Positions 1-64,000 of a DNA stretch of 64,000 nt are shown in pieces. The position numbers and the translations under genes were made by a program. The notes beneath the pieces were generated by a model. The model saw nothing but the letters and a program-made list of their open reading frames with translations. It was not told the origin of the DNA and made no database searches. Within the stretch, counting starts at the first letter, position 1; every line of letters starts with the position of its first letter. Source of the DNA: an uncultured Clostridia bacterium (GTDB lineage: Bacteria; Bacillota; Clostridia; Christensenellales; DTU072). The stretch lies in assembly GCA_944349655.1 (NCBI GenBank), contig CALVNL010000001.1:51809-115808 (forward strand), given 5' to 3'.

Positions 1-1114
1 TTGCTTTGGCGTATTTTTTGTAATAAAGCTGAGCGTTTGCCGACGGGGAGAGAGTTTCGTCGAGAGGCACTTTTACGGTTTGATTGCTCTCATAATCTAA
101 TCCTTCGACATACTTGTCTCCGTTTTTAATTTTCCAGATATTGCCGAGTATGGTTTCACCGTATTTTTTCCATTTTTCGGACTTTTCTTTCTCGGCGATT
201 TTTTCGGTATTGTCGGAAATTCTGCGATCGATTTTTTCCTTCATTCTTTTCAATACCGTGTTGACGGTCTTGGAGGAAGCCTTCTTTCTTTCGTTACCGT
301 CGAGGAGGGTGTAATATTCGTCAAGGCACTCGTTGAGAGTGGATTTGCCGATAAATTCTCCTTCTACGGTATCGTATCTGTATACGTAATAGTCCGTCGG
401 TTTTTCTCCGTCGGTTTTCAAAACGGGGGAGTAAAGAGGAGAGGAATAAATACCGATAAGATTTTGTAACTTTTCGTACTGGTTTTCGGCGTAAAATATT
501 TCTTTTGCCGTTTCTTTACCTATTCCGCTGATAAGTTTAGGCAATTCTTTGAAGTCGGTAACTCCTTTTTCGAATATCTCTTTCAGTCCTGTCGGGTCAT
601 CTAAGGATACTTTATTCTTGGGTTGAAGAACGTACTGCAGATTGGGAAGAATATACCGTGTCGTGCTTTGGTCGAAATGAATACGTCTTATGGCGTCGAT
701 GATTTTATAATTTTCGTCGGTAAGGATAATGTTGGAATATCTCCCCATAAGTTCCGCAAGCAGGAAATATACCGCCCTGTCTTTTAATTCGCTTCGGGTT
801 TCGAAAGTGAATTTAATTATTCTGTCGGAATTAAAAACGGAAACGTTCTTGAGATTGCTGCCCGAAAGATATTTGCGTAACAACATACAAAAAGCAGGGG
901 CATTGAGTGAATTTTCCTTTTTCTGCTTAGTGATATGAGTACGGGGAGCGGAAGGAGAGGCGCTTATGACGAGAGTATGAATTTTACCTTTGGCTTTTAC
1001 CGAAAAGGTCACTTCGTCGATTTCCGGTTGATATATTTTTTCTATCCGTCCGTCGGAAAGAAGGTCGTTCAGTTCGTTTGCTAATGCGTTAAGCAGTATT
1101 ACGTCGTTCGGCAT
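1..1114 (-). CDS. rqcH: RqcH/FbpA-type NFACT-domain ribosome quality-control protein (N-terminal ~371 codons; the C-terminus lies beyond the window start)
   Basis: Manual reverse-strand translation from ATG (1114-1112) gives MPNDVILLNALANELNDLLSDGRIEKIYQP...APAFCMLLRKYL...AELMGRYSNIILTD and stays open to position 1. It is collinear with the B. subtilis RqcH/YloA N-terminus as I recall it. It is absent from the ORF track because it has no in-window stop. Confidence 0.8.
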   Translation of the reverse strand, partial: MPNDVILLNALANELNDLLSDGRIEKIYQPEIDEVTFSVKAKGKIHTLVISASPSAPRTHITKQKKENSLNAPAFCMLLRKYLSGSNLKNVSVFNSDRIIKFTFETRSELKDRAVYFLLAELMGRYSNIILTDENYKIIDAIRRIHFDQSTTRYILPNLQYVLQPKNKVSLDDPTGLKEIFEKGVTDFKELPKLISGIGKETAKEIFYAENQYEKLQNLIGIYSSPLYSPVLKTDGEKPTDYYVYRYDTVEGEFIGKSTLNECLDEYYTLLDGNERKKASSKTVNTVLKRMKEKIDRRISDNTEKIAEKEKSEKWKKYGETILGNIWKIKNGDKYVEGLDYESNQTVKVPLDETLSPSANAQLYYKKYAKA

Positions 1115-1156
1115 ACTACCATTATAACAAAACCTTTCCAAAGAGCAAGCTAATAT

Positions 1157-1185
1157 TTGACTTTTTATCGGAAATAAAGGATAAT
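1157..1185 (+). promoter_or_regulatory. sigma-A promoter abutting the DUF512 gene ATG
   Basis: TTGACT (1157-1162), 17 nt, GATAAT (1180-1185). The ATG at 1193 is 7 nt downstream and there is no convincing SD. Confidence 0.5.
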
Positions 1186-1192
1186 ATAAATT

Positions 1193-2485
1193 ATGACTAA
1201 AATTATTGCGGTGGAGAAAAAAAGTCCGCTCAAAGGTAAAGTTTTACCGGGGGACGAAATACTCGGTATCAACGGATTTCCTTTTACGGATATACTCGAT
1301 TACGCCTATGCTGAAGAGCAGGACGAGGCGGATTTCGAATTACGACGCGACGGCAAGACATTTCACGTCATTTACGTCAGAAAAGACTATTCCGAAAGAC
1401 TCGGACTGAGCTTTGACGAAAGCGCCGAAATTGTTCCGAAAGAATGTTGCAATAATTGTATTTTCTGTTTTGTAAGACAGCTTCCCGATAATTTGAGGGA
1501 AACGCTGTATGTGAAAGACGACGATTACAGACTTTCGTTTATAAGCGGTTCTTACATAACTTGCACCAATCTCAAGGAAGCCGATTTTCGCAGAATAACC
1601 GAATACAAGCTGTCGCCGCTTTACGTTTCAGTGCACGCAACCGACGAAACCGTAAGAAAATATTTGCTGGGAATAAAGAAAGCAATGCCTGTTCTGCCGG
1701 TGTTGGAAAGGTTTGTATCGGCGGGGATAACCGTGCATACTCAGATAGTTTTGGTGCCGGAAGTGAACGACGGAGCGGTTTTGTTGCAATCGTTGGAAGA
1801 TTTATACAAAGTCGGAGTGGCGACGGTAGCGGTAGTTCCGGTAGGGTTGACTTCGCACAGAGAAAATTTGCCCTCTGTCCGACTTTTGAGAGCCGATGAA
1901 GCGGAAAAAGCAATAGAAACGACGGAACGCTTTTATGAGGAACATCCTAATTTTTGCTATTGCGCCGACGAAATGTATCAGATAGCAGGGAAAGAGGTTC
2001 GGGATGAAAGTTATTACGGTAATTTCGAGCAGATAGAAAACGGCGTCGGACTGATAGCAAAATTTTTCGGGGAATTAAAATATGCTCTTGAAAACGTCCG
2101 TCCGTCCCGTAAGAAAAAAAAGATAGGAATTTTCACGGGGGTCAGCGGCGAAAGCGTTATAAAAAAAGCCGTCGGCTTGATCAAAGAAAAATTTCCCGCC
2201 CTGGAAATCAACGTTTATCCGGTAAAAAACCGATTTTTCGGCGAGACGGTAACCGTTACGGGACTGGTGACGGCTACGGATATAATAGATAATTACAAAG
2301 ATAAGCGTTTTGACGAGGATTATCTGATGATACCGTCGGTGATGTTGAAAGAGTTCGGGGACGTGTTTCTCGACGATATGAGCGTCAAGGAATTGTCCTC
2401 GATTCTTAAGGTAAAAATAGCCGTAAGTCATCCGGACGGAGAAAGTTTTCTCAAAACGATATTGAAAGGAGAGCAGAAATGGTAA
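1193..2485 (+). CDS. DUF512-family protein with N-terminal PDZ-like region and radical-SAM-like Cys cluster
   Basis: 430 aa. CCNNCIFCF cluster followed by a conserved C-terminal region. It sits directly upstream of der and overlaps it, a common Firmicute arrangement. Confidence 0.7.
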   Translation: MTKIIAVEKKSPLKGKVLPGDEILGINGFPFTDILDYAYAEEQDEADFELRRDGKTFHVIYVRKDYSERLGLSFDESAEIVPKECCNNCIFCFVRQLPDNLRETLYVKDDDYRLSFISGSYITCTNLKEADFRRITEYKLSPLYVSVHATDETVRKYLLGIKKAMPVLPVLERFVSAGITVHTQIVLVPEVNDGAVLLQSLEDLYKVGVATVAVVPVGLTSHRENLPSVRLLRADEAEKAIETTERFYEEHPNFCYCADEMYQIAGKEVRDESYYGNFEQIENGVGLIAKFFGELKYALENVRPSRKKKKIGIFTGVSGESVIKKAVGLIKEKFPALEINVYPVKNRFFGETVTVTGLVTATDIIDNYKDKRFDEDYLMIPSVMLKEFGDVFLDDMSVKELSSILKVKIAVSHPDGESFLKTILKGEQKW

Positions 2486-3798
2486 AGCCGCTTCTCGCCA
2501 TAGTGGGCAGACCCAACGTAGGGAAAAGTACGTTTTTCAATAAAATGGCAGGGAAACGTATAAGCATAGTGGAAGATATGCCCGGAGTAACCAGGGACAG
2601 AGTTTATGCCGACGCAGAGTGGTGCGGTTATTCGTTTACCATGGTCGATACAGGAGGAATAGAAATCCATTCTGAAGACCAGATGTGGAAGCACATAAAA
2701 AGACAAGCGGAGCTTGCGGTGGATTTAGCCGACGTTATATTGTTTTTTGTGGACGGGAAAACGGGTATAATGCCCGACGACTATGACGTGGCGGAACTGT
2801 TGCGTGCGAGTAAAAAACCCATAGTGCTTGCGGTAAACAAAATCGACAACAATAATTACGATTCGGTTTACGATTTTTACAATCTCGGATTGGGCGAGCC
2901 TATTCCCGTTTCCAGCGAACAGGGTCTTAATTTAGGGGACTTGTTGGATGAAATAGTATCCAAATTCAAGGTGAAAATCGAGGAAGGGACAGACGACGAA
3001 GGACTGAAAATAGCTGTAGTCGGTAAGCCTAATGCAGGTAAAAGTTCTCTTGTAAACAGAATACTCGGTTTTGACAGGGTAATAGTCAGCGATATTGCGG
3101 GGACTACCAGGGACGCTATCGACACCCCTTTTACCAAGGACGGCAAAAGTTACCGAATAATCGACACGGCAGGAATACGCCGAAAAAATAAAGTTAACGA
3201 AGACGTCGAATACTACAGCGTAATAAGAAGTATAGACGCTATGAGACGTGCGGACGTCGTCGCGGTGGTTATCGACGCAAGCGAACCTTTAAGCGAACAG
3301 GATATAAAGATTTGCGGACTGGTTCACGAAAGCCAGAAACCCAGCGTTATAATAATGAACAAATGGGACGCCGTGGAAAAAGACACTTTTACGGTAAACG
3401 AATTTAACGCAAAACTTAAGGAAGAACTCAAATTTATGAGTTATTTCAAACCTATATATATAAGTGCGCTTACGGGTAAAAGAGTTAATCTTGTCCTGGA
3501 TACTCTGAATGAAGTTTATAAGAACGCCTCCAACAGAGTACCTACCGGCGTACTGAACGACGTGCTGACAGACGCAATGAGCGTCAACGAACCGCCTAAT
3601 TATAACGGAAAAAAATTGCGAGTTTATTACGCTACGCAAGCGTCGGTAAACCCGCCTACGTTTATCCTTTTCGTCAACGATGAAAAAATAATGCATTTTT
3701 CTTATAAGCGGTATCTTGAAAATTGTCTTCGCAAAGCGTTCGATTTTTCGGGTACGCCGATAAGAATAAGGATAAGGAACAAAGAAAAAGAAGACTGA
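2479..3798 (+). CDS. der: ribosome-associated GTPase Der/EngA
   Basis: Two tandem GTPase domains (GRPNVGKST...DTGG and GKPNAGKSS...DTAGIR) plus a KH-like C-terminus. 439 aa. Confidence 0.95.
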   Translation: MVKPLLAIVGRPNVGKSTFFNKMAGKRISIVEDMPGVTRDRVYADAEWCGYSFTMVDTGGIEIHSEDQMWKHIKRQAELAVDLADVILFFVDGKTGIMPDDYDVAELLRASKKPIVLAVNKIDNNNYDSVYDFYNLGLGEPIPVSSEQGLNLGDLLDEIVSKFKVKIEEGTDDEGLKIAVVGKPNAGKSSLVNRILGFDRVIVSDIAGTTRDAIDTPFTKDGKSYRIIDTAGIRRKNKVNEDVEYYSVIRSIDAMRRADVVAVVIDASEPLSEQDIKICGLVHESQKPSVIIMNKWDAVEKDTFTVNEFNAKLKEELKFMSYFKPIYISALTGKRVNLVLDTLNEVYKNASNRVPTGVLNDVLTDAMSVNEPPNYNGKKLRVYYATQASVNPPTFILFVNDEKIMHFSYKRYLENCLRKAFDFSGTPIRIRIRNKEKED

Positions 3799-3838
3799 AT
3801 TACAGCCGTAAATAAAATTACTTTCAGTGAGGTAAAAG

Positions 3839-5095
3839 ATGAAAAAAACCGAAGTTATTGCCGAAAACGCATATGTTGAACAGCTTGCCCGTTACGAAAA
3901 ATACAAGGCAATGGGACTTAAGCTGGATATGAGCAGAGGAAAACCCAGCAAAGCGCAACTTGATCTGAGCAACGGGTTATTTGATATATTGACCTCTAAA
4001 TCGGACTTTACAGGTAGCCAAGACTACAGAAACTACGGAATATTAGATGGTATTCCCGAAGCGAAGAAACTGTTTGCCGAACTCAGCGGAGTGAAAGAAA
4101 GCGAAATTATGGTACTTGGGAATGCAAGTTTAAGTATTATGTACGATACGCTTCAAAGAGCCATGCAGTTCGGGGTGTGCGGCAATAAACCTTTTAACGA
4201 ACAAGGAAAAATAAAATGGCTTTGTCCCGTACCCGGTTACGACAGACATTTTGCCATAACCGAGCTTTTCGGCATCGAAATGATTAACGTTCCTATGACC
4301 GAAAGCGGACCCGATATGGATATGATAGAAAAACTGGTTTCCGCAGACGAACAGATAAAAGGTATCTGGTGCGTTCCGAAATACAGCAATCCTCAAGGTA
4401 TTGTTTATTCCGACGAAACCGTAAGACGTTTTGCCGCCTTGAAACCCAAGGCTGCCGATTTCCGTATTTATTGGGATAACGCTTATATGGTTCATTATGT
4501 AACCGAAGACGTTAAACTTCTTAATCTTCTGAACACCGCAAAGGAATACGGTAACGAAGATATGGTATATATGTTCGGTTCCACTTCCAAAATCACTTTT
4601 GCCGGCGGAGGAGTAGGATTTATGGCGGCGAGCGAAAATAATCTCGCTTCACTGCGTAAACTTATGGGAATACAGACCATCGGTTACGATAAACTCAATC
4701 AGCTTGCGCACGTCAGATTTTTCAAAAACGCTCAAGGCATCCTCGACCATATGGATAAACACGCCGCTTTGATGCGTCCCAAATTTGAAAAGGTTTTAGA
4801 GATACTTTCTGCGGAAATGGACGGTTTCGCTTCCTGGAACGAGCCTAAAGGAGGATTTTTCGTCAGCGTCGATTTGCCCGAAGGTACGGCTAAAAGAACG
4901 GTTTTCTTAGCAAAGGAAGCAGGCGTTGTATTTACGGGAGCAGGGGCCACTTATCCTTATAAGAAAGACCCTTCCGACAGTAACGTAAGGATAGCCCCCA
5001 GTATGCCTCCGGTGGAAGAACTGGCTATCGCGATGGAAGTTTTCTGTTGCGCGGCAAAACTCGCTTATTTCGAAAAGGCGACCGGAAGAATTTAA
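3839..5095 (+). CDS. fold-type I PLP-dependent aminotransferase (substrate not inferable)
   Basis: 418 aa. The probable PLP-lysine lies in GSTSKITFAGGGVGF. Overall aminotransferase class I/II pattern. Confidence 0.75.
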   Translation: MKKTEVIAENAYVEQLARYEKYKAMGLKLDMSRGKPSKAQLDLSNGLFDILTSKSDFTGSQDYRNYGILDGIPEAKKLFAELSGVKESEIMVLGNASLSIMYDTLQRAMQFGVCGNKPFNEQGKIKWLCPVPGYDRHFAITELFGIEMINVPMTESGPDMDMIEKLVSADEQIKGIWCVPKYSNPQGIVYSDETVRRFAALKPKAADFRIYWDNAYMVHYVTEDVKLLNLLNTAKEYGNEDMVYMFGSTSKITFAGGGVGFMAASENNLASLRKLMGIQTIGYDKLNQLAHVRFFKNAQGILDHMDKHAALMRPKFEKVLEILSAEMDGFASWNEPKGGFFVSVDLPEGTAKRTVFLAKEAGVVFTGAGATYPYKKDPSDSNVRIAPSMPPVEELAIAMEVFCCAAKLAYFEKATGRI

Positions 5096-5116
5096 TTTTA
5101 TAAAGAGTCAATAACT

Positions 5117-5145
5117 AAGGACGTCTTTAAGGGCGTCCTTTTTTA
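5117..5145 (+). terminator. intrinsic terminator after the aminotransferase gene
   Basis: Stem aaggacg(tc)/(gg)cgtcctt followed by a T-run (5139-5144). Confidence 0.7.
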
Positions 5146-5161
5146 TGGCGTAAATTTTGTC

Positions 5162-5188
5162 ATAGAGTTTTTTCGGCTTTCATAAATT
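5162..5188 (+). promoter_or_regulatory. sigma-E-like (mother-cell) promoter candidate for spoIVA
   Basis: ATA (5162-5164), a 16-nt spacer, then CATAAATT (5181-5188). This resembles the Bacillus sigma-E consensus ATA-16/18-CATAcanT. spoIVA is sigma-E dependent in B. subtilis. Confidence 0.45.
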
Positions 5189-5217
5189 AGAGTAAAAGAA
5201 ATTTTGGAGGCCGGATT

Positions 5218-6693
5218 ATGTTGAATTACGATATATACGACGATATCGCTCTCCGAACCGGAGGCGATATTTACTTAGGAGTGGTAGGCCCCGTCCGTAC
5301 GGGGAAGTCCACTTTTATCAAGAAATTTATGGAATTGCTGGTACTGGACAGGGTGGAGGATAAAAACAAGCTTTCCAGAATGATAGACGAATTGCCGCAG
5401 TCTGCAGACGGAAAGACCATTATGACAACCGAGCCGAAGTTCGTACCCAACGAAGCGGCTGAAGTGACTTTTGACAAAATGACCGCAAACGTAAGGCTTA
5501 TCGATTGCGTAGGCTACCTTATAGAGGACGCTTTGGGGCATAAGGAAGGGGATAAACCCCGTCTGGTCAAAACTCCCTGGTCGGAAAAAGAGATACCTTT
5601 CCAGGAAGCTGCGGAAATCGGAACCGACAGAGTCATCAAGGAACATTCCACCGTGGGAATTCTGGTAACGACCGACGGAACCATTACGGACATAAATCGT
5701 ACCAAGTATGTAGAAAGCGAAGAAAAAGTAGTAAGCGCGCTTAAAGAAAGCGGCAAGCCTTTTGTAATCGTGCTTAATTCCCGCAATCCCGAAGAAACCG
5801 ACGCCGTCAGACTCGGAGAAAGTCTTGCAGAACGTTACGGAGTACCCGTGACTGTGTGCGACGTAATGAATTTGACAAAGGAAAAAATAACGGAAATAAT
5901 GCAAAATATTCTGTTTGAATTCCCGATAACCGCCGTCAATATTTCCATACCCAAATGGATGCGTTCTTTCGGAAGCGGAGAAAAAATAATAGCCGACATC
6001 CTTTCCGTCATCAGGGAAGGCGCTAAAAGTATGACCAAGATGAGAGACTACGCTTTACTCGAAGAAATATTCGCCGACAACGAATACATCGAAAGCGACG
6101 TAGAGGTCTTCAGCCAGCCGTCAACGGGCGTTATCGAATTAAAATGCAAAGCAAAAGACGGACTGTACTTCAAAGTACTCAGCGCGGAATGCAATAACAA
6201 CGTGGACGACGAATACAAATTGCTCACTTTCGTAAAGAAACTCAGCAAATCCTATGCCGATTACGAAGGTATAAGGAAAGCAATGGAATCGGTAAAAACC
6301 GACGGTTACGGAGTGGTAAATCCCGGCATAGAAGATATGGAACTGGAAGAACCCGAACTTGTAAAGAAAGGAAATCAATACGGCGTAAAACTCAAGGCCA
6401 GCGCTCCGTCTTTCCATATTATGCGAGTTGACGTGGAAACCGAAATCAGCCCCATAATCGGCAGCGAACAGCAGAGCGAGGATCTCGTAAAATATCTTTT
6501 AAGCGAGTTCGAAACCAATAAAAGCGGTATCTGGGAAACCAATATGTTCGGGAAAAGCCTCAATGCTCTCGTAAAAGAAGATCTTAACAACAAACTTTCC
6601 AGTATGCCCGGCGACACGCGCAACAAACTTCGCAGGACTATATCGAGAATAGTAAACGAAGGGAAAGGCGGTGTACTCTGTATTCTCTTATAA
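5218..6693 (+). CDS. spoIVA: stage IV sporulation protein A (spore-coat basement-layer ATPase)
   Basis: 491 aa. N-terminal Walker A GVVGPVRTGKSTFIKKFM. Full-length collinearity with SpoIVA. Confidence 0.95.
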   Translation: MLNYDIYDDIALRTGGDIYLGVVGPVRTGKSTFIKKFMELLVLDRVEDKNKLSRMIDELPQSADGKTIMTTEPKFVPNEAAEVTFDKMTANVRLIDCVGYLIEDALGHKEGDKPRLVKTPWSEKEIPFQEAAEIGTDRVIKEHSTVGILVTTDGTITDINRTKYVESEEKVVSALKESGKPFVIVLNSRNPEETDAVRLGESLAERYGVPVTVCDVMNLTKEKITEIMQNILFEFPITAVNISIPKWMRSFGSGEKIIADILSVIREGAKSMTKMRDYALLEEIFADNEYIESDVEVFSQPSTGVIELKCKAKDGLYFKVLSAECNNNVDDEYKLLTFVKKLSKSYADYEGIRKAMESVKTDGYGVVNPGIEDMELEEPELVKKGNQYGVKLKASAPSFHIMRVDVETEISPIIGSEQQSEDLVKYLLSEFETNKSGIWETNMFGKSLNALVKEDLNNKLSSMPGDTRNKLRRTISRIVNEGKGGVLCILL

Positions 6694-6724
6694 AACCGAT
6701 ACTTAAAGGGGAAATACCGAAAAA

Positions 6725-6756
6725 AATATCCGTTTTCTTGCAAAACGGATATTTTT
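6725..6756 (+). terminator. intrinsic terminator after spoIVA
   Basis: 12-bp stem aatatccgtttt / aaaacggatatt, 5-nt loop, T-run. Confidence 0.8.
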
Positions 6757-6785
6757 ATGTTAATCTATTCAAGAGGAAATATAAA

Positions 6786-7877
6786 ATGAAAGATTACAAT
6801 AAAGCCGTACTCGTTAAGGTTTCAGAGGAAAAGGACGATACCGAGTCGCTGGACGAACTAGCATTACTTGCGTCAACGGCAGGATACGAAACCGTAGCTC
6901 GACTTTTTCAACGAAAGGACAGTCCCGACAAGTCGTACTACCTCGGGAAAGGAAAACTTGCCGAGTTAAAAGAAGCCTTAGACGCGCTGGAAGCAGGGAC
7001 GGTCATATTCGACAACGAAATCAGCGGAAGCCAGTTCAATAATCTGGAGAAGTATCTCGACGCAACGGTGTTGGACAGGGCGACCGTTATTTTGGAAATT
7101 TTTGCTAAACACGCCACAACCGCCGAAGGAAAACTCCAGGTGGAACTTGCCCGTAAAAAACACAGTTTGCCCAGAGTCTTGGGACAAGGAGCGGTATTAA
7201 GCAGACAAGGCGGCGGCGGAGCCGGGGGCGGCGGCGCAAGAAGAGGCGCCGGAGAACAGCAGCTTGAGCTGGATAAACGTACCATAAGAAACGAAATACG
7301 CCTTTTAGAAGAACGTATAGATAAATTAACGGCGGAAAGACGTCTTCGCAGAAAAAAACGACAAAACAGTAAAATTAAGTCAGTTAGTATCGTAGGATAC
7401 ACAAATGCGGGTAAATCCACCCTTATGAACAGGCTTACCAAAGCGGGAATCCCTGAAGAAGACAAGTTGTTTGCAACCCTCGATACCACCACCCGTAAAT
7501 TATGGGTAGGACCGGGAAAAGAATTTGTTTTGACCGATACGGTCGGGTTTATTTCCGGTTTACCGCACGAATTCGTTAAAGCGTTTGCCAGTACTTTAGA
7601 GGAGACGCGTTATTCCGATCTTATTCTGCTCGTTCACGATTGTTCGGGGAAAGACTTTGCTTTTCAATACGAAGTAGTCAACAGCGTGTTGGACTCGATA
7701 GGAGCGGCGGACGTCCCGAAAATCGTCGTGCTGAACAAAACCGACGTCGCGGAAAAAATTCCTTTCCTCGAGGGCGATAACGTAGTACCGATAAGCGCCA
7801 AAACGGGAAAGGGTATCGATTTACTCAAAGAAAAAATTACCGAAACGCTTTTCGGGGAAAAAGTAGTTTGGGAATAA
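6786..7877 (+). CDS. hflX: GTPase HflX
   Basis: G1 GYTNAGKSTLMN, G3 DTVGF, G4 NKTD, and the Gly-rich N-domain loop GGGGAGGGGARRGAGE. I prefer ATG 6786 over the track start at 6738 because AGAGGA lies 8 nt upstream and the spoIVA terminator ends at 6756. Confidence 0.9.
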   Translation: MKDYNKAVLVKVSEEKDDTESLDELALLASTAGYETVARLFQRKDSPDKSYYLGKGKLAELKEALDALEAGTVIFDNEISGSQFNNLEKYLDATVLDRATVILEIFAKHATTAEGKLQVELARKKHSLPRVLGQGAVLSRQGGGGAGGGGARRGAGEQQLELDKRTIRNEIRLLEERIDKLTAERRLRRKKRQNSKIKSVSIVGYTNAGKSTLMNRLTKAGIPEEDKLFATLDTTTRKLWVGPGKEFVLTDTVGFISGLPHEFVKAFASTLEETRYSDLILLVHDCSGKDFAFQYEVVNSVLDSIGAADVPKIVVLNKTDVAEKIPFLEGDNVVPISAKTGKGIDLLKEKITETLFGEKVVWE

Positions 7878-7888
7878 GATTAACGGTT

Positions 7889-8329
7889 TCAAAGTTCTTT
7901 TACCATTTGCAGATAATCGAGTTTCTCGTAACCGCATTTTTCATAGAGTTTCATTGCCGAAATATTTACAGGAGTCAGTTCCAGTCTTATTCTGACGGTT
8001 TCGGGAAGGATTAGTTTTTCCAATTCCGAAAGAACCCTTTTGCCTAAACCTTTGCCTCTGAATTCTTGTTTGAGATAAATTTCCTCTATCCAGGCGGTTA
8101 TTCCGCCCGCTTCGTTGGAATAGGTATAGGAAAGAAGACAGTAACCCGCGTTTTGTCCGTCGGCGACGATGAAATATCCTTCGGCATAAGGATTGTCGGT
8201 AAGGCAAAGTTCGTATGTCTTCAGAAAATTGTTTTCTTCTACGTTATGGGTCACGGCGTCGGAAGAATAAAAGTCTTTACACATTTCGACGAAATCGTTT
8301 CTTTCGTTCGGATTGAATTTTTTAAGCAT
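7889..8329 (-). CDS. GNAT-family N-acetyltransferase
   Basis: 146 aa. Acetyl-CoA motif A QEFRGKGLGKRVL. Convergent with hflX with an 11-nt gap. Confidence 0.8.
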   Translation of the reverse strand: MLKKFNPNERNDFVEMCKDFYSSDAVTHNVEENNFLKTYELCLTDNPYAEGYFIVADGQNAGYCLLSYTYSNEAGGITAWIEEIYLKQEFRGKGLGKRVLSELEKLILPETVRIRLELTPVNISAMKLYEKCGYEKLDYLQMVKEL

Positions 8330-8351
8330 AATCGTTACTCCTATACCGACG

Positions 8352-8380
8352 ATTGTATATTATTTCCGAATAAAAGTCAA
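8352..8380 (-). promoter_or_regulatory. sigma-A promoter for the GNAT gene
   Basis: On the minus strand: TTGACT (8380-8375), 17 nt, TACAAT (8357-8352). It is followed by a leader carrying an AGGAG SD. Confidence 0.55.
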
Positions 8381-8430
8381 ATTAAGGTTATCGATACGGT
8401 ATTAAACGATTTATTAAGACAAAAAAGAAC

Positions 8431-8459
8431 TTGCTTTTTATAAAAAAAACGTTTATAAT
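8431..8459 (+). promoter_or_regulatory. sigma-A promoter for the SRP RNA
   Basis: TTGCTT (8431-8436), 17 nt, TATAAT (8454-8459). The predicted transcription start (TSS) at about 8466 coincides with the start of the RNA homology. Confidence 0.6.
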
Positions 8460-8464
8460 TATTT

Positions 8465-8726
8465 CCGATGCTAGACGGGGAGCTAGCGGTGCCCTGTAAC
8501 TCGCAATCCGCTATAGCGAGGTCGAACGCCCACCGAGGTATATTCTATGGAAAGCCGATGGGAATAAGGGATGTTGATAATAAGGTCTCGTACAATTTCG
8601 TCTTGTGAACCGTGTCAGAGCTTGACCGCAGCAGCACTAAGCAAGTAACGGGATGTGTTACGAGGAAGCTTTAGGGGAGTTACCTGTTTTCATGCCGATT
8701 CGGTAGTTTATATCGGAGTGGGTGCA
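8465..8726 (+). ncRNA. ffs: signal recognition particle RNA, long Bacillus-type (scRNA with Alu domain)
   Basis: GACGGGGAGCTAGCGGTGCCCTGTAACTCGCAATCCGCTATAGCGAGGTCGAA closely matches the 5' domain of B. subtilis scRNA as I recall it. The domain IV region GAACCGTGTCAGAGC...GCAGCAGCACTAAG lies at about 8608-8645. The 5' CCGAT pairs with the 3' ATCGG, and a T-run follows at 8727-8734. End coordinates are approximate. Confidence 0.85.
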
Positions 8727-8771
8727 TTTTTTTTATTTTTGAAAAAACATTTTTTTGGTCTTTTAAGCCTG

Positions 8772-8801
8772 TTGACTTTTGCATATAATTATTTGTATAA
8801 T
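8772..8801 (+). promoter_or_regulatory. sigma-A promoter for pepF
   Basis: TTGACT (8772-8777), 18 nt, TATAAT (8796-8801). Confidence 0.55.
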
Positions 8802-8828
8802 ATTTTATAATTTTAATTCGGAGTTGTT

Positions 8829-10601
8829 ATGAATAAAGTTCTGTCGAGAGATTCTCTGCCCGATAGCAGAAAATGGAAACCTGAAGATATTTTGGCCGAA
8901 AGCGAAATCGAAAGATATTTTTCCGACGTAAGGGCGGGAATAACTGAAATCAGCGCATTTAAGGACAATCTCACACCTGCAAATACCTTGGAATGTTTGC
9001 TTACTTTGAGCAAAATTTCTTATAAATTAACTAAACTTTACGTTTATCTCAATCTGAAAAGCGATGAAGACAAGTCGGTTACCAGATATCAGGAACTTTG
9101 CGAAAAAGTATCGATGTTGGCTTCCGATTTTTCCGAAGCCTGTTCCTTTATACGTCCCACCGTTGCGAAATTCCCGGCGGCGGAACTGAAAAAAATGAGA
9201 GACAGCGAAAGTTTCGAATATTTCAGTATGGATTTAGACGGAATAATCCGCGACAAGAAGCGTTTACTCGGGAGGAAGGAAGAAGCGTTGCTTTCCATGG
9301 TCGGCACCTTTTCAGACGATTTCCGTACGATTTTCGGAATGTTCGACAACGTGGATATAAAAATGGGGGAGATAGAACTCAACGGGACGAAAGTTCCTTT
9401 AACGCACGGGACTTATTCCGTAGCATTGCAAAACCCCGACAAGAATGTCCGCAAACAGGCTTACGAGTCTATGTTCGACGCCTATATTTCCAATATAAAT
9501 ACCATTGCCGCAAATTATGCGGGAAACGTGAAAAGGGATTACTTTTACGCTAAAGTCAGAAAACATCCTACGTGTCTTGCCAAAGCGCTTTATGCGGAAA
9601 ACATACCCGTTAAAGTTTACGACAACCTCATTCAGGTTGTTAAAAAATACACGCCTTTAATGCACGAATATATCGCTTTAAGGAAAAAGGCTCTCGATCT
9701 TCCCGAACTCAATATGTACGACCTTTACGTTCCCATAGTCAAGGAAGACGCCGTTCTTACCGATTTCGACGAAGCGTACGGTATCGTATGCGAAGCCCTT
9801 GCGCCTTTGGGGGAGGAATATGTTTCTGTTCTGAAACGAGCCGTAAAGGAAGGTTGGATAGACGTGGAAGAGACGCCCAACAAACGCAGCGGAGCATATT
9901 CCTGGGGTGTTTACGGCACGCATCCGTTCGTTTTGTTGAATCACAAGGGCACCACCCACGACGTTTTTACCATCGCTCACGAAATGGGACACGCCATGCA
10001 TTCCTATTATTCCAATAAAAATCAGTGTTATGAAAAAGCCGATTATGTGATTTTCGTGGCGGAGATAGCCAGCACCGTTAACGAGGTTCTGCTTATAAAA
10101 CATCTTCTGAAAAACGCTTCCGGCGATAAAAGAAAGTACCTTTTGAGTTACTATATCGATATGATCCGCACCACTCTTTTCCGTCAGACTATGTTTGCGG
10201 AATTTGAAAAGTTTGCTCACGGAGTTATTGAAAGCGGAGAACCTTTAAGCGCCGAAAAAATGACCTCTTTCTACCGTAACCTTAATGCGGAATATTACGG
10301 AGACGCCGTAATTTCCGATGAAAGAATAGGTTATGAATGGGCAAGGATACCGCATTTTTACAGAGATTTTTATGTTTACAAATATTCTACGGGAATAATT
10401 TGCGCCATAAACATTGCAAATAAAATTTTATCGGAGGATAATTTCGTAGAAAAATATAAGATGTTTTTAAGTTCGGGTGGTAGTATGTATCCTATGGAGA
10501 TTCTGTCGCTTACCGACCTCGACCTTACTAAAAAAGCGCCTTTTGAAGCGGCTATGAAGGAGTTCGGAAAAATTCTGAAAGAATTGTCTAAACTGATATG
10601 A
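8829..10601 (+). CDS. pepF: oligoendopeptidase F (M3B metallopeptidase)
   Basis: 590 aa. Zinc motif HEMGHAMH. PepF-like throughout its length. Confidence 0.9.
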   Translation: MNKVLSRDSLPDSRKWKPEDILAESEIERYFSDVRAGITEISAFKDNLTPANTLECLLTLSKISYKLTKLYVYLNLKSDEDKSVTRYQELCEKVSMLASDFSEACSFIRPTVAKFPAAELKKMRDSESFEYFSMDLDGIIRDKKRLLGRKEEALLSMVGTFSDDFRTIFGMFDNVDIKMGEIELNGTKVPLTHGTYSVALQNPDKNVRKQAYESMFDAYISNINTIAANYAGNVKRDYFYAKVRKHPTCLAKALYAENIPVKVYDNLIQVVKKYTPLMHEYIALRKKALDLPELNMYDLYVPIVKEDAVLTDFDEAYGIVCEALAPLGEEYVSVLKRAVKEGWIDVEETPNKRSGAYSWGVYGTHPFVLLNHKGTTHDVFTIAHEMGHAMHSYYSNKNQCYEKADYVIFVAEIASTVNEVLLIKHLLKNASGDKRKYLLSYYIDMIRTTLFRQTMFAEFEKFAHGVIESGEPLSAEKMTSFYRNLNAEYYGDAVISDERIGYEWARIPHFYRDFYVYKYSTGIICAINIANKILSEDNFVEKYKMFLSSGGSMYPMEILSLTDLDLTKKAPFEAAMKEFGKILKELSKLI

Positions 10602-11464
10602 AAGAAATATATAAGAAAAGTTTTGCCTTAATCTTATTCTTAATTTTTGCCTTGACCGTCTGTTTAACGGCAATTCCCTCTTTCCCGTTTGCGGAAGCGG
10701 CTTCGGAGGATTACGGAATATACGGAGAAACCGATGGGATACCGGGAGTAGGGTACGATCTCGACGGATACGACGTTGCTTTTTCCTACCATAACTACAC
10801 TTTGCGAAACAGCGGAGTTTATTTTGCCTTTGTGGTAACTTTGGATAAGAATTTTCACAGAACCATTTCCAAAACAGAAAACAACGTGGCATACGATTGT
10901 CTTTTAATGGATAAGATAAAGCTGATTTTTTCATCGTTGGGGTATACGGTGGTAAGCGACGATTTCAACGGTCAGCTTTACGCTTATCTTTCTTACGATA
11001 CGATGACGGATTATTATATCGCAAACGGGCTTGACGGTTACGAAGTATCCGAGTCGGAAGCTACGGAAGACAAAGGTTTTCTCTTCACCGATTATTATAC
11101 CGAAACCGATACCGTGTTTTCCCTTATCGGGGCAGGCGACAACGTTATTGACGTTTGCGTAAATTTATGTAAGGAAGCCGGCGCGGCAGAAGACAAGATT
11201 TTACTTCGTTACGTTTACGGTACCCCTTACAAAATAATTACCAGCGACGCCGATTCGGTAACCTACAATTCGCAAAGAAGTCTGTACTTGCACAGTTTCG
11301 ATATGACGGTAGCCGATAAGGACAGACTTATACATTTTACTCAACACGCCCCTAACCCCGTCGGGTGGTACGTACTTGCCGTAATTATAGCCATTCCGGT
11401 CATTGCCGTACCTTTGACGATTATGATTATCAGGCGTAAGAAGAAACAGGAGGGAATACAATAA
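10598..11464 (+). CDS. hypothetical exported protein with N-terminal signal/anchor and C-terminal TM anchor
   Basis: 288 aa. Hydrophobic N-terminus ALILFLIFALTVCLTAIPSFPFAEA. C-terminal TM WYVLAVIIAIPVIAVPLTIMII followed by RRKKKQ. The start overlaps the pepF stop by 4 nt (ATGA) and the stop overlaps the dnaB start by 1 nt (TAATG). I recognise no family. Confidence 0.6.
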   Translation: MKEIYKKSFALILFLIFALTVCLTAIPSFPFAEAASEDYGIYGETDGIPGVGYDLDGYDVAFSYHNYTLRNSGVYFAFVVTLDKNFHRTISKTENNVAYDCLLMDKIKLIFSSLGYTVVSDDFNGQLYAYLSYDTMTDYYIANGLDGYEVSESEATEDKGFLFTDYYTETDTVFSLIGAGDNVIDVCVNLCKEAGAAEDKILLRYVYGTPYKIITSDADSVTYNSQRSLYLHSFDMTVADKDRLIHFTQHAPNPVGWYVLAVIIAIPVIAVPLTIMIIRRKKKQEGIQ

Positions 11465-12894
11465 TGGCAGAAAAAGCTATCGATAAAAGGAAATCCGATA
11501 AAAAACAAGTAAGGCGATTCCCCAACAATTTCGAAGCCGAGCAAAGTTTGCTTTGCTGTATGCTTATAGATTCCGACGCGGCACGCGAGGTATTGTCCGT
11601 ACTTCCCGAGGAGGGATTTTATAACTCGGTCAACCGTAACGTATATTCCGCAATGCGCACTCTTTACAAAAAAGGCGACGCGGTGGATTTCATAAACGTT
11701 TACGACGCAATGCAGGCTGCGGGAACGTCCGACGACAAAACTCTCGATTATCTCACCACGCTTAACAATCTGTTTCCCTCGGCGGTGCATTACAAGCAAT
11801 ATAAAAAAATTCTCGTCAGGGATATGGTGCTTCGTAACGTTATAAAAGCAGGTGAGTCGATTATAGACGAAGCTTACGAAAATTCCGATGAGGACGAAGT
11901 TATTAGAAAAGCAGAGAAACTGGTGTACGACCTTTCGAAAGATATGCGTACCGGCGGACTGGTACACGTATCCGACTCGGCGGCTGAAGTTCTGAACAGA
12001 ATAGATACGCTTATGAGCGACTCCGGCGCGTTAAGGGGACTGAATACCGGTTTCCGTCGTTTCGACAAGGTGACGAACGGACTTCAGAACGGCAATCTCG
12101 TTATTCTCGCCGCTCGTCCGTCCGTAGGTAAAACGGCATTCGCCCTTAATATAGTGGCAAATGCGGTTAAAAGTTCCAAAACTCCGAGATGTATCGCTAT
12201 ATTTTCTTTGGAAATGGCGTCAAGGGAAATCGCGCAGAGACTTATAAGCAATATGGGCGGAATATCGATGAACGATCTTAATTCCGCTTCTTTCAGAGGG
12301 GACGGACAGTCCAGGTTATGGAAAGTCATAAAAACCCTTTCGGAAACCAAAATTTACATAAACGATTCTTCTTTGATAACACCGCAGGAGGTCTTAAGTC
12401 AGTGCCGTAAGTTAAGCGCGGAACAACCTTCGGGAAGAGTCGATCTCGTGGTAGTGGACTATCTGCAGCTTATGAGTTCCGGTTCGTCCACCCGTGGAGA
12501 GGACAACCGTCAGCAGGAAATCGCGAGAATGAGCCGTCTTATGAAGGTTATTGCAAGGGAACTGAATTGTCCGGTAATTTTGTTGAGTCAGATGTCGCGC
12601 GGAATAGAACGCAGGGAAACCAAAACTCCTCAGCTTTCCGACTTGAGAGAATCGGGAGCTATAGAGCAGGACGCAGATATAGTTATGTTCCTTTACAGAG
12701 AGTTCGAGGAAGAAAAACACGCTTCTCCGATAATTCTCGACTTGCAGAAGCACAGAAACGGAGAATTGGCAAGGATAAGATTAAGCTGGCAGGGAGAAAT
12801 CATGACTTTCACCGAAAGCGACGATCAGCACGAACCGACACCCTCGGCAAAACCTCGTAAAAGCCAACCCCGCGAAGAGGAAAGCGAGGAATAA
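11464..12894 (+). CDS. dnaB: replicative DNA helicase (DnaB family; DnaC in B. subtilis nomenclature)
   Basis: N-terminal PNNFEAEQSLLCCML. Walker A ARPSVGKTAFALN. RecA-like C-domain. 476 aa. Confidence 0.95.
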   Translation: MAEKAIDKRKSDKKQVRRFPNNFEAEQSLLCCMLIDSDAAREVLSVLPEEGFYNSVNRNVYSAMRTLYKKGDAVDFINVYDAMQAAGTSDDKTLDYLTTLNNLFPSAVHYKQYKKILVRDMVLRNVIKAGESIIDEAYENSDEDEVIRKAEKLVYDLSKDMRTGGLVHVSDSAAEVLNRIDTLMSDSGALRGLNTGFRRFDKVTNGLQNGNLVILAARPSVGKTAFALNIVANAVKSSKTPRCIAIFSLEMASREIAQRLISNMGGISMNDLNSASFRGDGQSRLWKVIKTLSETKIYINDSSLITPQEVLSQCRKLSAEQPSGRVDLVVVDYLQLMSSGSSTRGEDNRQQEIARMSRLMKVIARELNCPVILLSQMSRGIERRETKTPQLSDLRESGAIEQDADIVMFLYREFEEEKHASPIILDLQKHRNGELARIRLSWQGEIMTFTESDDQHEPTPSAKPRKSQPREEESEE

Positions 12895-12929
12895 AATTAC
12901 ATAATACGCTAAATTCGGCGAATAAAAGT

Positions 12930-12958
12930 TTGCAAATGCATATTTTTTATGCTATTAT
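12930..12958 (+). promoter_or_regulatory. sigma-A promoter for tig
   Basis: TTGCAA (12930-12935), 17 nt, TATTAT (12953-12958). Confidence 0.55.
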
Positions 12959-13010
12959 AAACAGACTGGAGAAAATTCGAACAGAAGGAAAAATACGGAG
13001 GTAAACATAA

Positions 13011-14264
13011 ATGGAATATTCAGTTCAGAATTTAAGCAAATCCAAAGTGGAAATTGCTATCGACGTCAATAAAGAAGAATGGACTGCCGACGTCAAGCAG
13101 GCTTATGAAAAAAACAAACATAAATACGCCATAGACGGTTTCCGCAAGGGCAAAGTACCTATGAACGTTTTGGTAAAGCGTTACGGAATAGAATTTTTCT
13201 ATGAAGAAGCCATAGACGCCACTCTTTCCAAACATTATGCCGATATCATCAAAAACGACAATCTGGACGTGGTCGGAGACCCCAGTGTGGATATTAAAGA
13301 AATAAGCGAAGACGGAGTTAAAGCCGTTATTACCGTTGCCGTAAAACCCGAATTCGAACTCGGACAGTATAAAGGTATTACTTTCAAGATGGATTCCACC
13401 GAAGTTACCGACGAAGATATTCAGGCGGTTATCGACAAGGAACTCAACGCCAGAGCCCGTCTGGTGGAAAAATCCGAAGGCGCTTTGGAAAAAGGAGACA
13501 CCGCAATACTCGACTACAGCGGAAGCGTGGACGGAGTGAAATTCGAAGGAGGTACCGCCGAAAATCAGCGACTGGAGATAGGAAGCGGAGCGTTTATTCC
13601 CGGATTCGAAGATCAGCTCATCGGTATGAAAATAGGGGAAAGCAAAGATATCAACGTTAAGTTCCCCGAGCAGTACACCCCCGTCCTTGCGGGAAAAGAC
13701 GCTGTATTCGCTATCAAAATAAACGGTATTCAGCATAAAGAACTGCCCGTTCTGGACGACGAATTCGTGAAAGATATCGACGACGAGCTCAACACCGTAG
13801 CGGAATGGAAGGAAAAAATCAAGAGCGAACTTGCACCCAAGAAAATCGAACAGGCAGGTTACAAACTGGAAAACGAAATGATAGACGCTATCGTCAAGAA
13901 CACCGAAATCGATATTCCCGAATGTATGGTGGACGAAGAACTCGATTACAGAGTGCAGGAACTGGAACACAGTATGGCGCAATACGGACTTAAGTTCGAA
14001 GATTACCTGAAATATACCGGAACCACGGTGGAAGAAATCAAGGCAGAGAAACGCAACGAAGCTTACGCCAACATCAAATCCCGCCTTGTAATGGAAGCCA
14101 TCGTCAAGAAGGAAAATATCGACGTACCCGCAGAAGAACTCAATGCCGAATTCGACAAGCTGGACGAAAAACAAAAGAATCCGCAATATATGAGTTATAT
14201 CGCCAACAAACTTCTGGTAGACAAATTATTCGCATTCTTAAAAGCTAATAATAATATAGAATAA
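13011..14264 (+). CDS. tig: trigger factor
   Basis: 417 aa. Ribosome-binding N-domain and an FKBP core with GFIPGFEDQLIGMK. Confidence 0.95.
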   Translation: MEYSVQNLSKSKVEIAIDVNKEEWTADVKQAYEKNKHKYAIDGFRKGKVPMNVLVKRYGIEFFYEEAIDATLSKHYADIIKNDNLDVVGDPSVDIKEISEDGVKAVITVAVKPEFELGQYKGITFKMDSTEVTDEDIQAVIDKELNARARLVEKSEGALEKGDTAILDYSGSVDGVKFEGGTAENQRLEIGSGAFIPGFEDQLIGMKIGESKDINVKFPEQYTPVLAGKDAVFAIKINGIQHKELPVLDDEFVKDIDDELNTVAEWKEKIKSELAPKKIEQAGYKLENEMIDAIVKNTEIDIPECMVDEELDYRVQELEHSMAQYGLKFEDYLKYTGTTVEEIKAEKRNEAYANIKSRLVMEAIVKKENIDVPAEELNAEFDKLDEKQKNPQYMSYIANKLLVDKLFAFLKANNNIE

Positions 14265-14319
14265 GGATTATAATATTACGGTCTCGTTGAAAACGTAACC
14301 GTCGCAAAAGGAGGAGATT

Positions 14320-14904
14320 ATGTCCATACCTTTCGTAATAGAGAAAGACGCGAGAAGCGAAAGAACATACGATTTATACTCCCGCTTACTGGAAGACAGA
14401 ATAGTCTTCCTGAGCGGCGAGATAAATTTTCAGACTGCGAGCAGCGTGGTGGCGCAGCTCCTTTATCTGGAAACAAAGGACCCGAACAAGGATATATTCC
14501 TTTATATAAACAGTCCCGGCGGTTCGGTCACCGACGGAATGGCTATTTACGACACAATGAACTATATCAAATGCGACGTTAGCACCATTTGCGTGGGTTT
14601 TGCCGCAAGTATGGGAGCGTTCCTTCTGAGTTCGGGAACAAAAGGCAAACGTTATGCTTTGCCTAACAGCGAAATAATGATTCATCAACCCAGCGGAGGC
14701 GTTTCGGGACAGGCGAGTGAAATAGCTATCGTCGCGGAGCATATATTGAAGACAAGGGCAAAAATGAATCGTATTCTTGCCGAAAACACTTCGCAACCTC
14801 TGGAAAAAATAGAACGCGACGTGGATCGCGATTATTATATGGACGCAGAGGCGGCGTTGGAGTACGGCATTATCGATAAAGTTTACAAGACCCGCAAGGA
14901 GTAA
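14320..14904 (+). CDS. clpP: ATP-dependent Clp protease proteolytic subunit
   Basis: 194 aa. Catalytic regions [11 protein letters not shown] and MIHQPSGG. Confidence 0.97.
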
Positions 14905-14905
14905 T

Positions 14906-16165
14906 ATGATTAACAATATCGAAGTTGACAGCAATAAATGTATATTCTGCGGACGGACTGCCGACGACGGCGTTACGCTTATTGCGGGCGCGCAAGGCGT
15001 TTCCATCTGTAATTTATGCGTTAAAAGAGCTTACGACATTCTGGACGAAATAGCGGTTATCAGCGGTGAAAAACCCGAAAAGACCGAAGTGAAAGGCGAA
15101 CTTCCCACGCCTAAAGATATTAAAGAACGTCTGGACGAAAGCATAGTGGGGCAGGACAGCGCCAAAAAAATTCTTTCCGTAGCTGTTTATAATCATTATA
15201 AAAGAGTTATGGACTCCAAAAGCGATAACGGAGACGTCAAGCTGGAAAAGAGCAACGTTTTGATGCTCGGACCTACCGGTAGCGGAAAGACTTTGCTTGC
15301 AAGGACTCTTGCCGACATAATCAACGTACCTTTCTGCGTGGCGGACGCCACCACATTGACCGAAGCCGGATATGTCGGAGAGGACGTGGAGAATATTCTT
15401 CTGAAACTTATACAGGCAGCCAACGGCGACGTTAAGAAAGCCGAAATGGGGATAGTTTATATCGACGAAATCGATAAAATCTGCCGTAAAACCGAGAACG
15501 TCAGCATTACCAGAGACGTAAGCGGAGAGGGTGTGCAACAGGCTTTACTCAAAATTTTGGAATCCACCGTGGCTAACGTACCTCCGCACGGCGGCAGAAA
15601 ACATCCGCAGGAAGATTTTATTCAGATAGACACCACCAACATTTTGTTTATCTGCGGCGGAGCTTTCGTGGGACTTGAAAAAGTGGTTGACAAGAGAAAA
15701 GACAGTTCTTCTCTCGGTTTCGGCGGAGTGTTGAAAGAAAGAGAAAATATGTATTCGGAAAATATTCACGAGTTACAGCCCGACGATCTTATAAAATACG
15801 GACTTATTCCCGAGTTCGTGGGCAGAATGCCCATAATCGCCGCACTCGATCCTTTGACGGAAGATGACCTGGTGCGTATTCTGACCGAACCGAAAAATTC
15901 CATAGTGAAGCAGTATAAGAAAATGCTGAAACTTAACGACGTCGAACTGGAATTTACCGAGGACGCACTTAAAGCGGTAGCTCAAAAATCCATAGCGCTT
16001 AAAACAGGCGCCAGAGGTCTTCGCGCCATTGTGGAAAAAATAATGCTGGACGTTATGTACGACATACCGTCGGATAAATCCGTTACTTCGGTTACGGTTA
16101 CCGAGGATTGCGTTAAAAGGAACGCACCGCCCGTTATAGTCAGGGACAGAAAAGAAACGGCTTAA
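14906..16165 (+). CDS. clpX: ATP-dependent Clp protease ATP-binding subunit ClpX
   Basis: Zinc ribbon CIFCG...CNLC. Walker [19 protein letters not shown] motif. Confidence 0.97.
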
Positions 16166-16172
16166 AAATTGG

Positions 16173-16197
16173 AAGGCGGTAATTATACCGCCTTTTT
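16173..16197 (+). terminator. intrinsic terminator after clpX
   Basis: Stem aaggcggta / taccgcctt with a 4-nt loop and a T-run. Confidence 0.75.
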
Positions 16198-16208
16198 CGG
16201 AGAAAAAT

Positions 16209-16826
16209 ATGATTATAAAAAATGCCGAATTCGTAAAGAGCGTAGGGGACTCGTCTCAGATAAATTTACAGACTTTGCCGGAAATAGCGGTCGCAGGTAA
16301 ATCCAACGTAGGGAAGTCTTCGTTTATAAATTTTATTTGCAATAACAAAAGACTTGCTAAAACTTCCAAGGAACCCGGACGGACGAGACTTCTTAATTAT
16401 TTTGTGGTGAATAAAGGCGAATTTAATTTAGTGGATTTGCCGGGATACGGATTTGCCAAGGTAAGTTTTGCCGAGAAGGCTAAGTGGGGTAAACTCATAG
16501 AAGATTATTTCCGCAACTCCAAAAATCTCAAAAACGTTTTTCTTTTACTGGATATTCGTCACAATCCCACCGAAGACGATATGCAAATGATAAAATATCT
16601 GTATTTTTACCGCATACCGTTTACAATCATCGCAACTAAAGCGGATAAACTAAGTAAAAGCGCCGCTCAACGCAACAAAAAAGCCATAGCGGATTACATA
16701 GGAATAGGTTGTGACGACATTTATCTGTGTTCTTCTTCGGAAAAAACAGGCAGAGAAGCCGTTTATGCTCGTATCGAAGCGATATTGCAGGCGGAAAGCG
16801 TCATTACGGACGCATCGGACGATTAA
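16209..16826 (+). CDS. engB: ribosome biogenesis GTPase YsxC/EngB
   Basis: GKSNVGKSSFIN, DLPGYGFAK, TKADK. Conserved position after clpX. Confidence 0.9.
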   Translation: MIIKNAEFVKSVGDSSQINLQTLPEIAVAGKSNVGKSSFINFICNNKRLAKTSKEPGRTRLLNYFVVNKGEFNLVDLPGYGFAKVSFAEKAKWGKLIEDYFRNSKNLKNVFLLLDIRHNPTEDDMQMIKYLYFYRIPFTIIATKADKLSKSAAQRNKKAIADYIGIGCDDIYLCSSSEKTGREAVYARIEAILQAESVITDASDD

Positions 16827-16846
16827 ACTTAAAAACATTCCGCTTC

Positions 16847-16874
16847 ACATAAATACTTCTCCCTTCATAAGATG
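16847..16874 (+). promoter_or_regulatory. mother-cell-type (sigma-K/sigma-E-like) promoter candidate
   Basis: AC (16847-16848), 17 nt, CATAAGATG (16866-16874), compared with the Bacillus sigma-K consensus AC-17-CATAnnnTA. An AGGGAG SD lies at 16891-16896. The evidence is weak. Confidence 0.3.
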
Positions 16875-16903
16875 TATTAGATATAAAAAAAGGGAGATAT
16901 GTT

Positions 16904-17506
16904 ATGGCTTGCAATATTAAAAACTGTAATACTCCCGCAATATGTTGTACCGGCAATAACGCATGCGAAAAAACTTGCATAGAGGCTACTAAAGTTTTTG
17001 ACGCCTGTATGCAACAGCAGAGTATCAATACTACTCTCAACGTAACTTTTTCCGGAAGCACCTCGGGCTACGATACCGTAGTCGGGGTCAGAAGCTCGGG
17101 GGAGGCCGTGATAAGCGACCTGGTGATTACCCCGATAGCAGGAAGCGTTTGTTCGAGAGTAAGTTATACTTTGACGGTGCCGATTGTCGTTGTGGCAGCA
17201 AATTCAGCGGGAACACAAATCACCGGTACATCTTCTATGACGTTCAGCCAGGACATTGTCATGAAGGTACCTTCCGACGGAGTGATTGCTCCGTTCATTA
17301 AGGCGACGGCAGTTATCGTCGGGTTACAGAATTCCATATCCGGGAATCAGGTTACAACTAATGCTTGTGTCACCATTATTACAAAAGTAGTGGCAGACGT
17401 AATACTGGTAGTCTCGGCTTACGGATATCCGGTTTTGCCGCCTTGTCAGGAATATACGCAAGACGTTTGCTCCGGCGTGTTCAGTACCCCGGTATTTCCG
17501 CGGTAG
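16904..17506 (+). CDS. Cys-rich, Thr/Val/Ser-rich hypothetical protein (candidate spore-surface structural protein)
   Basis: 200 aa. Eight Cys lie in the first 35 residues (MACNIKNCNTPAICCTGNNACEKTCIEATKVFDAC), then a long beta-strand-like V/T/S/I-rich body, then a C-terminal PPCQEYTQDVC. Good SD, with its own terminator. Confidence 0.6.
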   Translation: MACNIKNCNTPAICCTGNNACEKTCIEATKVFDACMQQQSINTTLNVTFSGSTSGYDTVVGVRSSGEAVISDLVITPIAGSVCSRVSYTLTVPIVVVAANSAGTQITGTSSMTFSQDIVMKVPSDGVIAPFIKATAVIVGLQNSISGNQVTTNACVTIITKVVADVILVVSAYGYPVLPPCQEYTQDVCSGVFSTPVFPR

Positions 17507-17545
17507 GAGCAGTAAAATACAAAGGACGCGGTTTTAAGATGACTG

Positions 17546-17580
17546 AGGCTTACGCTCAATGCGTAAGCCTTTGGTGTTTT
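17546..17580 (+). terminator. intrinsic terminator after the Cys-rich gene
   Basis: Perfect 10-bp stem aggcttacgc / gcgtaagcct, loop tcaat, then ttggtgtttt. Confidence 0.75.
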
Positions 17581-17591
17581 GGGCTATTATG

Positions 17592-17620
17592 TTGCTTTCG
17601 GGAAGCTGATATGGTATCAT
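17592..17620 (+). promoter_or_regulatory. sigma-A promoter (extended -10) abutting the metallophosphoesterase ATG
   Basis: TTGCTT (17592-17597), 17 nt, TGgTATCAT (17612-17620). The ATG at 17627 is 6 nt downstream of the -10 and there is no SD. Confidence 0.45.
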
Positions 17621-17626
17621 ATCGAT

Positions 17627-18319
17627 ATGAAAGTATATGCGATAAGCGATTTTCACCTGTCCAACGGCACAGATAAACCTATGGACGTTTTCGGCGAAAA
17701 ATGGGTAGGACATTGGAATAAAATATCCGACGAGTGGAAAAAGACGATTACCGACGAAGACATAGTGCTGTCCGCCGGAGATACCTCGTGGGCAATGAAT
17801 CTTTCCGAAGCTCTTCCGGATCTCGCCGCAATAGACGCTTTGCCCGGGAGAAAATTTATAATCCGCGGAAACCACGATTATTGGTGGAGCAGCTATAAAA
17901 AAATCAACGACTGCGGCTTCGAAAGTATAAGTTTTATTCAGAACAACGCGTTTACCGCAGGCGATTACGTGATTTGCGGGACGAGAGGTTGGACCGTTTC
18001 GGATACGGAATTGCCGGAAGACGAGAAAAAAATATACGCACGCGAATTGCTCAGGTTGGAGATGACCTTGAAAGAAGCAGAAAAATCGGCTTCTACAGGC
18101 AAGAAGATTTTGCTTCTTATGCATTATCCGCCTTTTAATTCCCGTTTCGAGGATTCGGATTTTACGAAAGTTATCGACAGGTTCAAGGTGGATAAGGCAA
18201 TTTACGGACATCTACACGGCACTCGTTCGAGGTATGCTGCCGAAATAAAGAAAGGAAACACCGAGTACGTTTTGACGAGTTGCGATTTTCTGAATTTCGT
18301 TCCTCTCAGGATTTATTGA
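17627..18319 (+). CDS. metallophosphoesterase family protein
   Basis: Classical motifs: SDFH, AGDTSW, RGNHDYWW, LLMHYPP, YGHLHG. I prefer ATG 17627 because the track start at 17579 lies inside the upstream terminator. Confidence 0.75.
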   Translation: MKVYAISDFHLSNGTDKPMDVFGEKWVGHWNKISDEWKKTITDEDIVLSAGDTSWAMNLSEALPDLAAIDALPGRKFIIRGNHDYWWSSYKKINDCGFESISFIQNNAFTAGDYVICGTRGWTVSDTELPEDEKKIYARELLRLEMTLKEAEKSASTGKKILLLMHYPPFNSRFEDSDFTKVIDRFKVDKAIYGHLHGTRSRYAAEIKKGNTEYVLTSCDFLNFVPLRIY

Positions 18320-18344
18320 CGCAAAAAAAGTATTAAGTCTTTAC

Positions 18345-18369
18345 ACCGTCCCTTGGACGGTTTTATTTT
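18345..18369 (+). terminator. intrinsic terminator after the metallophosphoesterase gene
   Basis: Stem accgtc(c) / (g)gacggt followed by ttttatttta. Confidence 0.6.
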
Positions 18370-18414
18370 ATCCTTTCGACAAAATATTTTAGGGATAAAT
18401 TTCCACTAAAAATA

Positions 18415-18443
18415 TTGCATAATTTATTTGATAATGATACAAT
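18415..18443 (+). promoter_or_regulatory. distal sigma-A promoter candidate upstream of mraZ
   Basis: TTGCAT (18415-18420), 17 nt, TACAAT (18438-18443). Confidence 0.4.
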
Positions 18444-18502
18444 AATTAAAGAAAGTAAACATAAAATTTTTTTATTGCAAAAATTTTTCAAAATAAATTA
18501 TT

Positions 18503-18532
18503 AAAAGTGGTTGAAAATGGAAAATTTCTGTG
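18503..18532 (+). promoter_or_regulatory. candidate MraZ operator: three direct repeats at 10-nt phase overlapping the proximal promoter
   Basis: AAAGTGG (18504-18510), AAAATGG (18514-18520), and a degenerate TTCTGTG (18526-18532), about 10 nt apart. Confidence 0.4.
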
Positions 18533-18539
18533 ATAGAAT
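18511..18539 (+). promoter_or_regulatory. proximal sigma-A promoter (extended -10) of the dcw cluster
   Basis: TTGAAA (18511-18516), 17 nt, TGaTAGAAT (18531-18539). Confidence 0.5.
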
Positions 18540-18568
18540 AAACTTACATAAAAATACGGAGCAAAAGA

Positions 18569-18994
18569 ATGTTTTTCTGCGGTGAGCACAGGTTGTCTTT
18601 GGACGAAAAAGGCAGAATGAGGATCCCTAACAAGTTTAGGGCCAAACTCGATGACGAATACGTCATCTTTTGCCTTAGCAACGATTGCCTGTTCATCGTT
18701 TCGCAGCAAGACTTCAAGGAAAAATACGAGAGACTCAAAGATACTCTCATTTCCGACGAAACCCAGCAGGAAGCGATACGTCAGTTGTTCGCGACCATGC
18801 AGGTTCCCGAAGAAGACAGCCAGGGACGTTTCGTGCTTCAACCGAGACTTAAGAAAAAAGCGGGCATTACCAAAAAGATGGTTTTTCTCGGTGTGATGGA
18901 CCGCATAGAAGTGTGGAGCGAAGAAGCTTACGACGCAAGATACGCTACCGAAAATATGGATATGATGCAAGTAGCGCGCACCTTGAATATCTGA
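18569..18994 (+). CDS. mraZ: division/cell wall cluster transcriptional regulator MraZ
   Basis: 141 aa. Two SpoVT/AbrB-like halves carrying LDEKGRMRIP and EDSQGRFVL. Confidence 0.9.
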   Translation: MFFCGEHRLSLDEKGRMRIPNKFRAKLDDEYVIFCLSNDCLFIVSQQDFKEKYERLKDTLISDETQQEAIRQLFATMQVPEEDSQGRFVLQPRLKKKAGITKKMVFLGVMDRIEVWSEEAYDARYATENMDMMQVARTLNI

Positions 18995-18999
18995 TAATT

Positions 19000-19929
19000 A
19001 TGAAGTACGAACATATTCCCGTGCTATTCGACGAGGTCATTGAAGGACTGAATATAAAACCCGACGGAATTTATCTCGACGGAACGCTCGGGGGAGGAGG
19101 TCATTCCAAAGGGATACTTCAACGTCTTAAAAACGGCAGACTTATAGCTTGCGATAAAGACTCCGACGCATTGAAGAATGCCGAGACGGTTCTGAAAGAG
19201 TATTCCGAAAAAATTACTTACGTTCACGACGATTTCAAAAACGTATTCGGTTATCTCGACGAATACGGGATTGAAAAACTGGACGGAGTGTTATTGGATT
19301 TAGGTGTCAGTTCCTATCAGATAGATACGGCGGAAAGAGGGTTTTCTTATATTAAAGACGCTCCTTTGGATATGAGGATGGACGCCGAACAGAAATTATC
19401 CGCTTACGACGTGGTAAACGGATATTCGGAAAAAGAACTTCTGAGGGTGCTGTACGAATACGGAGAGGAACGAAACGCTCCGCAGATAGTAAGAAACATT
19501 CTCCGCAAAAGGGCGGTAAGCTCCATAGCGACTACGCTGGAGTTGGCGGAAATAGTTAAAGAATCCTATCCGCCGAAATTCCGTTATCAGAACGGAAATC
19601 CGGCAAAAAAGACCTTTCAGGCTATAAGGATAGAAGTCAACGGAGAGCTGAACGGACTTAAGGAAGCGGTCAACGATTTAAGTTTAAGGCTGAAAGAAGG
19701 AGGACGGATCTGCGTAATAACTTTCCACTCGCTCGAAGACAGGATAGTGAAAAACGTTTTCGTCGAACTTGAAAAAGATTGTATCTGTGACAAAAAATTA
19801 CCCGTTTGCGTATGTAACAAACGAAGGGATGTAAAAATAATAACAAAAAAGCCCATATCAGGGGAAAAAGAAGCCGACGTCAATAAACGTGCGGAAAGCG
19901 CAAAACTCAGGATTGCGGAAAGAGTATAA
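19000..19929 (+). CDS. rsmH: 16S rRNA (cytosine1402-N4)-methyltransferase RsmH
   Basis: MKYEHIPVLFDEV start, DGTLGGGGHS SAM motif, FHSLEDR. I prefer ATG 19000 over the track start at 18913, which overlaps mraZ. Confidence 0.95.
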   Translation: MKYEHIPVLFDEVIEGLNIKPDGIYLDGTLGGGGHSKGILQRLKNGRLIACDKDSDALKNAETVLKEYSEKITYVHDDFKNVFGYLDEYGIEKLDGVLLDLGVSSYQIDTAERGFSYIKDAPLDMRMDAEQKLSAYDVVNGYSEKELLRVLYEYGEERNAPQIVRNILRKRAVSSIATTLELAEIVKESYPPKFRYQNGNPAKKTFQAIRIEVNGELNGLKEAVNDLSLRLKEGGRICVITFHSLEDRIVKNVFVELEKDCICDKKLPVCVCNKRRDVKIITKKPISGEKEADVNKRAESAKLRIAERV

Positions 19930-19942
19930 AGGGAGGACCGAA

Positions 19943-20476
19943 ATGGATAACAGCAGATTGACTAATTTCGATAAATATTTATTAGCGGCACGTAAGAAAA
20001 TTTCGGAGGAACCCGAAGTTATCGATACTAATGTAAAAAGTAGCTCCGGCAACGAATATGAACAGTATTTGCGGAGTATTATCAACGGTGAAGTTTCCTG
20101 CGGAAGTCACGTTATGAAGCAGGAAGAGTTTTACGGCAACGTAGAAAAAAATACCGCAAAAAAGGAGAGAACGTTACTTTCTTACGAAAGTTACGAACCT
20201 GTGGCAAAGCCGAAAAAAACCTCCGCTTTGCAGTTTAAGAAGAACGGTAAAATTTTATTGATAATATATGTCATTTTAATGCTGGCGTTAGCATCTATTT
20301 TAATAGTGACGAACACGACGGGTCTTCCTTCCGACAATCACTTTACCGCCTCCGCTGAAAGCGACAAATTGGCGTCCTCGGCGGAAACGGGCTCGATAAG
20401 GTCTATGACCATCAGCGAAGAAAGTTCTTCGGAAAACGGTTGGTTCGACAGGTTGTGCGACTCGCTTAATAAATAG
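19943..20476 (+). CDS. bitopic membrane protein in the FtsL position (atypical)
   Basis: 177 aa from ATG 19943, with a GGGAGG SD at 19931-19936. Single TM ILLIIYVILMLALASILIV near residue 115. Long N-terminal cytoplasmic part and a short Ser-rich ectodomain. Confidence 0.5.
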   Translation: MDNSRLTNFDKYLLAARKKISEEPEVIDTNVKSSSGNEYEQYLRSIINGEVSCGSHVMKQEEFYGNVEKNTAKKERTLLSYESYEPVAKPKKTSALQFKKNGKILLIIYVILMLALASILIVTNTTGLPSDNHFTASAESDKLASSAETGSIRSMTISEESSSENGWFDRLCDSLNK

Positions 20477-20538
20477 GTGAGGTCAGATTAAAAATTAAAG
20501 TATCTAATTACAGACTCAGGAAAAGGTTACTTACAGTT

Positions 20539-22392
20539 ATGGTGTTGGTAGCCTTTTTGTTTGTCGCAATTATTGCCAGACTGATTTACATTCAGATTGC
20601 GGAGGGTAGCTCTCTGCGTGTCAAAGCGCTCGATCAATGGACCAGAGACGTGCCGGTAACCGGCGAACGAGGGGACATATTCGATCGCAACGGGGTTTTG
20701 CTTGCCGATACCGAAACTTTATATACGGTTTATGCCAGACCCGTTTCCGTGACGGACAAGGAATATACCGCAAGGGTACTCGGAACGGTACTCGGAGTGG
20801 ACAGCGAAGCGCTTTATGCCAAACTTACTTCGAAAGTAAGTGAAATAACCGTCAGTAAAAAAGTTACGAAAGCCGAAATGAACGCCCTTATCGATTCGGG
20901 GATAGAGGGTGTTTATTATGCTCAGAACCTTGACAGAAAGTATATATACGGCGATTTCCTTACTCAGATTTTGGGATTTACCAATATTGACGGAGTGGGG
21001 CAATCGGGAGTGGAAGCTTACTACGATAAGTATCTTAAAGGTACGGACGGTTATATTCTGACGGAAACCGATCTCGTAGGGCGGGAACTCGACGGTAACG
21101 TAACCCGATATATCGCAGGCAGTAAAGGAAACAACGTTTATCTTACCGTAGATTACGCCATACAAAGTTTTGTGGAAAGTGCGGTAAACAACGCATACCT
21201 TAAACATAACGCAACCGCCGCAAGCTGTGTGGTGATGAACGCAAAAACCGGGGAAATCTTAGCTATGGCGCAGAGACCGTCGTACGATCTCAACAATTTG
21301 CCGAGGGACGATATAGAGCTTTTGTTTTCCGCGGGAAAATCCACTCTGGTTTCCAACGTTTATGAACCGGGATCAACTTTCAAAGTGCTTACCGCAGCTA
21401 TGGGATTGGATAAAGGCTTGGTGAATACCGGTTACAACCTTTATTGTCCCGGCTACAGGATAGTGGACGGGCAAAGAATAAAATGTTGGAGAACGATAGG
21501 GCACGGAAGCGAAACTTTTACCGAAGGCGTGCAGAATTCCTGTAACTGTCTGTTTATGGACATTGCGTTAAAACTCGGTACGGAGAATTTTTACGACGGA
21601 CTCGAAGTGTTCGGAATAACGGAAAAGACGGGTATCGATATGAGCGGAGAAGCAAGCGGACTGACCATTACCGAAAGTGCGGTAAAGACGGTTGACCTTG
21701 CGAGAATGGGATTCGGTCAGGCTATCGCCGTCACCCCCATAGAACTGCTTACCGCCGCCGCTTCGGTAGTAAACGGCGGGAAACTGATGACGCCTTATAT
21801 TCTCGATAAAATCGTAGATAACGACGGGAAGGTATTGGTGCAGAATTATCCGATAGTAAAACGCAATACGATTTCCTCCGAGACAAGCGCATTGATGAGA
21901 GAAATACTCGAAACTGTAGTCAGCGAAGGCGGAGGAAAGAACGCACAGGTACCCGGTTTCAGAATAGGCGGAAAAACGGGTACGGCGCAGAAATATGCAA
22001 ACGGAGTCATAGCGCAGGGAATGTATGTTTCCACTTTCTTGGGATTTATGCCTGCCGACGACCCCGAATATATACTTCTGTTTATCGTGGACGAACCTAA
22101 AGGCGGAGCTTATTACGGAAGCGTAGTGGCCGCTCCTTATGCGGGAGAAATATTTTCGAAAATAGTATCGTATAAAGGTATGCAACCTTCCTCTTACGTG
22201 GAAAAAGAAAAGTTCCGTATGCCGCTTCTTGAAGGACTTACACTTACGGAAGCAGTAAAAATACTTAAACAACACAACCTTTATTACGAACTTGCGGGTG
22301 AATGGACAGAGGGAGCGAAAGTTGCAAAACAGTTGCCCTTAGCGAATAGTTACGTTACCGAAGACAGCATAATTCTGATAGATGTAGGGTAG
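20539..22392 (+). CDS. class B penicillin-binding protein (FtsI/SpoVD/PBP2B type) with C-terminal PASTA domain
   Basis: SxxK in EPGSTFKVLT, SxN in QNSCN, KTG in GGKTGTAQ, and a terminal PASTA-like LEGLTLTEAVKILK. The true start is probably upstream of the first ATG (see finding). Confidence 0.9.
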   Translation: MVLVAFLFVAIIARLIYIQIAEGSSLRVKALDQWTRDVPVTGERGDIFDRNGVLLADTETLYTVYARPVSVTDKEYTARVLGTVLGVDSEALYAKLTSKVSEITVSKKVTKAEMNALIDSGIEGVYYAQNLDRKYIYGDFLTQILGFTNIDGVGQSGVEAYYDKYLKGTDGYILTETDLVGRELDGNVTRYIAGSKGNNVYLTVDYAIQSFVESAVNNAYLKHNATAASCVVMNAKTGEILAMAQRPSYDLNNLPRDDIELLFSAGKSTLVSNVYEPGSTFKVLTAAMGLDKGLVNTGYNLYCPGYRIVDGQRIKCWRTIGHGSETFTEGVQNSCNCLFMDIALKLGTENFYDGLEVFGITEKTGIDMSGEASGLTITESAVKTVDLARMGFGQAIAVTPIELLTAAASVVNGGKLMTPYILDKIVDNDGKVLVQNYPIVKRNTISSETSALMREILETVVSEGGGKNAQVPGFRIGGKTGTAQKYANGVIAQGMYVSTFLGFMPADDPEYILLFIVDEPKGGAYYGSVVAAPYAGEIFSKIVSYKGMQPSSYVEKEKFRMPLLEGLTLTEAVKILKQHNLYYELAGEWTEGAKVAKQLPLANSYVTEDSIILIDVG

Positions 22393-22402
22393 GAGAGGAT
22401 AT

Positions 22403-23842
22403 ATGAAGATCAAAGAAATCCTTACCGAAGACAAAGATGTGTTTACGGACGCGGAAGCGAGCGTTGCGGACAAAGAAGCCGGCAGACCGGTATTCAAAGT
22501 AGAGAAAGTAAAAAAAGGCGACGTGTATTTTCTGTTGAAAGGCGACTCGGTTAAAGAAGCGAAAGAGGCGTTGGGAAAAGGCGCGGTGTGCGTTTTTACC
22601 GAGAACAAAAATGAAAACGGTTTTTTTATCGAGGTTTCGGATATAAGAAAAGCGTTAGCTTTATATTCTGCCTCTTTCTACGGGCATCCCGAACGGAAAC
22701 TTAAAATCATCGGAGTTACCGGTACAAACGGGAAAACCACTACCGCAAATATTATTGCGCACCTTTTGAAAAAAAGCGGATATAAAACCGCCCTTATCGG
22801 CACGTTGGGCGCAGAAGTCGGCGAAAAAAAATTATCCACCTCTCTCACTACGCCGGACCCTGACGAGTTTTTCGCGCTTCTTGCCAAAGCTGCGGAAAGC
22901 GAAATCGATTACGTCGTTACCGAAGTCAGCGCTCACGCGATTTTTTTCCGAAAACTGTACGGACTGGAACTGGAATATTGCGTATTTACCAACCTTAGCA
23001 GAGACCATCTCGATTTTTTCGAAAGTATGGAACGATACGGAAGGGTAAAAAAGAGTATATTTTGTTACGGACAAGTCAAAAATGCTGTAGTGAACACCGA
23101 CGACGAGTTAGGCAGGGAGATTTTCCGAGACAGAAAGGGCAGGACTCTTACTTACGGTTTATACAATCCCGCCGAAGTTTTTGCTTTGGATTGCAAATAC
23201 CGTAAAGGGACGGAGTTTTTGGTAAACGCATTCGACGAAATCGAATACATAACCACGAAACTTAGCGGAGAATTCAATCTATACAATACGCTCGCCGCTA
23301 TGACGGTTGTAAGCGATATAGGGATACCTTTGGCTTATATAAAAGAAAGTCTCCTTTCGCTGACGCCGCCCGAGGGACGATTCAACGTGTTGCAGGGGAG
23401 CGGATTTAAGGTAATCATAGACTATGCCCATACTCCCGACGGATTGGAAAAAGTGTTGACCGCAGCGAGGGGAATTACCGAAAATTCTCTGATATGCGTT
23501 TTCGGATGCGGCGGAAACCGCGACCGTGAAAAACGTCCCTTGATGGGCGAAACCGTTCAGAGGTTGTCGGATCTTTGTATAATTACCAGCGATAATCCCC
23601 GCGACGAAAATCCCGAGGATATTATTGCCGATATACTTGCGGGTGCGGACAGGGCCGGCAAAAGTCATATTGCCATTCCCGACAGGAAAAAGGCTCTTCT
23701 GTTTGCTTTGCGCATAGCTCATGAAGGAGATACGGTGGTTATAGCGGGGAAAGGCGCGGAAAAACACATGGAGATAAAAGGCGAAAAAATACCGTTTAAC
23801 GATAAGGAAATTTGTGAGGAATATCTTGGGAGAAGGAATTGA
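22403..23842 (+). CDS. murE: UDP-N-acetylmuramoyl-L-alanyl-D-glutamate--2,6-diaminopimelate ligase
   Basis: Mur ligase P-loop GVTGTNGKTTT. The DNPR motif (TSDNPRDE) is typical of meso-DAP-adding MurE. Confidence 0.9.
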   Translation: MKIKEILTEDKDVFTDAEASVADKEAGRPVFKVEKVKKGDVYFLLKGDSVKEAKEALGKGAVCVFTENKNENGFFIEVSDIRKALALYSASFYGHPERKLKIIGVTGTNGKTTTANIIAHLLKKSGYKTALIGTLGAEVGEKKLSTSLTTPDPDEFFALLAKAAESEIDYVVTEVSAHAIFFRKLYGLELEYCVFTNLSRDHLDFFESMERYGRVKKSIFCYGQVKNAVVNTDDELGREIFRDRKGRTLTYGLYNPAEVFALDCKYRKGTEFLVNAFDEIEYITTKLSGEFNLYNTLAAMTVVSDIGIPLAYIKESLLSLTPPEGRFNVLQGSGFKVIIDYAHTPDGLEKVLTAARGITENSLICVFGCGGNRDREKRPLMGETVQRLSDLCIITSDNPRDENPEDIIADILAGADRAGKSHIAIPDRKKALLFALRIAHEGDTVVIAGKGAEKHMEIKGEKIPFNDKEICEEYLGRRN

Positions 23843-24831
23843 ACGGAATACTTCCGGCTTTGATCGTTTCCTTTTTTGTGGGAATGATCGTCGCGCCGCC
23901 TGTCATTAGCTTAATTCGCAAACTGAAAGCAGGGCAAACCATTCTCAGTTACGTTTCGCAACACAAGGACAAGGAGGGTATCCCCACTATGGGCGGGATA
24001 ATTTTCCTTGTCTCCGCGTTGATATCCTGCCTTATATTTTGGAAAGGGAACGGACGACTTGCAACCGTAGCGCTGCTTGTGGTGTTCAGTTACGGAATAG
24101 TAGGAGGCCTCGATGATTTTATAAAGGTTTTTTTCAAGCGTAATCTCGGGCTGAAAGCATATCAGAAAATCATTTCTCAAACGGTTATTGCTGTACTGGC
24201 TACAATTTTTGCCTATCGCAATCAATATGTCGGTTCGGAAATTCTGATACCGATTATCAATTACACGATAGAATTGCATTGGGCTTATATCCCGTTAAGT
24301 TTTCTCGTTTATATAGCTACCACCAACTGCGTCAACCTGACCGACGGACTTGACGGACTGGCAGGCAGTACGGTTATTGTTTATCTGGTTTTTTTCGGAA
24401 TTTTACTTTACGAAGGGTATCTTACCCAAGTCGATTCGGGGAATACTCTTTACGCGTCGGAATTGTATAATCTGACCATACTCGTTGCGTCTTTTATAGG
24501 CGGTCTTGCGGCTTTTTTATGGTTTAATTCCTATAAGGCAAGAGTCTTTATGGGAGATACGGGGTCGCTTGCGCTCGGGGCTTTGTGTGCGGTGATTCCG
24601 TTGTTTACAAAAAATCCGCTTCTTATACTTCTGGTGGGAATAATGTTCGTTGTAAGCGGCATATCAGTAATATTACAGGTGTTGGTTTTTAAGCTGCGTA
24701 AGAAAAGAATTTTTCTTATGGCACCGCTGCACCACCACCTCGAAATGAAAGGTTATAACGAAAGCAAGATAGTTACTTTCTACTCCGTTATAACGGCTAT
24801 TGCCGGAACGGTGGCTTTACTGATTGTCTGA
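23839..24831 (+). CDS. mraY: phospho-N-acetylmuramoyl-pentapeptide transferase
   Basis: 330 aa polytopic membrane protein. MGDTGSLALGA and APLHHHLE. Confidence 0.95.
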   Translation: MNGILPALIVSFFVGMIVAPPVISLIRKLKAGQTILSYVSQHKDKEGIPTMGGIIFLVSALISCLIFWKGNGRLATVALLVVFSYGIVGGLDDFIKVFFKRNLGLKAYQKIISQTVIAVLATIFAYRNQYVGSEILIPIINYTIELHWAYIPLSFLVYIATTNCVNLTDGLDGLAGSTVIVYLVFFGILLYEGYLTQVDSGNTLYASELYNLTILVASFIGGLAAFLWFNSYKARVFMGDTGSLALGALCAVIPLFTKNPLLILLVGIMFVVSGISVILQVLVFKLRKKRIFLMAPLHHHLEMKGYNESKIVTFYSVITAIAGTVALLIV

Positions 24832-24842
24832 GGAGGTGCAAA

Positions 24843-26147
24843 GTGAATTTACAGGGAAAAAAGGTATTGGTAGCCGGAATGCAATCCAGCGGGATAAGCG
24901 CGGCATATCTTCTGAAAAGAGAGGGGGCGGAAGTTTTATGCTACGACGACGATCTGAAACTCAATATAAGCGAATTTATCTGCGTACATAGTTTACCCGA
25001 AGGGTATATCCCCGAACTTGTCGTCGTAAGTCCATCCATTCCGTTAAATCACAAACTTCTGGCATTCTGTGAAGAAAATTCAGTACCCGTCTGGAGCGAA
25101 CTGGAACTCGGAGCGAGATTTCTCGCTTGTAAAAAAATAATGGTAACCGGCACCAACGGAAAAACCACCTGTGTGACGATGATAGAAAAATTACTTAATT
25201 TTGCAGGATTAAGGGCAAAAGCTATGGGAAACATCGGTTATCCCGTTTCTCAGGTGGTTCTCGACGGAACCGAACTCGACTGGGCGGTTATAGAGGTAAG
25301 CAGTTTTCAGCTCGAACACGTATCGGAGACAAAAGCCGACGTGGCGGTAATACTCAATCTCGCACCCGATCATCTCGACAGGTACGTCAGTTACACCGAA
25401 TATCAGGAAATGAAAAAAAGAATCTGCGCCAATCAGACTCCTGCGGATTATCTTATTTTCAACAACGAAGACGGAGCCGCAAGAAGTTTCGTAAAGAACA
25501 CTCCCGCAAAACGTATTCCCGTAAGCACCAGGTCGAGAATGAGCGAAGTTTACGTAAAAGATAACTTTTATATGTTCGACGACGTAGGAATTTGCCATGT
25601 AAAGGAAAGTAAACTCAGAGGAGAACACAACAAATTCAATTTTCTCGTCGCTCTCAACGTAGGGGCGATAGCGGGTGTGAAAAAAGAGGCGATGGGAAAA
25701 CTGATAAAGGAATATTCGCTTTTGCCTAACAGGATAGAATACGTCACCACCATAAACGGGAAAAATTATTATAACGATTCCAAAGGCACCAATATACACG
25801 CCTGCCGTTTTGCGATAGAAAGTCTGGAAGGGACGGTAGGCCTTATTATGGGAGGGAGCGACAAGAAGGAAGATTTCTGCGATTTTTTCGAAAATCTCGA
25901 CGAAAAAGTTAAGTCGGTAGCGATAACGGGAGCCAATGCCGAAAAAATTTACAATTCGGCTTTGAAGATGGGTTATCCCGACGCAAAGATATTGCCTACT
26001 TTAGCCGATTGCGTTCAGGTTCTTTCGGAAAAAGAGGGGATAGACAACGTTTTGCTTAGTCCGTGTTGCGCAAGTTTCGACAGATATAAAAGCTACGCCG
26101 AAAGAGGCGAAAAATTCAAACAGTTGGTTTATGCGATCAAAGCTTAA
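24843..26147 (+). CDS. murD: UDP-N-acetylmuramoylalanine--D-glutamate ligase
   Basis: GTG start with a GAGGAGG SD. VTGTNGKTT P-loop. 434 aa. Confidence 0.9.
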   Translation: MNLQGKKVLVAGMQSSGISAAYLLKREGAEVLCYDDDLKLNISEFICVHSLPEGYIPELVVVSPSIPLNHKLLAFCEENSVPVWSELELGARFLACKKIMVTGTNGKTTCVTMIEKLLNFAGLRAKAMGNIGYPVSQVVLDGTELDWAVIEVSSFQLEHVSETKADVAVILNLAPDHLDRYVSYTEYQEMKKRICANQTPADYLIFNNEDGAARSFVKNTPAKRIPVSTRSRMSEVYVKDNFYMFDDVGICHVKESKLRGEHNKFNFLVALNVGAIAGVKKEAMGKLIKEYSLLPNRIEYVTTINGKNYYNDSKGTNIHACRFAIESLEGTVGLIMGGSDKKEDFCDFFENLDEKVKSVAITGANAEKIYNSALKMGYPDAKILPTLADCVQVLSEKEGIDNVLLSPCCASFDRYKSYAERGEKFKQLVYAIKA

Positions 26148-27237
26148 ATTTCACGAACGGTATCTTCTTCCGATAACTACTGTAACACTTGCCGCAATAG
26201 GTATGGTAATGATTTATTCGGCAAGCAGTTATTCTGCCGAAATAAATCTGAACGATCCGTTCTTTTATGTAAAGAAACAAGCCGTCGCTTTTGCGGCGGG
26301 ACTGATACTTATGGTGGTTGCGGGAAGAATAAAACAGGAATGGCTTCATAAGGCGCGGATACCGATACTGATAGCGAGTATGGTTTTGCTCGGATTGGTT
26401 TTCGTTCCGGGACTCGGGGTGGAAAGTTACGGCGCAACCAGGTGGTTGAATCTCGGTTTTACCACCATTCAACCGTCAGAACTGTCGAAATTCGGTCTGA
26501 TGATTTTTCTTGCCTCCTATATGTCGGAATATCCTCCCGTAAAGCTTGGGAATATGATTATTCCGGTTTTATGCTCATTGATTATCGCAGGGCTGATTAT
26601 GGCGGAACCGAATATGAGTATAACCGTCTGCGTGGCGGGCGCGGTACTTATATTGACTTTCGTTGCAGGGCTGCCGAAAAAATATTTTATACCAGTTGCG
26701 GCGGTGCTTGCGATAGCCGTTCCGGTACTGATAATTATGGAACCGTACAGGGTAAAAAGACTGCTTGCTTTCCTCGATCCGTGGCAAAACCCGAAAGGCG
26801 AAGGATATCAGCTTATTCAATCCTACTACGCGCTCGGAAACGGAGGTTTGTTCGGAGTAGGACTGTTTGCCAGTCGTCAGAAATATCTTTTTTTGCCTTT
26901 TGCGGAATCTGATTTTATTTTTTCGGTTATCGCGGAAGAAACTGGAGTGGTCGGTTGCGTATTCGTTATAGCCATTTTTGCCCTGTACATATTCGTGGGG
27001 ATAAGAACGGCTATGAACGCTAAAAACCGATTTTACAGTTTGCTCTGCGCCGGTATAATTTCGGTTACCGCATTGCAAGTGATTATAAACATGGCTGTGG
27101 TAACGGGTTCCATTCCGCCTACGGGCGTTCCTTTGCCGCTGATTAGCGCCGGGGGAACGGGTCTTATGACTTATATGTTCGTTTCGGGATTGGTTTATAA
27201 CGTAGCGCGCGTAACCAACGGGGAAATTAAACCATAA
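26131..27237 (+). CDS. ftsW: SEDS-family peptidoglycan glycosyltransferase FtsW/SpoVE
   Basis: 368 aa polytopic. PSELSKF, AESDFIFSVIAEE, PLPLISAGGT. Confidence 0.9.
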   Translation: MRSKLKFHERYLLPITTVTLAAIGMVMIYSASSYSAEINLNDPFFYVKKQAVAFAAGLILMVVAGRIKQEWLHKARIPILIASMVLLGLVFVPGLGVESYGATRWLNLGFTTIQPSELSKFGLMIFLASYMSEYPPVKLGNMIIPVLCSLIIAGLIMAEPNMSITVCVAGAVLILTFVAGLPKKYFIPVAAVLAIAVPVLIIMEPYRVKRLLAFLDPWQNPKGEGYQLIQSYYALGNGGLFGVGLFASRQKYLFLPFAESDFIFSVIAEETGVVGCVFVIAIFALYIFVGIRTAMNAKNRFYSLLCAGIISVTALQVIINMAVVTGSIPPTGVPLPLISAGGTGLMTYMFVSGLVYNVARVTNGEIKP

Positions 27238-27309
27238 TATGTATCGATAAGGTTTTTTTAGGGAGCTAAACCCCCGAAGAACTTCGTCAAAAGCAAGCAA
27301 GGGGGGCAG

Positions 27310-28560
27310 ATGAGCGAATTTCTGATAAACGGCGGGAAAAGTCTTTATGGTGAGGTGGAAATACACGGTGCGAAAAATACCGTGTTACCGTTATTTGCGG
27401 CAGCGATAATAAGCGCCGAAAAAGTGGAAATAACAAATGTTCCGCTTCTTACCGACGTGAAAAATATGATAAAAATAATCCAAAAACTCGGAGCCAAAGC
27501 GGAAATGGTCGGGGATAAGGTCACCATAGACGCGTCAAGGCTCTATTCCTGCGAAATACCGAACGAACTGGCGAAAGAACTAAGAAGTTCGGTTTTTTTG
27601 CTCGGGTCGGTATTATCGAGGAAAAAGTGTGCCAAAGTCGCTTATCCCGGAGGATGCGACATAGGTTTACGTCCGATAGACATACATATAAAAGGGCTGA
27701 GAGACCTTAACGTAAAAATCGAGGAATCCTGCGGTTATATTTATTGCGACGCTACGGATATGCAGAGCGGAGACGTGATTTTGGATTATCCGAGCGTAGG
27801 AGCCACGGAAAATCTTATGCTTGCCGCGGTTCTTACGGAGGGGACCACCGTTCTGCATAACGCAGCCTGCGAACCCGAGATAGTCGATTTACAGAATTTC
27901 CTTAACAAGATGGGTGCCAAAATTTCCGGAGCGGGAACTTCCACGGTAAGAATAACTGGCGTGGAAAGTCTTAAAGGCACCACCTACAGGGCTATGCCTG
28001 ACAGAATAGTTGCCGGAACTTATGCAATAGCCGCGGCTATAACAGGAGGGGAAATAATACTGAAGGGCGCAAAGCACGGCGATATGAGGGCGCTTTTGTC
28101 GAAATTGGCAAAAACTTCTTGCATTATAACCCAAAACAGTGATAATATACATATAAAGGCGAACGGAAGACCGACGGCGGTACAGAGGATAACTACGCAA
28201 CCGCATCCCGGATTTCCCACCGACTTACAGGCTCCTATGATGGCTTTACAGACAGTAAGCGACGGAATTTGCGTATTTACCGAAAACATTTTCGAAAACC
28301 GTTTTCGCCACGTAACCGAATTAACCAAGATGGGAGCAGATATAATAATCAACGGTCGTACCGCAGTAATCAAAGGAGTAGAAAGATTACACGGAGCCGA
28401 GGTTTACGCACAGGATCTCAGGGGAGGAGCGGCTTTGGTACTGGCGGGCTTGAACGCTTACGGGACTACGGTAGTCAAAGACGTTTATCACATTGACCGC
28501 GGATACGAAAATATGGAAATTATTTTAAGAAGCGTCGGAGCCGATATAATCAGAAGATGA
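27310..28560 (+). CDS. murA: UDP-N-acetylglucosamine 1-carboxyvinyltransferase
   Basis: 416 aa. Active-site Cys loop YPGGCDIGLRPID. Confidence 0.95.
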   Translation: MSEFLINGGKSLYGEVEIHGAKNTVLPLFAAAIISAEKVEITNVPLLTDVKNMIKIIQKLGAKAEMVGDKVTIDASRLYSCEIPNELAKELRSSVFLLGSVLSRKKCAKVAYPGGCDIGLRPIDIHIKGLRDLNVKIEESCGYIYCDATDMQSGDVILDYPSVGATENLMLAAVLTEGTTVLHNAACEPEIVDLQNFLNKMGAKISGAGTSTVRITGVESLKGTTYRAMPDRIVAGTYAIAAAITGGEIILKGAKHGDMRALLSKLAKTSCIITQNSDNIHIKANGRPTAVQRITTQPHPGFPTDLQAPMMALQTVSDGICVFTENIFENRFRHVTELTKMGADIIINGRTAVIKGVERLHGAEVYAQDLRGGAALVLAGLNAYGTTVVKDVYHIDRGYENMEIILRSVGADIIRR

Positions 28561-29264
28561 AAAAGAAATATATTCTCATCATAGCCAGTTTACTGGTAAT
28601 TGCCTTGATCGTAGCGTGCGGACAAATTTTTACCGTGCGCCACGTCAGCATTGTCTTTCTGAATAAGACGGCCCTTGCCGACGAAGCGGGTATTCTGGAA
28701 GCTTCCGGACTTAACAAACAAAAAAATATTTTCAATCTCAAAGAAACGGAAATCAAGGAAAAAGTATCCGCTTTTTTCGATGATAATTCCATAGTCGTCA
28801 CCGATATCGAAAGGATATTCCCCAACGAAGTGGTGGTTTACGTTAAGGAAAGAATACCTGTCTTTTGTCTGAAAGTCTATTCTGCAGAGGGAAAACAACT
28901 TTACGTTCCCACCGATAAGGATTTTCAGAGAGGAAAAATATACGAAGCGCAGGAATTGTCGCAAAATAATTATTTGCTCATAAACGTGACGGGTTTCGAG
29001 GTTTATGAAACTTTCGACGTAAAGGAATGTATTTATCTGCGCACGATGGCAAACGCTCTTATCGATAAGAATATCGAAGAAGAGGCTTTGCCGCAACTTA
29101 TCGAAACCGTCTCTATCGACGACGACGCATTAACTTTGACTTTGAGAGAAACGAAGGCAAAATGGGTTATTTCTCAAAGTAACGTAAAAGAAGATATTTA
29201 TTCTGCATACGACGAGTACGTCGCTCTTTCTTATCCCGACCGCTTCGGTGCGGTTATCGACTGA
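28557..29264 (+). CDS. ftsQ: cell division protein FtsQ/DivIB
   Basis: N-terminal TM ILIIASLLVIALIVA, POTRA-like region, and position between mur genes and ftsA/ftsZ. Confidence 0.7.
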   Translation: MKKKYILIIASLLVIALIVACGQIFTVRHVSIVFLNKTALADEAGILEASGLNKQKNIFNLKETEIKEKVSAFFDDNSIVVTDIERIFPNEVVVYVKERIPVFCLKVYSAEGKQLYVPTDKDFQRGKIYEAQELSQNNYLLINVTGFEVYETFDVKECIYLRTMANALIDKNIEEEALPQLIETVSIDDDALTLTLRETKAKWVISQSNVKEDIYSAYDEYVALSYPDRFGAVID

Positions 29265-29293
29265 AATTCGTTTTTACATTATCCATACGGTAC

Positions 29294-29322
29294 TTGACTA
29301 TATTTTAGATTTATATTATAAT
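29294..29322 (+). promoter_or_regulatory. strong sigma-A promoter upstream of the ftsA-like gene and ftsZ
   Basis: TTGACT (29294-29299), 17 nt, TATAAT (29317-29322). Confidence 0.6.
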
Positions 29323-29351
29323 TTTTTAATAATACTTATAGGAGAAAGATT

Positions 29352-30476
29352 TTGCGTTTAATTTCTGTTTTATGCGTAGAAAACGGGCTTATAAGGTTGG
29401 TTTTATCGGAAAGAAGCGAGACCGGCTACGTTTTTTATGCCGAAAACAGCGTTCCTTTTTCCGGGTTCGATAACGAAGGCTTCCGTTCCTCTGAAGAGGT
29501 TTTCGAGAAAATAAGGTCCTTATATGCGGATACCGAAAACAGATACGGTTTGACCGAAGACAGAGCTTTCGTGCTTTTGCCCGGTATTTTTTATAACTAC
29601 GATCTGGTGGAAAACCAAATTCGTATAGACGGAGGGACGGTTACCGAAAAAGACGTGCAAAAGCTTTTGTCTTCCTGCGGCAAGGAAGTGAGAGGCCATC
29701 TTCCCGTAGAACGTACTCCTATTTTTTATAAATCTTTTTATAATCCGATAATGTACGATCCGATAGGGGAAAAGACCGATTCCCTTTACGTTACGGCTTC
29801 TGTGGGTTATCTCAGACCCGCGGTAAAGGAGCTTTTCGACAACTGCGCAAAACGTTGCTTGAAAAATTTCGAATATTGTTCCTTCCCGACTGCCGTAGCT
29901 CACAATGCCGCAAGATTTTTACCCGAAGGGGATAAAATATTCATCGTTTTCGGCAGAGGGCATACCGATATAGCGTCTTGCAGCGGAAAGTCCCCGATTG
30001 CGGTTACATCCCGATTTTTCGGATATAACGACGTTATATATTCCGTAACCGATTTATTGAACTGTACGGACGATTTCGCGGACGGATTGATTATGCAAAG
30101 TAATCTCAATCTGGCGTTTACGCCGGAATTGAAGTATTCCTTCCTCGGCAATCATTTTCCCGTCAGGGAAGTTAATACGAGAATTATAGAAACTTTGCTA
30201 TACATAGCTTCGGTAATTGCCGAAACCGTAAACGCCTATTCGGGAGAAAAAGAAACGCCGGTATATCTGACGGGTTCGGATATCTGTTCGATAAGGGGCG
30301 TAAAGGAAATTTTCGAAGATCAAATCGGAAGAGAAATAGAAATACTCACTTCAGACGCGATAAATTTAGAAGGTTGTAAAAATTTTGCTTTAGCAGGATT
30401 ATGCGATAAAATAAATCGGTCCATAAAACCGAATTTTTGGGAAAAACTGTTAGCTAAGATATACAGGAGGAACTGA
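29352..30476 (+). CDS. FtsA-like actin-fold cell division protein with degenerate nucleotide-binding motifs
   Basis: TTG start, 374 aa. Collinear by eye with B. subtilis FtsA (VPFSGF.. vs VPSEGL.., YLTGS.. vs VLTGG..). C-terminal amphipathic helix NFWEKLLAKIYRR. Sits in the ftsA slot directly before ftsZ. Confidence 0.65.
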   Translation: MRLISVLCVENGLIRLVLSERSETGYVFYAENSVPFSGFDNEGFRSSEEVFEKIRSLYADTENRYGLTEDRAFVLLPGIFYNYDLVENQIRIDGGTVTEKDVQKLLSSCGKEVRGHLPVERTPIFYKSFYNPIMYDPIGEKTDSLYVTASVGYLRPAVKELFDNCAKRCLKNFEYCSFPTAVAHNAARFLPEGDKIFIVFGRGHTDIASCSGKSPIAVTSRFFGYNDVIYSVTDLLNCTDDFADGLIMQSNLNLAFTPELKYSFLGNHFPVREVNTRIIETLLYIASVIAETVNAYSGEKETPVYLTGSDICSIRGVKEIFEDQIGREIEILTSDAINLEGCKNFALAGLCDKINRSIKPNFWEKLLAKIYRRN

Positions 30477-30477
30477 A

Positions 30478-31671
30478 ATGGATTTCATCAATAAAAGTGC
30501 CGACGCTTCCGAACCCGCGCACGAAGTAGTAAAAATTAAGGTTATAGGCGTAGGCGGCGGAGGTTGTAACGCTGTCGACCGTCTTAAAGCAGCCAACGTG
30601 GAAGGCGTGGAATTTATCGCTTGCAATACCGATATGACTTCGTTAAACAGCGTGCTTGCAGATAAAAAAATTCAATTAGGTAGCAAACTTACCCACGGAT
30701 TGGGAGCGGGTAGTAAACCTTCCGTAGGAGAACAGGCAGCCAACGAATCCAGAGAAGAAATAAAAGAAGCCCTGGAAGGTGCCAATCTCGTATTCGTAAC
30801 GGCGGGAATGGGCGGAGGAACGGGTACCGGCGGCGCTCCGGTGGTAGCGAGCATAGCCAAAGAACTCGGTATTCTTACCATAGCTTTGGTTACCAAGCCT
30901 TTCGATTACGAAGGTCGTCCCAAGATGATAGTGGCGGAAGAGGGTATCGAAAAATTAAGTAAAGAAGCCGACGTACTGATAGTTATCCCCAACGAAAAAG
31001 CCTTCAGTTTTCTGCCGGCAAATACGCCTATGATAAAAGTGGTACAAATTCCCGACGGAGTATTGCACAACAGTATTATCGGGATAATCGATATCGTGGC
31101 AAAACCCGCTTTGATCAACCTCGATTTTGCAGATCTCGAAACCGTTATAAAAAACAAGGGCACCGCTCATATCGGAGTGGGACGGGCAAAGGGAGAAACC
31201 AGAGTTATGGAAGCTCTGAGACAGGCGGCAAGTTCCTCTCTTTTAGAGTCCAACATCGAGGGTGCGACGCAACTTATCGTAAGCGTAACGGGCGACGTCA
31301 ATATTTCGGGTAACGATATTAAGAAGGCTTTGGAAGCGATCTCCAACATAGTGGCGCCCGAAGCCAATATCATTCACGGACTCGGACTTATCAATTCCAT
31401 GAAAGACGAAGCCATAGTTACCGTTATCGCCACCGGTTTCGACGCTAAGAAGGCGGATCCCGAAAATAATCTTGCCGATAAACTTATTTTTAACACTCCG
31501 GGACAAGACGATATAAACGAAAAGCCTGAATATACCGGCGACTATATTCTTTCGGGATATAAGAAACAGGAAACTCCGCTCCAGGTAGAAAAACCGGCTC
31601 CGCAGCAAGCTAAGGCAAGCGACGAGTATCCGAGCTTTATAAAAAGGCTTTTGGAAAAAGCGGGAAAATAA
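30478..31671 (+). CDS. ftsZ: cell division protein FtsZ
   Basis: [10 protein letters not shown], tubulin signature [12 protein letters not shown], and C-terminal peptide YPSFIKRLL. Confidence 0.97.
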
Positions 31672-31700
31672 TAATAGTTTTTATTTATAAAAAAATACAA

Positions 31701-31730
31701 AAGACAAGTCGAAAGGCTTGTCTTTTTTTT
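31701..31730 (+). terminator. strong intrinsic terminator after ftsZ
   Basis: 10-bp stem aagacaagtc / ggcttgtctt with a GAAA loop, then T8. It ends 11 nt before the spoIIGA ATG. Confidence 0.8.
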
Positions 31731-31741
31731 GCGGGTGAAAT

Positions 31742-32512
31742 ATGACTTTATACGTCGAAATCGTGTTTTTAAGTAACTTTATGATAGACGCATTTTTAGG
31801 TGCGCTTACGTTGTTTTTGTTAAAATGTCCTTTGGAGGTAAAAAGGATAGGCATTTTTTCCTTATTAGGAGCTATAATGTCTGCAATATATCCCGTGCTT
31901 GCAAATTACGGATACCTTTTGAAAATATCCGGATTGATTATTCTGCCCATTTTTCTTAAGAAATTTTCTAAATTTAAGGATTATCTGATAACACTTGCGG
32001 TTTTTCTGACGGTTACCGTTGCCGCAGGCGGATTGACGTTCGCTTTCGCCAATTTTACTTCAGCCGATCTTACATATAACGAGCTTACTTACGGAGTTTT
32101 TCCTTTGGTTACATCTGCCAGCGGATTGATACTTTTGTCGGTTGCACAATATTTGAAGAAAGAACTTAAACTTACGCATAAGAAAAATTCTCTTTATTAC
32201 GAAGTTTACATATTGAACGATCGCTGCAAATGCCGTTGTAGGGCGTTTTATGACAGCGGAAATCGGGTTTACGCTAATAATGGCGAATGCGTGGTAATCG
32301 TTTCGGACAGAGTATATAATATGCTTATGCCTGCCGAAAGCGAATATTTGGGAATATATACAGCCGCAGGTAAATACAATATGGAGATAACCGATGCCGT
32401 GGTTTTTGTCTTGAAAGACGGAGAAGGTTCGGTTTATAAAGTAAAGGCAGGCAGATCAAACGTTGCTACCGATACGGATATGATACTGCACAGCGATATG
32501 ACGGGAGATTGA
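31742..32512 (+). CDS. spoIIGA: sigma-E processing peptidase SpoIIGA
   Basis: N-terminus [19 protein letters not shown] parallels B. subtilis SpoIIGA. Polytopic N-domain. Aspartic protease motif YDSGN. Confidence 0.85.
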
Positions 32513-32513
32513 T

Positions 32514-33221
32514 ATGAATAAAATTAAAGCTTTTTTCAAGAAAATAATCGAAAAAATCAAAAGATTTTTTTCCCAAGAAAAAGAACTGAATTATATAACG
32601 AGTTTACCGAATCCCTTAAGTGCGGAGGAAGAAGCGGAAGCAATAGCGAAACTCGATTGCGGCGATTCGGAAGCGCGGAATTTACTTATCGAAAGGAATT
32701 TGCGTTTAGTCGTCTACATAGCCAAAAGGTTTGACAATACGGGTATCGATATCGACGAATTGATTTCCGTAGGGACGTTGGGACTCATTAAAGCGGTTAA
32801 AAGTTATAATTCCGATAAAAAAATAAAACTTGCAACTTACGCTTCGAGATGTATAGAAAACGAAATACTGATGTATTTACGAAAAATGGTAAAAATAAAA
32901 TCGGAAATAAGCCTGGAAGAACCGCTCAACGTGGACTGGGAAGGTAACCAGCTGGTGTTAAGCGATATTTTGGGGACGGACAGCGATATGATCTATAAAG
33001 ATATGGAAACGAGGGTGGAAAACGATATTTTGAGAGAACTTTACGACAAACTCGACGAAAGGGACAAGGCGATAGTTACTATGCGTTACGGGCTTTACGG
33101 CGCCGAGGAGAAAACTCAGAAGGAAATTGCCGATATGATGAATATTTCCCAGTCTTACATAAGCAGACTGGAGAAAAAAATACTCGCTAAAATGAAGAAA
33201 GATTTTCAAAAATGTGAATAG
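32514..33221 (+). CDS. sigE: sporulation sigma factor SigE (pro-sigma-E)
   Basis: Amphipathic pro-sequence [19 protein letters not shown]. Regions 2 and 4 present ([23 protein letters not shown]). Follows spoIIGA. Confidence 0.93.
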
Positions 33222-33278
33222 AAAAAGCTGAAAGGAAAATACTTCCTGTGTAAGAGATCCTCGTACATAGGAGGTATT

Positions 33279-34046
33279 ATGTCTTATAAAGTTGTGATAA
33301 CCGGTATTTCCACAGCGGATTTACCGCACTTTACGGCAAGAGAAAGCGAAGAAATGCTCCGTCGTATCAAAAACGGAGAAACGCATTTGAGAGAAATGTT
33401 TTTGGAAAGCAACATAAGACTGGTATTGAGTATGGTCCGCCGCTTCAAGTCCGACGCCAACACCGCAGACGACTTGTTTCAGGTGGGTATGCTGGGACTT
33501 ATAAAGGCTCTCGACAATTTCGACGTTTCGTTGAACGTTCGGTTCTCGACCTACGCCGTGCCTATGATAACGGGGGAAATAAGGCGTTTTATCAGGGAAA
33601 GTACCGGTGTCAAGGTGGGCAGAAATTTACGCGATATAGCGTATAAAGCCATGCAGGCAAGGGATAAGCTCGAACTTGCAAATGCCAACGAAGCTTCGTT
33701 AACCGAGATAGCCGAAGAAATCAACGTGCCGTACGGCGAAGTAGTCAGCGCGCTGGACGCCATAAGCGAACCCGTAAGCATTTACGAGTCGGTCTACAAC
33801 GATTCCGACGACAATCTGATGCTTGTGGACCAGATAAGCGACAAAACTTCATTGGACGGTTACGTGGAAAGCGCCACTTTGAAAGAGGAAATTTCCAAAC
33901 TGCCCGAAAGGGAAAGAAACGTTTTGCTTTTACGTTATTACGGAGGCAGGACGCAAATGGAAATATCCGATGAACTCGATATGAGTCAGGCGCAGGTAAG
34001 CCGCTTGGAAAAAAGTGCGCTTAAAAAGCTTCGGGAAGCGTTTTAA
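33279..34046 (+). CDS. sigG: sporulation sigma factor SigG
   Basis: 255 aa. SigF/G-type sequence (NIRLVLSMVRRF, SQAQVSRLEK). The position after sigE favours SigG. Confidence 0.9.
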   Translation: MSYKVVITGISTADLPHFTARESEEMLRRIKNGETHLREMFLESNIRLVLSMVRRFKSDANTADDLFQVGMLGLIKALDNFDVSLNVRFSTYAVPMITGEIRRFIRESTGVKVGRNLRDIAYKAMQARDKLELANANEASLTEIAEEINVPYGEVVSALDAISEPVSIYESVYNDSDDNLMLVDQISDKTSLDGYVESATLKEEISKLPERERNVLLLRYYGGRTQMEISDELDMSQAQVSRLEKSALKKLREAF

Positions 34047-34062
34047 GTTTTCGGCATAGTGA

Positions 34063-34102
34063 GACCGTCTTCGGCATAAGTATAGTCGAGGACGGTTTTT
34101 TT
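34063..34102 (+). terminator. intrinsic terminator after sigG
   Basis: About 11-bp stem gaccgtcttcg / cgaggacggtt with a 13-nt loop, then T7 running into the ylmC ATG. Confidence 0.65.
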
Positions 34103-34417
34103 ATGAATGGAAGAATAGATTATACTTTTTGCGAATTGAGAGAACGGGAAGTCGTAAACGTGGCGGACGGCAGAAAACTCGGCAGAATAAGCGATATGGC
34201 TTTTTCCGCCAACGGTAACGTTGTGGGAATAATCGTTCCGGGAGAAAAAAAGTTTTTCAAAAACATTGCAGGAGCGGAAAATATTTTCATACCTTGGAAA
34301 TGTATATTGAAAATAGGAAGTGACGTTATTTTGGTGGACTTAAATAACAATCTTGCCGGCGTACCCTTCAACGCTCCTCCGATAAATCCGAGGGAATGTA
34401 TATCTCCTGCAGGTTAA
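34103..34417 (+). CDS. YlmC/YmxH-family PRC-barrel sporulation protein
   Basis: 104 aa. LREREVVNVADGRKLGRISDM...IIVPG...IPWKCILKIGSDVILVD matches the YlmC/YmxH pattern. Confidence 0.8.
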   Translation: MNGRIDYTFCELREREVVNVADGRKLGRISDMAFSANGNVVGIIVPGEKKFFKNIAGAENIFIPWKCILKIGSDVILVDLNNNLAGVPFNAPPINPRECISPAG

Positions 34418-34450
34418 AACAAGAATTTTCAGGGTAAATTGCGGCAGAAC

Positions 34451-34479
34451 TTTACATTTTTCCGATAATTTTGTATAAT
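34451..34479 (+). promoter_or_regulatory. sigma-A promoter for nrdR
   Basis: TTTACA (34451-34456), 17 nt, TATAAT (34474-34479). Confidence 0.55.
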
Positions 34480-34505
34480 AAGAAAAAAGTTATAGAGGTT
34501 TAGGT

Positions 34506-34967
34506 ATGAAATGTATTTTTTGCGGCAGTCTGGACAGTAAAGTCGTCGATTCCAGGCTCAGCGAAGACGGAACCACTATTCGCCGCAGAAGGGAGTGTCT
34601 TGCTTGCGGCAAAAGGTACACCACTTACGAAAAAGTGGAATTTGCTCCCGTGCTCGTTATAAAGAACACCGGAAACAGACAGGCGTTCGATTCTGCGAAA
34701 ATTAAGGCAGGTATTATGAAAGCCTGCGAAAAAAGACCTGTTCCGATGGTAAAAATCGAAAAAATAGTCAGCGATATCGAAAAAGTAATTCATAATTCTT
34801 TCGCTCAGGAAATAACCTCCAAACGCATAGGGGAAATGGTAATGGAAGCCTTACGCGAAGTGGACGAAGTCGCTTACGTAAGATTTGCGTCCGTTCACCG
34901 CGAGTTCAAAGACATAAATACTCTTTTAAGCGAAATAGAAACCTTGGTACAGAATAAAAAAAGCTGA
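34506..34967 (+). CDS. nrdR: transcriptional repressor NrdR
   Basis: Zinc ribbon CIFCG...CLACG plus an ATP-cone domain. 153 aa. Confidence 0.95.
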   Translation: MKCIFCGSLDSKVVDSRLSEDGTTIRRRRECLACGKRYTTYEKVEFAPVLVIKNTGNRQAFDSAKIKAGIMKACEKRPVPMVKIEKIVSDIEKVIHNSFAQEITSKRIGEMVMEALREVDEVAYVRFASVHREFKDINTLLSEIETLVQNKKS

Positions 34968-35806
34968 TGGAAGAGTTTGTTTACAGAGGAGTTTCCCGTA
35001 ATTTATCCAAAGTTATGCCTTTATATATACCCGTGCTGACCTACGGGTATTTTCGTAAACTTTTACGTAAAGGAGAGATAAAAGTAAACGGCGCCAGATT
35101 AAAGGAAGACGTAAAAATAAACGACGGGGATATAGTCAGAGTATTTTTCGATTACGACGCGCTCCGTCCCGTTTCACTTTTCGAATCCGACGACCTAGCT
35201 GTATTCTATAAACCCTCCGGGCTTGCTTCGGAAGGGAAAAATTCTTTTTCCGAACTCGTTAACAGCTTTTTCCCCGATTTTATATTGTGTCACAGACTGG
35301 ACACCAACACCGACGGACTTATTGTTTTCGCTAAAAACGTATCGGCGTCGCAAGAACTGGACGAGGCATTTCGCAAAAGGTATATTGAAAAGCGGTATCT
35401 TGCTTTATGCTTCGGAACAGGGTTGAAAAACGGCTTACACATTGCTTACCTGAAAAAAATTCCCGAGCAGTCGAGGGTGGTCGTGTCCGATAAAAAAGAA
35501 AATGATTTTACAAAGATACAGACTTTTATTAACGTTTTGAAAGAAAAAAACGGTTTAAGCGTAGCCGATATAGAACTTGTCACGGGAAAAACTCATCAGA
35601 TAAGAGCTCATCTTGCCTTTCTCGGTCATCAGATAATAGGAGACCCGAAATACGGTAAAGAAAGCGTAAACCGTCTTTACGGGAAAAAAAGACAATGCCT
35701 GACGGCGTATAAAATAGTTTTCCGTATTCCCTTCGGCAAACTTTCATATCTGAACGGAACGGAAGTGACGCTTTCCGAGGATAAGCTCGGAGAATATTCC
35801 TTATAA
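34967..35806 (+). CDS. RluA-family pseudouridine synthase
   Basis: S4-like N-terminus, catalytic HRLDTNTDGLIVFAK, and THQIRAH. Confidence 0.85.
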   Translation: MEEFVYRGVSRNLSKVMPLYIPVLTYGYFRKLLRKGEIKVNGARLKEDVKINDGDIVRVFFDYDALRPVSLFESDDLAVFYKPSGLASEGKNSFSELVNSFFPDFILCHRLDTNTDGLIVFAKNVSASQELDEAFRKRYIEKRYLALCFGTGLKNGLHIAYLKKIPEQSRVVVSDKKENDFTKIQTFINVLKEKNGLSVADIELVTGKTHQIRAHLAFLGHQIIGDPKYGKESVNRLYGKKRQCLTAYKIVFRIPFGKLSYLNGTEVTLSEDKLGEYSL

Positions 35807-35825
35807 ATATCGTCTTTTTCCGACA

Positions 35826-35852
35826 ACTTTTTCCTTCCGGTTACATATACTG
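35826..35852 (+). promoter_or_regulatory. mother-cell-type promoter candidate for sigK
   Basis: AC (35826-35827), 16 nt, CATATACTG (35844-35852), compared with AC-16/17-CATAnnnTA (sigma-K) and CATAcanT (sigma-E). Confidence 0.4.
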
Positions 35853-35874
35853 ATAGAAGTGTATCGGGGGGATT

Positions 35875-36579
35875 TTGCTTTTAGAAGGATTTTTTACTCT
35901 TTTCAGCAATTTGTTGTTATTCACTTCGGGGATAGACGGCGGAAACTCTTTTCCTCATCCGTTAAGTCCCGAAAAGGAAAGGGAATACCTTTACAAATTC
36001 AAAAAAGAAGGGGATCTGGAAGCTAGAAACATTCTTATAAAACACAATCTTCGTCTGGTAGTGTTTATTGCGAAAAAATACGTTAATTATCCCGACAACG
36101 ACGAACTTATCAGTATCGGCACGATAGGACTTATGAAAGCCATCAATTCCTTCGATCCCGACAAGGGGTCGTTGCTTGCCACTTTCGCTTCCCGTTGTAT
36201 CGAAAACGAAATTCTGATGACTATGCGCAGTTACAAGAAAAGAGCGGGCGATATGTCGATATACGAAAGTATCGGAAACGACAAGAACGGCAACGAAATG
36301 CCGATTATCGACATACTGACTACCGACGAAGAAAGCGTTTACTCTCATATCGACTCGGAATTTATGAAAAAAACGCTAAAGGATTTTACTTCGAGATATT
36401 TAAGCGAAAGGGAAAGGGTAATTATAAATTTACGGTTCGGGCTGGAGGGCGGAGTGCCGCTTACGCAACAAAAAGTAGCGGACAGGCTGGGGATTTCGAG
36501 ATCCTACATATCCAGAATAGAAAAAAAGTCGCTGTCTAAACTCCGTGCGGCTTTCGAAAAGGAAAAAATTCAGGTATAA
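35875..36579 (+). CDS. sigK: sporulation sigma factor SigK (pro-sigma-K), uninterrupted
   Basis: TTG start. Pro-sequence ...NSFPHPLSPEKEREYL parallels B. subtilis ...NAFPQPLSSSEEKKYL. Also NLRLVVFIAKKY and CIENEILM. One continuous 234-aa ORF. Confidence 0.9.
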   Translation: MLLEGFFTLFSNLLLFTSGIDGGNSFPHPLSPEKEREYLYKFKKEGDLEARNILIKHNLRLVVFIAKKYVNYPDNDELISIGTIGLMKAINSFDPDKGSLLATFASRCIENEILMTMRSYKKRAGDMSIYESIGNDKNGNEMPIIDILTTDEESVYSHIDSEFMKKTLKDFTSRYLSERERVIINLRFGLEGGVPLTQQKVADRLGISRSYISRIEKKSLSKLRAAFEKEKIQV

Positions 36580-36581
36580 AG

Positions 36582-36907
36582 GGGAGCGAGACGGTCTGTA
36601 AGCCGAGTTCTGTCTTGAACGGCCATCTGTCTAGGCGAACCGTTACCGGAACGCTCAAGCGATTTTGAAACGCGCCGGGCAGGCGTAATCGTTTACTTCT
36701 CTTGCATCGAGCGGGGTTTACACAGCCAATTTCGTTGCCGAACTGCTGGTGCGCTCTTACCGCACCTTTCCATCCTTACGGTCAAAGACCGCGGTTTATT
36801 TCTGTTGCACTATCCTTAAAGTCGCCTTCAGCGGGGGTTACCCGTCGCTCTGCCCTGTGATGCTCGGACTTTCCTCATCTTTCGATGCGGCCGTCCGGCC
36901 GTCTCGC
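36582..36907 (-). ncRNA. rnpB: RNase P RNA, bacterial type A
   Basis: The reverse complement reads GCGAGACGGCC...GATGAGGAAAGTCCGAGC...AGTGCAACAGAAA...GGAAAGGTGCGGTAAGAGCGCACC...GCCTAGACAGATGG...ACAGAACTCGGCTTACAGACCGTCTCGC. The CR-I and CR-V blocks and the P1 pairing are all present, and the E. coli-like GGTGCGGTAAGAGCGCACC block indicates type A. Ends are accurate to a few nt. Confidence 0.9.
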
Positions 36908-36913
36908 AGGATT

Positions 36914-36942
36914 ATATTATCATTAAATCTCTTTTTTTTCAA
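36914..36942 (-). promoter_or_regulatory. sigma-A promoter for rnpB
   Basis: On the minus strand: TTGAAA (36942-36937), 17 nt, TAATAT (36919-36914). The predicted TSS at about 36907 is the first base of the P1 helix. Confidence 0.55.
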
Positions 36943-36999
36943 GTATATTTTTCCCGTGCGGGTAAATAATTCCTGTAAATTATAACCGTGAGGATTATT

Positions 37000-39900
37000 A
37001 TGCCCGTTCTGATAATATTGCTTGTGATAATATTGTTGTGTGCTTTTCTCGCAATGCGGAAAGAAAGGACTGACGTTGCCTATAACCGTATGAGAGAAAG
37101 CGACGAAGAGTCGCTGGGAGCTTTATTGACGGACGAATGCCGTCAGATGCGAAATTACGGAGAAGGGAGAGGAATAAAGCCCGTATTCCTGATTTCGGCC
37201 ATCAAAAAAGCCAATAAAATGATAAACGCCAAAATACGGCGGGAAGAACCGTTAAGCGAAGCCGAAAAGTGGTTTTATGAAAATTATTATCTGGTTTACA
37301 GGTACGTTTATTCGCCAAAAGATGACCTGAAAACGCTTCCGCACGTGGACGGAATTCCTCGAATAGTTAAAATTGCGGAGTATATAGTCAACAACTCGTT
37401 AAACAATTTAACCGAAACGGTAGTAAGAAACGCTTTGGAAAAAATAAAGAGTACGGTAAATCTTACTTATGCGGAATTGAAAGAATTTAACAACGCTTTG
37501 AGCTACGCTGCATTGGAACAGGCTTATATTCTGGCAAAAAGGCTGTTAAAACAGGATTATTACCGAAAGAAAGCTTATAAAGTAGGGTTTCGCGAAAAAT
37601 ATTTGAAAAGCGACGTCTACACTTATTATCTGTTCAGAACGGGAACGGTAAACGGCGCGATAGCAGAAAAGCTCAATCGTCTCGGCATAACCGAAAAAAA
37701 CGCTCTTATAAATTTTAACGGAATAACCGCATATAACGGAGCAATGGCAAAGACCGTATTCGGGTGCCTTCGCAAAATAAACGACTATGTACCTTTGCAT
37801 CTCGGACTGAGGTATCTTGCCTCATACAGAATACTCTCCCGTAAAACCGACCCTGAAAAACTTTCCTTACGCACCCGATTGTCTTATTTCGAAAAATTGG
37901 AAAAAACGGCTGAAAGCACTAAGGTAAGCGAGGCTTACGCCGCCGAAAAACTCTTAGAATACGCCGATAAAAAAGACGTTGACGTATCGGTAGTGCTGTA
38001 TGACGGGATAAAAGGATTAAAAAAATATATCAAAAGGGGAACGGTTTCCGGAAAAACCGTTTTTAACGGTAAACTCAGGCAGACGGCTTACGTCCTTTCA
38101 ATAGTTTTAACGTCGTTGATTTCAAGCGTTATCGCAGGTATTTACGTTCATCCTGCGGTAGGAGTATTCTCGTTTATACCGCTTACGCTCGTTGCGGAAA
38201 ATATAGTGAATTACCTTTTGTCCCATACTGCCGACGATTTTCGCACCCCGCAAATGAATTTTGAAAAAGTGCCGACCGAACATAAAATAATGGTGGTTGT
38301 AAGCGAATTTATCTCGGGATTAGAGCATTTTAAGGAGAGTTTGCGGCATCTGGAGGAGTTAAGCGCGTCGAACGGTGAGGAAAACGTACAGGTGGTTATG
38401 CTTGCCGATATAAAAGGAGGAAAAACGCCTTATTCCGAAGCGGACAGGGAAATACTCGAATTTCTTTCAGACTACCGCCCCGAGGAGAAAATAAACGTAT
38501 TTATACGCAAAAAAGAGTTTATTAACGGAAAATATCAGGGGAAAGAAAGGAAACGCGGTGCGCTCGACGCATTGAATAAATTACTGGTTACGGGCAACGA
38601 AGAGGATTTTGCTTACGTTTACGACCGCAATTACGCCATTCCCGAATATATAGTCGCATTGGACGCCGATAACCGTCTTTTACCGGGTGAAGTGAGAGAA
38701 ATGGCGAATATGATGGCGCACCCTTATAATAAAAAATACGATTTACTAGCTTTTCACAGTAAATATGATCTATATTCGCTGAAAACCGCTTATTCCAAAA
38801 GATTTTCAGAAGAGTCCGGGTGCGAAGTATATCCTTCTTTTACCACGCTTTTCGTAAAACTTTTCCGCAGGGACGTTTATTGCGGGAAAGGAATCTACAG
38901 ACTCAGGAATTTTTACAACAAAACCGCTCAGGTTTTTCCTTCGGGAAAAATACTGTCGCACGACATAATAGAAGGAAGCGTGACGGTAACGGGAGGAGGA
39001 AGCACGGTTTTCGAGGAAGCACCGAAAGGATTTTTGTCAGACAGAGAACGTAGAAAAAGATGGTTGCGAGGCGACGTACAATTACTTCCTTTTGCCGACG
39101 GACGGTGGAAAAACGACGCGTCAAACAAGGTGAGAACGGAGATAGAACCGCTTTACGGATATTTAATGCTAAAAAACGCTTTTGCACCGTTTAAGGAATT
39201 AAGTTTGCTGTTTTTATTGATTTTTTCACTTATAATAGGGCAAACTACCGCTATTGTTTTTTCCGCGGCCCTTTTCATAGCGCCTTACCTTGTGAACCAA
39301 ATAAAGATTTTGCGGGGACTTGCAGGCGGCGTATTACCGTATTATCTTATAAAAGACACTTTGAAAAACGTCTTTTTGGCGGCAGAAGACTTTTTTATGC
39401 TCGGTTACTATGCCTTCGACAATTCTCTTGCCGTGATTACCACGCTCGGGAGAATGTTGAGCGGTAAAAAATTATTGGAATGGAAAACTTATTACAGTTC
39501 TCAATCCGCTGCGGAAATGAGTTCTTATGCGAGGGAATTTACTTTAACTACCGTATTGCTTGCCGTTATATCGATAGTATGGTTGATTTTTGATATCAAA
39601 GGGCTTTATTTATGCTTTTATACCCTTATAACTCCGCTCGTTTATTCGGAATTGTATCTTTTGTCGACTACTTCGTCGGAAAGAAAAACTCTTTCCGAAA
39701 AGAAGACGGAAGACCTTAAGCGATATGCTCAAAGGACTTATAAATTCTTTTCCTATATGCAGAGCGAAGGTTATCTTATAGCCGATAATTTGCAGATTAA
39801 GCCTTATAAAGGCTGCGCTTCGACTACTTCTCCAACCAATATAGGTTTCAGCCTTTTAGCGGAAATTTGCGGCTGTAAACTGGGATTCGTGACGGCAAAC

Positions 39901-42900
39901 GAAGCGTGCCACAATATCAATATGATACTCGACGAAGTAAAAAAACTTCCGCTATGGAAGGGGAATTTATACAATTGGTATAACCTCAATACCAAAAAGC
40001 CGGTCAGCAATTTCATTTCCAGCGTGGACAGTGGAAATTTTGTGGCTTGCTTGTATGCTGTGAAGGAGTTTTTCAAGGAAAACTACGATAAAATAGGGGA
40101 ATTAAAAGCCGACCTTATGATAGTAAACACCGATTTGAAAGCCTTATACGACGAAAACGAAAATCTGTTCTATATAGGTTTCGACGGAGAGAAATACGTC
40201 GGACATTACGACCTGATGAATTCCGAAGCAAGGATATTAAGCACGCTTTATATCGCGCAAAGCCGCGATACGGAACACTTCCGATGCTTGCAAAGGGATT
40301 ACGCTTCCATAGGCGGCAATGTATTGCTGAGCTGGAGCGGGACGGCTTTCGAAGCGTTGATGCCCGATATCTTTTTCCCGACGCCCGAAAAATCGGTATT
40401 CGGAAACACCTCGCTTCGCACGGCAAAAATTCAAAGCCAAACAAAATACTGTTCGCTGTGGGGGATAAGCGAAAGCGGATATTATGCTTTCGACGAAGAG
40501 CTGCGATACCAGTACTACGCTTTCGGAATTAACAAGTTAGCTTTACGCAACGAAAAAAACAAAGGGGTTATAAGTCCCTACGCATCGGCTTTGTGTATCA
40601 ACGAGTTGCCCGAAGAAGTTTACGATAATTTGCATCTTGCCGAACAGAACGGACTATTTCAGGAATACGGTTTTTACGAGAGCGTCGATTGCGAGGGGAA
40701 GCAACGTGTAGTGGCTTCCTATATGGCGCATCATCAAGGAATGTTGCTTGCTTCATTAACTAATTTTCTCGCAGAAAATTATATACAAAAATTGATGTGT
40801 AAAAATCTGAAATTGTCCTCTGCGCTAACAATTTACAACGAAAATGTGCCTCGTGTAGCTTTTGGTTTAAAAAATAATGAAAAGCGTAAAAATATACCTT
40901 TACAGAAAGAGGATTATTATAAAATCAATACTAAAATAGAACAATACTTCCAAACGGGAGTGTTATCGGATACACAATATTCTGTAATACTCAATGCTTT
41001 TGGAGGAGGTTTAAGTAAATATTACGACGTAATTATCAATCGTTTTTTTGGAGTTTATGAAGAAAACGACGGTGCCTTTTTTATGGTTAAAGATAAGGAC
41101 GGTAAGTGGAATTCTCCCACGTTTTTACCTTTCGGCGGGAATACGGAGGACTATGTTTTTTCGATATCGCAGTCTGAAATAATTCACGAAAATATAAAGT
41201 CAAGACTAAAGCAGGAAGTAACCTTACTGGACGGTATGAGCGGCGAAATAAGAAAACTTACCTCGCCCAAAGGAGAAGTTTGTTTCTTTTTACCCCTTGC
41301 ATTGAATACTCTCAACGGGTTCCGTTCACATCCTGCCTTCAACGGTTTGTTTTGCGAAACCTACGTTAAAGACGACGTACTTTACATTAAACGTAGAAAA
41401 ACCGAAAGTGTCGGAAAGGATTTTTATCTCGGCGTAAAGGTTATCGGCGTTGAGAATTTGCAATGGGAAACCAACGCGGGAAATTATCTCGGAAGAGCGT
41501 CTTCTTTAGCCGAAGCCGAGATTCTTTCGGGCAGTAAGAAGAGATATCCGTCGCTTGGAGACGTTCTCAATCCTTGTATAGGTTTCAAAGGACGCACCGA
41601 GGGGGAGTGTCAGGTTGCAATAGTCTTCGGCGAGGAGGAAAACGAATGCGTCGACGCCTTGAAATCGTTGCCCGACGATATGTATTCTTATGCCGTTAAT
41701 TTTATGCATAAAAACGTAATCAATAAAAATACGGGAGACGTTTTGTCGGAACTTCTTTACGTTCCTTACAGACACGATTTGTTGGACGAACTCGTCACTT
41801 CCGGAAAAAAGGATTTATTTGCGCAAAATACTTCATTCCGTAAGCTCATTGTGTATTATTTTAACGAAAGCGGAAAAGGTTTTACGGATTTTCTGAAAGT
41901 TGCTTTGGATCTGAACGTGTTGAGGCAGGACGTTTGTTACGCCGTCGTGGTAGGTAAAGGCCTTCCCGACTCGGTAAGAGCTCACGTCGAGTCTCATCTT
42001 AAAGCCTTCCTCGTTAAAAATTTCCTCATAGTAGGAGAAGATTATCCGCTTCTGAAATACGCTTTTCTGACTTTCAATTCCGATATGACTTTTAATCGGA
42101 GCAAATTTTCTTTCGGGAAGGATTTTCTTTTGAAAAACGAAGAAAGAGCTTGCGTTTTAAGCGAAGACGATTTTTCCGAACAGTTGCACGGAAAAGAATT
42201 ATTCTTTTCGGGCAAAGGCGGTTTCGACGAAAACGACGATTACGTTTCGGACGCGGAATACGACGGTCTGCCTTATTCCGACGTGATTTGTTCCGAACAC
42301 GGCGGAATGGTGATAACCGATAACGGCGGAGGATTTTATTATTTCGGAAATTCTCGCGAAAACAAGATGACGAGATTCGATAACGATTACGTAACAGATT
42401 GCGGAGGGGAATATATTTATCTCAGAACGGACGGGGAGTTGTACCGACTCGGCGGCAGAGGCAAGGACCGTTATTCGGTTTTCGGCAAAGGCGAATATAA
42501 ATTCGTCAGAAAAAACCACCGCTTTTCTGCCGTTTTGAAATACAATACCTTGTGCGAAGGCAGAGCAAGACTTATCAAAGCGGAAATAAACGTAAGCGGA
42601 GACGGACATTTTGAATTGTGTTACGGATTTTTCCCTGCGCTTAATTGGGTTTATGAGCCTGATTTCATATATTTCAAGCAGGAAAACGAGGTTATCACGG
42701 TGCACAACGTCAGGAACGGACAAACGCTTTACGTTAAAATGATGACGACAAAACCCGAAAATCTGTCTTTCATCAATCCGAAAGAAAGGCAACCTTATTT
42801 TGAATATTTCGGCGAAGGCAAAGAAGAAATATATATTCTTTCCACGCAGGATTACGGAGTGTTGCATTCCGTGACGAGGGAAAACGTTTCAATGCTTGCC

Positions 42901-44397
42901 GAAAGAGATAAAATCAATATTTCTTACGCTTCAGCTTTCGACATAGCTTCTCCCGTAAGAAGTTTCAATATATTGGTAAGAAATCTTCCTTATCAGATAC
43001 TTTCGTCCCGAATTTACGGTAAGACAGGTTTTTATCAAGTCGGGGGAGCTACGGGTTTCAGGGATCAACTACAGGACGTAACGGCATTTTTACAAAGCCG
43101 CCCCGATATGGTAAGACGGCAGATTCTCTACTCCGCGGCAAGACAATATGCAGAAGGCGACGTAATGCACTGGTGGCATCATCCGAAATTCGGATTACGT
43201 TCCCGTATTACCGACGATAAGCTTTTCCTGCCTTTAGTGGCGTCCGAATATGCTTCTTTTACAGGCGATAAAGAGATTTTTTCGGAAATTATTCCTTATC
43301 TCGATTCTCCGAAACTTTCCGATAACGAAAAGTCCCGTTTTGAGAATCCGCCTTATTCCGAACGGAGAGGAACGTTGGAAGAACACTGCATTCTTGCAAT
43401 AAAAAGCGCTTTAAGTTACGGAAAACACGGACTTTTGGTAATGGGGAGCGGAGACTGGAACGACGGAATGGACGAAATTTGTGCCGAAGGCAGAGGCGAA
43501 AGCGTTTTTAATTCGATGCTTGCGTATCTCACTATCAAGAAGTTTTTGCCTTATTGTCACGATAAAGCGTCGGAACTGGACAGAATAGCCGAAGAACTTA
43601 AATCGGCGGTGAATACCTTTGCTTTCGAAACGGACAGGTATAAGCGACTATACAGCGACGACGGCAGATGGCTTGGGGCAAAAGGTTGTGATACGCTTGA
43701 ACTGGATTTGCTCGTTCAAAGTTTTGCCGTCATAAGCGGTGTTGCGGAAGGAGAGAGAGCGGAAACCGTTTTAGACGTATGTCGTTCGCTGATAGACGAA
43801 AAAGCCGGAATTATCCGTTTACTCGATCCTCCGTCGGATAAAAACGATTATCTCGGCTATATCTCGGCTTACCCGAAAGGAGTCAGAGAAAACGGAGGAC
43901 AATATACCCATGCTGCTATGTGGTATCTCATTGCGCTGACGCATATCGGCAGGCAGGAAGAAGCGTTCCGACTTTTTCAGATGATAAATCCCGTTGAAAA
44001 GTGCCGTGATAAGGAAAAATCGGCTCGATATATGGGAGAACCTTTCGTGCTGAGCGGCGACGTCTATTTTAATAAAGACAACTACGGCAGAATGGGATGG
44101 AGTTGGTACACCGGAAGCGCCGCCTGGGCGTTCCGACTCATAACGGAAAACTTTTTCGGTATACGCAGACAGGGGGAATATCTTACGATAAAGCCTTCTT
44201 TACCGAGAGCTTTGGACGGGACCGTGATAACTTACAGGTATGCCGACAGCGTGTATCTGATAGAATACCGAATAGGCGATAAAAACCTTATTACCGTGGA
44301 CGGGGTGGAACAAAACGCCTTCCGCTTCAAACTTGAAAAAAACAAGAGAGAAAAAATAGTAGTGGAGACCCTTCCCGAAAAACTTTCCGCCGAATGA
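37000..44397 (+). CDS. cyclic beta-1,2-glucan synthase-like multidomain protein (TM + GT84-like + glucanase-like alpha-barrel + GH94-like phosphorylase)
   Basis: 2,465 codons from ATG 37000 (GAGGA SD 5 nt upstream; the track uses GTG 36988). GT84-type motifs: LDADN (38659-38673), SHDIIEG (38956-38976), RWLRGDVQ (39058-39081). Middle module: TSPTNIGF, SSVDSGNF, WGISESGYY, YMAHHQGM. C-terminal GH94-type motifs: FRDQLQD (43057-43077), HWWHH (43168-43182), GSGDWNDGMD (43444-43473), ENGGQYTHAAMW (43888-43923). Multiple TM segments flank the GT module. Confidence 0.85.
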   Translation: MPVLIILLVIILLCAFLAMRKERTDVAYNRMRESDEESLGALLTDECRQMRNYGEGRGIKPVFLISAIKKANKMINAKIRREEPLSEAEKWFYENYYLVYRYVYSPKDDLKTLPHVDGIPRIVKIAEYIVNNSLNNLTETVVRNALEKIKSTVNLTYAELKEFNNALSYAALEQAYILAKRLLKQDYYRKKAYKVGFREKYLKSDVYTYYLFRTGTVNGAIAEKLNRLGITEKNALINFNGITAYNGAMAKTVFGCLRKINDYVPLHLGLRYLASYRILSRKTDPEKLSLRTRLSYFEKLEKTAESTKVSEAYAAEKLLEYADKKDVDVSVVLYDGIKGLKKYIKRGTVSGKTVFNGKLRQTAYVLSIVLTSLISSVIAGIYVHPAVGVFSFIPLTLVAENIVNYLLSHTADDFRTPQMNFEKVPTEHKIMVVVSEFISGLEHFKESLRHLEELSASNGEENVQVVMLADIKGGKTPYSEADREILEFLSDYRPEEKINVFIRKKEFINGKYQGKERKRGALDALNKLLVTGNEEDFAYVYDRNYAIPEYIVALDADNRLLPGEVREMANMMAHPYNKKYDLLAFHSKYDLYSLKTAYSKRFSEESGCEVYPSFTTLFVKLFRRDVYCGKGIYRLRNFYNKTAQVFPSGKILSHDIIEGSVTVTGGGSTVFEEAPKGFLSDRERRKRWLRGDVQLLPFADGRWKNDASNKVRTEIEPLYGYLMLKNAFAPFKELSLLFLLIFSLIIGQTTAIVFSAALFIAPYLVNQIKILRGLAGGVLPYYLIKDTLKNVFLAAEDFFMLGYYAFDNSLAVITTLGRMLSGKKLLEWKTYYSSQSAAEMSSYAREFTLTTVLLAVISIVWLIFDIKGLYLCFYTLITPLVYSELYLLSTTSSERKTLSEKKTEDLKRYAQRTYKFFSYMQSEGYLIADNLQIKPYKGCASTTSPTNIGFSLLAEICGCKLGFVTANEACHNINMILDEVKKLPLWKGNLYNWYNLNTKKPVSNFISSVDSGNFVACLYAVKEFFKENYDKIGELKADLMIVNTDLKALYDENENLFYIGFDGEKYVGHYDLMNSEARILSTLYIAQSRDTEHFRCLQRDYASIGGNVLLSWSGTAFEALMPDIFFPTPEKSVFGNTSLRTAKIQSQTKYCSLWGISESGYYAFDEELRYQYYAFGINKLALRNEKNKGVISPYASALCINELPEEVYDNLHLAEQNGLFQEYGFYESVDCEGKQRVVASYMAHHQGMLLASLTNFLAENYIQKLMCKNLKLSSALTIYNENVPRVAFGLKNNEKRKNIPLQKEDYYKINTKIEQYFQTGVLSDTQYSVILNAFGGGLSKYYDVIINRFFGVYEENDGAFFMVKDKDGKWNSPTFLPFGGNTEDYVFSISQSEIIHENIKSRLKQEVTLLDGMSGEIRKLTSPKGEVCFFLPLALNTLNGFRSHPAFNGLFCETYVKDDVLYIKRRKTESVGKDFYLGVKVIGVENLQWETNAGNYLGRASSLAEAEILSGSKKRYPSLGDVLNPCIGFKGRTEGECQVAIVFGEEENECVDALKSLPDDMYSYAVNFMHKNVINKNTGDVLSELLYVPYRHDLLDELVTSGKKDLFAQNTSFRKLIVYYFNESGKGFTDFLKVALDLNVLRQDVCYAVVVGKGLPDSVRAHVESHLKAFLVKNFLIVGEDYPLLKYAFLTFNSDMTFNRSKFSFGKDFLLKNEERACVLSEDDFSEQLHGKELFFSGKGGFDENDDYVSDAEYDGLPYSDVICSEHGGMVITDNGGGFYYFGNSRENKMTRFDNDYVTDCGGEYIYLRTDGELYRLGGRGKDRYSVFGKGEYKFVRKNHRFSAVLKYNTLCEGRARLIKAEINVSGDGHFELCYGFFPALNWVYEPDFIYFKQENEVITVHNVRNGQTLYVKMMTTKPENLSFINPKERQPYFEYFGEGKEEIYILSTQDYGVLHSVTRENVSMLAERDKINISYASAFDIASPVRSFNILVRNLPYQILSSRIYGKTGFYQVGGATGFRDQLQDVTAFLQSRPDMVRRQILYSAARQYAEGDVMHWWHHPKFGLRSRITDDKLFLPLVASEYASFTGDKEIFSEIIPYLDSPKLSDNEKSRFENPPYSERRGTLEEHCILAIKSALSYGKHGLLVMGSGDWNDGMDEICAEGRGESVFNSMLAYLTIKKFLPYCHDKASELDRIAEELKSAVNTFAFETDRYKRLYSDDGRWLGAKGCDTLELDLLVQSFAVISGVAEGERAETVLDVCRSLIDEKAGIIRLLDPPSDKNDYLGYISAYPKGVRENGGQYTHAAMWYLIALTHIGRQEEAFRLFQMINPVEKCRDKEKSARYMGEPFVLSGDVYFNKDNYGRMGWSWYTGSAAWAFRLITENFFGIRRQGEYLTIKPSLPRALDGTVITYRYADSVYLIEYRIGDKNLITVDGVEQNAFRFKLEKNKREKIVVETLPEKLSAE

Positions 44398-44435
44398 ATA
44401 TCCGATAAGGAAAGCCCTATCGTTAAAAAATTAGG

Positions 44436-44464
44436 TTGACTTTATCGGATAATGTAATTATTAT
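44436..44464 (+). promoter_or_regulatory. sigma-A promoter abutting the rarA ATG
   Basis: TTGACT (44436-44441), 17 nt, TATTAT (44459-44464). The ATG at 44471 is 6 nt downstream and there is no SD. Confidence 0.5.
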
Positions 44465-44470
44465 ATAGAT

Positions 44471-45745
44471 ATGGATTTATTCGATATGAATCGCACGTCC
44501 AACGCTCCGCTTGCGGAAAGAATGAGGTGCGAGGAACTGAAAGATTTTATCGGACAGGAACATCTGGTGGGGGAAGGGTGCCTTTTACGCAGGGCTATTA
44601 TTGCCGACAGGCTGGGAAGCTGTATTTTTTACGGACCGCCGGGGACAGGCAAAACCACTCTCGCTCACATTATCGCCAATGCCACAAAATCCAACTACGT
44701 TTATCTGAACGCAGTCAGCAGCGGAGTCGCCGAAGCGAAAGACGTAATCGAAAAAGCAAAAAAAGAACTGGCTTTTTACGGTAGAAAAACTTATTTGCTT
44801 TTAGACGAATGTCACCGCTGGAACAAAGCTCAGTCCGACTGCGTGTTGGGCGCTATGGAAAAAGGCGAAATAATTTTTATAGGAAGCACTACCGAAAATC
44901 CTTATGTAAGTATGACGAGAGCGATCGTTTCGCGTTGCAGGATATTTTCTTTCCGTCCGCTTACCTCCGATAATATAAAACAAGGTATCGCCAGAGCTTT
45001 ACGCGACAAAACCAACGGTTTGGGAAATTACGACGTCGTTATCGACGATGACGCGATAAATCAGTTCGTTTACGCGTCCAACGGCGATATGCGGGTTGCG
45101 CTCAATTCCTTGGAGCTTGCCGTATTGAGTACGCCTTCGGACAAAGACGGCAAAATCACCGTAACGAAGGATATAGCGGCGCAATCCACGCAAAAACCGG
45201 TTATATCTTTGGATGAGTCGGCTTATTACGATATTATCAGCGCATTTTGTAAATCTTTACGAGGAAGCGATCCCGACGCGGCGATATATTACGCAATGCG
45301 TCTTATTACCGCAGGAGCGGATCCGATGCTGGTATGTCGCAGGCTTATAGTTCATTCCGCCGAAGACGTGGGACTTGCCGACCCCATGGCGTTGAATATT
45401 GCCGTAAACGCTACGCTTGCCATGGAAAGGCTGGGGCTTCCCGAAGGGCGTATTCCGCTTACCGAGGCTATTATATACGTTTGTAAGGCGCCTAAGTCCA
45501 ACAGCGTGGTAAACGCTTTGTATTCGGCTGTCGCAAAAGCAGAGGAAGGACACGACGAAGTCCCGACTTATTTAAGAGACAATCACTACCGCTCGGACAA
45601 GGATACGTCATACAAATATCCGCACGATTACGGCGGTTATGTCGAACAGCAATATTTGCCCGACGATATAAAAAACGAAAAATTTTACATACCCGGAGAA
45701 AACGGGGAAGAAAAAAATTATAAAAATTTATGGAGGATAACATGA
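44471..45745 (+). CDS. rarA: replication-associated recombination protein A (MgsA/RarA AAA+ ATPase)
   Basis: Walker [12 protein letters not shown], Walker [12 protein letters not shown], and an MgsA C-terminal region with [13 protein letters not shown]. Confidence 0.9.
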
Positions 45746-46278
45746 AAGAACTCAAAGGAAGTCAAACCGAAAAAAATCTGTGGACGGCGTTTGCCGGGGA
45801 AAGCCAGGCTCGTAACAAATACGATTATTTTGCGTCCAGAGCAAAAAAAGACGGATATGAACAAATAGCCGCATTTTTTGCAGAAACCGCAAATAACGAA
45901 AAAGAACACGCCAAAATATGGTTCAAACTCTTACAGGGCATTAACGGAACCGAACAGAATCTTTCCGACGCCGCAGCAGGCGAAAACTACGAATGGACGG
46001 ATATGTACGCCGGATTTGCAAAGGTTGCAAGGGAAGAAGGTTTCGATTACATAGCCGAACTTTTCGAAGGCGTAGCCGCTATCGAAAAAGATCACGAGGA
46101 AAGATATAAGAAGTTACTTTCCAACATCAAAGACGGCAGCGTATTCGTAAGAAACGGAAAACTCGCCTGGAAATGCCGTAACTGCGGCAACGTCGTATAT
46201 GCCGACGCCGCTCCCGAAGTTTGTCCCGTTTGCTCTCATCCCAGAGCTTATTACGAAATCAAATCCGAAAATTATTGA
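45742..46278 (+). CDS. rbr: rubrerythrin
   Basis: Ferritin-like diiron ExxH motifs (NEKEH, IEKDHEE) and a C-terminal rubredoxin CRNCG...CPVC. ATG 45742 has a GGAGG SD and an ATGA overlap with rarA. Confidence 0.9.
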
Positions 46279-46295
46279 TTTTAGTCTTTTTGCCA

Positions 46296-46320
46296 CGGGG
46301 AGAAGTGACTCTTCTCCCCG
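46296..46320 (+). other. GC-rich perfect hairpin after rbr with no U-tract
   Basis: 10-bp stem cggggagaag / cttctccccg, loop tgact, followed by aaaataaata rather than a T-run. Confidence 0.6.
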
Positions 46321-46332
46321 AAAATAAATATT

Positions 46333-47070
46333 ATGATAGAAATTAAAAATCTTACAAAATGCTATGCAAAATCCTCCGTTAAAGCGGTGGAGGATTTAAC
46401 CTTGACCGTGAAAGAAGGTGAAATATACGGTTTTCTCGGACCGAACGGGGCGGGAAAATCCACCACCATAAAATGTTTGACGGGGATACTTCCTTTTACC
46501 GAAGGAAGCATCCATATATGCGGGGTCAATCTTAAAGAATGTCCCGTGGAAGCGAAAACTCATATAGGATTTGTACCCGACGAACACGTTTTATACGAAT
46601 CTTTGACGGGATTTCAATATATAGAATTTATTGCGGACGTTTTTAACGTGCCTGTCGATAAAAGAAAAGAACTACTGGAAAAATACGCCGCGTCTTTCGG
46701 GATGAGCGATAAGCTCCAGGACAAAATTTCATCGTATTCACACGGAATGAAGCAAAAAATAAGCATAATTTCCGCATTGATACACGAGCCTGACGTACTT
46801 ATATTAGACGAACCGATGACGGGACTCGACCCTAAGTCCAGTTTTGAACTGAAACAGATTATGAAAGAATATGCCGAGCAAGGAAAGACGGTTTTCTTTT
46901 CCTCGCACGTACTGGAAGTAGTGGAAAAAATCTGCACGTCAATTGCCATTATAAATAAAGGAAAGCTGGTTACCGAATTCAGTATTCACGAATTACAGGA
47001 GAAAAAAGCCGATACCAATTTAGAAGAATTTTTCCTGAAACTAACATCGGACGGTGAGGGCAATGAGTAA
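46333..47070 (+). CDS. ABC transporter ATP-binding protein
   Basis: Walker A GPNGAGKST, signature-like YSHGMKQK, Walker B VLILDEP. Confidence 0.9.
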   Translation: MIEIKNLTKCYAKSSVKAVEDLTLTVKEGEIYGFLGPNGAGKSTTIKCLTGILPFTEGSIHICGVNLKECPVEAKTHIGFVPDEHVLYESLTGFQYIEFIADVFNVPVDKRKELLEKYAASFGMSDKLQDKISSYSHGMKQKISIISALIHEPDVLILDEPMTGLDPKSSFELKQIMKEYAEQGKTVFFSSHVLEVVEKICTSIAIINKGKLVTEFSIHELQEKKADTNLEEFFLKLTSDGEGNE

Positions 47071-48790
47071 AATAAAACTGTATTTTACTTTACTTAAGAC
47101 GTGCGGTGTGGACGCGCTTACCTTGGTAGGGAAATATTACGGCTTCAAAAACAGATCTAAATCGAGTGAAAAAGCCTCCTCTATGTCCGTTGCAAAAAAG
47201 ACGGCTTTGATAGCAGGAGCGGGACTTTTGGTTCTGATAATACTTTTTTACCTTGCTTTCAGCGTATTTAATTCCGCGGTATTGTCTTATTCTGCGGGAG
47301 TTCACGTGGAATTTTTATACAGTATTCTTTTCTTCGTGCAGCTAATAATATTGTTTTTTGGCGCGGCGACTACGATAAATTATCTTTATTACGGAAAAGA
47401 TAACTCTTTACTGCAGTCTTTACCCGTATCTTCGGGAATGATTTTCTCGGTAAAATTTACGCTTTCATATTTAGGAGAACTGATAATTTCCTTTCTTACC
47501 GCTTTACCTTGTCTGGTTGCTTACGGAATAGGCGTCACTATGGCGGGCGGCTCGATAGAATGGAGTTTTTATCTACTGAGCGTTATAGGGGTGTTTTTGC
47601 TGCCGATATTTCCATTGCTTATTATAAGCATAATTTCTATACCGCTTATGTATCTGGTCAGCATGATGCGAAACCGTACTTTGGGTAAAACGCTAATAAT
47701 GGCCGTAACGGTGGCTCTTTTCCTGGCATTGTACTTTATTATAATATTCGGTGCTATGCCCGCATCCGACGGAGAGGAAACTTTTCTTTCACAGGGTTTT
47801 ATTTCAGGTATTCAAAATATAGCGGCAATCGGAATTTACAATTACGGTTTCGTAAACGCCTTACTTAATAATAACGCTTTCGTTAATATTATTATTTATC
47901 TGGCCGGGTTGATAGGTATATTTGCACTCGGCGTGATATTAAGCTTGCTTTTTTATGCTAAAGGAATTTCTTTCGTTGCGGAATCTTCTTCAGCAGGAAC
48001 CAAAAGGAAAAAAAGCGGCCGTACCGATTATGCTACCTCTTCTTTTATAAAAAGCTTTGCGAGAAAGGAGATAAAAACCATTTTGGGAACGCCCGCCCTT
48101 CTTTTAAGTTGCATTATGGGATTTATACTGTTGCCCGCCATTATAATTTTTTACGGTAAACTCGGTATGATGGACTTCGGAGGAGAGCCGGTTGCTCCTG
48201 CGGCAGGGTTTGTCGGGTTCGTTTGCTTTTTTGCGTCGATTATGCTTTCGTCAACCAATTATATTTCGTTGGTAGGGTTTTCGATGGAGGGAAAAAATAT
48301 CAATATACTGAAATCTTTGCCCATTGTTCCGAGAGACATAATAAAAGTAAAATTGCTTATCGCCGTAGTAATCAATTTAATAATGGCGGTAGTCGTTACG
48401 ATAGCTTGTATTATAGCTGTTTCGGTAGACAGATGGGTCGCGTTTTGTATGCTGCCTATATTTGCGGTAAACGGATTTGCTTCCGCGGCTATGGGGCTTT
48501 ACAACGATTTGAAAAATCCTAATTATAAATTCGTAAATATCAACGAACTTACCAAAAATAACAAAAAAGCAGTTAAACCTATGCTCTTGAATATGTTTGT
48601 CGGAATAATATATTTTGTTGAAGGAATGATTTTCTCGATGGTTCCGTCTATAGGTGAGGCGTTAGGGAAAGGCGGCGTTTATGCGGTATTGTTCTTATCC
48701 ATATTGGTTATAAACCTTATATTGCTGGCGGCGGTTTTGCCTAAACTCAATAAGAACGCAGAGGAGTATTTCTACAGGACGGAGGTGTAA
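47063..48790 (+). CDS. polytopic ABC exporter permease-like membrane protein
   Basis: About 575 aa with many hydrophobic segments. Overlaps the ATPase gene stop. The family assignment is not certain. Confidence 0.65.
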   Translation: MSKIKLYFTLLKTCGVDALTLVGKYYGFKNRSKSSEKASSMSVAKKTALIAGAGLLVLIILFYLAFSVFNSAVLSYSAGVHVEFLYSILFFVQLIILFFGAATTINYLYYGKDNSLLQSLPVSSGMIFSVKFTLSYLGELIISFLTALPCLVAYGIGVTMAGGSIEWSFYLLSVIGVFLLPIFPLLIISIISIPLMYLVSMMRNRTLGKTLIMAVTVALFLALYFIIIFGAMPASDGEETFLSQGFISGIQNIAAIGIYNYGFVNALLNNNAFVNIIIYLAGLIGIFALGVILSLLFYAKGISFVAESSSAGTKRKKSGRTDYATSSFIKSFARKEIKTILGTPALLLSCIMGFILLPAIIIFYGKLGMMDFGGEPVAPAAGFVGFVCFFASIMLSSTNYISLVGFSMEGKNINILKSLPIVPRDIIKVKLLIAVVINLIMAVVVTIACIIAVSVDRWVAFCMLPIFAVNGFASAAMGLYNDLKNPNYKFVNINELTKNNKKAVKPMLLNMFVGIIYFVEGMIFSMVPSIGEALGKGGVYAVLFLSILVINLILLAAVLPKLNKNAEEYFYRTEV

Positions 48791-48791
48791 G

Positions 48792-49217
48792 GTGCGGAAA
48801 TGCGCATTGGACGTAGGCGACGTAAGGATCGGGATAGCTTTCAGCGATATAACGGGACTTATCGCAAATCCCGGGGAAACATACCGTATAACGGGAAACG
48901 AGAATAAAGACTTCGTATATATAGCAACGCAAATAAAAAATAAGGAATGTGACGCGATAATCGTAGGTTTACCGCTCAATATGGACGGCACCGAAGGAGA
49001 CAGAGTCCTAAAGACCAGGACTTTTGCGGAAAAACTATCGCAATATGTCGATATTCCGATTGTTTTTCAAGATGAAAGACTTTCCACGGTAAGCGCCGAA
49101 AAAATGTTGATAGAAAGCGGTGTGAGACGGGAAAAAAGAAAACAAGTAGTGGATAAAATAGCGGCGTCGATAATATTACAAAGTTATCTCGACCGCATTA
49201 ACAAAAATAAATTTTAG
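48792..49217 (+). CDS. ruvX: YqgF/RuvX putative pre-16S rRNA nuclease (Holliday junction resolvase-like)
   Basis: GTG start. ALDVGDVRIGIAFSD and IVGLPLNMDGTEG. Confidence 0.85.
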   Translation: MRKCALDVGDVRIGIAFSDITGLIANPGETYRITGNENKDFVYIATQIKNKECDAIIVGLPLNMDGTEGDRVLKTRTFAEKLSQYVDIPIVFQDERLSTVSAEKMLIESGVRREKRKQVVDKIAASIILQSYLDRINKNKF

Positions 49218-49227
49218 GAGGTCCGAA

Positions 49228-49524
49228 ATGGAAGACAACAGAGATAAAACTTATCTTGACGAAGATGACGAAATAGTCACTTTAACTTACGACAACGGCG
49301 AAAAAGAAGATTTTTATTTAATTGCCGAGCTTGACTATGAAGAAAAATGGTACGCTTATCTCGTTCCCGTAGAGCCCGACGAGGAGTTCGAGGACGACGA
49401 GGTGCTGGTTTACGAAATAGCTTCCGACGAAGACGGAAACGAATGTTTCCTGCCGGTCGAGGACGACGACCTGGTCGTAAAACTGGTCGATATGCTTAAC
49501 GACGAACTCGGAGAGGAAGAATAA
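49228..49524 (+). CDS. DUF1292-family acidic protein
   Basis: 98 aa, highly acidic, with DEDDEIVTLTYDNGEKEDFYLIAELDYEEKWYAYL. Typical partner downstream of ruvX in Firmicutes. Confidence 0.8.
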   Translation: MEDNRDKTYLDEDDEIVTLTYDNGEKEDFYLIAELDYEEKWYAYLVPVEPDEEFEDDEVLVYEIASDEDGNECFLPVEDDDLVVKLVDMLNDELGEEE

Positions 49525-49556
49525 GGGCATTTTTATAAAAATTTGAAAAAAATAAT

Positions 49557-49584
49557 TGCCAAAAAATGTAGGTTATGATATTAT
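49557..49584 (+). promoter_or_regulatory. sigma-A promoter (extended -10) for rpsB-tsf
   Basis: TTGCAA (49557-49562), 16 nt, TGaTATTAT (49576-49584). Confidence 0.55.
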
Positions 49585-49686
49585 ATTTAAGAAATTACGA
49601 ACCGACACGGAGAGGGGATTGTTGTCCGAAAGGATTGTCACCCTTGCAGATGGTCGGGGAGATATAAACAAGGAGGTTTTTTTATA

Positions 49687-50442
49687 ATGTCAGTAATTTC
49701 AATGAAACAACTTCTGGAGGCCGGCGTTCATTTCGGTCACCAAACCAAGAAATGGAATCCCAAAATGAAGAAGTATATCTTCGACGCAAGAAACGACGTT
49801 CATATCATCAACCTTGAACAGACCGTCGAAGCAGTCGAACAGGCTTATGCTTTCATTCGCGACGTAGCCGCTTCGGGAAAATCCATTCTTTTCGTCGGTA
49901 AAAAGAAACAGGCCAAGGAAGCCATTCAGCAGGAAGCTACCCGTTGCGGTATGTTCTATATGAACCAGCGTTGGTTGGGCGGCACGTTGACCAATTTTGC
50001 CACCATTCGCACCAGAATAGACAAACTCAACAAACTCAATCAGAGCGAAATAATCGGCGAATTCGATCTTCTTCCCAAGAAAGAAGTTATTAAGCTCAAA
50101 GCCGAAAGAGACGTTCTGGAAACCAACCTCGGCGGCATCAAAAATATGCGCGAACTGCCCGGTGCTTTGTTTGTGGTTGACCTCAAGGTGGAACACCTCG
50201 CCGTTAAAGAAGCCCGCAGCCTCGGTATTCCCATCGTAGGACTTGTCGATACCAACTGCGACCCCGAAGAAGTGGATTATCCCATTCCCGGAAACGACGA
50301 CGCCATCCGCGCCATCAAACTCATAGCGGGAGTTATCGCCGACGCCGTCATCGAAGCAAAAGAAGGCAAGGCCGAAGAAGCTGAAAAAGCTGAAGAAGTG
50401 AACGCGGAAGAAAATGTTGCCGCGGCTACCGATAACGAATAA
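49687..50442 (+). CDS. rpsB: 30S ribosomal protein S2
   Basis: [27 protein letters not shown], with an acidic C-terminal tail. Confidence 0.97.
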
Positions 50443-50465
50443 TAGTATAACGGAGGATATATACA

Positions 50466-51137
50466 ATGGCATTTACGGCTAAAGACGTACAAGATTTGAG
50501 AGCGCGTACCGGCGTAGGTATGATGGATTGCAAAAAAGCGCTTGTCGAAACCGACGGCAATATGGAAAAGGCTATAGAGTATCTTCGTGAAAAAGGTATA
50601 GCCACCGCTGCCAAAAAAGCAGGCAGAATAGCCAGCGAAGGAATAGTCGACAGCTACATTCACATGGGCGGAAAAGTAGGCGTTCTCGTCGAAGTCAACT
50701 GTGAAACCGACTTCGTTGCCCGCGGCGAACAGTTCAAAAATTTCGTTCACGACGTTGCATTGCAGATTGCTGCGGCAAGACCCGTATACGTAACCAAAGA
50801 GGAAGTTCCCGCTTCCGAAGTGGAACACGAGAAAGAAATTCTGAAAGCACAGGCTCTTAACGAAGACAAACCGAAGCCTATGAACATCATAGAGAAAATG
50901 GTGGAAGGAAGAGTTCAGAAATTTTATAAGGAAGTCTGCCTGATGGAACAGGATTTCGTAAAAGATCCCTCCAAGACCATTACTCAGCTCCTCAACGAAA
51001 CCATCAGCGCTATCGGTGAAAAAATTACCGTAAGACGTTTCGTAAGATACGAAATGGGCGAAGGATTGGAAAAGAAAGTGGACAATTTCGCCGAAGAGAT
51101 TAACGCTCAGGTTGCGGCGATGCAGAGCAATAAATAG
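50466..51137 (+). CDS. tsf: translation elongation factor Ts (short form)
   Basis: [25 protein letters not shown]-like N-terminus. 223 aa. Confidence 0.95.
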
Positions 51138-51146
51138 TTTTTTTGA

Positions 51147-51180
51147 AAGGCTGACCGTAAAAGGTTCAGCCTTTTATTTT
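51147..51180 (+). terminator. intrinsic terminator after tsf
   Basis: Stem aaggctgacc / ggttcagcctt with one mismatch, then ttttatttt. Confidence 0.65.
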
Positions 51181-51197
51181 ACCTTAAGGAGGATAGA

Positions 51198-51893
51198 ATG
51201 TTCAAAAGAGCCTTAATTAAACTCAGCGGAGAAGCTCTCGCAGGAAAAGAAGGGTTCGGGATAGATCCGATTAAAGTAAGCGAAGTAGCCGAGCAGATCA
51301 AGAAAGTTACGGAACAGGGCGTTCAAGTCGGAATAGTCGTCGGAGGCGGTAATTTCTGGAGAGGAAGACAAGGCACCGGTATGGACAGGACGACCGCCGA
51401 CCATATGGGAATGCTTGCTACCGTTATAAACGCGTTGGCGTTGCAGGACGCATTCGAAAAAGACGGAATTCCGACTAGAGTACAGACGGCTTTGACCATT
51501 ACGAGAGTAGCCGAACCTTATATTTTGGGAAAGGCGCTTCGTCATTTCGAGAAAGGCAGGGTGGTGATTTTCGCCTGCGGTACCGGTAATCCTTATTTTT
51601 CCACAGATACGGGAGCGGCTTTGCGTGCGGCGGAAATACAGGCGGACGTTCTTATGCTTGCCAAAAATATCGACGGAATTTACGATTCCGACCCCAGAAA
51701 AAATCCGAACGCCAAAAAATACGATAACCTCCAGTATATTGATTTTATAAAACAGGGTCTTACAGCTATCGACACTACTGCGGTAAGCCTTTGTATGGAA
51801 AATAAAATTCCTATAATCGCTTTCGGTCTGAACGAAAAAGACAGCATCGTAAGAGTTCTTAACGGTGAAAAAATGGGTACCGTTATCTGCTAA
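51198..51893 (+). CDS. pyrH: UMP kinase
   Basis: [20 protein letters not shown]. 231 aa. Confidence 0.95.
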
Positions 51894-51918
51894 GCGTTTG
51901 ATTTTTATTGAAGGAAAG

Positions 51919-51946
51919 AAGGTTCGCCGAGTGCGGACCTTTTTTT
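51919..51946 (+). terminator. intrinsic terminator after pyrH
   Basis: 9-bp stem aaggttcgc / gcggacctt with one G-U pair, loop cgagt, then T7. Confidence 0.75.
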
Positions 51947-51976
51947 ATCTCGAACTGCGGATATGGACAATAGCTA

Positions 51977-52005
51977 TTGTCATCTGGAAAAAAATATGAT
52001 ATTAT
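51977..52005 (+). promoter_or_regulatory. sigma-A promoter (extended -10) for frr and the downstream operon
   Basis: TTGTCA (51977-51982), 17 nt, TGaTATTAT (51997-52005). Confidence 0.55.
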
Positions 52006-52034
52006 ATAATAAAAAATTTATTATGAGGTATTTT

Positions 52035-52610
52035 ATGGCTTACGACATTATGGAAGTAGAACTGATATTCGAGGAGCTGGATGATAAAACTCAGAAATCC
52101 GTCAATCAATTGCAAACCGAATATAATTTAATGCGGGCAGGCAGAGCCAACGTGCATATTCTCGACGGTATTACCGTGGATTATTACGGGGTAGAAACTC
52201 CGCTCAATCAGGTTGCCAACATTACCGTACCCGAAGCAAGAATGATTATGATAACGGTATGGGACGGAAGTCTTATCAAAAAAGTTGAAAAAGCGATTAT
52301 CGACGCAAATATCGGCATTACTCCCAACAATGACGGTAAAAACATTCGTCTTATTTTTCCCGAACCTACAGAGGAACGCCGTAGGGCATTGGTGAAGGAC
52401 GTCAAGAACTTTGCCGAAAAAACCAAAGTCGCAGTCCGTAACATTCGTCGCGACGCAATGACGGAATTGAAATCTTTGGAAAAGAATAAAATTATCAGCG
52501 AAGATCAGGAAAAGAATTTCGAAGAAGACGTTGAAAAGAAAGTCAACGCCAAAATAACCGAAATAGACAAGATCGCTCAGGCGAAGGAAACGGAAATACT
52601 GAAGATTTAA
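52035..52610 (+). CDS. frr: ribosome recycling factor
   Basis: 191 aa from ATG 52035 (GAGGT SD). RAGRANVHILDGITVDYYG and RNIRRDA. The track start at 51963 lies upstream of the promoter. Confidence 0.95.
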   Translation: MAYDIMEVELIFEELDDKTQKSVNQLQTEYNLMRAGRANVHILDGITVDYYGVETPLNQVANITVPEARMIMITVWDGSLIKKVEKAIIDANIGITPNNDGKNIRLIFPEPTEERRRALVKDVKNFAEKTKVAVRNIRRDAMTELKSLEKNKIISEDQEKNFEEDVEKKVNAKITEIDKIAQAKETEILKI

Positions 52611-53305
52611 TGAAACATCTTTCTGTAATTATCGACGGAAACGGTCGATGGGCGGAAAAAAGAGGTTTACCTCGGAAAGACGGACATGCGGAAGGGGCTA
52701 AGGCGTTATGTAAAGCGATAGAGGATTTTGTAACTATCGACGCCGATATTCTTTCCGTTTACGCTTTCAGTACCGAAAACGAGAAGAGAGATAAAGAAGA
52801 AGTCGCTAATCTTTTCGGTATAATGGCTTATTTTTTCCGCAACGAAATTTATCGTCTTGCCGAAAATTATTCCTTAAAATTAAGATTTATAGGGGATTTC
52901 CGACGCTTGCCTGATATATTGAGCGACGTTATGAGCGATATCGGAGCAAAAACTATAAATAATAAGGGAAAAACCGTAGTATTCGCGGTGGGATACGGCG
53001 GTGACGAGGAAATCTGTTCGGCTTTTGACAGAATACTTAAAAAAAGAATGTTCCTTATGGACGCTTCACCGATAAGGAAAGAAGAACTTTACGAAAATCT
53101 CTATACGGTGGGATTGCCTTTACCCGATGCGGTATTGCGTTACGGCGGATATCGGCGTCTCAGTAATTTTTTACCCGTACAAACGGCTTATTCGGAGTTG
53201 TTTTTTATAGATAAACTCTGGCCTGATTACGACAAAGAGGATTTTGAAAAAGTAATAGATGAATTTTCACACATAAAAAGAAATTTTGGAGGGAACAATG
53301 GTTAA
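52610..53305 (+). CDS. uppS: isoprenyl transferase (undecaprenyl diphosphate synthase)
   Basis: IIDGNGRWAEKRGLPR and the FSTENEKR region. 231 aa. Confidence 0.9.
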   Translation: MKHLSVIIDGNGRWAEKRGLPRKDGHAEGAKALCKAIEDFVTIDADILSVYAFSTENEKRDKEEVANLFGIMAYFFRNEIYRLAENYSLKLRFIGDFRRLPDILSDVMSDIGAKTINNKGKTVVFAVGYGGDEEICSAFDRILKKRMFLMDASPIRKEELYENLYTVGLPLPDAVLRYGGYRRLSNFLPVQTAYSELFFIDKLWPDYDKEDFEKVIDEFSHIKRNFGGNNG

Positions 53306-54197
53306 AAGAACGGTTACCGGAATTATTATGGCGGGATTGCTTTTTCTGATTCTGTGGATAGTCGGTCTCGGGGAACACACGCTTCTCGTTTTTGATTTCC
53401 TCGTTTTGTTTATGGGCGCGGTAGCTACTTTCGAAATAGCAGGGGCAGTAAAAAAAGCCGACGTTTTACGTAAAGACGAGACGAAAGGATATCGGATAAG
53501 CAAAATTTCTTTGGCGGTAATGGTAATCGCTACGTTCCCGTTGACGTACTTTTTCGGTTATATAGGACTTTTATTTGCGCTGTTGATTTCCTTTATCGTC
53601 GCTTTCGTGGAATTTATTTTCCGCTCCGAAAGAACTTTCAACGATTTTGCCGTAAACGTATTCTCGCTTATATATCCTATGTTTATTTTGGGACTGATTT
53701 TCGTAATGGATCGTCGTTACGGAATGATACCCGTATTACTTGCCATGGGCATTTCCACAATAAGCGATGCAGCGGCATATTGGGTGGGTATTTTGTTCGG
53801 AAAAAAGAAAATTTTTCCGAAAATCAGTCCGAAAAAAACTTATGCAGGTTGCTTGGGCGGTTTGCTCGGAGGTGCGCTCGGCGGAATTATAGTTTATCTT
53901 ATTTTCGAACTCGGAGAATTTCCGACGTATATCGATTTCACTTTTACCGAACTCGGACTGCCCGTCCTGTGGTATGCTTTGATCGGACTTATACTGGCTT
54001 TCTTCTCGGAAATAGGCGACCTTGCGGCAAGTCGCGTTAAAAGAAGCGTCGGTATCAAAGATTACGGCAAATTGCTCGGCTCCCACGGGGGAGTTCTGGA
54101 CAGAATAGATTCCATTCTTTTCACGACGGTTTGTATGGCTATCATTATGGGAATTATCGAAATAGCAGGTTATTTCGACGTTACTGTTATAGTATGA
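53298..54197 (+). CDS. cdsA: phosphatidate cytidylyltransferase
   Basis: Polytopic. KISPKKTYAGCLGG and GDLAASRVKRSVGIKDYG. Confidence 0.85.
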   Translation: MVKRTVTGIIMAGLLFLILWIVGLGEHTLLVFDFLVLFMGAVATFEIAGAVKKADVLRKDETKGYRISKISLAVMVIATFPLTYFFGYIGLLFALLISFIVAFVEFIFRSERTFNDFAVNVFSLIYPMFILGLIFVMDRRYGMIPVLLAMGISTISDAAAYWVGILFGKKKIFPKISPKKTYAGCLGGLLGGALGGIIVYLIFELGEFPTYIDFTFTELGLPVLWYALIGLILAFFSEIGDLAASRVKRSVGIKDYGKLLGSHGGVLDRIDSILFTTVCMAIIMGIIEIAGYFDVTVIV

Positions 54198-55312
54198 AAA
54201 AAATAGGCGTATTGGGTTGTACGGGTTCAATAGGAAAATCCACTCTCTCCGTTTGCAGAGCAGACGGAGATTTTTCCGTTAGTTTTCTCGCTAATTTTTC
54301 TTCACTCGACGCCCTGAAAGCCGATATTGCCGAATTTCATCCGGAAATAGCCGTTTGCGTGGGTAAAAAATATCTTTACGTCCGAGGGAAGGAATACGAT
54401 TTACCCGACGGATTCCTTAACGATCCTCAAAATTACGATTGTTGCGATATCGTGGTAAACGGTATAGCGGGGCTTGCCGGACTCCAACCGACTCTTGCGG
54501 TTATCCGTTCGGGAAAAATTCTCGCAACGGCTAATAAGGAAAGTTTTGTTTGCGCAGGGACGCTGATAGAATCGTTGAAAAAAGAATACAACGCTTCCAT
54601 ATATCCGCTTGACAGCGAACATTCGGCGGTATGGCAACTATTGAATAACCGTAACGACGCCGATAAAATTATTTTGACCGCTTCCGGCGGCGCATTCCGT
54701 GATTTATCAAAGGAAGAACTAACAAAAGCCAAAGCTTCCGACGCTCTCAGACATCCGAACTGGGTAATGGGTAAAAAAGTTACGATAGATTGCGCAACGC
54801 TGATGAATAAAGGGATGGAAATTATCGAAGCTAAGCATTTGTTCGGTCTGCCCGTAACAATACTCGGTCACAGAGAAAGCATAATACACGCAATGGTCGG
54901 TTATAAAGACGGTACTTTCGCCGCCAATATATCGGCGCCCGATATGAAAGTTCCCATTTCTTACGCTCTTCATTATCCGAAACGGGCTTCCGTATGCCTT
55001 ACGGAAACGGATTTGTTTACCGATTTACATTTCTTCCGCCCCGATAGGGAGAAATTTCCTTGTCTGTCCTTAGCCGAACTTGTCTCAGAAGCGGGGGACA
55101 TAGCGGGTTGCGTTATGAACGCCGCAGACGAAGTTCTGGTAGAAAAATATCTTGCCGACGAAATTTCTTTTTACGATATAGCCGACGGAATAAAAAATGC
55201 TTTGGATAGATTTGCTTCAAAAGGAAATTTTGAAAACGTAGAGTCGGTTTTCAGAATGGATAAAGCCGTAAGGGAATATACTTTAAGTATGTTTTGCGGA
55301 GGAAAGCGATGA
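54194..55312 (+). CDS. dxr: 1-deoxy-D-xylulose 5-phosphate reductoisomerase
   Basis: MKKIGVLGCTGSIGKST, LDSEHSA, NKGMEIIEA. ATGA overlap with cdsA. Confidence 0.95.
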   Translation: MKKIGVLGCTGSIGKSTLSVCRADGDFSVSFLANFSSLDALKADIAEFHPEIAVCVGKKYLYVRGKEYDLPDGFLNDPQNYDCCDIVVNGIAGLAGLQPTLAVIRSGKILATANKESFVCAGTLIESLKKEYNASIYPLDSEHSAVWQLLNNRNDADKIILTASGGAFRDLSKEELTKAKASDALRHPNWVMGKKVTIDCATLMNKGMEIIEAKHLFGLPVTILGHRESIIHAMVGYKDGTFAANISAPDMKVPISYALHYPKRASVCLTETDLFTDLHFFRPDREKFPCLSLAELVSEAGDIAGCVMNAADEVLVEKYLADEISFYDIADGIKNALDRFASKGNFENVESVFRMDKAVREYTLSMFCGGKR

Positions 55313-56424
55313 TTATTCCGTTAGCTGCCACGTTTGCTTCGGTAATGAGTACGATAGGATATATATTGCTGGCTTTGTGCTGTCTGATGTTTATGGTGGT
55401 AGTACACGAATTCGGACATTACATCGCAGGAAAGCTACTCGGTTTCAAAATCGTGGAGTTTGCCATCGGTTTCGGTCCGAGACTAATTAAAATCACAAAC
55501 AAAAAAAACGGTGAAATATTTTCCGTTCGTCCTTTTCCTCTGGGGGGTTTTTGTCAGTTCTACGGCGAAGACGAGGATAACGAAACAGAAGGAGCTTTCA
55601 ACGCTCAAAAACCGTGGAAAAGACTCATAGTATTGTTTTCGGGGGCGTTTTTCAATCTTGTATCGGCTTTTATTCTGATAACCTTAATTTTTACTTTTTA
55701 CGGTCAGCTTCTTCCCACGGTGGTTTCCTTAAGCGAAGAGTCTTATATTGCGCAGGAAGGATTGCTGGAGGAAGGAGACGTTATTCTCGAGGTCAACGGT
55801 CGTGACGTCAATATACTGATGCAGGATGACCTTAATACGGCTTTTGAAAGGATAGCAGGAGAAGAAACGGGTACCTTTACGGTTTTAAGAGATGGCGAGA
55901 AAATAAAAATCGAGGTAAAAAGAAGCGATATATACGTTCTTGACGAAGAAGGTAACCGTACATTAGACGAAAACGGAAATTTCGTAACCCGCAAAGCTTT
56001 CGGTTTTACTTCGGCGATAACTTACGTGCGACTTGATTTTTTTACCGCACTCGGACGGTCTTTTTCTTACGGATTTTTCCTGGTTTATAAAATTTTATGG
56101 TTACTCGGTCAGCTTTTTACAGGACAATTGAGTTTTGCGGAAAGCGCAGGCGGGCCCGTTACCATAATCAGTACAATAAGTCAATCCGCCAAAACCGGAT
56201 TCGGAGCGCTTGCTTATGTGGTTTGTCTTATTTCCGCAAACCTGGCAATAATGAACCTTTTGCCGCTTCCCAGTCTTGACGGGTCGAGAATGTTGTTTAC
56301 CGTTATTGAATGGATAAGGCGTAAACCCATAAACCGAAAAGTGGAGGGAGCTATTCACGTGGCGGGACTTATCGTGCTTTTCAGTGTGGCGATTCTTGCC
56401 GATGTGATACAATTTTTGAGATGA
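55309..56424 (+). CDS. rseP: RIP metalloprotease RseP (site-2 protease, M50)
   Basis: HEFGHY zinc motif, a PDZ-like middle domain, and NLLPLPSLDG. Confidence 0.9.
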   Translation: MIIPLAATFASVMSTIGYILLALCCLMFMVVVHEFGHYIAGKLLGFKIVEFAIGFGPRLIKITNKKNGEIFSVRPFPLGGFCQFYGEDEDNETEGAFNAQKPWKRLIVLFSGAFFNLVSAFILITLIFTFYGQLLPTVVSLSEESYIAQEGLLEEGDVILEVNGRDVNILMQDDLNTAFERIAGEETGTFTVLRDGEKIKIEVKRSDIYVLDEEGNRTLDENGNFVTRKAFGFTSAITYVRLDFFTALGRSFSYGFFLVYKILWLLGQLFTGQLSFAESAGGPVTIISTISQSAKTGFGALAYVVCLISANLAIMNLLPLPSLDGSRMLFTVIEWIRRKPINRKVEGAIHVAGLIVLFSVAILADVIQFLR

Positions 56425-57440
56425 AAAAAGTAATTTACTTAAAGAATAAACCCATAGGGGACGGAAAAATAACAATACAGAGTATGACAAATACTCCTAC
56501 TTGTGACGCTGAAAAAACCTTGTCGCAGATTAACGCGCTTGCGGAAGCGGGGGCGGACTTCGTAAGAGTATCGGTGCCAGATCTTGCTTCTGCAGACGCA
56601 GTTAAAGAAATTTGTCTTAAGTCGCCCCTCCCCGTAATAGGGGATATACATTTTGCGTATGAACCCGCCTTGAGGGCAATAGAAAACGGAATTGCAAAAA
56701 TTCGCATAAATCCGTCAAATATGCCCGAAAAAGGATTAAAAGCCGTTGTCAGAATGTGTGCCGAGTATAAAGTGCCGATCAGAGTCGGAGTAAATAAGGG
56801 CTCGGTAAAGAAGAACGTTACTCCGCAGGAACTGGTATCATTGACGTTGGACGCGGCAAAGAAGATAGAAGATTTAGGATGGGATCGGCTGGTGCTTGCC
56901 GTTAAGACGAGCGATCCGTCCGAAACCGTTAAAGCATACCGATTACTTTATGAAAAGACCGATTATCCTTTACATATCGGACTTACCGAAGCCGGTACTC
57001 CGAAATACGGATTACTAAAATCCGCAATTTCCATAGGCTCTTTGCTTATAGACGGCATAGGCGATACCGTACGAGTCAGTCTGACAGGCGACCCCATCCA
57101 GGAAATATATGCAGCAAAAGACCTTCTCATAGCTTGCGGCATAGAAAAAAATTTTGTCGACGTTATCAGCTGTCCTACCTGTGCGAGAACGGAAATAGAC
57201 GTGGAAAATTTGGCTTTAAGAATTCAAAAATTAACTTCCAAAATAAAAAAATCGTTGAAAATTGCCGTAATGGGATGCGTGGTAAACGGAATAGGCGAAG
57301 GGAAATCTGCCGATTTCGGCGTAGCCGGAGGAAAGAAGAAATCCATAATTTTCGCTAAAGGCGACATTTTGAAAACCGTTCCCAACGAAGAAATAGAAAG
57401 CGCCCTTATTGGACTTATCGAGGAGTATGCAGATGAATAA
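56421..57440 (+). CDS. ispG: 4-hydroxy-3-methylbut-2-en-1-yl diphosphate synthase
   Basis: TIQSMTNT, RINPSN, CPTCART, MGCVVNGIGEG. Confidence 0.95.
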   Translation: MKKVIYLKNKPIGDGKITIQSMTNTPTCDAEKTLSQINALAEAGADFVRVSVPDLASADAVKEICLKSPLPVIGDIHFAYEPALRAIENGIAKIRINPSNMPEKGLKAVVRMCAEYKVPIRVGVNKGSVKKNVTPQELVSLTLDAAKKIEDLGWDRLVLAVKTSDPSETVKAYRLLYEKTDYPLHIGLTEAGTPKYGLLKSAISIGSLLIDGIGDTVRVSLTGDPIQEIYAAKDLLIACGIEKNFVDVISCPTCARTEIDVENLALRIQKLTSKIKKSLKIAVMGCVVNGIGEGKSADFGVAGGKKKSIIFAKGDILKTVPNEEIESALIGLIEEYADE

Positions 57441-58974
57441 AACGCCTTTTATGGTTCAGCTCGAAGAAAAATTGCGCCCGGAGGAAAGAATTTTCAAATT
57501 CCGTTCCGCAGAACTCAGCGGAAAATATTTTACGTTGGAATTACTTGTTAATCATTCTTCTTACGATAAGGTACTGGACGACGGATTAAAAGACAAGGTG
57601 CTTGCCGCCGCCAAAGAAATAGTCCCTTCTTCTTTGATAAGCAAGATAAAATACGTAAAAGCGTCCACCGACGCCGATTCTGTAATCAGATATATCATCG
57701 AATACGTATTCAAATCAAATCCTTCGCTTTATCAGCAATTCAGCGAATCGGCCATTGACGTAAAAATAGAAAAGGATACTTTGTTTGTAAGCATAACGTT
57801 GGAAAAATTCCTCTACGAATATGCGGTAAAAAGTTCTTTGAAAGAGCAACTGGAAAATTACCTGGAAAAACGCGTAATGGAAGACGTAACGGTAGAAATT
57901 TATCAGGTTCCTAATTCCGAAGAGGAGACGGAACCTGTATTTCGCGCAGTGAACAAGACCGCATTGATCAGGACGGTGGAAGTCAACGTGGAAAAGTTCT
58001 TCTGCGGAAATTCCGCTCAACTTCCCAGATATATCTGCGACGTAAAAGGGAAAGAAGCCTCCGACGTTTGTCTTTGCGGAATTATTTCCAACGTAAAACG
58101 CAAGTATATCGAAAAATTAGATAAAGACCTCTATACTTTCCTTATAAACGATACTACGGGCAGTATTAAGGTAAAATATTTCGAGAAAAAAATCAAAAAC
58201 GTAAACTGGCAGGAAGTTTTTACAGAAGGTAAAACGCTCATAATGCAAGGTCAGATTAAGTTTGACACGTTCGATAGCGAGTATGAATTTTCTCCGAGAT
58301 CGATAGCCGAAGGTACTGTGGATTACAGCAGTATCAATATCAAGAGCGATTATCATACCGAACCTGCTCAATATATCCACGTTTTTCCTCAAAAAATAAC
58401 AGAAGGAGAACAAAACAACTTTTTTGCCGAAGAACTCAATCCCGAATTCAAGGACAAAGTTTTTGTGGTATTCGATCTGGAAACTACCGGAACCGACCCC
58501 GTAAACGATAGAATTATCGAAGTTTGCGGTGTCAAATTGATAAACGGAGAAATTTGTGAGAGTTTTCATACGTTGGTGGATCCGCAGATGCCTATTCCGG
58601 TGCAAGCGAGCGAAGTTAACCATATTACCGACGATATGGTGGCCGGACAGTTTACAGTGGAAGAAATATTGGGGGATTTCTATAAATTTACAAGGGGTAC
58701 TATTCTCGTTGCGCAAAACGCACCGTTCGATATGGGGTTTTTGAGAGTGAACGGAAACAAATACAAATACGATTTCGATAACAGTTTTGCCGATACTTTG
58801 GTTATGGCGAGGCGATTGCTCAACCTTAAGAAAAACGATCTCGGTTCGCTTTGCAAGTATTTTAATATAAATCTGACGGGGGCGCACAGAGCTTTGAACG
58901 ATGCGGTGGCGACGGCAAAACTTTTCGTCAAGCTGATGAATATGGAATATTCCAAAAACAAAAAAAATGCTTGA
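57433..58974 (+). CDS. PolC-derived protein: PolC-like N-terminal domain + OB fold + DEDDh 3'-5' exonuclease, with no PHP or polymerase modules
   Basis: 513 codons from ATG 57433 (GAGGAG SD 7 nt upstream). The OB region LYTFLINDTTGSIKVKYFEK...GKTLIMQGQIKFDTF parallels PolC LCIFKITDYTNSILIKMFAR...GMWVKARGSIQNDTF. Exo I FVVFDLETTG (58465-58494), Exo II AQNAPFDMGFL (58711-58743, a PolC-type signature), and Exo III HRALNDA (58885-58905). Confidence 0.75.
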   Translation: MNKTPFMVQLEEKLRPEERIFKFRSAELSGKYFTLELLVNHSSYDKVLDDGLKDKVLAAAKEIVPSSLISKIKYVKASTDADSVIRYIIEYVFKSNPSLYQQFSESAIDVKIEKDTLFVSITLEKFLYEYAVKSSLKEQLENYLEKRVMEDVTVEIYQVPNSEEETEPVFRAVNKTALIRTVEVNVEKFFCGNSAQLPRYICDVKGKEASDVCLCGIISNVKRKYIEKLDKDLYTFLINDTTGSIKVKYFEKKIKNVNWQEVFTEGKTLIMQGQIKFDTFDSEYEFSPRSIAEGTVDYSSINIKSDYHTEPAQYIHVFPQKITEGEQNNFFAEELNPEFKDKVFVVFDLETTGTDPVNDRIIEVCGVKLINGEICESFHTLVDPQMPIPVQASEVNHITDDMVAGQFTVEEILGDFYKFTRGTILVAQNAPFDMGFLRVNGNKYKYDFDNSFADTLVMARRLLNLKKNDLGSLCKYFNINLTGAHRALNDAVATAKLFVKLMNMEYSKNKKNA

Positions 58975-58999
58975 TTATATATTGAATATATGGTAATAT
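58971..58999 (+). promoter_or_regulatory. sigma-A promoter (extended -10) for the rimP-nusA-infB operon
   Basis: TTGATT (58971-58976), 17 nt, TGgTAATAT (58991-58999). Confidence 0.5.
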
Positions 59000-59023
59000 A
59001 ATAATTACTTAAAAGATTTGTTC

Positions 59024-59051
59024 TTGAGAGTGACCTTGACGGGTCACTCTC
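59024..59051 (+). promoter_or_regulatory. leader hairpin with a weak U-tract upstream of rimP (candidate NusA-dependent attenuator)
   Basis: Perfect 11-bp stem tgagagtgacc / ggtcactctca with a 6-nt loop, followed by atcgttt and then the AAGGAGG SD of rimP. Confidence 0.45.
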
Positions 59052-59072
59052 AATCGTTTAAGGAGGTATTTT

Positions 59073-59531
59073 TTGAACGAAGTAAGCAAAAGAGCCGAAG
59101 AGCTTTTCGCTCCGATCTTAAATAAAAACGGATACGAAATAGTGGAAATCCGTTTCGATAAACAATTCGGGGAGGATACTCTGACGGTTTTCGTTTACAA
59201 AAAAGGCGGTATTACGCTGGAGGATTGCGAAAAAATCAACGAATTACTGGATCCCGTTCTCGACGAAAACGATCTTACCGACGGGAAACCTTATACCTTT
59301 AACGTATCCAGTCCGGGATTGGATCGCCCTGTCGTAACGGACGACGATTTTCGTCGCAGTCTTGACACGGAATTGGAAGTTATTTTTCTAAAGCCTAAAG
59401 GAAAAGCCTTAAAGGCAAGCGGTACGCTGGTTGCTTACGACGACGAGTCGCTTACTTTGGTTTCCAAGGACAAAACCACTGTTTATAAAAGATCTGACAT
59501 TCAGACCGTAAGACCATATATTAAATTTTAA
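59073..59531 (+). CDS. rimP: ribosome maturation factor RimP
   Basis: TTG start with an AAGGAGG SD. VSSPGLDRP motif. Conserved position before nusA. Confidence 0.85.
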   Translation: MNEVSKRAEELFAPILNKNGYEIVEIRFDKQFGEDTLTVFVYKKGGITLEDCEKINELLDPVLDENDLTDGKPYTFNVSSPGLDRPVVTDDDFRRSLDTELEVIFLKPKGKALKASGTLVAYDDESLTLVSKDKTTVYKRSDIQTVRPYIKF

Positions 59532-59556
59532 CTATTACAGGAGGAACCTATCAAAA

Positions 59557-60627
59557 ATGATAAACAGAGAATTTTTTCTTGCGTTAGACGAACTTGAGAA
59601 AGAAAGAAAGCTCGATAAACAAATGCTTATTTCTTCCATCGAAGCCGGACTCGCTTCAGCTTATAAAAAAGAAATGGGCGAAAGTCGCGCCGTTTCCGCA
59701 AAGCTCAATCCCGAATCCGGAAAAATCGAATTTTACGCTTACCAGACAGTTGTGGACGGCGAACCGCAGGAAGACAGTCAGTTGTCTCTGGAAGAAGCCC
59801 GCGACGTAAAGCCCGACGCAAAAATAGGCGACGTTATAGGCGAAGATATTACTCCCAAAAGTTTGTCGAGAATAGCAGCGCAAACCGCAAAACAGGTTAT
59901 TATGCAGCGTATTAACGAAGCCATAAGAGAGCAGGTTGCCGCCGAAATGAACGATAAAGAAGGCGAACTCGTGCAGGCTATCGTCCGCAGGATAGAAAAT
60001 AATATCGTTTACGTGGAAATTACCAATTCTCAGATGGAAGGCGTAATGAACATAAACGACCAGGTTTACGGGGAAAAATACGAAATAGGCGATAAAATTA
60101 AAGTTTACGTCAAGAAAGTCAGAGATACCGTAAAAGGAACTCAAGTCGTCGTAAGCCGCAGCTGTGCGGGATTTGCCAAAAAGTTATTCGAAATGGAAGT
60201 TCCCGAGCTTCGCTCAGGACTTGTAAAAGTCAAAAATATAGTCCGCGAAGCGGGTAACCGTACCAAAATGGCCGTTTACAGCGACGACCCCAATCTCGAC
60301 GCTTTATCTGCCTGCATAGGACCTAAAGGCGAAAGAGTAAACAACGTCGCCAGAGAGCTTAACGGAGAAAAAATCGACGTTATTCTTTATACTTCCAATA
60401 TCAGAGAATATATCGTCCGCTGCCTCAATCCGCTTAAGAGTATCGTAGGACTTAAAGTAGACGAAGCGGCAGGAAAAGCTCAGGTAGTCGTACCCGACGA
60501 TAAACTCAGTCTGGCTATCGGCAAGGGCGGAATGAACGCGCGTCTTGCCGCAAGACTTACCGGACTTAAACTGGATATTAAACCCTTAAGCGAAGTAAGA
60601 GAACAGTTTGAGGCGGAAGAACAATAA
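59557..60627 (+). CDS. nusA: transcription termination/antitermination factor NusA
   Basis: N-terminal [26 protein letters not shown], an S1 domain and two KH domains ([21 protein letters not shown]). Confidence 0.97.
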
Positions 60628-60905
60628 TGACGGAAAGAACAAAGAAAACTCCCTTACGTATGTGTATCGTATGCAAGGAAATGAAACCGAAAAACGAACT
60701 TCTCCGAATTGTCCGCAATCCGGAAGGGGAGTTTTTGTTCGATAAAAGCGGTAAAGCGAACGGAAGAGGCGCATATATTTGTGCCGAAGGCGATTGTGTG
60801 GAGAGGTGCCTGAAAAAGAAACTCTTAAACAAGGCCTTCAAAAGCAATCTCGACGAATCGGTATATGCAAAACTTTCGGAGGAATATGAATTCGGAAAAA
60901 GTTAA
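60627..60905 (+). CDS. ylxR: YlxR/RnpM-family DUF448 RNA-binding protein
   Basis: [21 protein letters not shown]...GRGAYIC. 92 aa. Confidence 0.85.
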
Positions 60906-61185
60906 AACATATATAGGATTTGCCGTTAAAGCGGGAAAAATTATCTTCGGAACGGATAATTTGTTGGAAAAAAAGAAACACCCGAAAATTATTCTGACCG
61001 ATCCGTCGCTCAGCGACAACAGCCGCGAAAAGCTGAAAGGCTATGCGGAGAAAAAAGGTATAGATTTGATGGTATTGCCTATTTCGGAGTATTTTCCGGG
61101 GCGGAATTGCAAAGCTGTCGGAATAACCGAACCTAATTTGGCTGAAGCGGTAAAAAAGGAATTAAAGGAGAGCTATAGCGTATGA
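60886..61185 (+). CDS. ylxQ: L7Ae-family RNA-binding protein YlxQ
   Basis: 99 aa from ATG 60886. [12 protein letters not shown] matches the YlxQ/L7Ae pattern. The alternative start at 60865 cannot be excluded. Confidence 0.8.
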
Positions 61186-63581
61186 GCGAGAACAAAGTGA
61201 ACGTCAACGACAGACTGTCAATAGCTAAAAAAATTAAGGAAAACGAAGCCGTTTTAATCGGTTTAAGCGATCGAATCAAACGTTTATTGAGCTTAGCCGA
61301 AGAAAACAAAAGAATATTGGTAAATAAAAAGCAGGAATTTGTAATTATTGCGAAAGCGGAACAGGCAAAAGCGTCGGAACAAGACAACAAAGTTATTCCC
61401 GAAGTAAAAGAGGAAGCGCCGCAAGTTGTCGCAAAAGAAACGGTAAAAGAAGAAGCGCCGACGGAAGCCGTTAAGGAAGAAAAGAAGGCTCCCGTTTCGG
61501 ACGTTACTTTCCGTCCCGTTGTTCAGGAGAGAGAAAAATTCCGCGATATAACCACGGGTAATGCCGGTTATACTCACGAAAAGCCCGGACAAAAAGACGA
61601 CGGTTTTAAGAAAAAAGCACCTGTTCAGCTTGATAAAAAGAAAATTGACGACAAGAGAAAACTCAACAAAAAAGCCCGTATTCAAAAAGGTTACGAACAG
61701 GGCAGTGCAAGCGTTGAATACGATGAAATCAGCGGCGAAATTATGAAAATACGCGCCAGACGTTCCAATACGGACAAGAAAAAGCAGGCGCCGCAGACCG
61801 TGGTTACCGTTATCGACCACGCCGTACTTACCAGCGATACCGTTTCCATTAAGCAATTAAGCGAAAAGATAGGTAAAGGAGTATCGGAAATTCTTAAAAA
61901 ACTTTTCCTGGAGTTCGGCGTAATTAAAACAATTAACGACAGTATAGATTTCGACACTGCGGAACTTGTCAGTTCCACTTTCGGAATAACGCTCGAATTG
62001 CAACAGGAACAAACTTCGGAGGAAAAGCTTTACGCATTCCACGATGAGGACGAAAATGACGCCAATCTCGTTACCCGTCCGCCTATAGTTACCGTTATGG
62101 GACACGTTGACCACGGTAAAACTTCGATACTGGACTATATCAGAAAAGCTAACGTGGCTACCGGCGAAGCGGGCGGAATAACTCAGCATATCGGCGCTTA
62201 CACCATTTCCGTGCCTTATGAAGGAGAAGACAGATCCATAACGTTCCTGGATACTCCCGGACACGAAGCGTTTACGGCAATGAGAGCAAGAGGAGCCAAT
62301 ATTACCGACATAGTCGTTATAGTGGTAGCTGCCGACGACGGTATTATGCCTCAGACTATTGAAGCGATAAACCACGCAAAAGCCGCAAAAGTACCCATTA
62401 TCGTTGCGATTAACAAGATGGATAAGCCTACGGCAAATCCCGATAAAGTATTGCAGCAATTAAGCGAACACGGCATTTACGTTACCGAATGGAGCGGCGA
62501 CGTTCCTGCCGTAAGAGTCTCTGCAAAAACAGGTCTCGGAATAGACGAATTGCTTGAAAACATTCTTTTTGCGGCGGATTACTCGGAATTAAAAGCGAAT
62601 CCCGCTCGTAGCGCAAAAGGCGCCATTATCGAAGCGAAACTCGATAAAGGTAAAGGCCCCGTCGCTACCGTTCTGGTACAAAACGGCACTTTGCACACGG
62701 GTGACTTTATCGTAGCGGGTACCGCGATCGGAAGAATAAGAGCTATGTTCGACGATAAAGGCAAATCGGTAAACAGCGCTTTGCCGAGTACGCCCGTATC
62801 CATACTCGGTTTGCAGGACGTTCCTAACGCCGGCGATCAGATAATGGTGGTAAAAGACGAAAAACTTTCCAAACAAGTAGTCGAAGAACGTAAAAACCGT
62901 GAAAAAATCGAAAAACTCAAGGTACGTAAGGTTACGTTGGAAGACGTATTCAATAAAATCGAGGAAGGAAAGTTCAAAGAACTCAATCTTATATTGAAAG
63001 CCGACGTTCAAGGCTCGGTGGAAGCGGTAAAACAATCGCTTTTGCGTCTGTCCAACGACGAAGTAAAAGTACACGTCGTTCACGCAGGAGTCGGCGCAAT
63101 CAACGAATCCGACGTAACCCTCGCCGACACTACCGACGCAATTATTATAGGATTCAATATCCGTCCCGACAATAACGCCAAAGCGCTTGCTGAAAAAATA
63201 GGAGTTGACGTTAAGCTTTACAGAGTAATTTACGACGCCATCAACGACGTTACGCTGGCTATTAAGGGTATGCTTGCGCCGACCTATAAGGAAACTTATC
63301 TCGGGCGAGCGGAAGTCAGACAAACTTTCCACATCAGCAGCGTAGGAACTATAGCAGGATGTATGGTTAAGGACGGTAAAATTACCAGAAACGCACAGGT
63401 CAGATTGCTTCGTGACGGCGTAGTTATCGTAGAAACCACTATTTCCAGTCTTAAGCGTATGAAAGACGACGTTAAAGAAGTCAACAGCGGTTTCGACTGC
63501 GGCGTAGGACTGGAAAAATACAACGACGTCCGTGAAAACGACATTATTGAAGCGTTTATTATGGAGGAAGTGAAAAGGTGA
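61182..63581 (+). CDS. infB: translation initiation factor IF-2
   Basis: GTPase [23 protein letters not shown]. Lys/Glu-rich N-terminal region. 799 aa. Confidence 0.97.
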
Positions 63582-63937
63582 AGATAGAACGGGTCAATAA
63601 CGAATTGACGAAAGAACTCAATCTTATAGTAAGCAGGGAAATGAAAGACCCTCGTCTTAACGGGTTAGTGAGCATAACCGCCGTAGAAACCGCCAAGGAT
63701 TTGAAAATTGCTAAGGTTTTCGTCAGTATTATGGACGAGAAAAGCGAAAAAGACGCGCTTAACGCTCTTAACGGGGCTGCGTCTTTTATCAGAGGATTGT
63801 TGTTCGAGAGGTTAAAAATAAGAAACGTACCTCATTTTACTTTCGTTAAGGACAATTCCATTTCGCACAGTTTCAAAATAGAATCCATACTGAAAGAATT
63901 ACATTTATCGGATGAAAATAATGGCGACATACAATAA
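63578..63937 (+). CDS. rbfA: ribosome-binding factor A
   Basis: GTG start overlapping the infB stop. [23 protein letters not shown]. Confidence 0.9.
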
Positions 63938-64000
63938 AATTATAGATTTAATTGAAAAAAGTAAGGATATTGCGGTGTTTATGCACGCCAATCCCGACGG
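63921..64000 (+). CDS. DHH-family phosphoesterase, NrnA-like (first 26 codons only; truncated by the window end)
   Basis: [27 protein letters not shown] is the typical NrnA N-terminus up to the first DHH motif. Conserved position after rbfA. Confidence 0.55.
   Translation, partial: MATYNKIIDLIEKSKDIAVFMHANPD

Follow-up and report, generated by a model that had tools for sequence, protein, structure and literature searches.

In the window, the whole 64,000-nucleotide stretch of DNA that was analysed, an open reading frame at 16904-17506 begins with an ATG start codon and encodes a protein that is 200 aa long. Comparison of this frame with its orthologues gave dN/dS values of 0.07-0.17, indicating purifying selection. 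The frame proposed in the first-pass annotation is a real gene under selection. The locus contains the following features:

16847-16848, + strand: -35 'AC' of a predicted sigK-type mother-cell promoter, exactly 17 nt 5' of the CATA box
16866-16874, + strand: predicted -10 box CATAAGATG, CATAnnnT class (sequence and homologue alignment)
16892-16896, + strand: Shine-Dalgarno sequence GGGAG, 7 nt ahead of the ATG (sequence)
16904-17506, + strand: coding sequence of a putative compact CsxA-family protein, 200 aa, ATG start (open reading frame)
16904-16969, + strand: N-terminal tail, residues 1-22, with the lineage-specific Cys 3, 8, 14 and 15 and the conserved Cys21 (pLDDT, column conservation)
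16964-17008, + strand: hallmark motif CEKTCIEATKVFDAC, residues 21-35; the CsxA equivalent is ...EICCIQVPKVFDQC (BLASTP, hhalign)
16970-17416, + strand: predicted all-beta core, residues 23-171, with seven long predicted strands (AlphaFold2)
17366-17500, + strand: most conserved block, C155...IITKVVADVILVVSAYGYPVLPPCQEYTQDVCSGVFSTPVFP, with Cys155, Cys181 and Cys189 (alignments, hhalign)
17545-17581, + strand: intrinsic terminator, an 11-bp stem followed by a T-rich tail, closing the monocistronic unit

The gene is monocistronic, with its own Shine-Dalgarno sequence, promoter, and terminator. The Shine-Dalgarno sequence is where it had been claimed, and homologues carry GGAGG or GGGAG in the same place. 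The terminator-like hairpin (17545-17571) contains 11 pairs, six of them GC, and leads into its T-rich tail. In most of the homologous loci (58 intergenic sequences read) an equivalent GC-rich hairpin and T-run precede the next gene. A metallophosphoesterase gene adjoins the family gene in 74 of 84 loci. Co-transcription of the two was considered and rejected because a terminator and a separate sigA-type promoter intervene in most of the 58 loci. Both the promoter and the terminator of the family gene are conserved among homologous loci.

The window was said to encode sporulation functions, and it contains spoIVA, spoIIGA, sigE, and sigG together with a further sigma factor gene that has a sigK-like motif upstream. 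This last gene is only a putative sigK, assigned by its position and length; Pfam gives only generic sigma-70 domains for it. We also looked for a SipL-like neighbor of spoIVA in the window and found that the gene after spoIVA encodes an HflX-type GTPase.

Upstream of the gene, an AC dinucleotide lies 17 nt ahead of the -10 box, an arrangement that had been likened to sigma-K and sigma-E promoters and that proved to be conserved in homologues. The -35 consensus is AC for sigK and ATA for sigE, with a CATA-type -10 common to both (PMC3789822). We compared the regions upstream of 80 distinct homologues with those of 464 control genes taken from the same loci as the family members. CATAnnnT occurred within 100 nt upstream in 95% of the homologues and 9.5% of the controls, and 24-46 nt before the ATG in 91% and 2.8%, respectively. 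The complete two-box mother-cell promoter was found in 75% of the family genes and 1.1% of the controls, so the family promoter far exceeds chance. The -35 element varies. When alignment columns were read by eye, AC stood in an identical register in all but one of the 22 sequences from the clade of the window gene and neighboring clades (21 of 22), and a regular-expression count gave AC in 26-28% of all 80 family upstream regions. The -35 of the largest family clade is ATA-type (sigE-like), not AC, suggesting earlier expression in that clade.

The encoded protein contains 11 cysteines. Seven of these, not eight as first counted, fall within residues 1-35 (positions 3, 8, 14, 15, 21, 25, and 35). 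Six of the 11 (C21, C25, C35, C155, C181, and C189) are conserved, each recurring in 85-100% of family sequences. C3, C8, C14, and C15 are variable across the family, and the C14-C15 pair occurs in only about 30% of its members. The N-terminal cysteine cluster is lineage-specific and not family-defining. The sequence VFDAC is invariant, with V31, F32, D33, and C35 invariant in the family alignment (A1). Toward the C-terminus C155 and C189 are invariant, as are G174 and Y175 inside the consensus SYGY, and P199 is invariant in A1.

In the AlphaFold2 model, residues 23-171 form an all-beta core with pLDDT mostly above 90 and predicted strands at 23-46, 56-64/69-77, 84-100, 105-120, 131-146, and 149-171. 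This agrees with the beta-rich body described earlier, as does the composition of residues 36-175, 60% of which are V, T, S, I, or A. The ends are modeled less firmly. Residues 1-18 have pLDDT below 50 and the tail formed by residues 1-22 is predicted to be flexible; the tail after residue 175, ending in PPCQEYTQDVC as had been reported, is probably flexible too given its low pLDDT. The protein has no signal peptide, as claimed. The accompanying claim that it has no transmembrane segment is less clear-cut, with residues 154-172 having a Kyte-Doolittle 19-residue mean of 2.15. Of all the predicted beta-strands this segment is the most conserved, and it includes K161 and D165; it is therefore a core strand and not a membrane helix.

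The protein had been called an orphan, which did not hold. A single-sequence search returned 117 clusters and a profile search at least 1048, from at least 575 species genomes. The hosts are nearly all Christensenellales or uncultured Clostridia, and all are uncultured. Every named copy is annotated 'hypothetical', and the precomputed Pfam entry is '-' for every family member versus PF27077 for all listed CsxA homologues. Each fetched locus contains one copy of the gene.

CsxA forms the self-assembling, disulfide-reinforced, reducible lattice of the exosporium basal layer in C. sporogenes and C. botulinum (PMC7333573; bioRxiv 10.64898/2026.09.03.749163), and this lattice is hexagonal (PMC7333573). 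We compared the family with CsxA, using the query sequence in the supplement of PMC4942563. Pairwise BLASTP gave two short collinear segments only, with E values of 0.001 and 0.006, one of them covering CsxA residues 29-48; such a result is unconvincing alone. Alignment of the family profile A1 to the single CsxA sequence with hhalign gave a probability of 95.3% (E 2.2e-8, 180 columns). Aligned to a second profile, A3, built from 33 CsxA homologues (PF27077 'CsxA'), A1 reached 98.6% (E 9.8e-16) over 183 columns, with collinearity extending from the N-terminal motif as far as the C-terminal tail. HMM matches between the family and the CsxA homologues were reciprocal. A custom CsxA HMM scored the window protein at 22.6 bits and sister clades at up to 58.8 bits. 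The case for homology rests on profile-profile comparison and on these intermediate clades, because the window protein scores only 22.6 bits and no family member has a precomputed Pfam match. These comparisons show that the window protein is homologous to CsxA over its whole length and that the family consists of previously unrecognised compact relatives of CsxA.

The likeness extends to particular residues. CsxA and the family share C-I-x-x-x-K-V-F-D-x-C and (V/I)P-x-Y-G-Y...C...C..F..P.(F/Y)P. Both hallmark motifs of CsxA, the PKVFDQC type and PAYGYCPVP...C...F...P.FYP, are found in the family, and the invariant positions of the family align with invariant columns of CsxA, whose conserved C-terminal block reads ...IIIKCEIVVQLMVPAYGYCPVPEEC..DPCKEF..LPTLYP. 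The AlphaFold2 model of CsxA (P0291) has predicted strands at 38-56, 78-98, 106-125, 128-148, 173-189, and 209-233. When the secondary-structure maps were compared, the strand order was the same as in the window protein and the strands paired in the hhalign register, so the predicted topology is shared. Both proteins lack a signal peptide and have flexible, cysteine-bearing termini. The mother-cell (sigK/sigE-type) promoter, a trait of the CsxA family, is also present ahead of the window gene: C. botulinum csxA (locus L090) has AC-N17-CATACTATA, so that the two genes share the architecture AC-N17-CATAnnnT(A), and both are monocistronic.

The differences are mainly of size and cysteine content. 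Family proteins are about 210 aa long (about 200-220) versus 257 aa (250-300) for CsxA. Absent from the family are both Cys-rich inserts of CsxA, one following strand 1 and the other separating the last strands, and its acidic C-terminal extension. The median number of cysteines is 9 in the family (range 4-19) versus 17 in 87 CsxA homologues; C. sporogenes CsxA has 25. With 11 cysteines the window protein does not have the content typical of CsxA (17-25 per chain, with Cys-rich loops). Because the family has fewer cysteines and no Cys-rich inserts, it may differ from CsxA in how far it can cross-link and in the type of lattice it forms. The conserved core of the family, two motifs, six cysteines, and seven strands, lends itself naturally as a minimal construct to structural studies and to self-assembling protein materials.

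CsxA occurs in Clostridiaceae whereas the compact family occurs in Christensenellales, which would carry the CsxA-type class of spore-shell proteins well beyond Clostridium. Synteny between the two was looked for and rejected. The csxA gene lies near collagen-like and glycosyltransferase genes, with a divergent partner of 609 aa that has no Pfam match, whereas the neighbor of the compact gene encodes the metallophosphoesterase. No collagen-like BclA or glycosyltransferase genes adjoined the family gene in the flanks examined.

Based on these results, we propose that the gene product is a compact CsxA-superfamily protein, made in the mother cell, that self-assembles into a disulfide-stabilised outer layer of the spore, and we put the probability of this at about 0.65. 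The superfamily consists of all-beta proteins of the spore envelope that contain cysteines. The homology to CsxA and the conserved sigK/sigE-type promoter independently support the earlier suggestion of a mother-cell-expressed, cysteine-containing structural protein of the spore surface. How it oligomerises, forms a lattice, is cross-linked by disulfides, and is placed on the spore we infer as follows. Late in sporulation, mother-cell RNA polymerase, with sigma-K in this organism, would read AC-N17-CATAnnnT and transcribe the monocistronic gene. The compact CsxA-like protein would be made in the mother-cell cytoplasm, as the lack of a signal peptide suggests, and residues 23-171 would fold into an elongated CsxA-type beta domain. 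Subunits would then oligomerise, probably as a strand-exchanged trimer such as AlphaFold3 predicts for CsxA, and the oligomers may tile the forespore with an ordered layer, either an outer coat or an exosporium-like layer. Neighboring subunits could then be locked by disulfides through the conserved cysteines, three of them N-terminal (Cys21, Cys25, and Cys35), one where the last strand begins (Cys155), and two in the flexible tail at the C-terminus (Cys181 and Cys189). This proposal gives a testable function and a name to more than 1000 clusters of 'hypothetical protein' that come from gut and rumen Christensenellales and escape current Pfam and NCBIfam models.

We advance only tentatively, and as the less probable outcome, the broader idea that Christensenellales spores have this as their principal self-assembling shell protein or, alternatively, that it is the missing coat organiser of the SipL/SpoVID/CotE type in this order. 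If it is the principal shell protein, many heritable, health-associated gut Christensenellales would build a CsxA-type crystalline outer spore layer from a minimal 200-aa subunit.

The most serious competing explanation is that the protein is a coat-morphogenetic organiser of the SPOCS class, like CotE, SipL, or BMQ_0737, through which the SpoIVA basement layer of Christensenellales would recruit its outer layers. CsxA has been placed in the SPOCS (SpoVID-CotE-SipL)/DUF3794 fold class with CsxC, CdeC, CotE, and SipL; its members are trimeric 'tripod' hubs in spore envelopes, and Cys-poor SPOCS proteins are described as organisers (bioRxiv 10.64898/2026.09.03.749163). This assignment would pass to the window protein through its homology to CsxA. 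PF12673 (SPOCS/DUF3794) gave no match among the 191 family sequences with E allowed up to 1, a test that does not discriminate because CsxA itself fails it. A link through CsxC was tried with hhalign and was negative both for the family (probability 1.3%) and for CsxA. CsxC itself has a weak PF12673 match.

An organiser would fit a gene that occurs in at least 575 species genomes, once per fetched locus, and that stays linked to the metallophosphoesterase gene in 74 of 84 loci; together these traits resemble a core sporulation gene, not an accessory one. It would also fit the moderate cysteine content, and the sigE-like ATA -35 of the largest clade, which resembles the spoIVA promoter in the window and could suit a morphogenetic, not an outermost structural, role. 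In 15 of 150 representatives, residues ~29-170 weakly matched NF052457, the BMQ_0737 family of morphogenetic spore coat proteins; the best match was 21 bits (E 9.5e-5) against a cut-off of 71 bits, and the window protein had no match. BMQ_0737 is found in the outermost spore layers of Bacillus megaterium (PMC4656864). Against this, the only significant homologue of known role, CsxA, is structural, and the six conserved cysteines are located at the termini, as cross-linking would predict. Furthermore, the promoter of the window gene is sigK-type, and so late like that of csxA, and the protein contains no LysM or other adaptor domain. We consider an organiser unlikely, and favor a structural protein of the outer spore layer.

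It is quite improbable that the protein serves spore appendages as an anchor or base plate, or is itself an appendage subunit. In Serpentinicella, a protein of DUF11/CLIPPER repeats (P0209) ends in a copy of the family domain, matched by A1 with a probability of 98.1% (E 9e-14) and by the CsxA profile with 96.8% on the tail, and its gene is ~6 kb from F-ENA genes. This re-use of the domain also counts in favor of the proposed CsxA-type spore protein. A fusion of the domain to a beta-propeller also exists (P0225), and a 'CsxA-like domain' is present in F-Anchor-3 of C. aceticum (PMC12357932). The Christensenellales protein, by contrast, stands alone as a stalkless domain of 200-220 aa. The flanks examined showed no DUF4183 or DUF3992 genes, and neither the F-ENA family PF13799 nor the Ena family PF13157 matched any of the 191 family sequences at E up to 1.

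A protein unrelated to spores, either cytoplasmic and beta-rich or an aerolysin-like toxin with a fortuitous promoter-like motif, is more improbable still. Christensenella minuta, the type species, is described as non-spore-forming. A parasporin-2 structure (2ztb) gave a marginal profile match (E 0.65) and Foldseek gave low-probability matches to pore formers. Otherwise, searches of Pfam, NCBIfam, and PDB sequences with the window protein and 41 + 150 relatives gave chance-level matches apart from NF052457, such as DUF3943 (E 0.024), halo_surf_dom (E 0.035), and a molybdenum-pterin-binding protein (E 0.13). The AlphaFold2 model had no Foldseek match in the PDB at E <= 0.001, and all TM-scores among the matches listed were below 0.27. 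A genuine CsxA model, used as a control, was equally empty and yielded spurious matches of the same kinds, so the result points to the lack of a solved relative and not to the absence of a fold family. The toxin-like matches are thus at chance level, and this explanation conflicts with the promoter frequencies (75% versus 1.1%), the significant homology to CsxA, and the sporulation genes in the window. Some Christensenellales metagenome-assembled genomes are also predicted sporulators (PMC12536801).

Membership of the ExsY/CotY/CotZ or Ena (DUF3992) families, which the first-pass annotation had offered as analogues, is scarcely credible: the general likeness of Cys-bearing terminal peptides around a beta-rich body is countered by the lack of ExsY/CotY/CotZ Pfam matches (window protein at E up to 10, 190 relatives at E up to 1), by the absence of Ena chains among the listed Foldseek matches, and by a predicted core in which about 150 residues make seven long strands, versus the jellyroll of roughly 100 residues in an Ena subunit. 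For the CC-containing N-terminal connector of Ena proteins, the only counterpart is the C14-C15 pair of about 30% of family members. ExsY and CsxA have themselves been described as unrelated (PMC7333573). The resemblance to ExsY/CotY, Ena1/2/3, and F-ENA is one of functional analogy only, in that these are self-assembling spore-surface proteins cross-linked through cysteines.

The conserved mother-cell promoter makes the gene a handy marker of sporulation capacity and spore-mediated transmission in uncultured Christensenellales. Elsewhere in the window, the other well-placed + strand matches to this promoter are just upstream of spoIVA and the putative sigK gene, and two more, inside coding sequence, look like chance.

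The gene at 16904-17506 on the + strand begins with ATG, spans 200 codons and has a dN/dS of 0.07-0.17 relative to its orthologues; it is therefore a genuine protein-coding gene. The first-pass annotation, made from the sequence alone, had described it as a monocistronic orphan encoding a Cys-rich, beta-rich candidate spore-surface protein with no signal peptide or transmembrane segment. We found the flanking signals that it had described:

16847-16874, + strand: promoter-like element, AC (16847-16848), 17 nt, CATAAGATG (16866-16874)
7 nt 5' of the ATG, + strand: Shine-Dalgarno (SD) sequence GGGAG
17545-17571, + strand: 11-bp GC-rich hairpin terminator followed by a T-rich tail

In most homologues, too, a hairpin terminator lies downstream, and beyond it the next gene has a sigA-type promoter of its own; the gene is therefore monocistronic, as proposed. 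The protein contains 11 Cys, and its first 35 residues are indeed Cys-rich with seven rather than eight. The body has the beta-prone composition proposed (V, T, S, I and A make up 60% of residues 36-175) and the N-terminus has no signal-like segment. Residues 154-172 were flagged as hydrophobic (Kyte-Doolittle mean 2.15), yet this segment includes Lys and Asp, and the prediction makes it the last and most conserved beta-strand.

The protein is no orphan: searching with its sequence alone gave 117 homologous clusters, phmmer run exhaustively over 50%-identity representatives gave 158, and a profile gave at least 1048 clusters. Scanning one genome per GTDB species for the conserved motifs confirmed 575 loci. 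The sources are gut and rumen MAGs, almost all labelled Christensenellaceae, Christensenella, Christensenellales or 'Clostridia bacterium', and the window is 98% identical to a contig from an 'uncultured Christensenella sp.' All copies with a name are called 'hypothetical protein', and no precomputed Pfam domain is assigned to any of the homologues. Alignment of the family revealed a motif near the N-terminus, C-E-K-x-C-I-E-x-x-K-V-F-D-A-C, and a C-terminal block, C-V-T-I-I-T-K-V-V-x-x-V-x-L-L-V-P-S-Y-G-Y-x-x-L-P-P-C-Q-E-Y-T-Q-D-V-C-S-G-x-F-x-x-P-x-(F/Y)-P. Six Cys are conserved: C21 (85%), C25 (88%), C35 (98%), C155 (100%), C181 (93%) and C189 (100%). C3, C8, C14 and C15 vary across the family, so the N-terminal Cys cluster is not its defining trait.

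From 84 homologues we collected the 200 nt preceding the gene and obtained 80 distinct sequences. When aligned on the nearest CATAnnnT, these showed two promoter architectures. Reading the alignment column by column, AC lies exactly 17 nt before CATAnnnT in 21 of the 22 sequences from the window's clade and its neighbours (N-termini MAC.., MPC.. and MSFSNN..); a regular-expression count was consistent with this, finding the AC-N17 form in 26-28% of the 80. The consensus -35 is AC for sigK and ATA for sigE, with a CATA-type -10 common to both (Saujet et al., PMC3789822). Judged by sequence, the promoter of this group has the sigK pattern. The largest clade (N-terminus MSFFCN..) has gtgTCATAaa-N13-gCATATATTgaaaTAGAAa, an ATA-type -35 at 15-nt spacing. 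This is sigE-like, with a spacing one base below that of the spoIVA promoter in the window. As controls, we scored the 100 nt upstream of 464 other SD-preceded genes from the same loci.

Promoter motifs within 100 nt upstream of family and control genes
CATAnnnT: family, 95% of 80; controls, 9.5% of 464
Two-box form: family, 75% of 80; controls, 1.1% of 464

Two other promoters calibrated the motif in the window, the second preceding the third sigma-factor gene, presumed to be sigK:

5161-5188, + strand: mother-cell-type promoter motif before spoIVA (gene 5218-6693), CATAGAG-N13-CATAAATT, i.e. ATA-N16-CATA
35826-35851, + strand: mother-cell-type promoter motif before the third sigma-factor gene (35875-36579), AC-N16-CATATACT

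These were the only other well-placed + strand matches in the window. Two more (27214-27240 and 59497-59522) lie inside coding sequence and look like chance. The region 3' of the -10 box (16875-16890) is also conserved: the window's clade has TGTAtTAGAtAtAA, the MSFFCN clade TTGAAATAGAAAG and C. botulinum csxA TATTGAGATAAAA. It could mark where transcription starts, or be bound by a regulator of the mother cell, for example SpoIIID or GerE.

Direct family searches with the protein and its relatives found nothing. The lead to CsxA, the exosporium basal-layer protein of C. botulinum and C. sporogenes, was a distant homologue from Serpentinicella alkaliphila (P0209) in which DUF11/CLIPPER repeats precede a C-terminal copy of the domain; it is encoded about 6 kb from F-ENA (PF13799) genes. 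F-Anchor-3 consists of DUF4183, DUF11 repeats and a 'CsxA-like domain', and its insertion into the exosporium lattice of CsxA has been proposed (PMC12357932). Using a 299-aa CsxA sequence with 25 Cys (PMC4942563 supplement), we found that BLASTP by itself aligned only two hallmark segments, CIQVPKVFDQC in CsxA with CIEATKVFDAC in the window's protein towards the N-terminus and IIIKCEIVVQLMVPAYGYCPVPEEC..DPCKEF..LPTLYP with IITKVVADVILVVSAYGYPVLPPCQEYTQDVCSGVFSTPVFP at the C-terminus. With hhalign, the family matched the single CsxA sequence at 95.3% (E 2e-8) and an alignment of 33 CsxA homologues (Pfam PF27077, 'CsxA') at 98.6% (E 9.8e-16) over 183 collinear columns. Reciprocal HMM searches were consistent with this homology. 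The family HMM matched all 87 CsxA sequences, the CsxA HMM scored 58 bits for the MSFSNN clade and only 22.6 bits for the window's own protein, and P0209 bridges the two groups. The csxA promoter of C. botulinum is of perfect sigK type (AC-N17-CATACTATA, 5925-5952 of the locus fetched from JSCF01000066.1). The csxA gene call there is 21 nt too early (MFLLYEKEDIY...); the proper start, with an SD and the conserved MAI..., is at 6022.

AlphaFold2 with the family alignment predicted a confident all-beta core of seven long strands (residues 23-171, pLDDT mostly >90) between disordered tails. In the AlphaFold2 model of CsxA, long strands follow one another in the same order when set in the hhalign register, and there are two extra Cys-rich loops and a long acidic tail. 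Foldseek found no PDB match for either model, so the empty result for the window's protein is uninformative. These comparisons place the protein within the CsxA superfamily, where it represents a compact and divergent subfamily. Median length is about 210 aa in the family and 257 aa in CsxA homologues, and median Cys per chain 9 and 17. The Cys-rich inserts, acidic tail and PF27077 annotation of CsxA homologues are absent from the family. CsxA homologues occur in Clostridium and relatives beside genes for a collagen-like protein and a glycosyltransferase, whereas the family occurs in Christensenellales beside a metallophosphoesterase gene.

CsxA is needed for the exosporium and self-assembles in E. 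coli into its native hexagonal lattice, held by reducible cross-links (PMC7333573). In the model of a 2026 preprint (bioRxiv 10.64898/2026.09.03.749163), CsxA forms a strand-exchanged trimer that belongs to the SPOCS/DUF3794 fold class and carries unpaired Cys on the legs of its tripod. Sequence says nothing on SPOCS membership, because CsxA itself does not match PF12673 and hhalign against CsxC was negative. By homology to CsxA, we infer that the Christensenellales protein would be produced late in the mother cell, oligomerise and tile an outer spore layer, which disulfides formed by the six conserved Cys at both ends of the beta core would lock. The comparisons themselves establish the gene, selection on it, its promoter, the homology and the predicted topology. 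The main rival is a morphogenetic role like that of CotE, SipL or BMQ_0737. In its favor are the wide distribution of the gene in the order, a promoter of sigE-like form in the largest clade, fewer Cys than in CsxA and repeated weak matches to NF052457 ('BMQ_0737 family morphogenetic spore coat protein'). These matches were sub-threshold and occurred in 15 of 150 distant family members (among P0118-P0266), a hint that BMQ_0737, an outer-layer protein of Bacillus megaterium, may share a superfamily with CsxA. An appendage-anchor role, a non-spore role or membership of ExsY/CotY or Ena is much less likely. Some Christensenellales MAGs are predicted sporulators (PMC12536801). Homology to CsxA provides an annotation for a very large 'hypothetical' family that defines a minimal CsxA core, and would take CsxA-type shells into an important order of uncultured gut bacteria.

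Other CsxA-like proteins include a beta-propeller fusion (P0225) and one in which the C-terminal motif occurs seven times (P0266). P0209 is 1086 aa long; its locus (CP058648.1; 1-2194 and 8001-11261 of the fetched sequence) also encodes a 119-aa F-ENA subunit and a >1000-aa F-ENA/CLIPPER/F-ENA protein like F-Anchor-3. P0209 may represent a second class of stalk protein anchored to the lattice, encoded in an appendage locus.

Three other genes in the window were also noted:

6738-7877, + strand: gene after spoIVA
36988-44397, + strand: 2469-aa giant ORF immediately downstream of the putative sigK
17592-18319, + strand: metallophosphoesterase gene (Pfam Metallophos) with its promoter, directly downstream of the CsxA-like gene

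The first encodes an HflX-type GTPase rather than a SipL- or SpoVID-like SPOCS/LysM protein, and no SpoIVA partner is visible within the window. The giant ORF contains GH94 (cellobiose/cyclic-glucan phosphorylase-like) catalytic and supersandwich domains with glucoamylase-like and glycosyltransferase-2-like regions. In 74 of the fetched loci (84 extend 1 kb or more downstream), a metallophosphoesterase gene is found no more than 400 nt from the CsxA-like gene, including loci in which it is inverted. In the window it probably starts at ATG 17627 rather than the listed TTG 17579. Its sigA-type promoter with an extended -10 (+ strand; TTGCTT 17592-17597, 17 nt, TGgTATCAT 17612-17620) ends only 6 nt before this ATG and there is no SD. 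Because most homologous loci have the same layout, this suggests a leaderless mRNA.

Follow-up and report, generated by a model that had tools for sequence, protein, structure and literature searches.

The window analysed here, a 64-kb stretch of DNA, carries on its plus strand a cgs-like open reading frame of 2465 aa (37000-44397, ATG start; cgs hereafter), whose product resembles cyclic beta-1,2-glucan synthases (Cgs). The ORF listing also offers an alternative GTG start at 36988 on the same strand. However, a GAGGA ribosome-binding site can be read in the sequence at 36990..36994 (plus strand), 5 nt 5' of the ATG, and the same hydrophobic N-terminus occurs in all close relatives, so that ATG 37000 is the likely start. 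Upstream lie sigK (35875-36579, plus strand; NF004471, 268.9 bits, cutoff 252) and, divergent from cgs, the class A RNase P RNA gene rnpB (36583-36906, minus strand; Rfam RF00010, 265 bits), for which the promoter scan gave TTGAAA-17-TAATAT with a TG (36942-36914, minus strand) within the 93-nt spacer separating rnpB from cgs. The genes spoIIGA-sigE-sigG are also near cgs, and the lineage possesses the complete complement of sporulation sigma factors. The only terminator-like feature on the 3' side of cgs is a weak hairpin (-6 kcal/mol, z = -0.5) that has no T-run; rarA/mgsA follows (44471-45745, plus strand; PF12002, E 3e-58). The sole transporter near cgs is an ABC-2-type pair (46333-48790) two to three genes downstream, composed of a DrrA/GldA-like ATPase (46333-47070, plus strand; PF00005, with the NCBIfam DrrA/GldA-like match below cutoff) and a permease of 578 aa with ~12-14 TM helices (47054-48790, plus strand; PF16949, sub-threshold).

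An exact copy of the cgs ORF is found in the NCBI, ENA and Logan assemblies, and the ORF falls in a 37-member cluster at at least 90% identity; of the cluster members listed, three are incomplete (429, 565 and 1875 aa) and every complete one has 2465 aa. The nearest named relatives are MAGs labelled 'Clostridia/Clostridiales bacterium', an 'uncultured Christensenella sp.' MAG and Ca. Stercoripulliclostridium. Across relatives of 99% to 43% identity the length stays at 2457-2466 aa, and length and sequence together point to clear purifying conservation over this range. The gene lies immediately 5' of rarA in 4/4 orthologue contigs picked without reference to Cgs, and the order sigK-rnpB(-)-cgs-rarA is kept in every relative examined, down to ~34% Cgs identity, which indicates a vertically inherited core gene rather than an island. 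Horizontal acquisition was considered and rejected on account of this synteny and of the GC content of cgs, which equals that of its flanks. The divergent arrangement of rnpB is the same in the six relatives scanned; sigK is syntenic in L003, L081, L082, L084 and L085, with a shorter sigma-like call in L083.

In a phmmer search of the PDB, the predicted protein matched Agrobacterium tumefaciens Cgs (8RF0/8RF9, cryo-EM; At Cgs hereafter) with E 2e-193, in colinear stretches that cover, in order, residues 222-1024, 1043-1531, 1734-1815 and 1962-2409 of the window protein, a similarity that is far beyond chance. The AF2 model of residues 1-1200 (pLDDT 84) gave Foldseek TM scores of 0.82-0.83 to Cgs, and the model of residues 1291-1990 (pLDDT 88.4, pTM 0.88) gave 0.77-0.80. 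All the functional positions mapped from At Cgs and from the Thermoanaerobacter italicus enzyme (TiCGS) are present in the window protein (19/19). We also compared 34 diverse Cgs in two alignments, one truncated ORF among them lacking the GP columns: the catalytic acids, the primer tyrosine and the histidines are invariant wherever covered, and the sole changes at mapped positions are S/T/A at S1101, R/K at R776 and two alanines at D527 (At Cgs numbering). The original prediction had described a single 7.4-kb ORF with N-terminal TM segments, a GT84-like glycosyltransferase, an alpha-barrel module in the position of the cyclization domain and a GH94-type phosphorylase, lying between sigK/rnpB and rarA with no ChvA/NdvA-type fused exporter adjacent. 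This architecture and this context are borne out, and the Asp residues of its DADN and DWND motifs align with the known catalytic positions (D624/D626 and D2528 of At Cgs). Profile searches with Pfam recovered the GH94 module and the cyclization domain, whereas GT84 was recovered only through alignment and fold. Pfam and NCBIfam carry no GT84 model, and the test for this module is therefore residue alignment together with a fold match to the founding member of the family; Pfam gave a sub-threshold GT2 match (PF13632, E 0.0012) and NCBIfam a weak MdoH/OpgH match on cgs (E 9.5e-4; 17 bits, cutoff 419).

The protein begins with an extra TM anchor (residues 1-20, 37000..37059; this and all domains below are on the plus strand), with a hydropathy peak of 3.2 and a helix at 2-17 in the AF2 model. 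RKER follows directly, and by the positive-inside rule the N-terminus is predicted to lie outside and the C-terminal side of the anchor inside. All Cgs of the window clade have this segment, as do some other Cgs from Clostridia; the Gram-negative forms do not. It is followed by an all-helical scaffold (NTD, residues ~21-357, 37060..38070) that is modelled with pLDDT mostly of 80-94 and superposes on Cgs. Hydropathy marks TM-like segments at 1-20, ~361-403, ~727-768 and ~844-877; three hydrophobic hairpins lie where they would be expected from the six-helix TM domain of Cgs, and the AF2 model shows TM helices there. They comprise TM hairpin 1-2 (residues ~358-408, 38071..38223; model helices 358-382 and 385-408) and a region of interface helices and TM helices 3-6 (residues ~717-890, 39148..39669; helices 717-772, 780-821, 840-864 and 868-890).

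Between these blocks lies the GT84 domain (residues ~409-716, 38224..39147), supported by residue alignment to At Cgs, whose GT84-containing half matches residues 222-1024 with i-E 3e-43. The motifs LDADN (554-558), SHDIIEG (653-659) and RWLRGD (687-692), quoted beforehand, are all present. The roles of D527, R586, D624/D626, Y694, D739 and R773/R776 in At Cgs have been described, D527 being the UDP-coordinating Asp and Y694, in the IF1h loop, the autoglucosylated primer Tyr (PMC10901819). Their counterparts in the window protein are D470 (D527), R517 (R586), D555/D557 (D624/D626), D655 in SHD (D739, the catalytic base) and R687-W688-x-R690 (R773-W-x-R776), while Y611 (nt 38830-38832) aligns with Y694, so that autoglucosylation is predicted here too; no loop of the GT domain has low pLDDT except that of residues 608-615, in which Y611 sits. 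Neither 34-sequence alignment shows any variation at D555, D557, Y611, D655, R687 or W688; in one of the two, D470 is replaced by Ala in 2/34 sequences and R690 by Lys in 2/34.

The cyclization (CY) domain follows as an (alpha/alpha)6 fold (residues ~891-1290, 39670..40869), matched by the glycoamylase/GH144-like family PF10091 (E 8e-15) and by the TiCGS structure 8WY1 (E 4.6e-68), and containing TSPTNIGF (943-950), SSVDSGNF (1007-1014), WGISES (1154-1159) and YMAHHQGM (1241-1248), again as quoted. The original prediction was correct in stating that this domain had been placed in a new GH family on the basis of the T. italicus enzyme: the TiCGS Cy domain founds GH189, and the roles of the CY residues come from the same study (PMC10834661). 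The acid/base is E1076 (nt 40225-40227; Ti E1356, At E1300) and the nucleophile E1158 (nt 40471-40473; Ti E1442); E1118 corresponds to Ti E1400, H1244/H1245 to Ti H1536/H1537, S1007 to At S1101 and D1010 to At D1104. The GH189 set E1158, E1076, E1118 and H1244/H1245 is invariant in the 34 sequences. Alignment to At Cgs and to the Ti chain revealed that a four-helix insert of ~120 aa, which mediates Cgs dimerisation in Agrobacterium and is not catalytic, is missing after window residue 1031. Among the aligned Cgs its length is 139-206 in canonical forms; the window clade has 0 residues at this point, and the other short forms examined have 0-15. We rejected the idea that the deletion is an innovation of this clade, since the insert is also absent in other short Cgs, including those of Caloramator (L063) and of an alphaproteobacterium (L059). 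Without this insert the enzyme may depart from Agrobacterium Cgs in the size of the ring made, in how it oligomerises and in how it is regulated.

The C-terminal half is a GH94-type phosphorylase (GP) module. Its N-terminal part (residues 1291-1979, 40870..42936; PF06165, GH94 supersandwich, E 6e-26, and AF2 model) consists of a GP1 beta-sandwich at ~1309-1544, a Rossmann-fold-like (RFL) insert at ~1576-1720 and a GP2 beta-sandwich at ~1735-1949. The catalytic (alpha/alpha)6 phosphorylase domain (residues ~1979-2465, 42934..44394; PF17167, E 6e-82) contains RDQLQD (2021-2026), HWWHH (2057-2061), GDWNDGMD (2151-2158) and ENGGQYTHAAMW (2297-2308), as had been listed. It matches the GP domain of At Cgs with 358 bits, D2022 corresponding to D2393 and the catalytic acid D2155 (nt 43462-43464) to D2528, and both residues are conserved in every aligned Cgs that covers those columns. 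In At Cgs the RFL subdomain spans 1847-2012, between GP1 and GP2, and it is absent from stand-alone SOGP. The mid-GP region of the window protein is ~90 aa shorter, suggesting loss of this subdomain, but the AF2 model and Foldseek reject such a loss: a beta-alpha-beta-alpha-beta-alpha-beta unit is modelled at ~1615-1717 between the two beta-sandwiches.

Judged by sequence, the protein is a member of a deep and compact Cgs subfamily, with ~25-28% identity to all other Cgs, decreasing to 15-18% in the NTD and in the mid-GP region. Homologues of Cgs are common in Bacillota and in many other phyla, so that one more in Bacillota is unsurprising by itself. This enzyme family has been described before, as have its mechanism and its occurrence in Firmicutes; our finding therefore extends known biology without overturning it. 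In a narrow literature search GT84 in Firmicutes was found only as entries of CAZy count tables and, among Bacillota Cgs, the assays in the literature cover only the isolated T. italicus Cy domain and no full-length enzyme. What is new with respect to the original prediction is the divergent subfamily with its extra TM segment and no CY insert, the conserved synteny and the recurrent ABC-2 pair downstream.

[quoted passage not shown] Its activity, the ring size and its orientation in the membrane are predictions too, and so, most of all, is what becomes of the glucan. Seven TM helices, i.e. the canonical six plus the N-terminal anchor, would hold the protein, with all the catalytic domains in the cytoplasm. 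Using UDP-glucose, GT84 would autoglucosylate Tyr611 on a flexible IF1h-like loop and then extend a beta-1,2 chain from this primer, the growing chain resting on the GP1/RFL/GP2 surface. The GH94 domain, with D2155 as catalytic acid, would shorten the non-reducing end by phosphorolysis and thus control length, and the GH189 CY domain, with nucleophile E1158 and acid/base E1076, would perform an intramolecular, anomer-retaining transglycosylation, freeing the cyclic glucan and restoring the Tyr-linked primer. The canonical Cgs product is a cyclic beta-1,2-glucan of DP ~17-25 made from UDP-glucose. Released into the cytoplasm, the glucan would need an exporter other than one of ChvA/Cgt type at the locus, or else would stay intracellular.

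The missing CY insert, the high sequence divergence and the fact that the Agrobacterium dimer is without known role leave room for another product: the protein could make or remodel linear beta-1,2-glucan, for instance if CY carried out mainly intermolecular transglycosylation or hydrolysis. Yet no GH189 residue with a catalytic or pKa-tuning role has been lost, the insert is missing in many other Cgs too, including alphaproteobacterial L059, and the elements that the cyclisation cycle needs (primer Tyr, RFL subdomain, GP landscape) are kept; we consider this reading very improbable. Still further from likely is a catabolic role, in which imported beta-1,2-glucan would be degraded by the GH94 and GH144-like modules, or a decaying relic. 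Stand-alone GH94 SOGP and GH144 SGL are indeed catabolic and are used by Firmicutes such as Listeria and Lachnoclostridium (PMC3960220), but here the GT84 active site and the primer Tyr are intact, the architecture is membrane-anchored and neither a sugar importer nor a beta-glucosidase lies nearby, while conservation of length and sequence across 43-99% identity speaks against a relic.

Concerning the fate of a cyclic product, no fused ABC_membrane plus ABC_tran exporter of ChvA/NdvA/Cgt type is present within the 64-kb window, where the ChvA-like exporters of Gram-negative Cgs loci match only the NBD of the 46333-47070 ATPase. Such fused exporters adjoin Cgs in Gram-negative loci and in no Bacillota locus examined. 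The ABC-2 pair might replace ChvA/Cgt, bringing the glucan into the zone of the wall or into the medium. Its position as the only transporter close to cgs favours this, as does the recurrent order cgs-rarA-(rubrerythrin)-ABC-permease-ruvX: an ATPase homologue lies 3' of rarA in 7/8 of the lineages of the first comparison, five of them with a confirmed permease, and such a homologue lies there again in L087, L089 and L091. Moreover ABC-2 transporters include the glycan exporters Wzm/Wzt, TagGH and KpsMT. However, rarA and often rubrerythrin stand between the pair and cgs, L081 has cgs-rarA-ruvX without the pair, non-syntenic Bacillota Cgs loci have no permease homologue nearby, and the permease and its orthologues match only the uncharacterised families PF16949 and PF09847. 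A metagenome scan with the permease alignment returned 11 loci: close homologues all lie in the same syntenic block, whereas distant ones occur without Cgs (in L092, L095 and L096, none within 7-10 kb upstream), a result that leans against specific coupling. The whole region being syntenic within the clade, adjacency says little; the pair is a candidate exporter that nothing outside the window lineage links to Cgs, and export by this route seems improbable.

Retention of the glucan could instead be tied to sporulation: a promoter of forespore type (sigmaF/sigmaG-like) would drive cgs, and the unsecreted product would act in the developing spore or sporangium, e.g. as an osmolyte or protectant. 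In accord with this, Cgs frees its product into the cytoplasm, cgs adjoins sigK and lies near spoIIGA-sigE-sigG, and a scan of the plus strand of the 93-nt spacer found no sigma-70-type promoter. The arrangement GTATA-N15-18-(TAAATAAT / CATACTT / CAATACT / CAATAAT) occurs 5' of cgs in the window, L081, L082, L083/L087, L089 and L091, and resembles what we take to be the sigmaG-type pattern GHATR / CAHWHTA. The same arrangement is nevertheless absent in L084 and L003, the -10-like box of the window does not begin with C, nearness to sigma-factor genes is no evidence for regulation, and Cgs is present in many non-sporulating phyla. The motif may also be part of the rnpB promoter on the other strand, whose -35 element is complementary to the 'CAA' of CAAGTATA. 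Given this overlap and the lack of universality of the motif, no sigma factor can be assigned; we regard forespore transcription as rather doubtful. Similarly doubtful is the broader proposal of an ancient core Cgs with a monoderm-specific glucan role: either a promoter of sporulation type would drive cgs and the glucan would stay in the cytoplasm or forespore to serve as osmolyte or protectant, or the ABC-2 pair would export it. If it were true, the route of export or retention and the physiological function would both be new for cyclic beta-1,2-glucans, beyond the periplasmic and host role of Proteobacteria.

Almost all that is understood of cyclic beta-1,2-glucans comes from Alphaproteobacteria, where ChvA/Cgt exports them and they serve as osmoprotectants in the periplasm and as factors of virulence or symbiosis. 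Here a probable Cgs, complete and with all mapped catalytic residues, is a fixed core gene across a gut-associated Clostridia lineage with sporulation genes; this, the frequency of Cgs in Bacillota and the lack of a ChvA-type exporter at the Bacillota loci examined pose a concrete question for experiment. The compact 2465-aa form without the dimerisation insert might also offer a simpler scaffold to structural or biotechnological studies of how cyclic glucans are made.

Among known systems, the processive GT2 synthases of BcsA type (cellulose synthase, 4P00 and 4HG6) likewise place a GT-A fold under TM helices and use D, DxD, D and RW motifs, but the Cgs TM bundle has no translocation channel and frees its product into the cytoplasm, and the structural match is weak (TM score 0.27-0.30). 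The stand-alone LpSOGP shares with the GP half of the window protein the GH94 supersandwich, the (alpha/alpha)6 catalytic fold and the catalytic Asp; SOGP is, however, a soluble catabolic enzyme without a GT84 or CY module, and LpSOGP lacks the Rossmann-like insert, with a TM score of 0.55 against 0.77-0.80 for Cgs. The Cgs/Cgt (ChvB/ChvA) system of Proteobacteria exports to the periplasm through a fused TMD-NBD exporter, which the window locus does not have and, in a monoderm without periplasm, its physiological logic does not transfer. TiCGS, also from Bacillota/Clostridia, shares the CY set E1356, E1400, E1442 and H1536/H1537 with the window protein, but has ~170 residues between SVDSGN and FLYD (chain 143 to 312) in place of 19; in At Cgs the corresponding stretch is of 146 residues (1118 to 1264). 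With respect to At Cgs, overall identity is ~25%, and the window protein is ~366 aa shorter, compact in almost all modules, and has one additional N-terminal TM helix; it comes from a lineage of monoderm Clostridia that carry sporulation genes. The domain order, NTD, TM, GT84, TM, CY and GP1-RFL-GP2-GP3, is identical in the two proteins.

[quoted passage not shown] A GAGGA sequence at 36990-36994 precedes the ATG at 37000, the N-terminus read from this ATG is hydrophobic and the same in all close relatives, and the GC content of the gene (0.41-0.44) equals that of its flanks. The eleven motifs quoted in the original prediction were all found at the expected positions of the protein. In Pfam, the GH94 catalytic domain was recovered at residues 1979-2387 (E 6e-82), together with the GH94 supersandwich (E 6e-26) and a GH144-like "glycoamylase" barrel at residues 1108-1268 (E 8e-15). 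The profile search therefore confirmed the GH94 module, while the GT84 module, which had also been expected from it, gave only a sub-threshold GT2 match, because Pfam has no GT84 model, and was recovered only by alignment and fold. [quoted passage not shown]

Catalytic residues were transferred from these two proteins, whose residue roles have been described (PMC10901819 for A. tumefaciens Cgs, PMC10834661 for TiCGS). The chain index of 8RF0 is the native numbering and that of 8WY1 plus 1003 gives TiCGS numbering, both offsets having been checked against residues named in the papers. In the GT84 domain, A. tumefaciens D527, R586, D624/D626, the autoglucosylated primer Y694, the catalytic base D739 and R773-W-x-R776 correspond to D470, R517, D555/D557, Y611, D655 and R687-W688-x-R690. 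Concerning the GH189 cyclization (CY) domain, A. tumefaciens S1101/D1104 correspond to S1007/D1010, the acid/base E1300 (TiCGS E1356) to E1076, and TiCGS E1400, the nucleophile E1442 and H1536/H1537 to E1118, E1158 and H1244/H1245. In the phosphorylase (GP) part, A. tumefaciens D2393 and the catalytic acid D2528 match D2022 and D2155. The aspartates of DADN and DWND, which the original prediction needed at known catalytic positions, are thus D555/D557 and D2155. Two MAFFT alignments, built independently of each other and each with 34 Cgs-like proteins (Bacillota, Bacteroidota, Acidobacteriota, Proteobacteria and others), show all these positions conserved, with variation only at S1101 (S/T/A), R776 (R/K) and D527 (two Ala) in A. 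tumefaciens numbering; a single ORF is truncated and does not reach the GP columns. Since the mapped positions are conserved, the original prediction withstands the checks that can be made by computation.

Read from its N-terminus, the structure predicted for residues 1-1200 (pLDDT 84, pTM 0.80) begins with a helix and continues with an NTD made of helices only, a TM hairpin, the alpha/beta GT domain, more TM helices and the first part of the CY barrel; the loop 608-615, which carries Y611, is the only disordered loop within the GT domain. Foldseek placed three Cgs cryo-EM entries on top (TM 0.82-0.83, E about 1e-43), followed by the TiCGS cyclization domain, beta-1,2-glucanases and BcsA-type synthases. 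Conservation is lowest in residues 1291-1990, with about 15% identity to other Cgs; they were modeled (pLDDT 88, pTM 0.88) as a beta-sandwich, a Rossmann-like beta-alpha unit and a second beta-sandwich. This model matches Cgs with TM 0.77-0.80 and the stand-alone beta-1,2-oligoglucan phosphorylase, which does not possess the Rossmann-like insert, with only 0.55, so that the Cgs-specific Rossmann-fold-like (RFL) subdomain is kept. The alignment to A. tumefaciens Cgs, the catalytic residues and the predicted folds all support the Cgs-like reading, so that the observation behind the original prediction is real. With it, a known family gains a new member that is divergent and compact; judging from sequence and models, the protein is very probably a functional Cgs.

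By homology, the GT84 domain would autoglucosylate Tyr611 and UDP-glucose would feed the elongation of the beta-1,2 chain, which the GP1/RFL/GP2 surface of the phosphorylase part would receive; phosphorolysis by the GH94 domain (D2155) would trim the chain, and the GH189 domain (E1158, E1076) would cyclise it via retaining transglycosylation, regenerating the primer.

The entire 64-kb window is core genome. It carries, in this order, der, spoIVA, hflX, SRP RNA, tig-clpP-clpX, the dcw cluster and spoIIGA-sigE-sigG; there follow ylmC/ymxH, nrdR, a pseudouridine synthase gene, sigK, rnpB on the minus strand, cgs and rarA, and then rubrerythrin, an ABC transporter pair, ruvX, rpsB-tsf-pyrH-frr-uppS-cdsA-dxr-rseP-ispG and nusA-infB. 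The placement of cgs between sigK/rnpB and rarA, already described in the original prediction, was seen in the window and in its relatives: the order sigK-rnpB(-)-cgs-rarA is kept at the related loci L081 (Cgs 45% identical), L003 (34-38%), L002, L087, L089 and L091; the six relatives scanned for rnpB all have it divergent from cgs. We also picked four further contigs by their RarA orthologues alone (69-75% identity), blind to Cgs, and all four encode a Cgs of 2436-2464 aa directly upstream of rarA, in the same order. From this conserved synteny we conclude that cgs is an old, vertically inherited resident of the lineage. The closest named relatives are "Clostridia/Clostridiales bacterium" MAGs, an "uncultured Christensenella sp." MAG and Ca. 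Stercoripulliclostridium (Bacillota; Clostridia; incertae sedis). The identical protein is present in NCBI, ENA and Logan assemblies, and its cluster at 90% identity or more has 37 members, the complete listed ones all being of 2465 aa.

Some other features of the window deserve mention. The rubrerythrin gene (45730-46278, +; NF045767, 253 bits), between rarA and the ABC pair, is present at this site in the window, L002, L084, L085 and L088 and absent in L003, L081, L082, L087, L089 and L091, a small presence/absence polymorphism within an otherwise rigid syntenic block. The rarA gene (44471-45745, +) encodes 424 aa from its first ATG, against 419 aa in most cluster members, and a sigma-70-like promoter (TTGACT-17-TATTAT, 44436-44464) stops just 7 nt before that ATG; this makes the ATG five codons further on (about 44486) the probable start. 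At the usual Firmicutes polC site (rseP-ispG-[polC]-rimP-nusA-infB) lies a 521-aa ORF (57409-58974, +) with an OB-fold and a DEDDh exonuclease, which matches only positions 408-590 of the PolC model (177 bits, cutoff 873), the polymerase part being missing here; in L081 a 517-aa gene begins at the same place. At the expected ftsA site, between ftsQ (POTRA) and ftsZ, a 374-aa ORF (29352-30476, +) has no Pfam match at E <= 0.01, its syntenic counterpart in L081 likewise has no Pfam family on record, and the ORF may encode a highly diverged FtsA/actin-like protein.

The spacer between the divergent rnpB and cgs measures 93 nt (36907-36999). On its minus strand, rnpB has a good promoter of the extended -10 type (TTGAAA-17-TG-n-TAATAT, 36942-36914), and for cgs the spacer shows no sigma-70-like promoter; after cgs, no convincing terminator was found. 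The plus strand of the spacer carries CAAGTATA, which is conserved, and 15 nt after it TAAATAAT; L082 and L091 have the identical spacing and box, and L083 and L089 have boxes of the CATACTT type. Upstream of cgs, most relatives, though not all, have a GTATA-N15-18-A/T-rich box; it resembles forespore sigma-factor promoters in its arrangement and also overlaps the -35 element of rnpB. The GTATA box could serve cgs as an alternative-sigma promoter or belong to the promoter of rnpB and, given this overlap and its non-universal occurrence, we treat a forespore-type cgs promoter as a lead only.

The window Cgs poses a well-defined physiological question, that is the fate and role of its product in a monoderm. 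In A. tumefaciens, the TM domain of Cgs does not form a channel, the domains all lie on the cytoplasmic side and the cyclic glucan depends on the ABC exporter Cgt/ChvA (PMC10901819). In five Gram-negative loci, of Planctomycetota and Acidobacteriota (L013, L025, L035, L062 and L075), a fused ABC_membrane + ABC_tran exporter is encoded a few kb or less from Cgs, which suggests that the Cgs/ChvA-type pairing reaches well beyond Alphaproteobacteria; none was found at any Bacillota Cgs locus examined. Used as queries on the window, the Gram-negative exporters match only the nucleotide-binding domain of the one ABC ATPase encoded there, in agreement with the earlier remark that no ChvA-type exporter is adjacent. 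This DrrA/GldA-like ATPase (46333-47070, +), with a degenerate signature motif YSHGMKQ, forms an ABC-2-type pair (46333-48790, +) with an overlapping 578-aa permease of about 12-14 TM helices, which matches PF16949 sub-threshold in the window and PF09847 in orthologues, both uncharacterised families. Of the eight lineages compared at first, seven have an ATPase homologue after rarA and five a confirmed permease; L087, L089 and L091 have the pair as well. L081 and the non-syntenic Cgs loci of Bacillota lack it, and its distant homologues are found without Cgs. The pair is at best a candidate exporter.

Cgs-like proteins are abundant: at least 600 genome stretches matched, and 599 of those 600 encode a relative. 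About 16 of the best 80 loci carry the label Clostridia, Bacillota or Bacilli, among them Paenibacillus, Salipaludibacillus, Caloramator and Oscillibacter; the others belong to Planctomycetota, Acidobacteriota, Chloroflexota, Bacteroidota, Bdellovibrionota and further groups. The searchable literature mentions GT84 in Firmicutes in CAZy count tables only, and the isolated T. italicus Cy domain is the only Bacillota Cgs studied experimentally there. Considering this distribution and literature, the presence of Cgs in a Firmicute is not new. Section 11 of a 2025 review (PMC11842490) calls T. italicus, source of the founding GH189 enzyme, "a Gram-negative bacterium", although it belongs to Bacillota, a label that may have hidden that a Firmicute-lineage Cgs was already in the literature.

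The window protein, its relatives P0002-P0009, and then L003/P0010 and L001 form a separate cluster, which over conserved columns shares about 25-28% identity with all other Cgs, Bacillota or Gram-negative. Compared with typical Cgs of 2840-2930 aa, the window protein is about 370-440 aa shorter and compact in nearly every module; its sole large deletion is the CY four-helix insert, which in Agrobacterium builds the back-to-back dimer (PMC10901819). At this site it has 19 residues, against 146 in A. tumefaciens and about 170 in the TiCGS chain; the insert takes 139-206 residues in canonical forms and is missing from the window clade. It is also missing in Caloramator (L063), in several Clostridia MAGs and in an alphaproteobacterium (L059), so that its absence is not unique to the clade. 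The protein also differs in having one more TM helix at its N-terminus (residues 1-20, then RKER), besides the three hairpins matching the six TM helices of Cgs; this helix is shared across the window clade and with several further Clostridia Cgs and is not found in the Gram-negative, Bacilli and some other Bacillota forms examined. By the positive-inside rule, it would keep the catalytic domains all on the cytoplasmic side.
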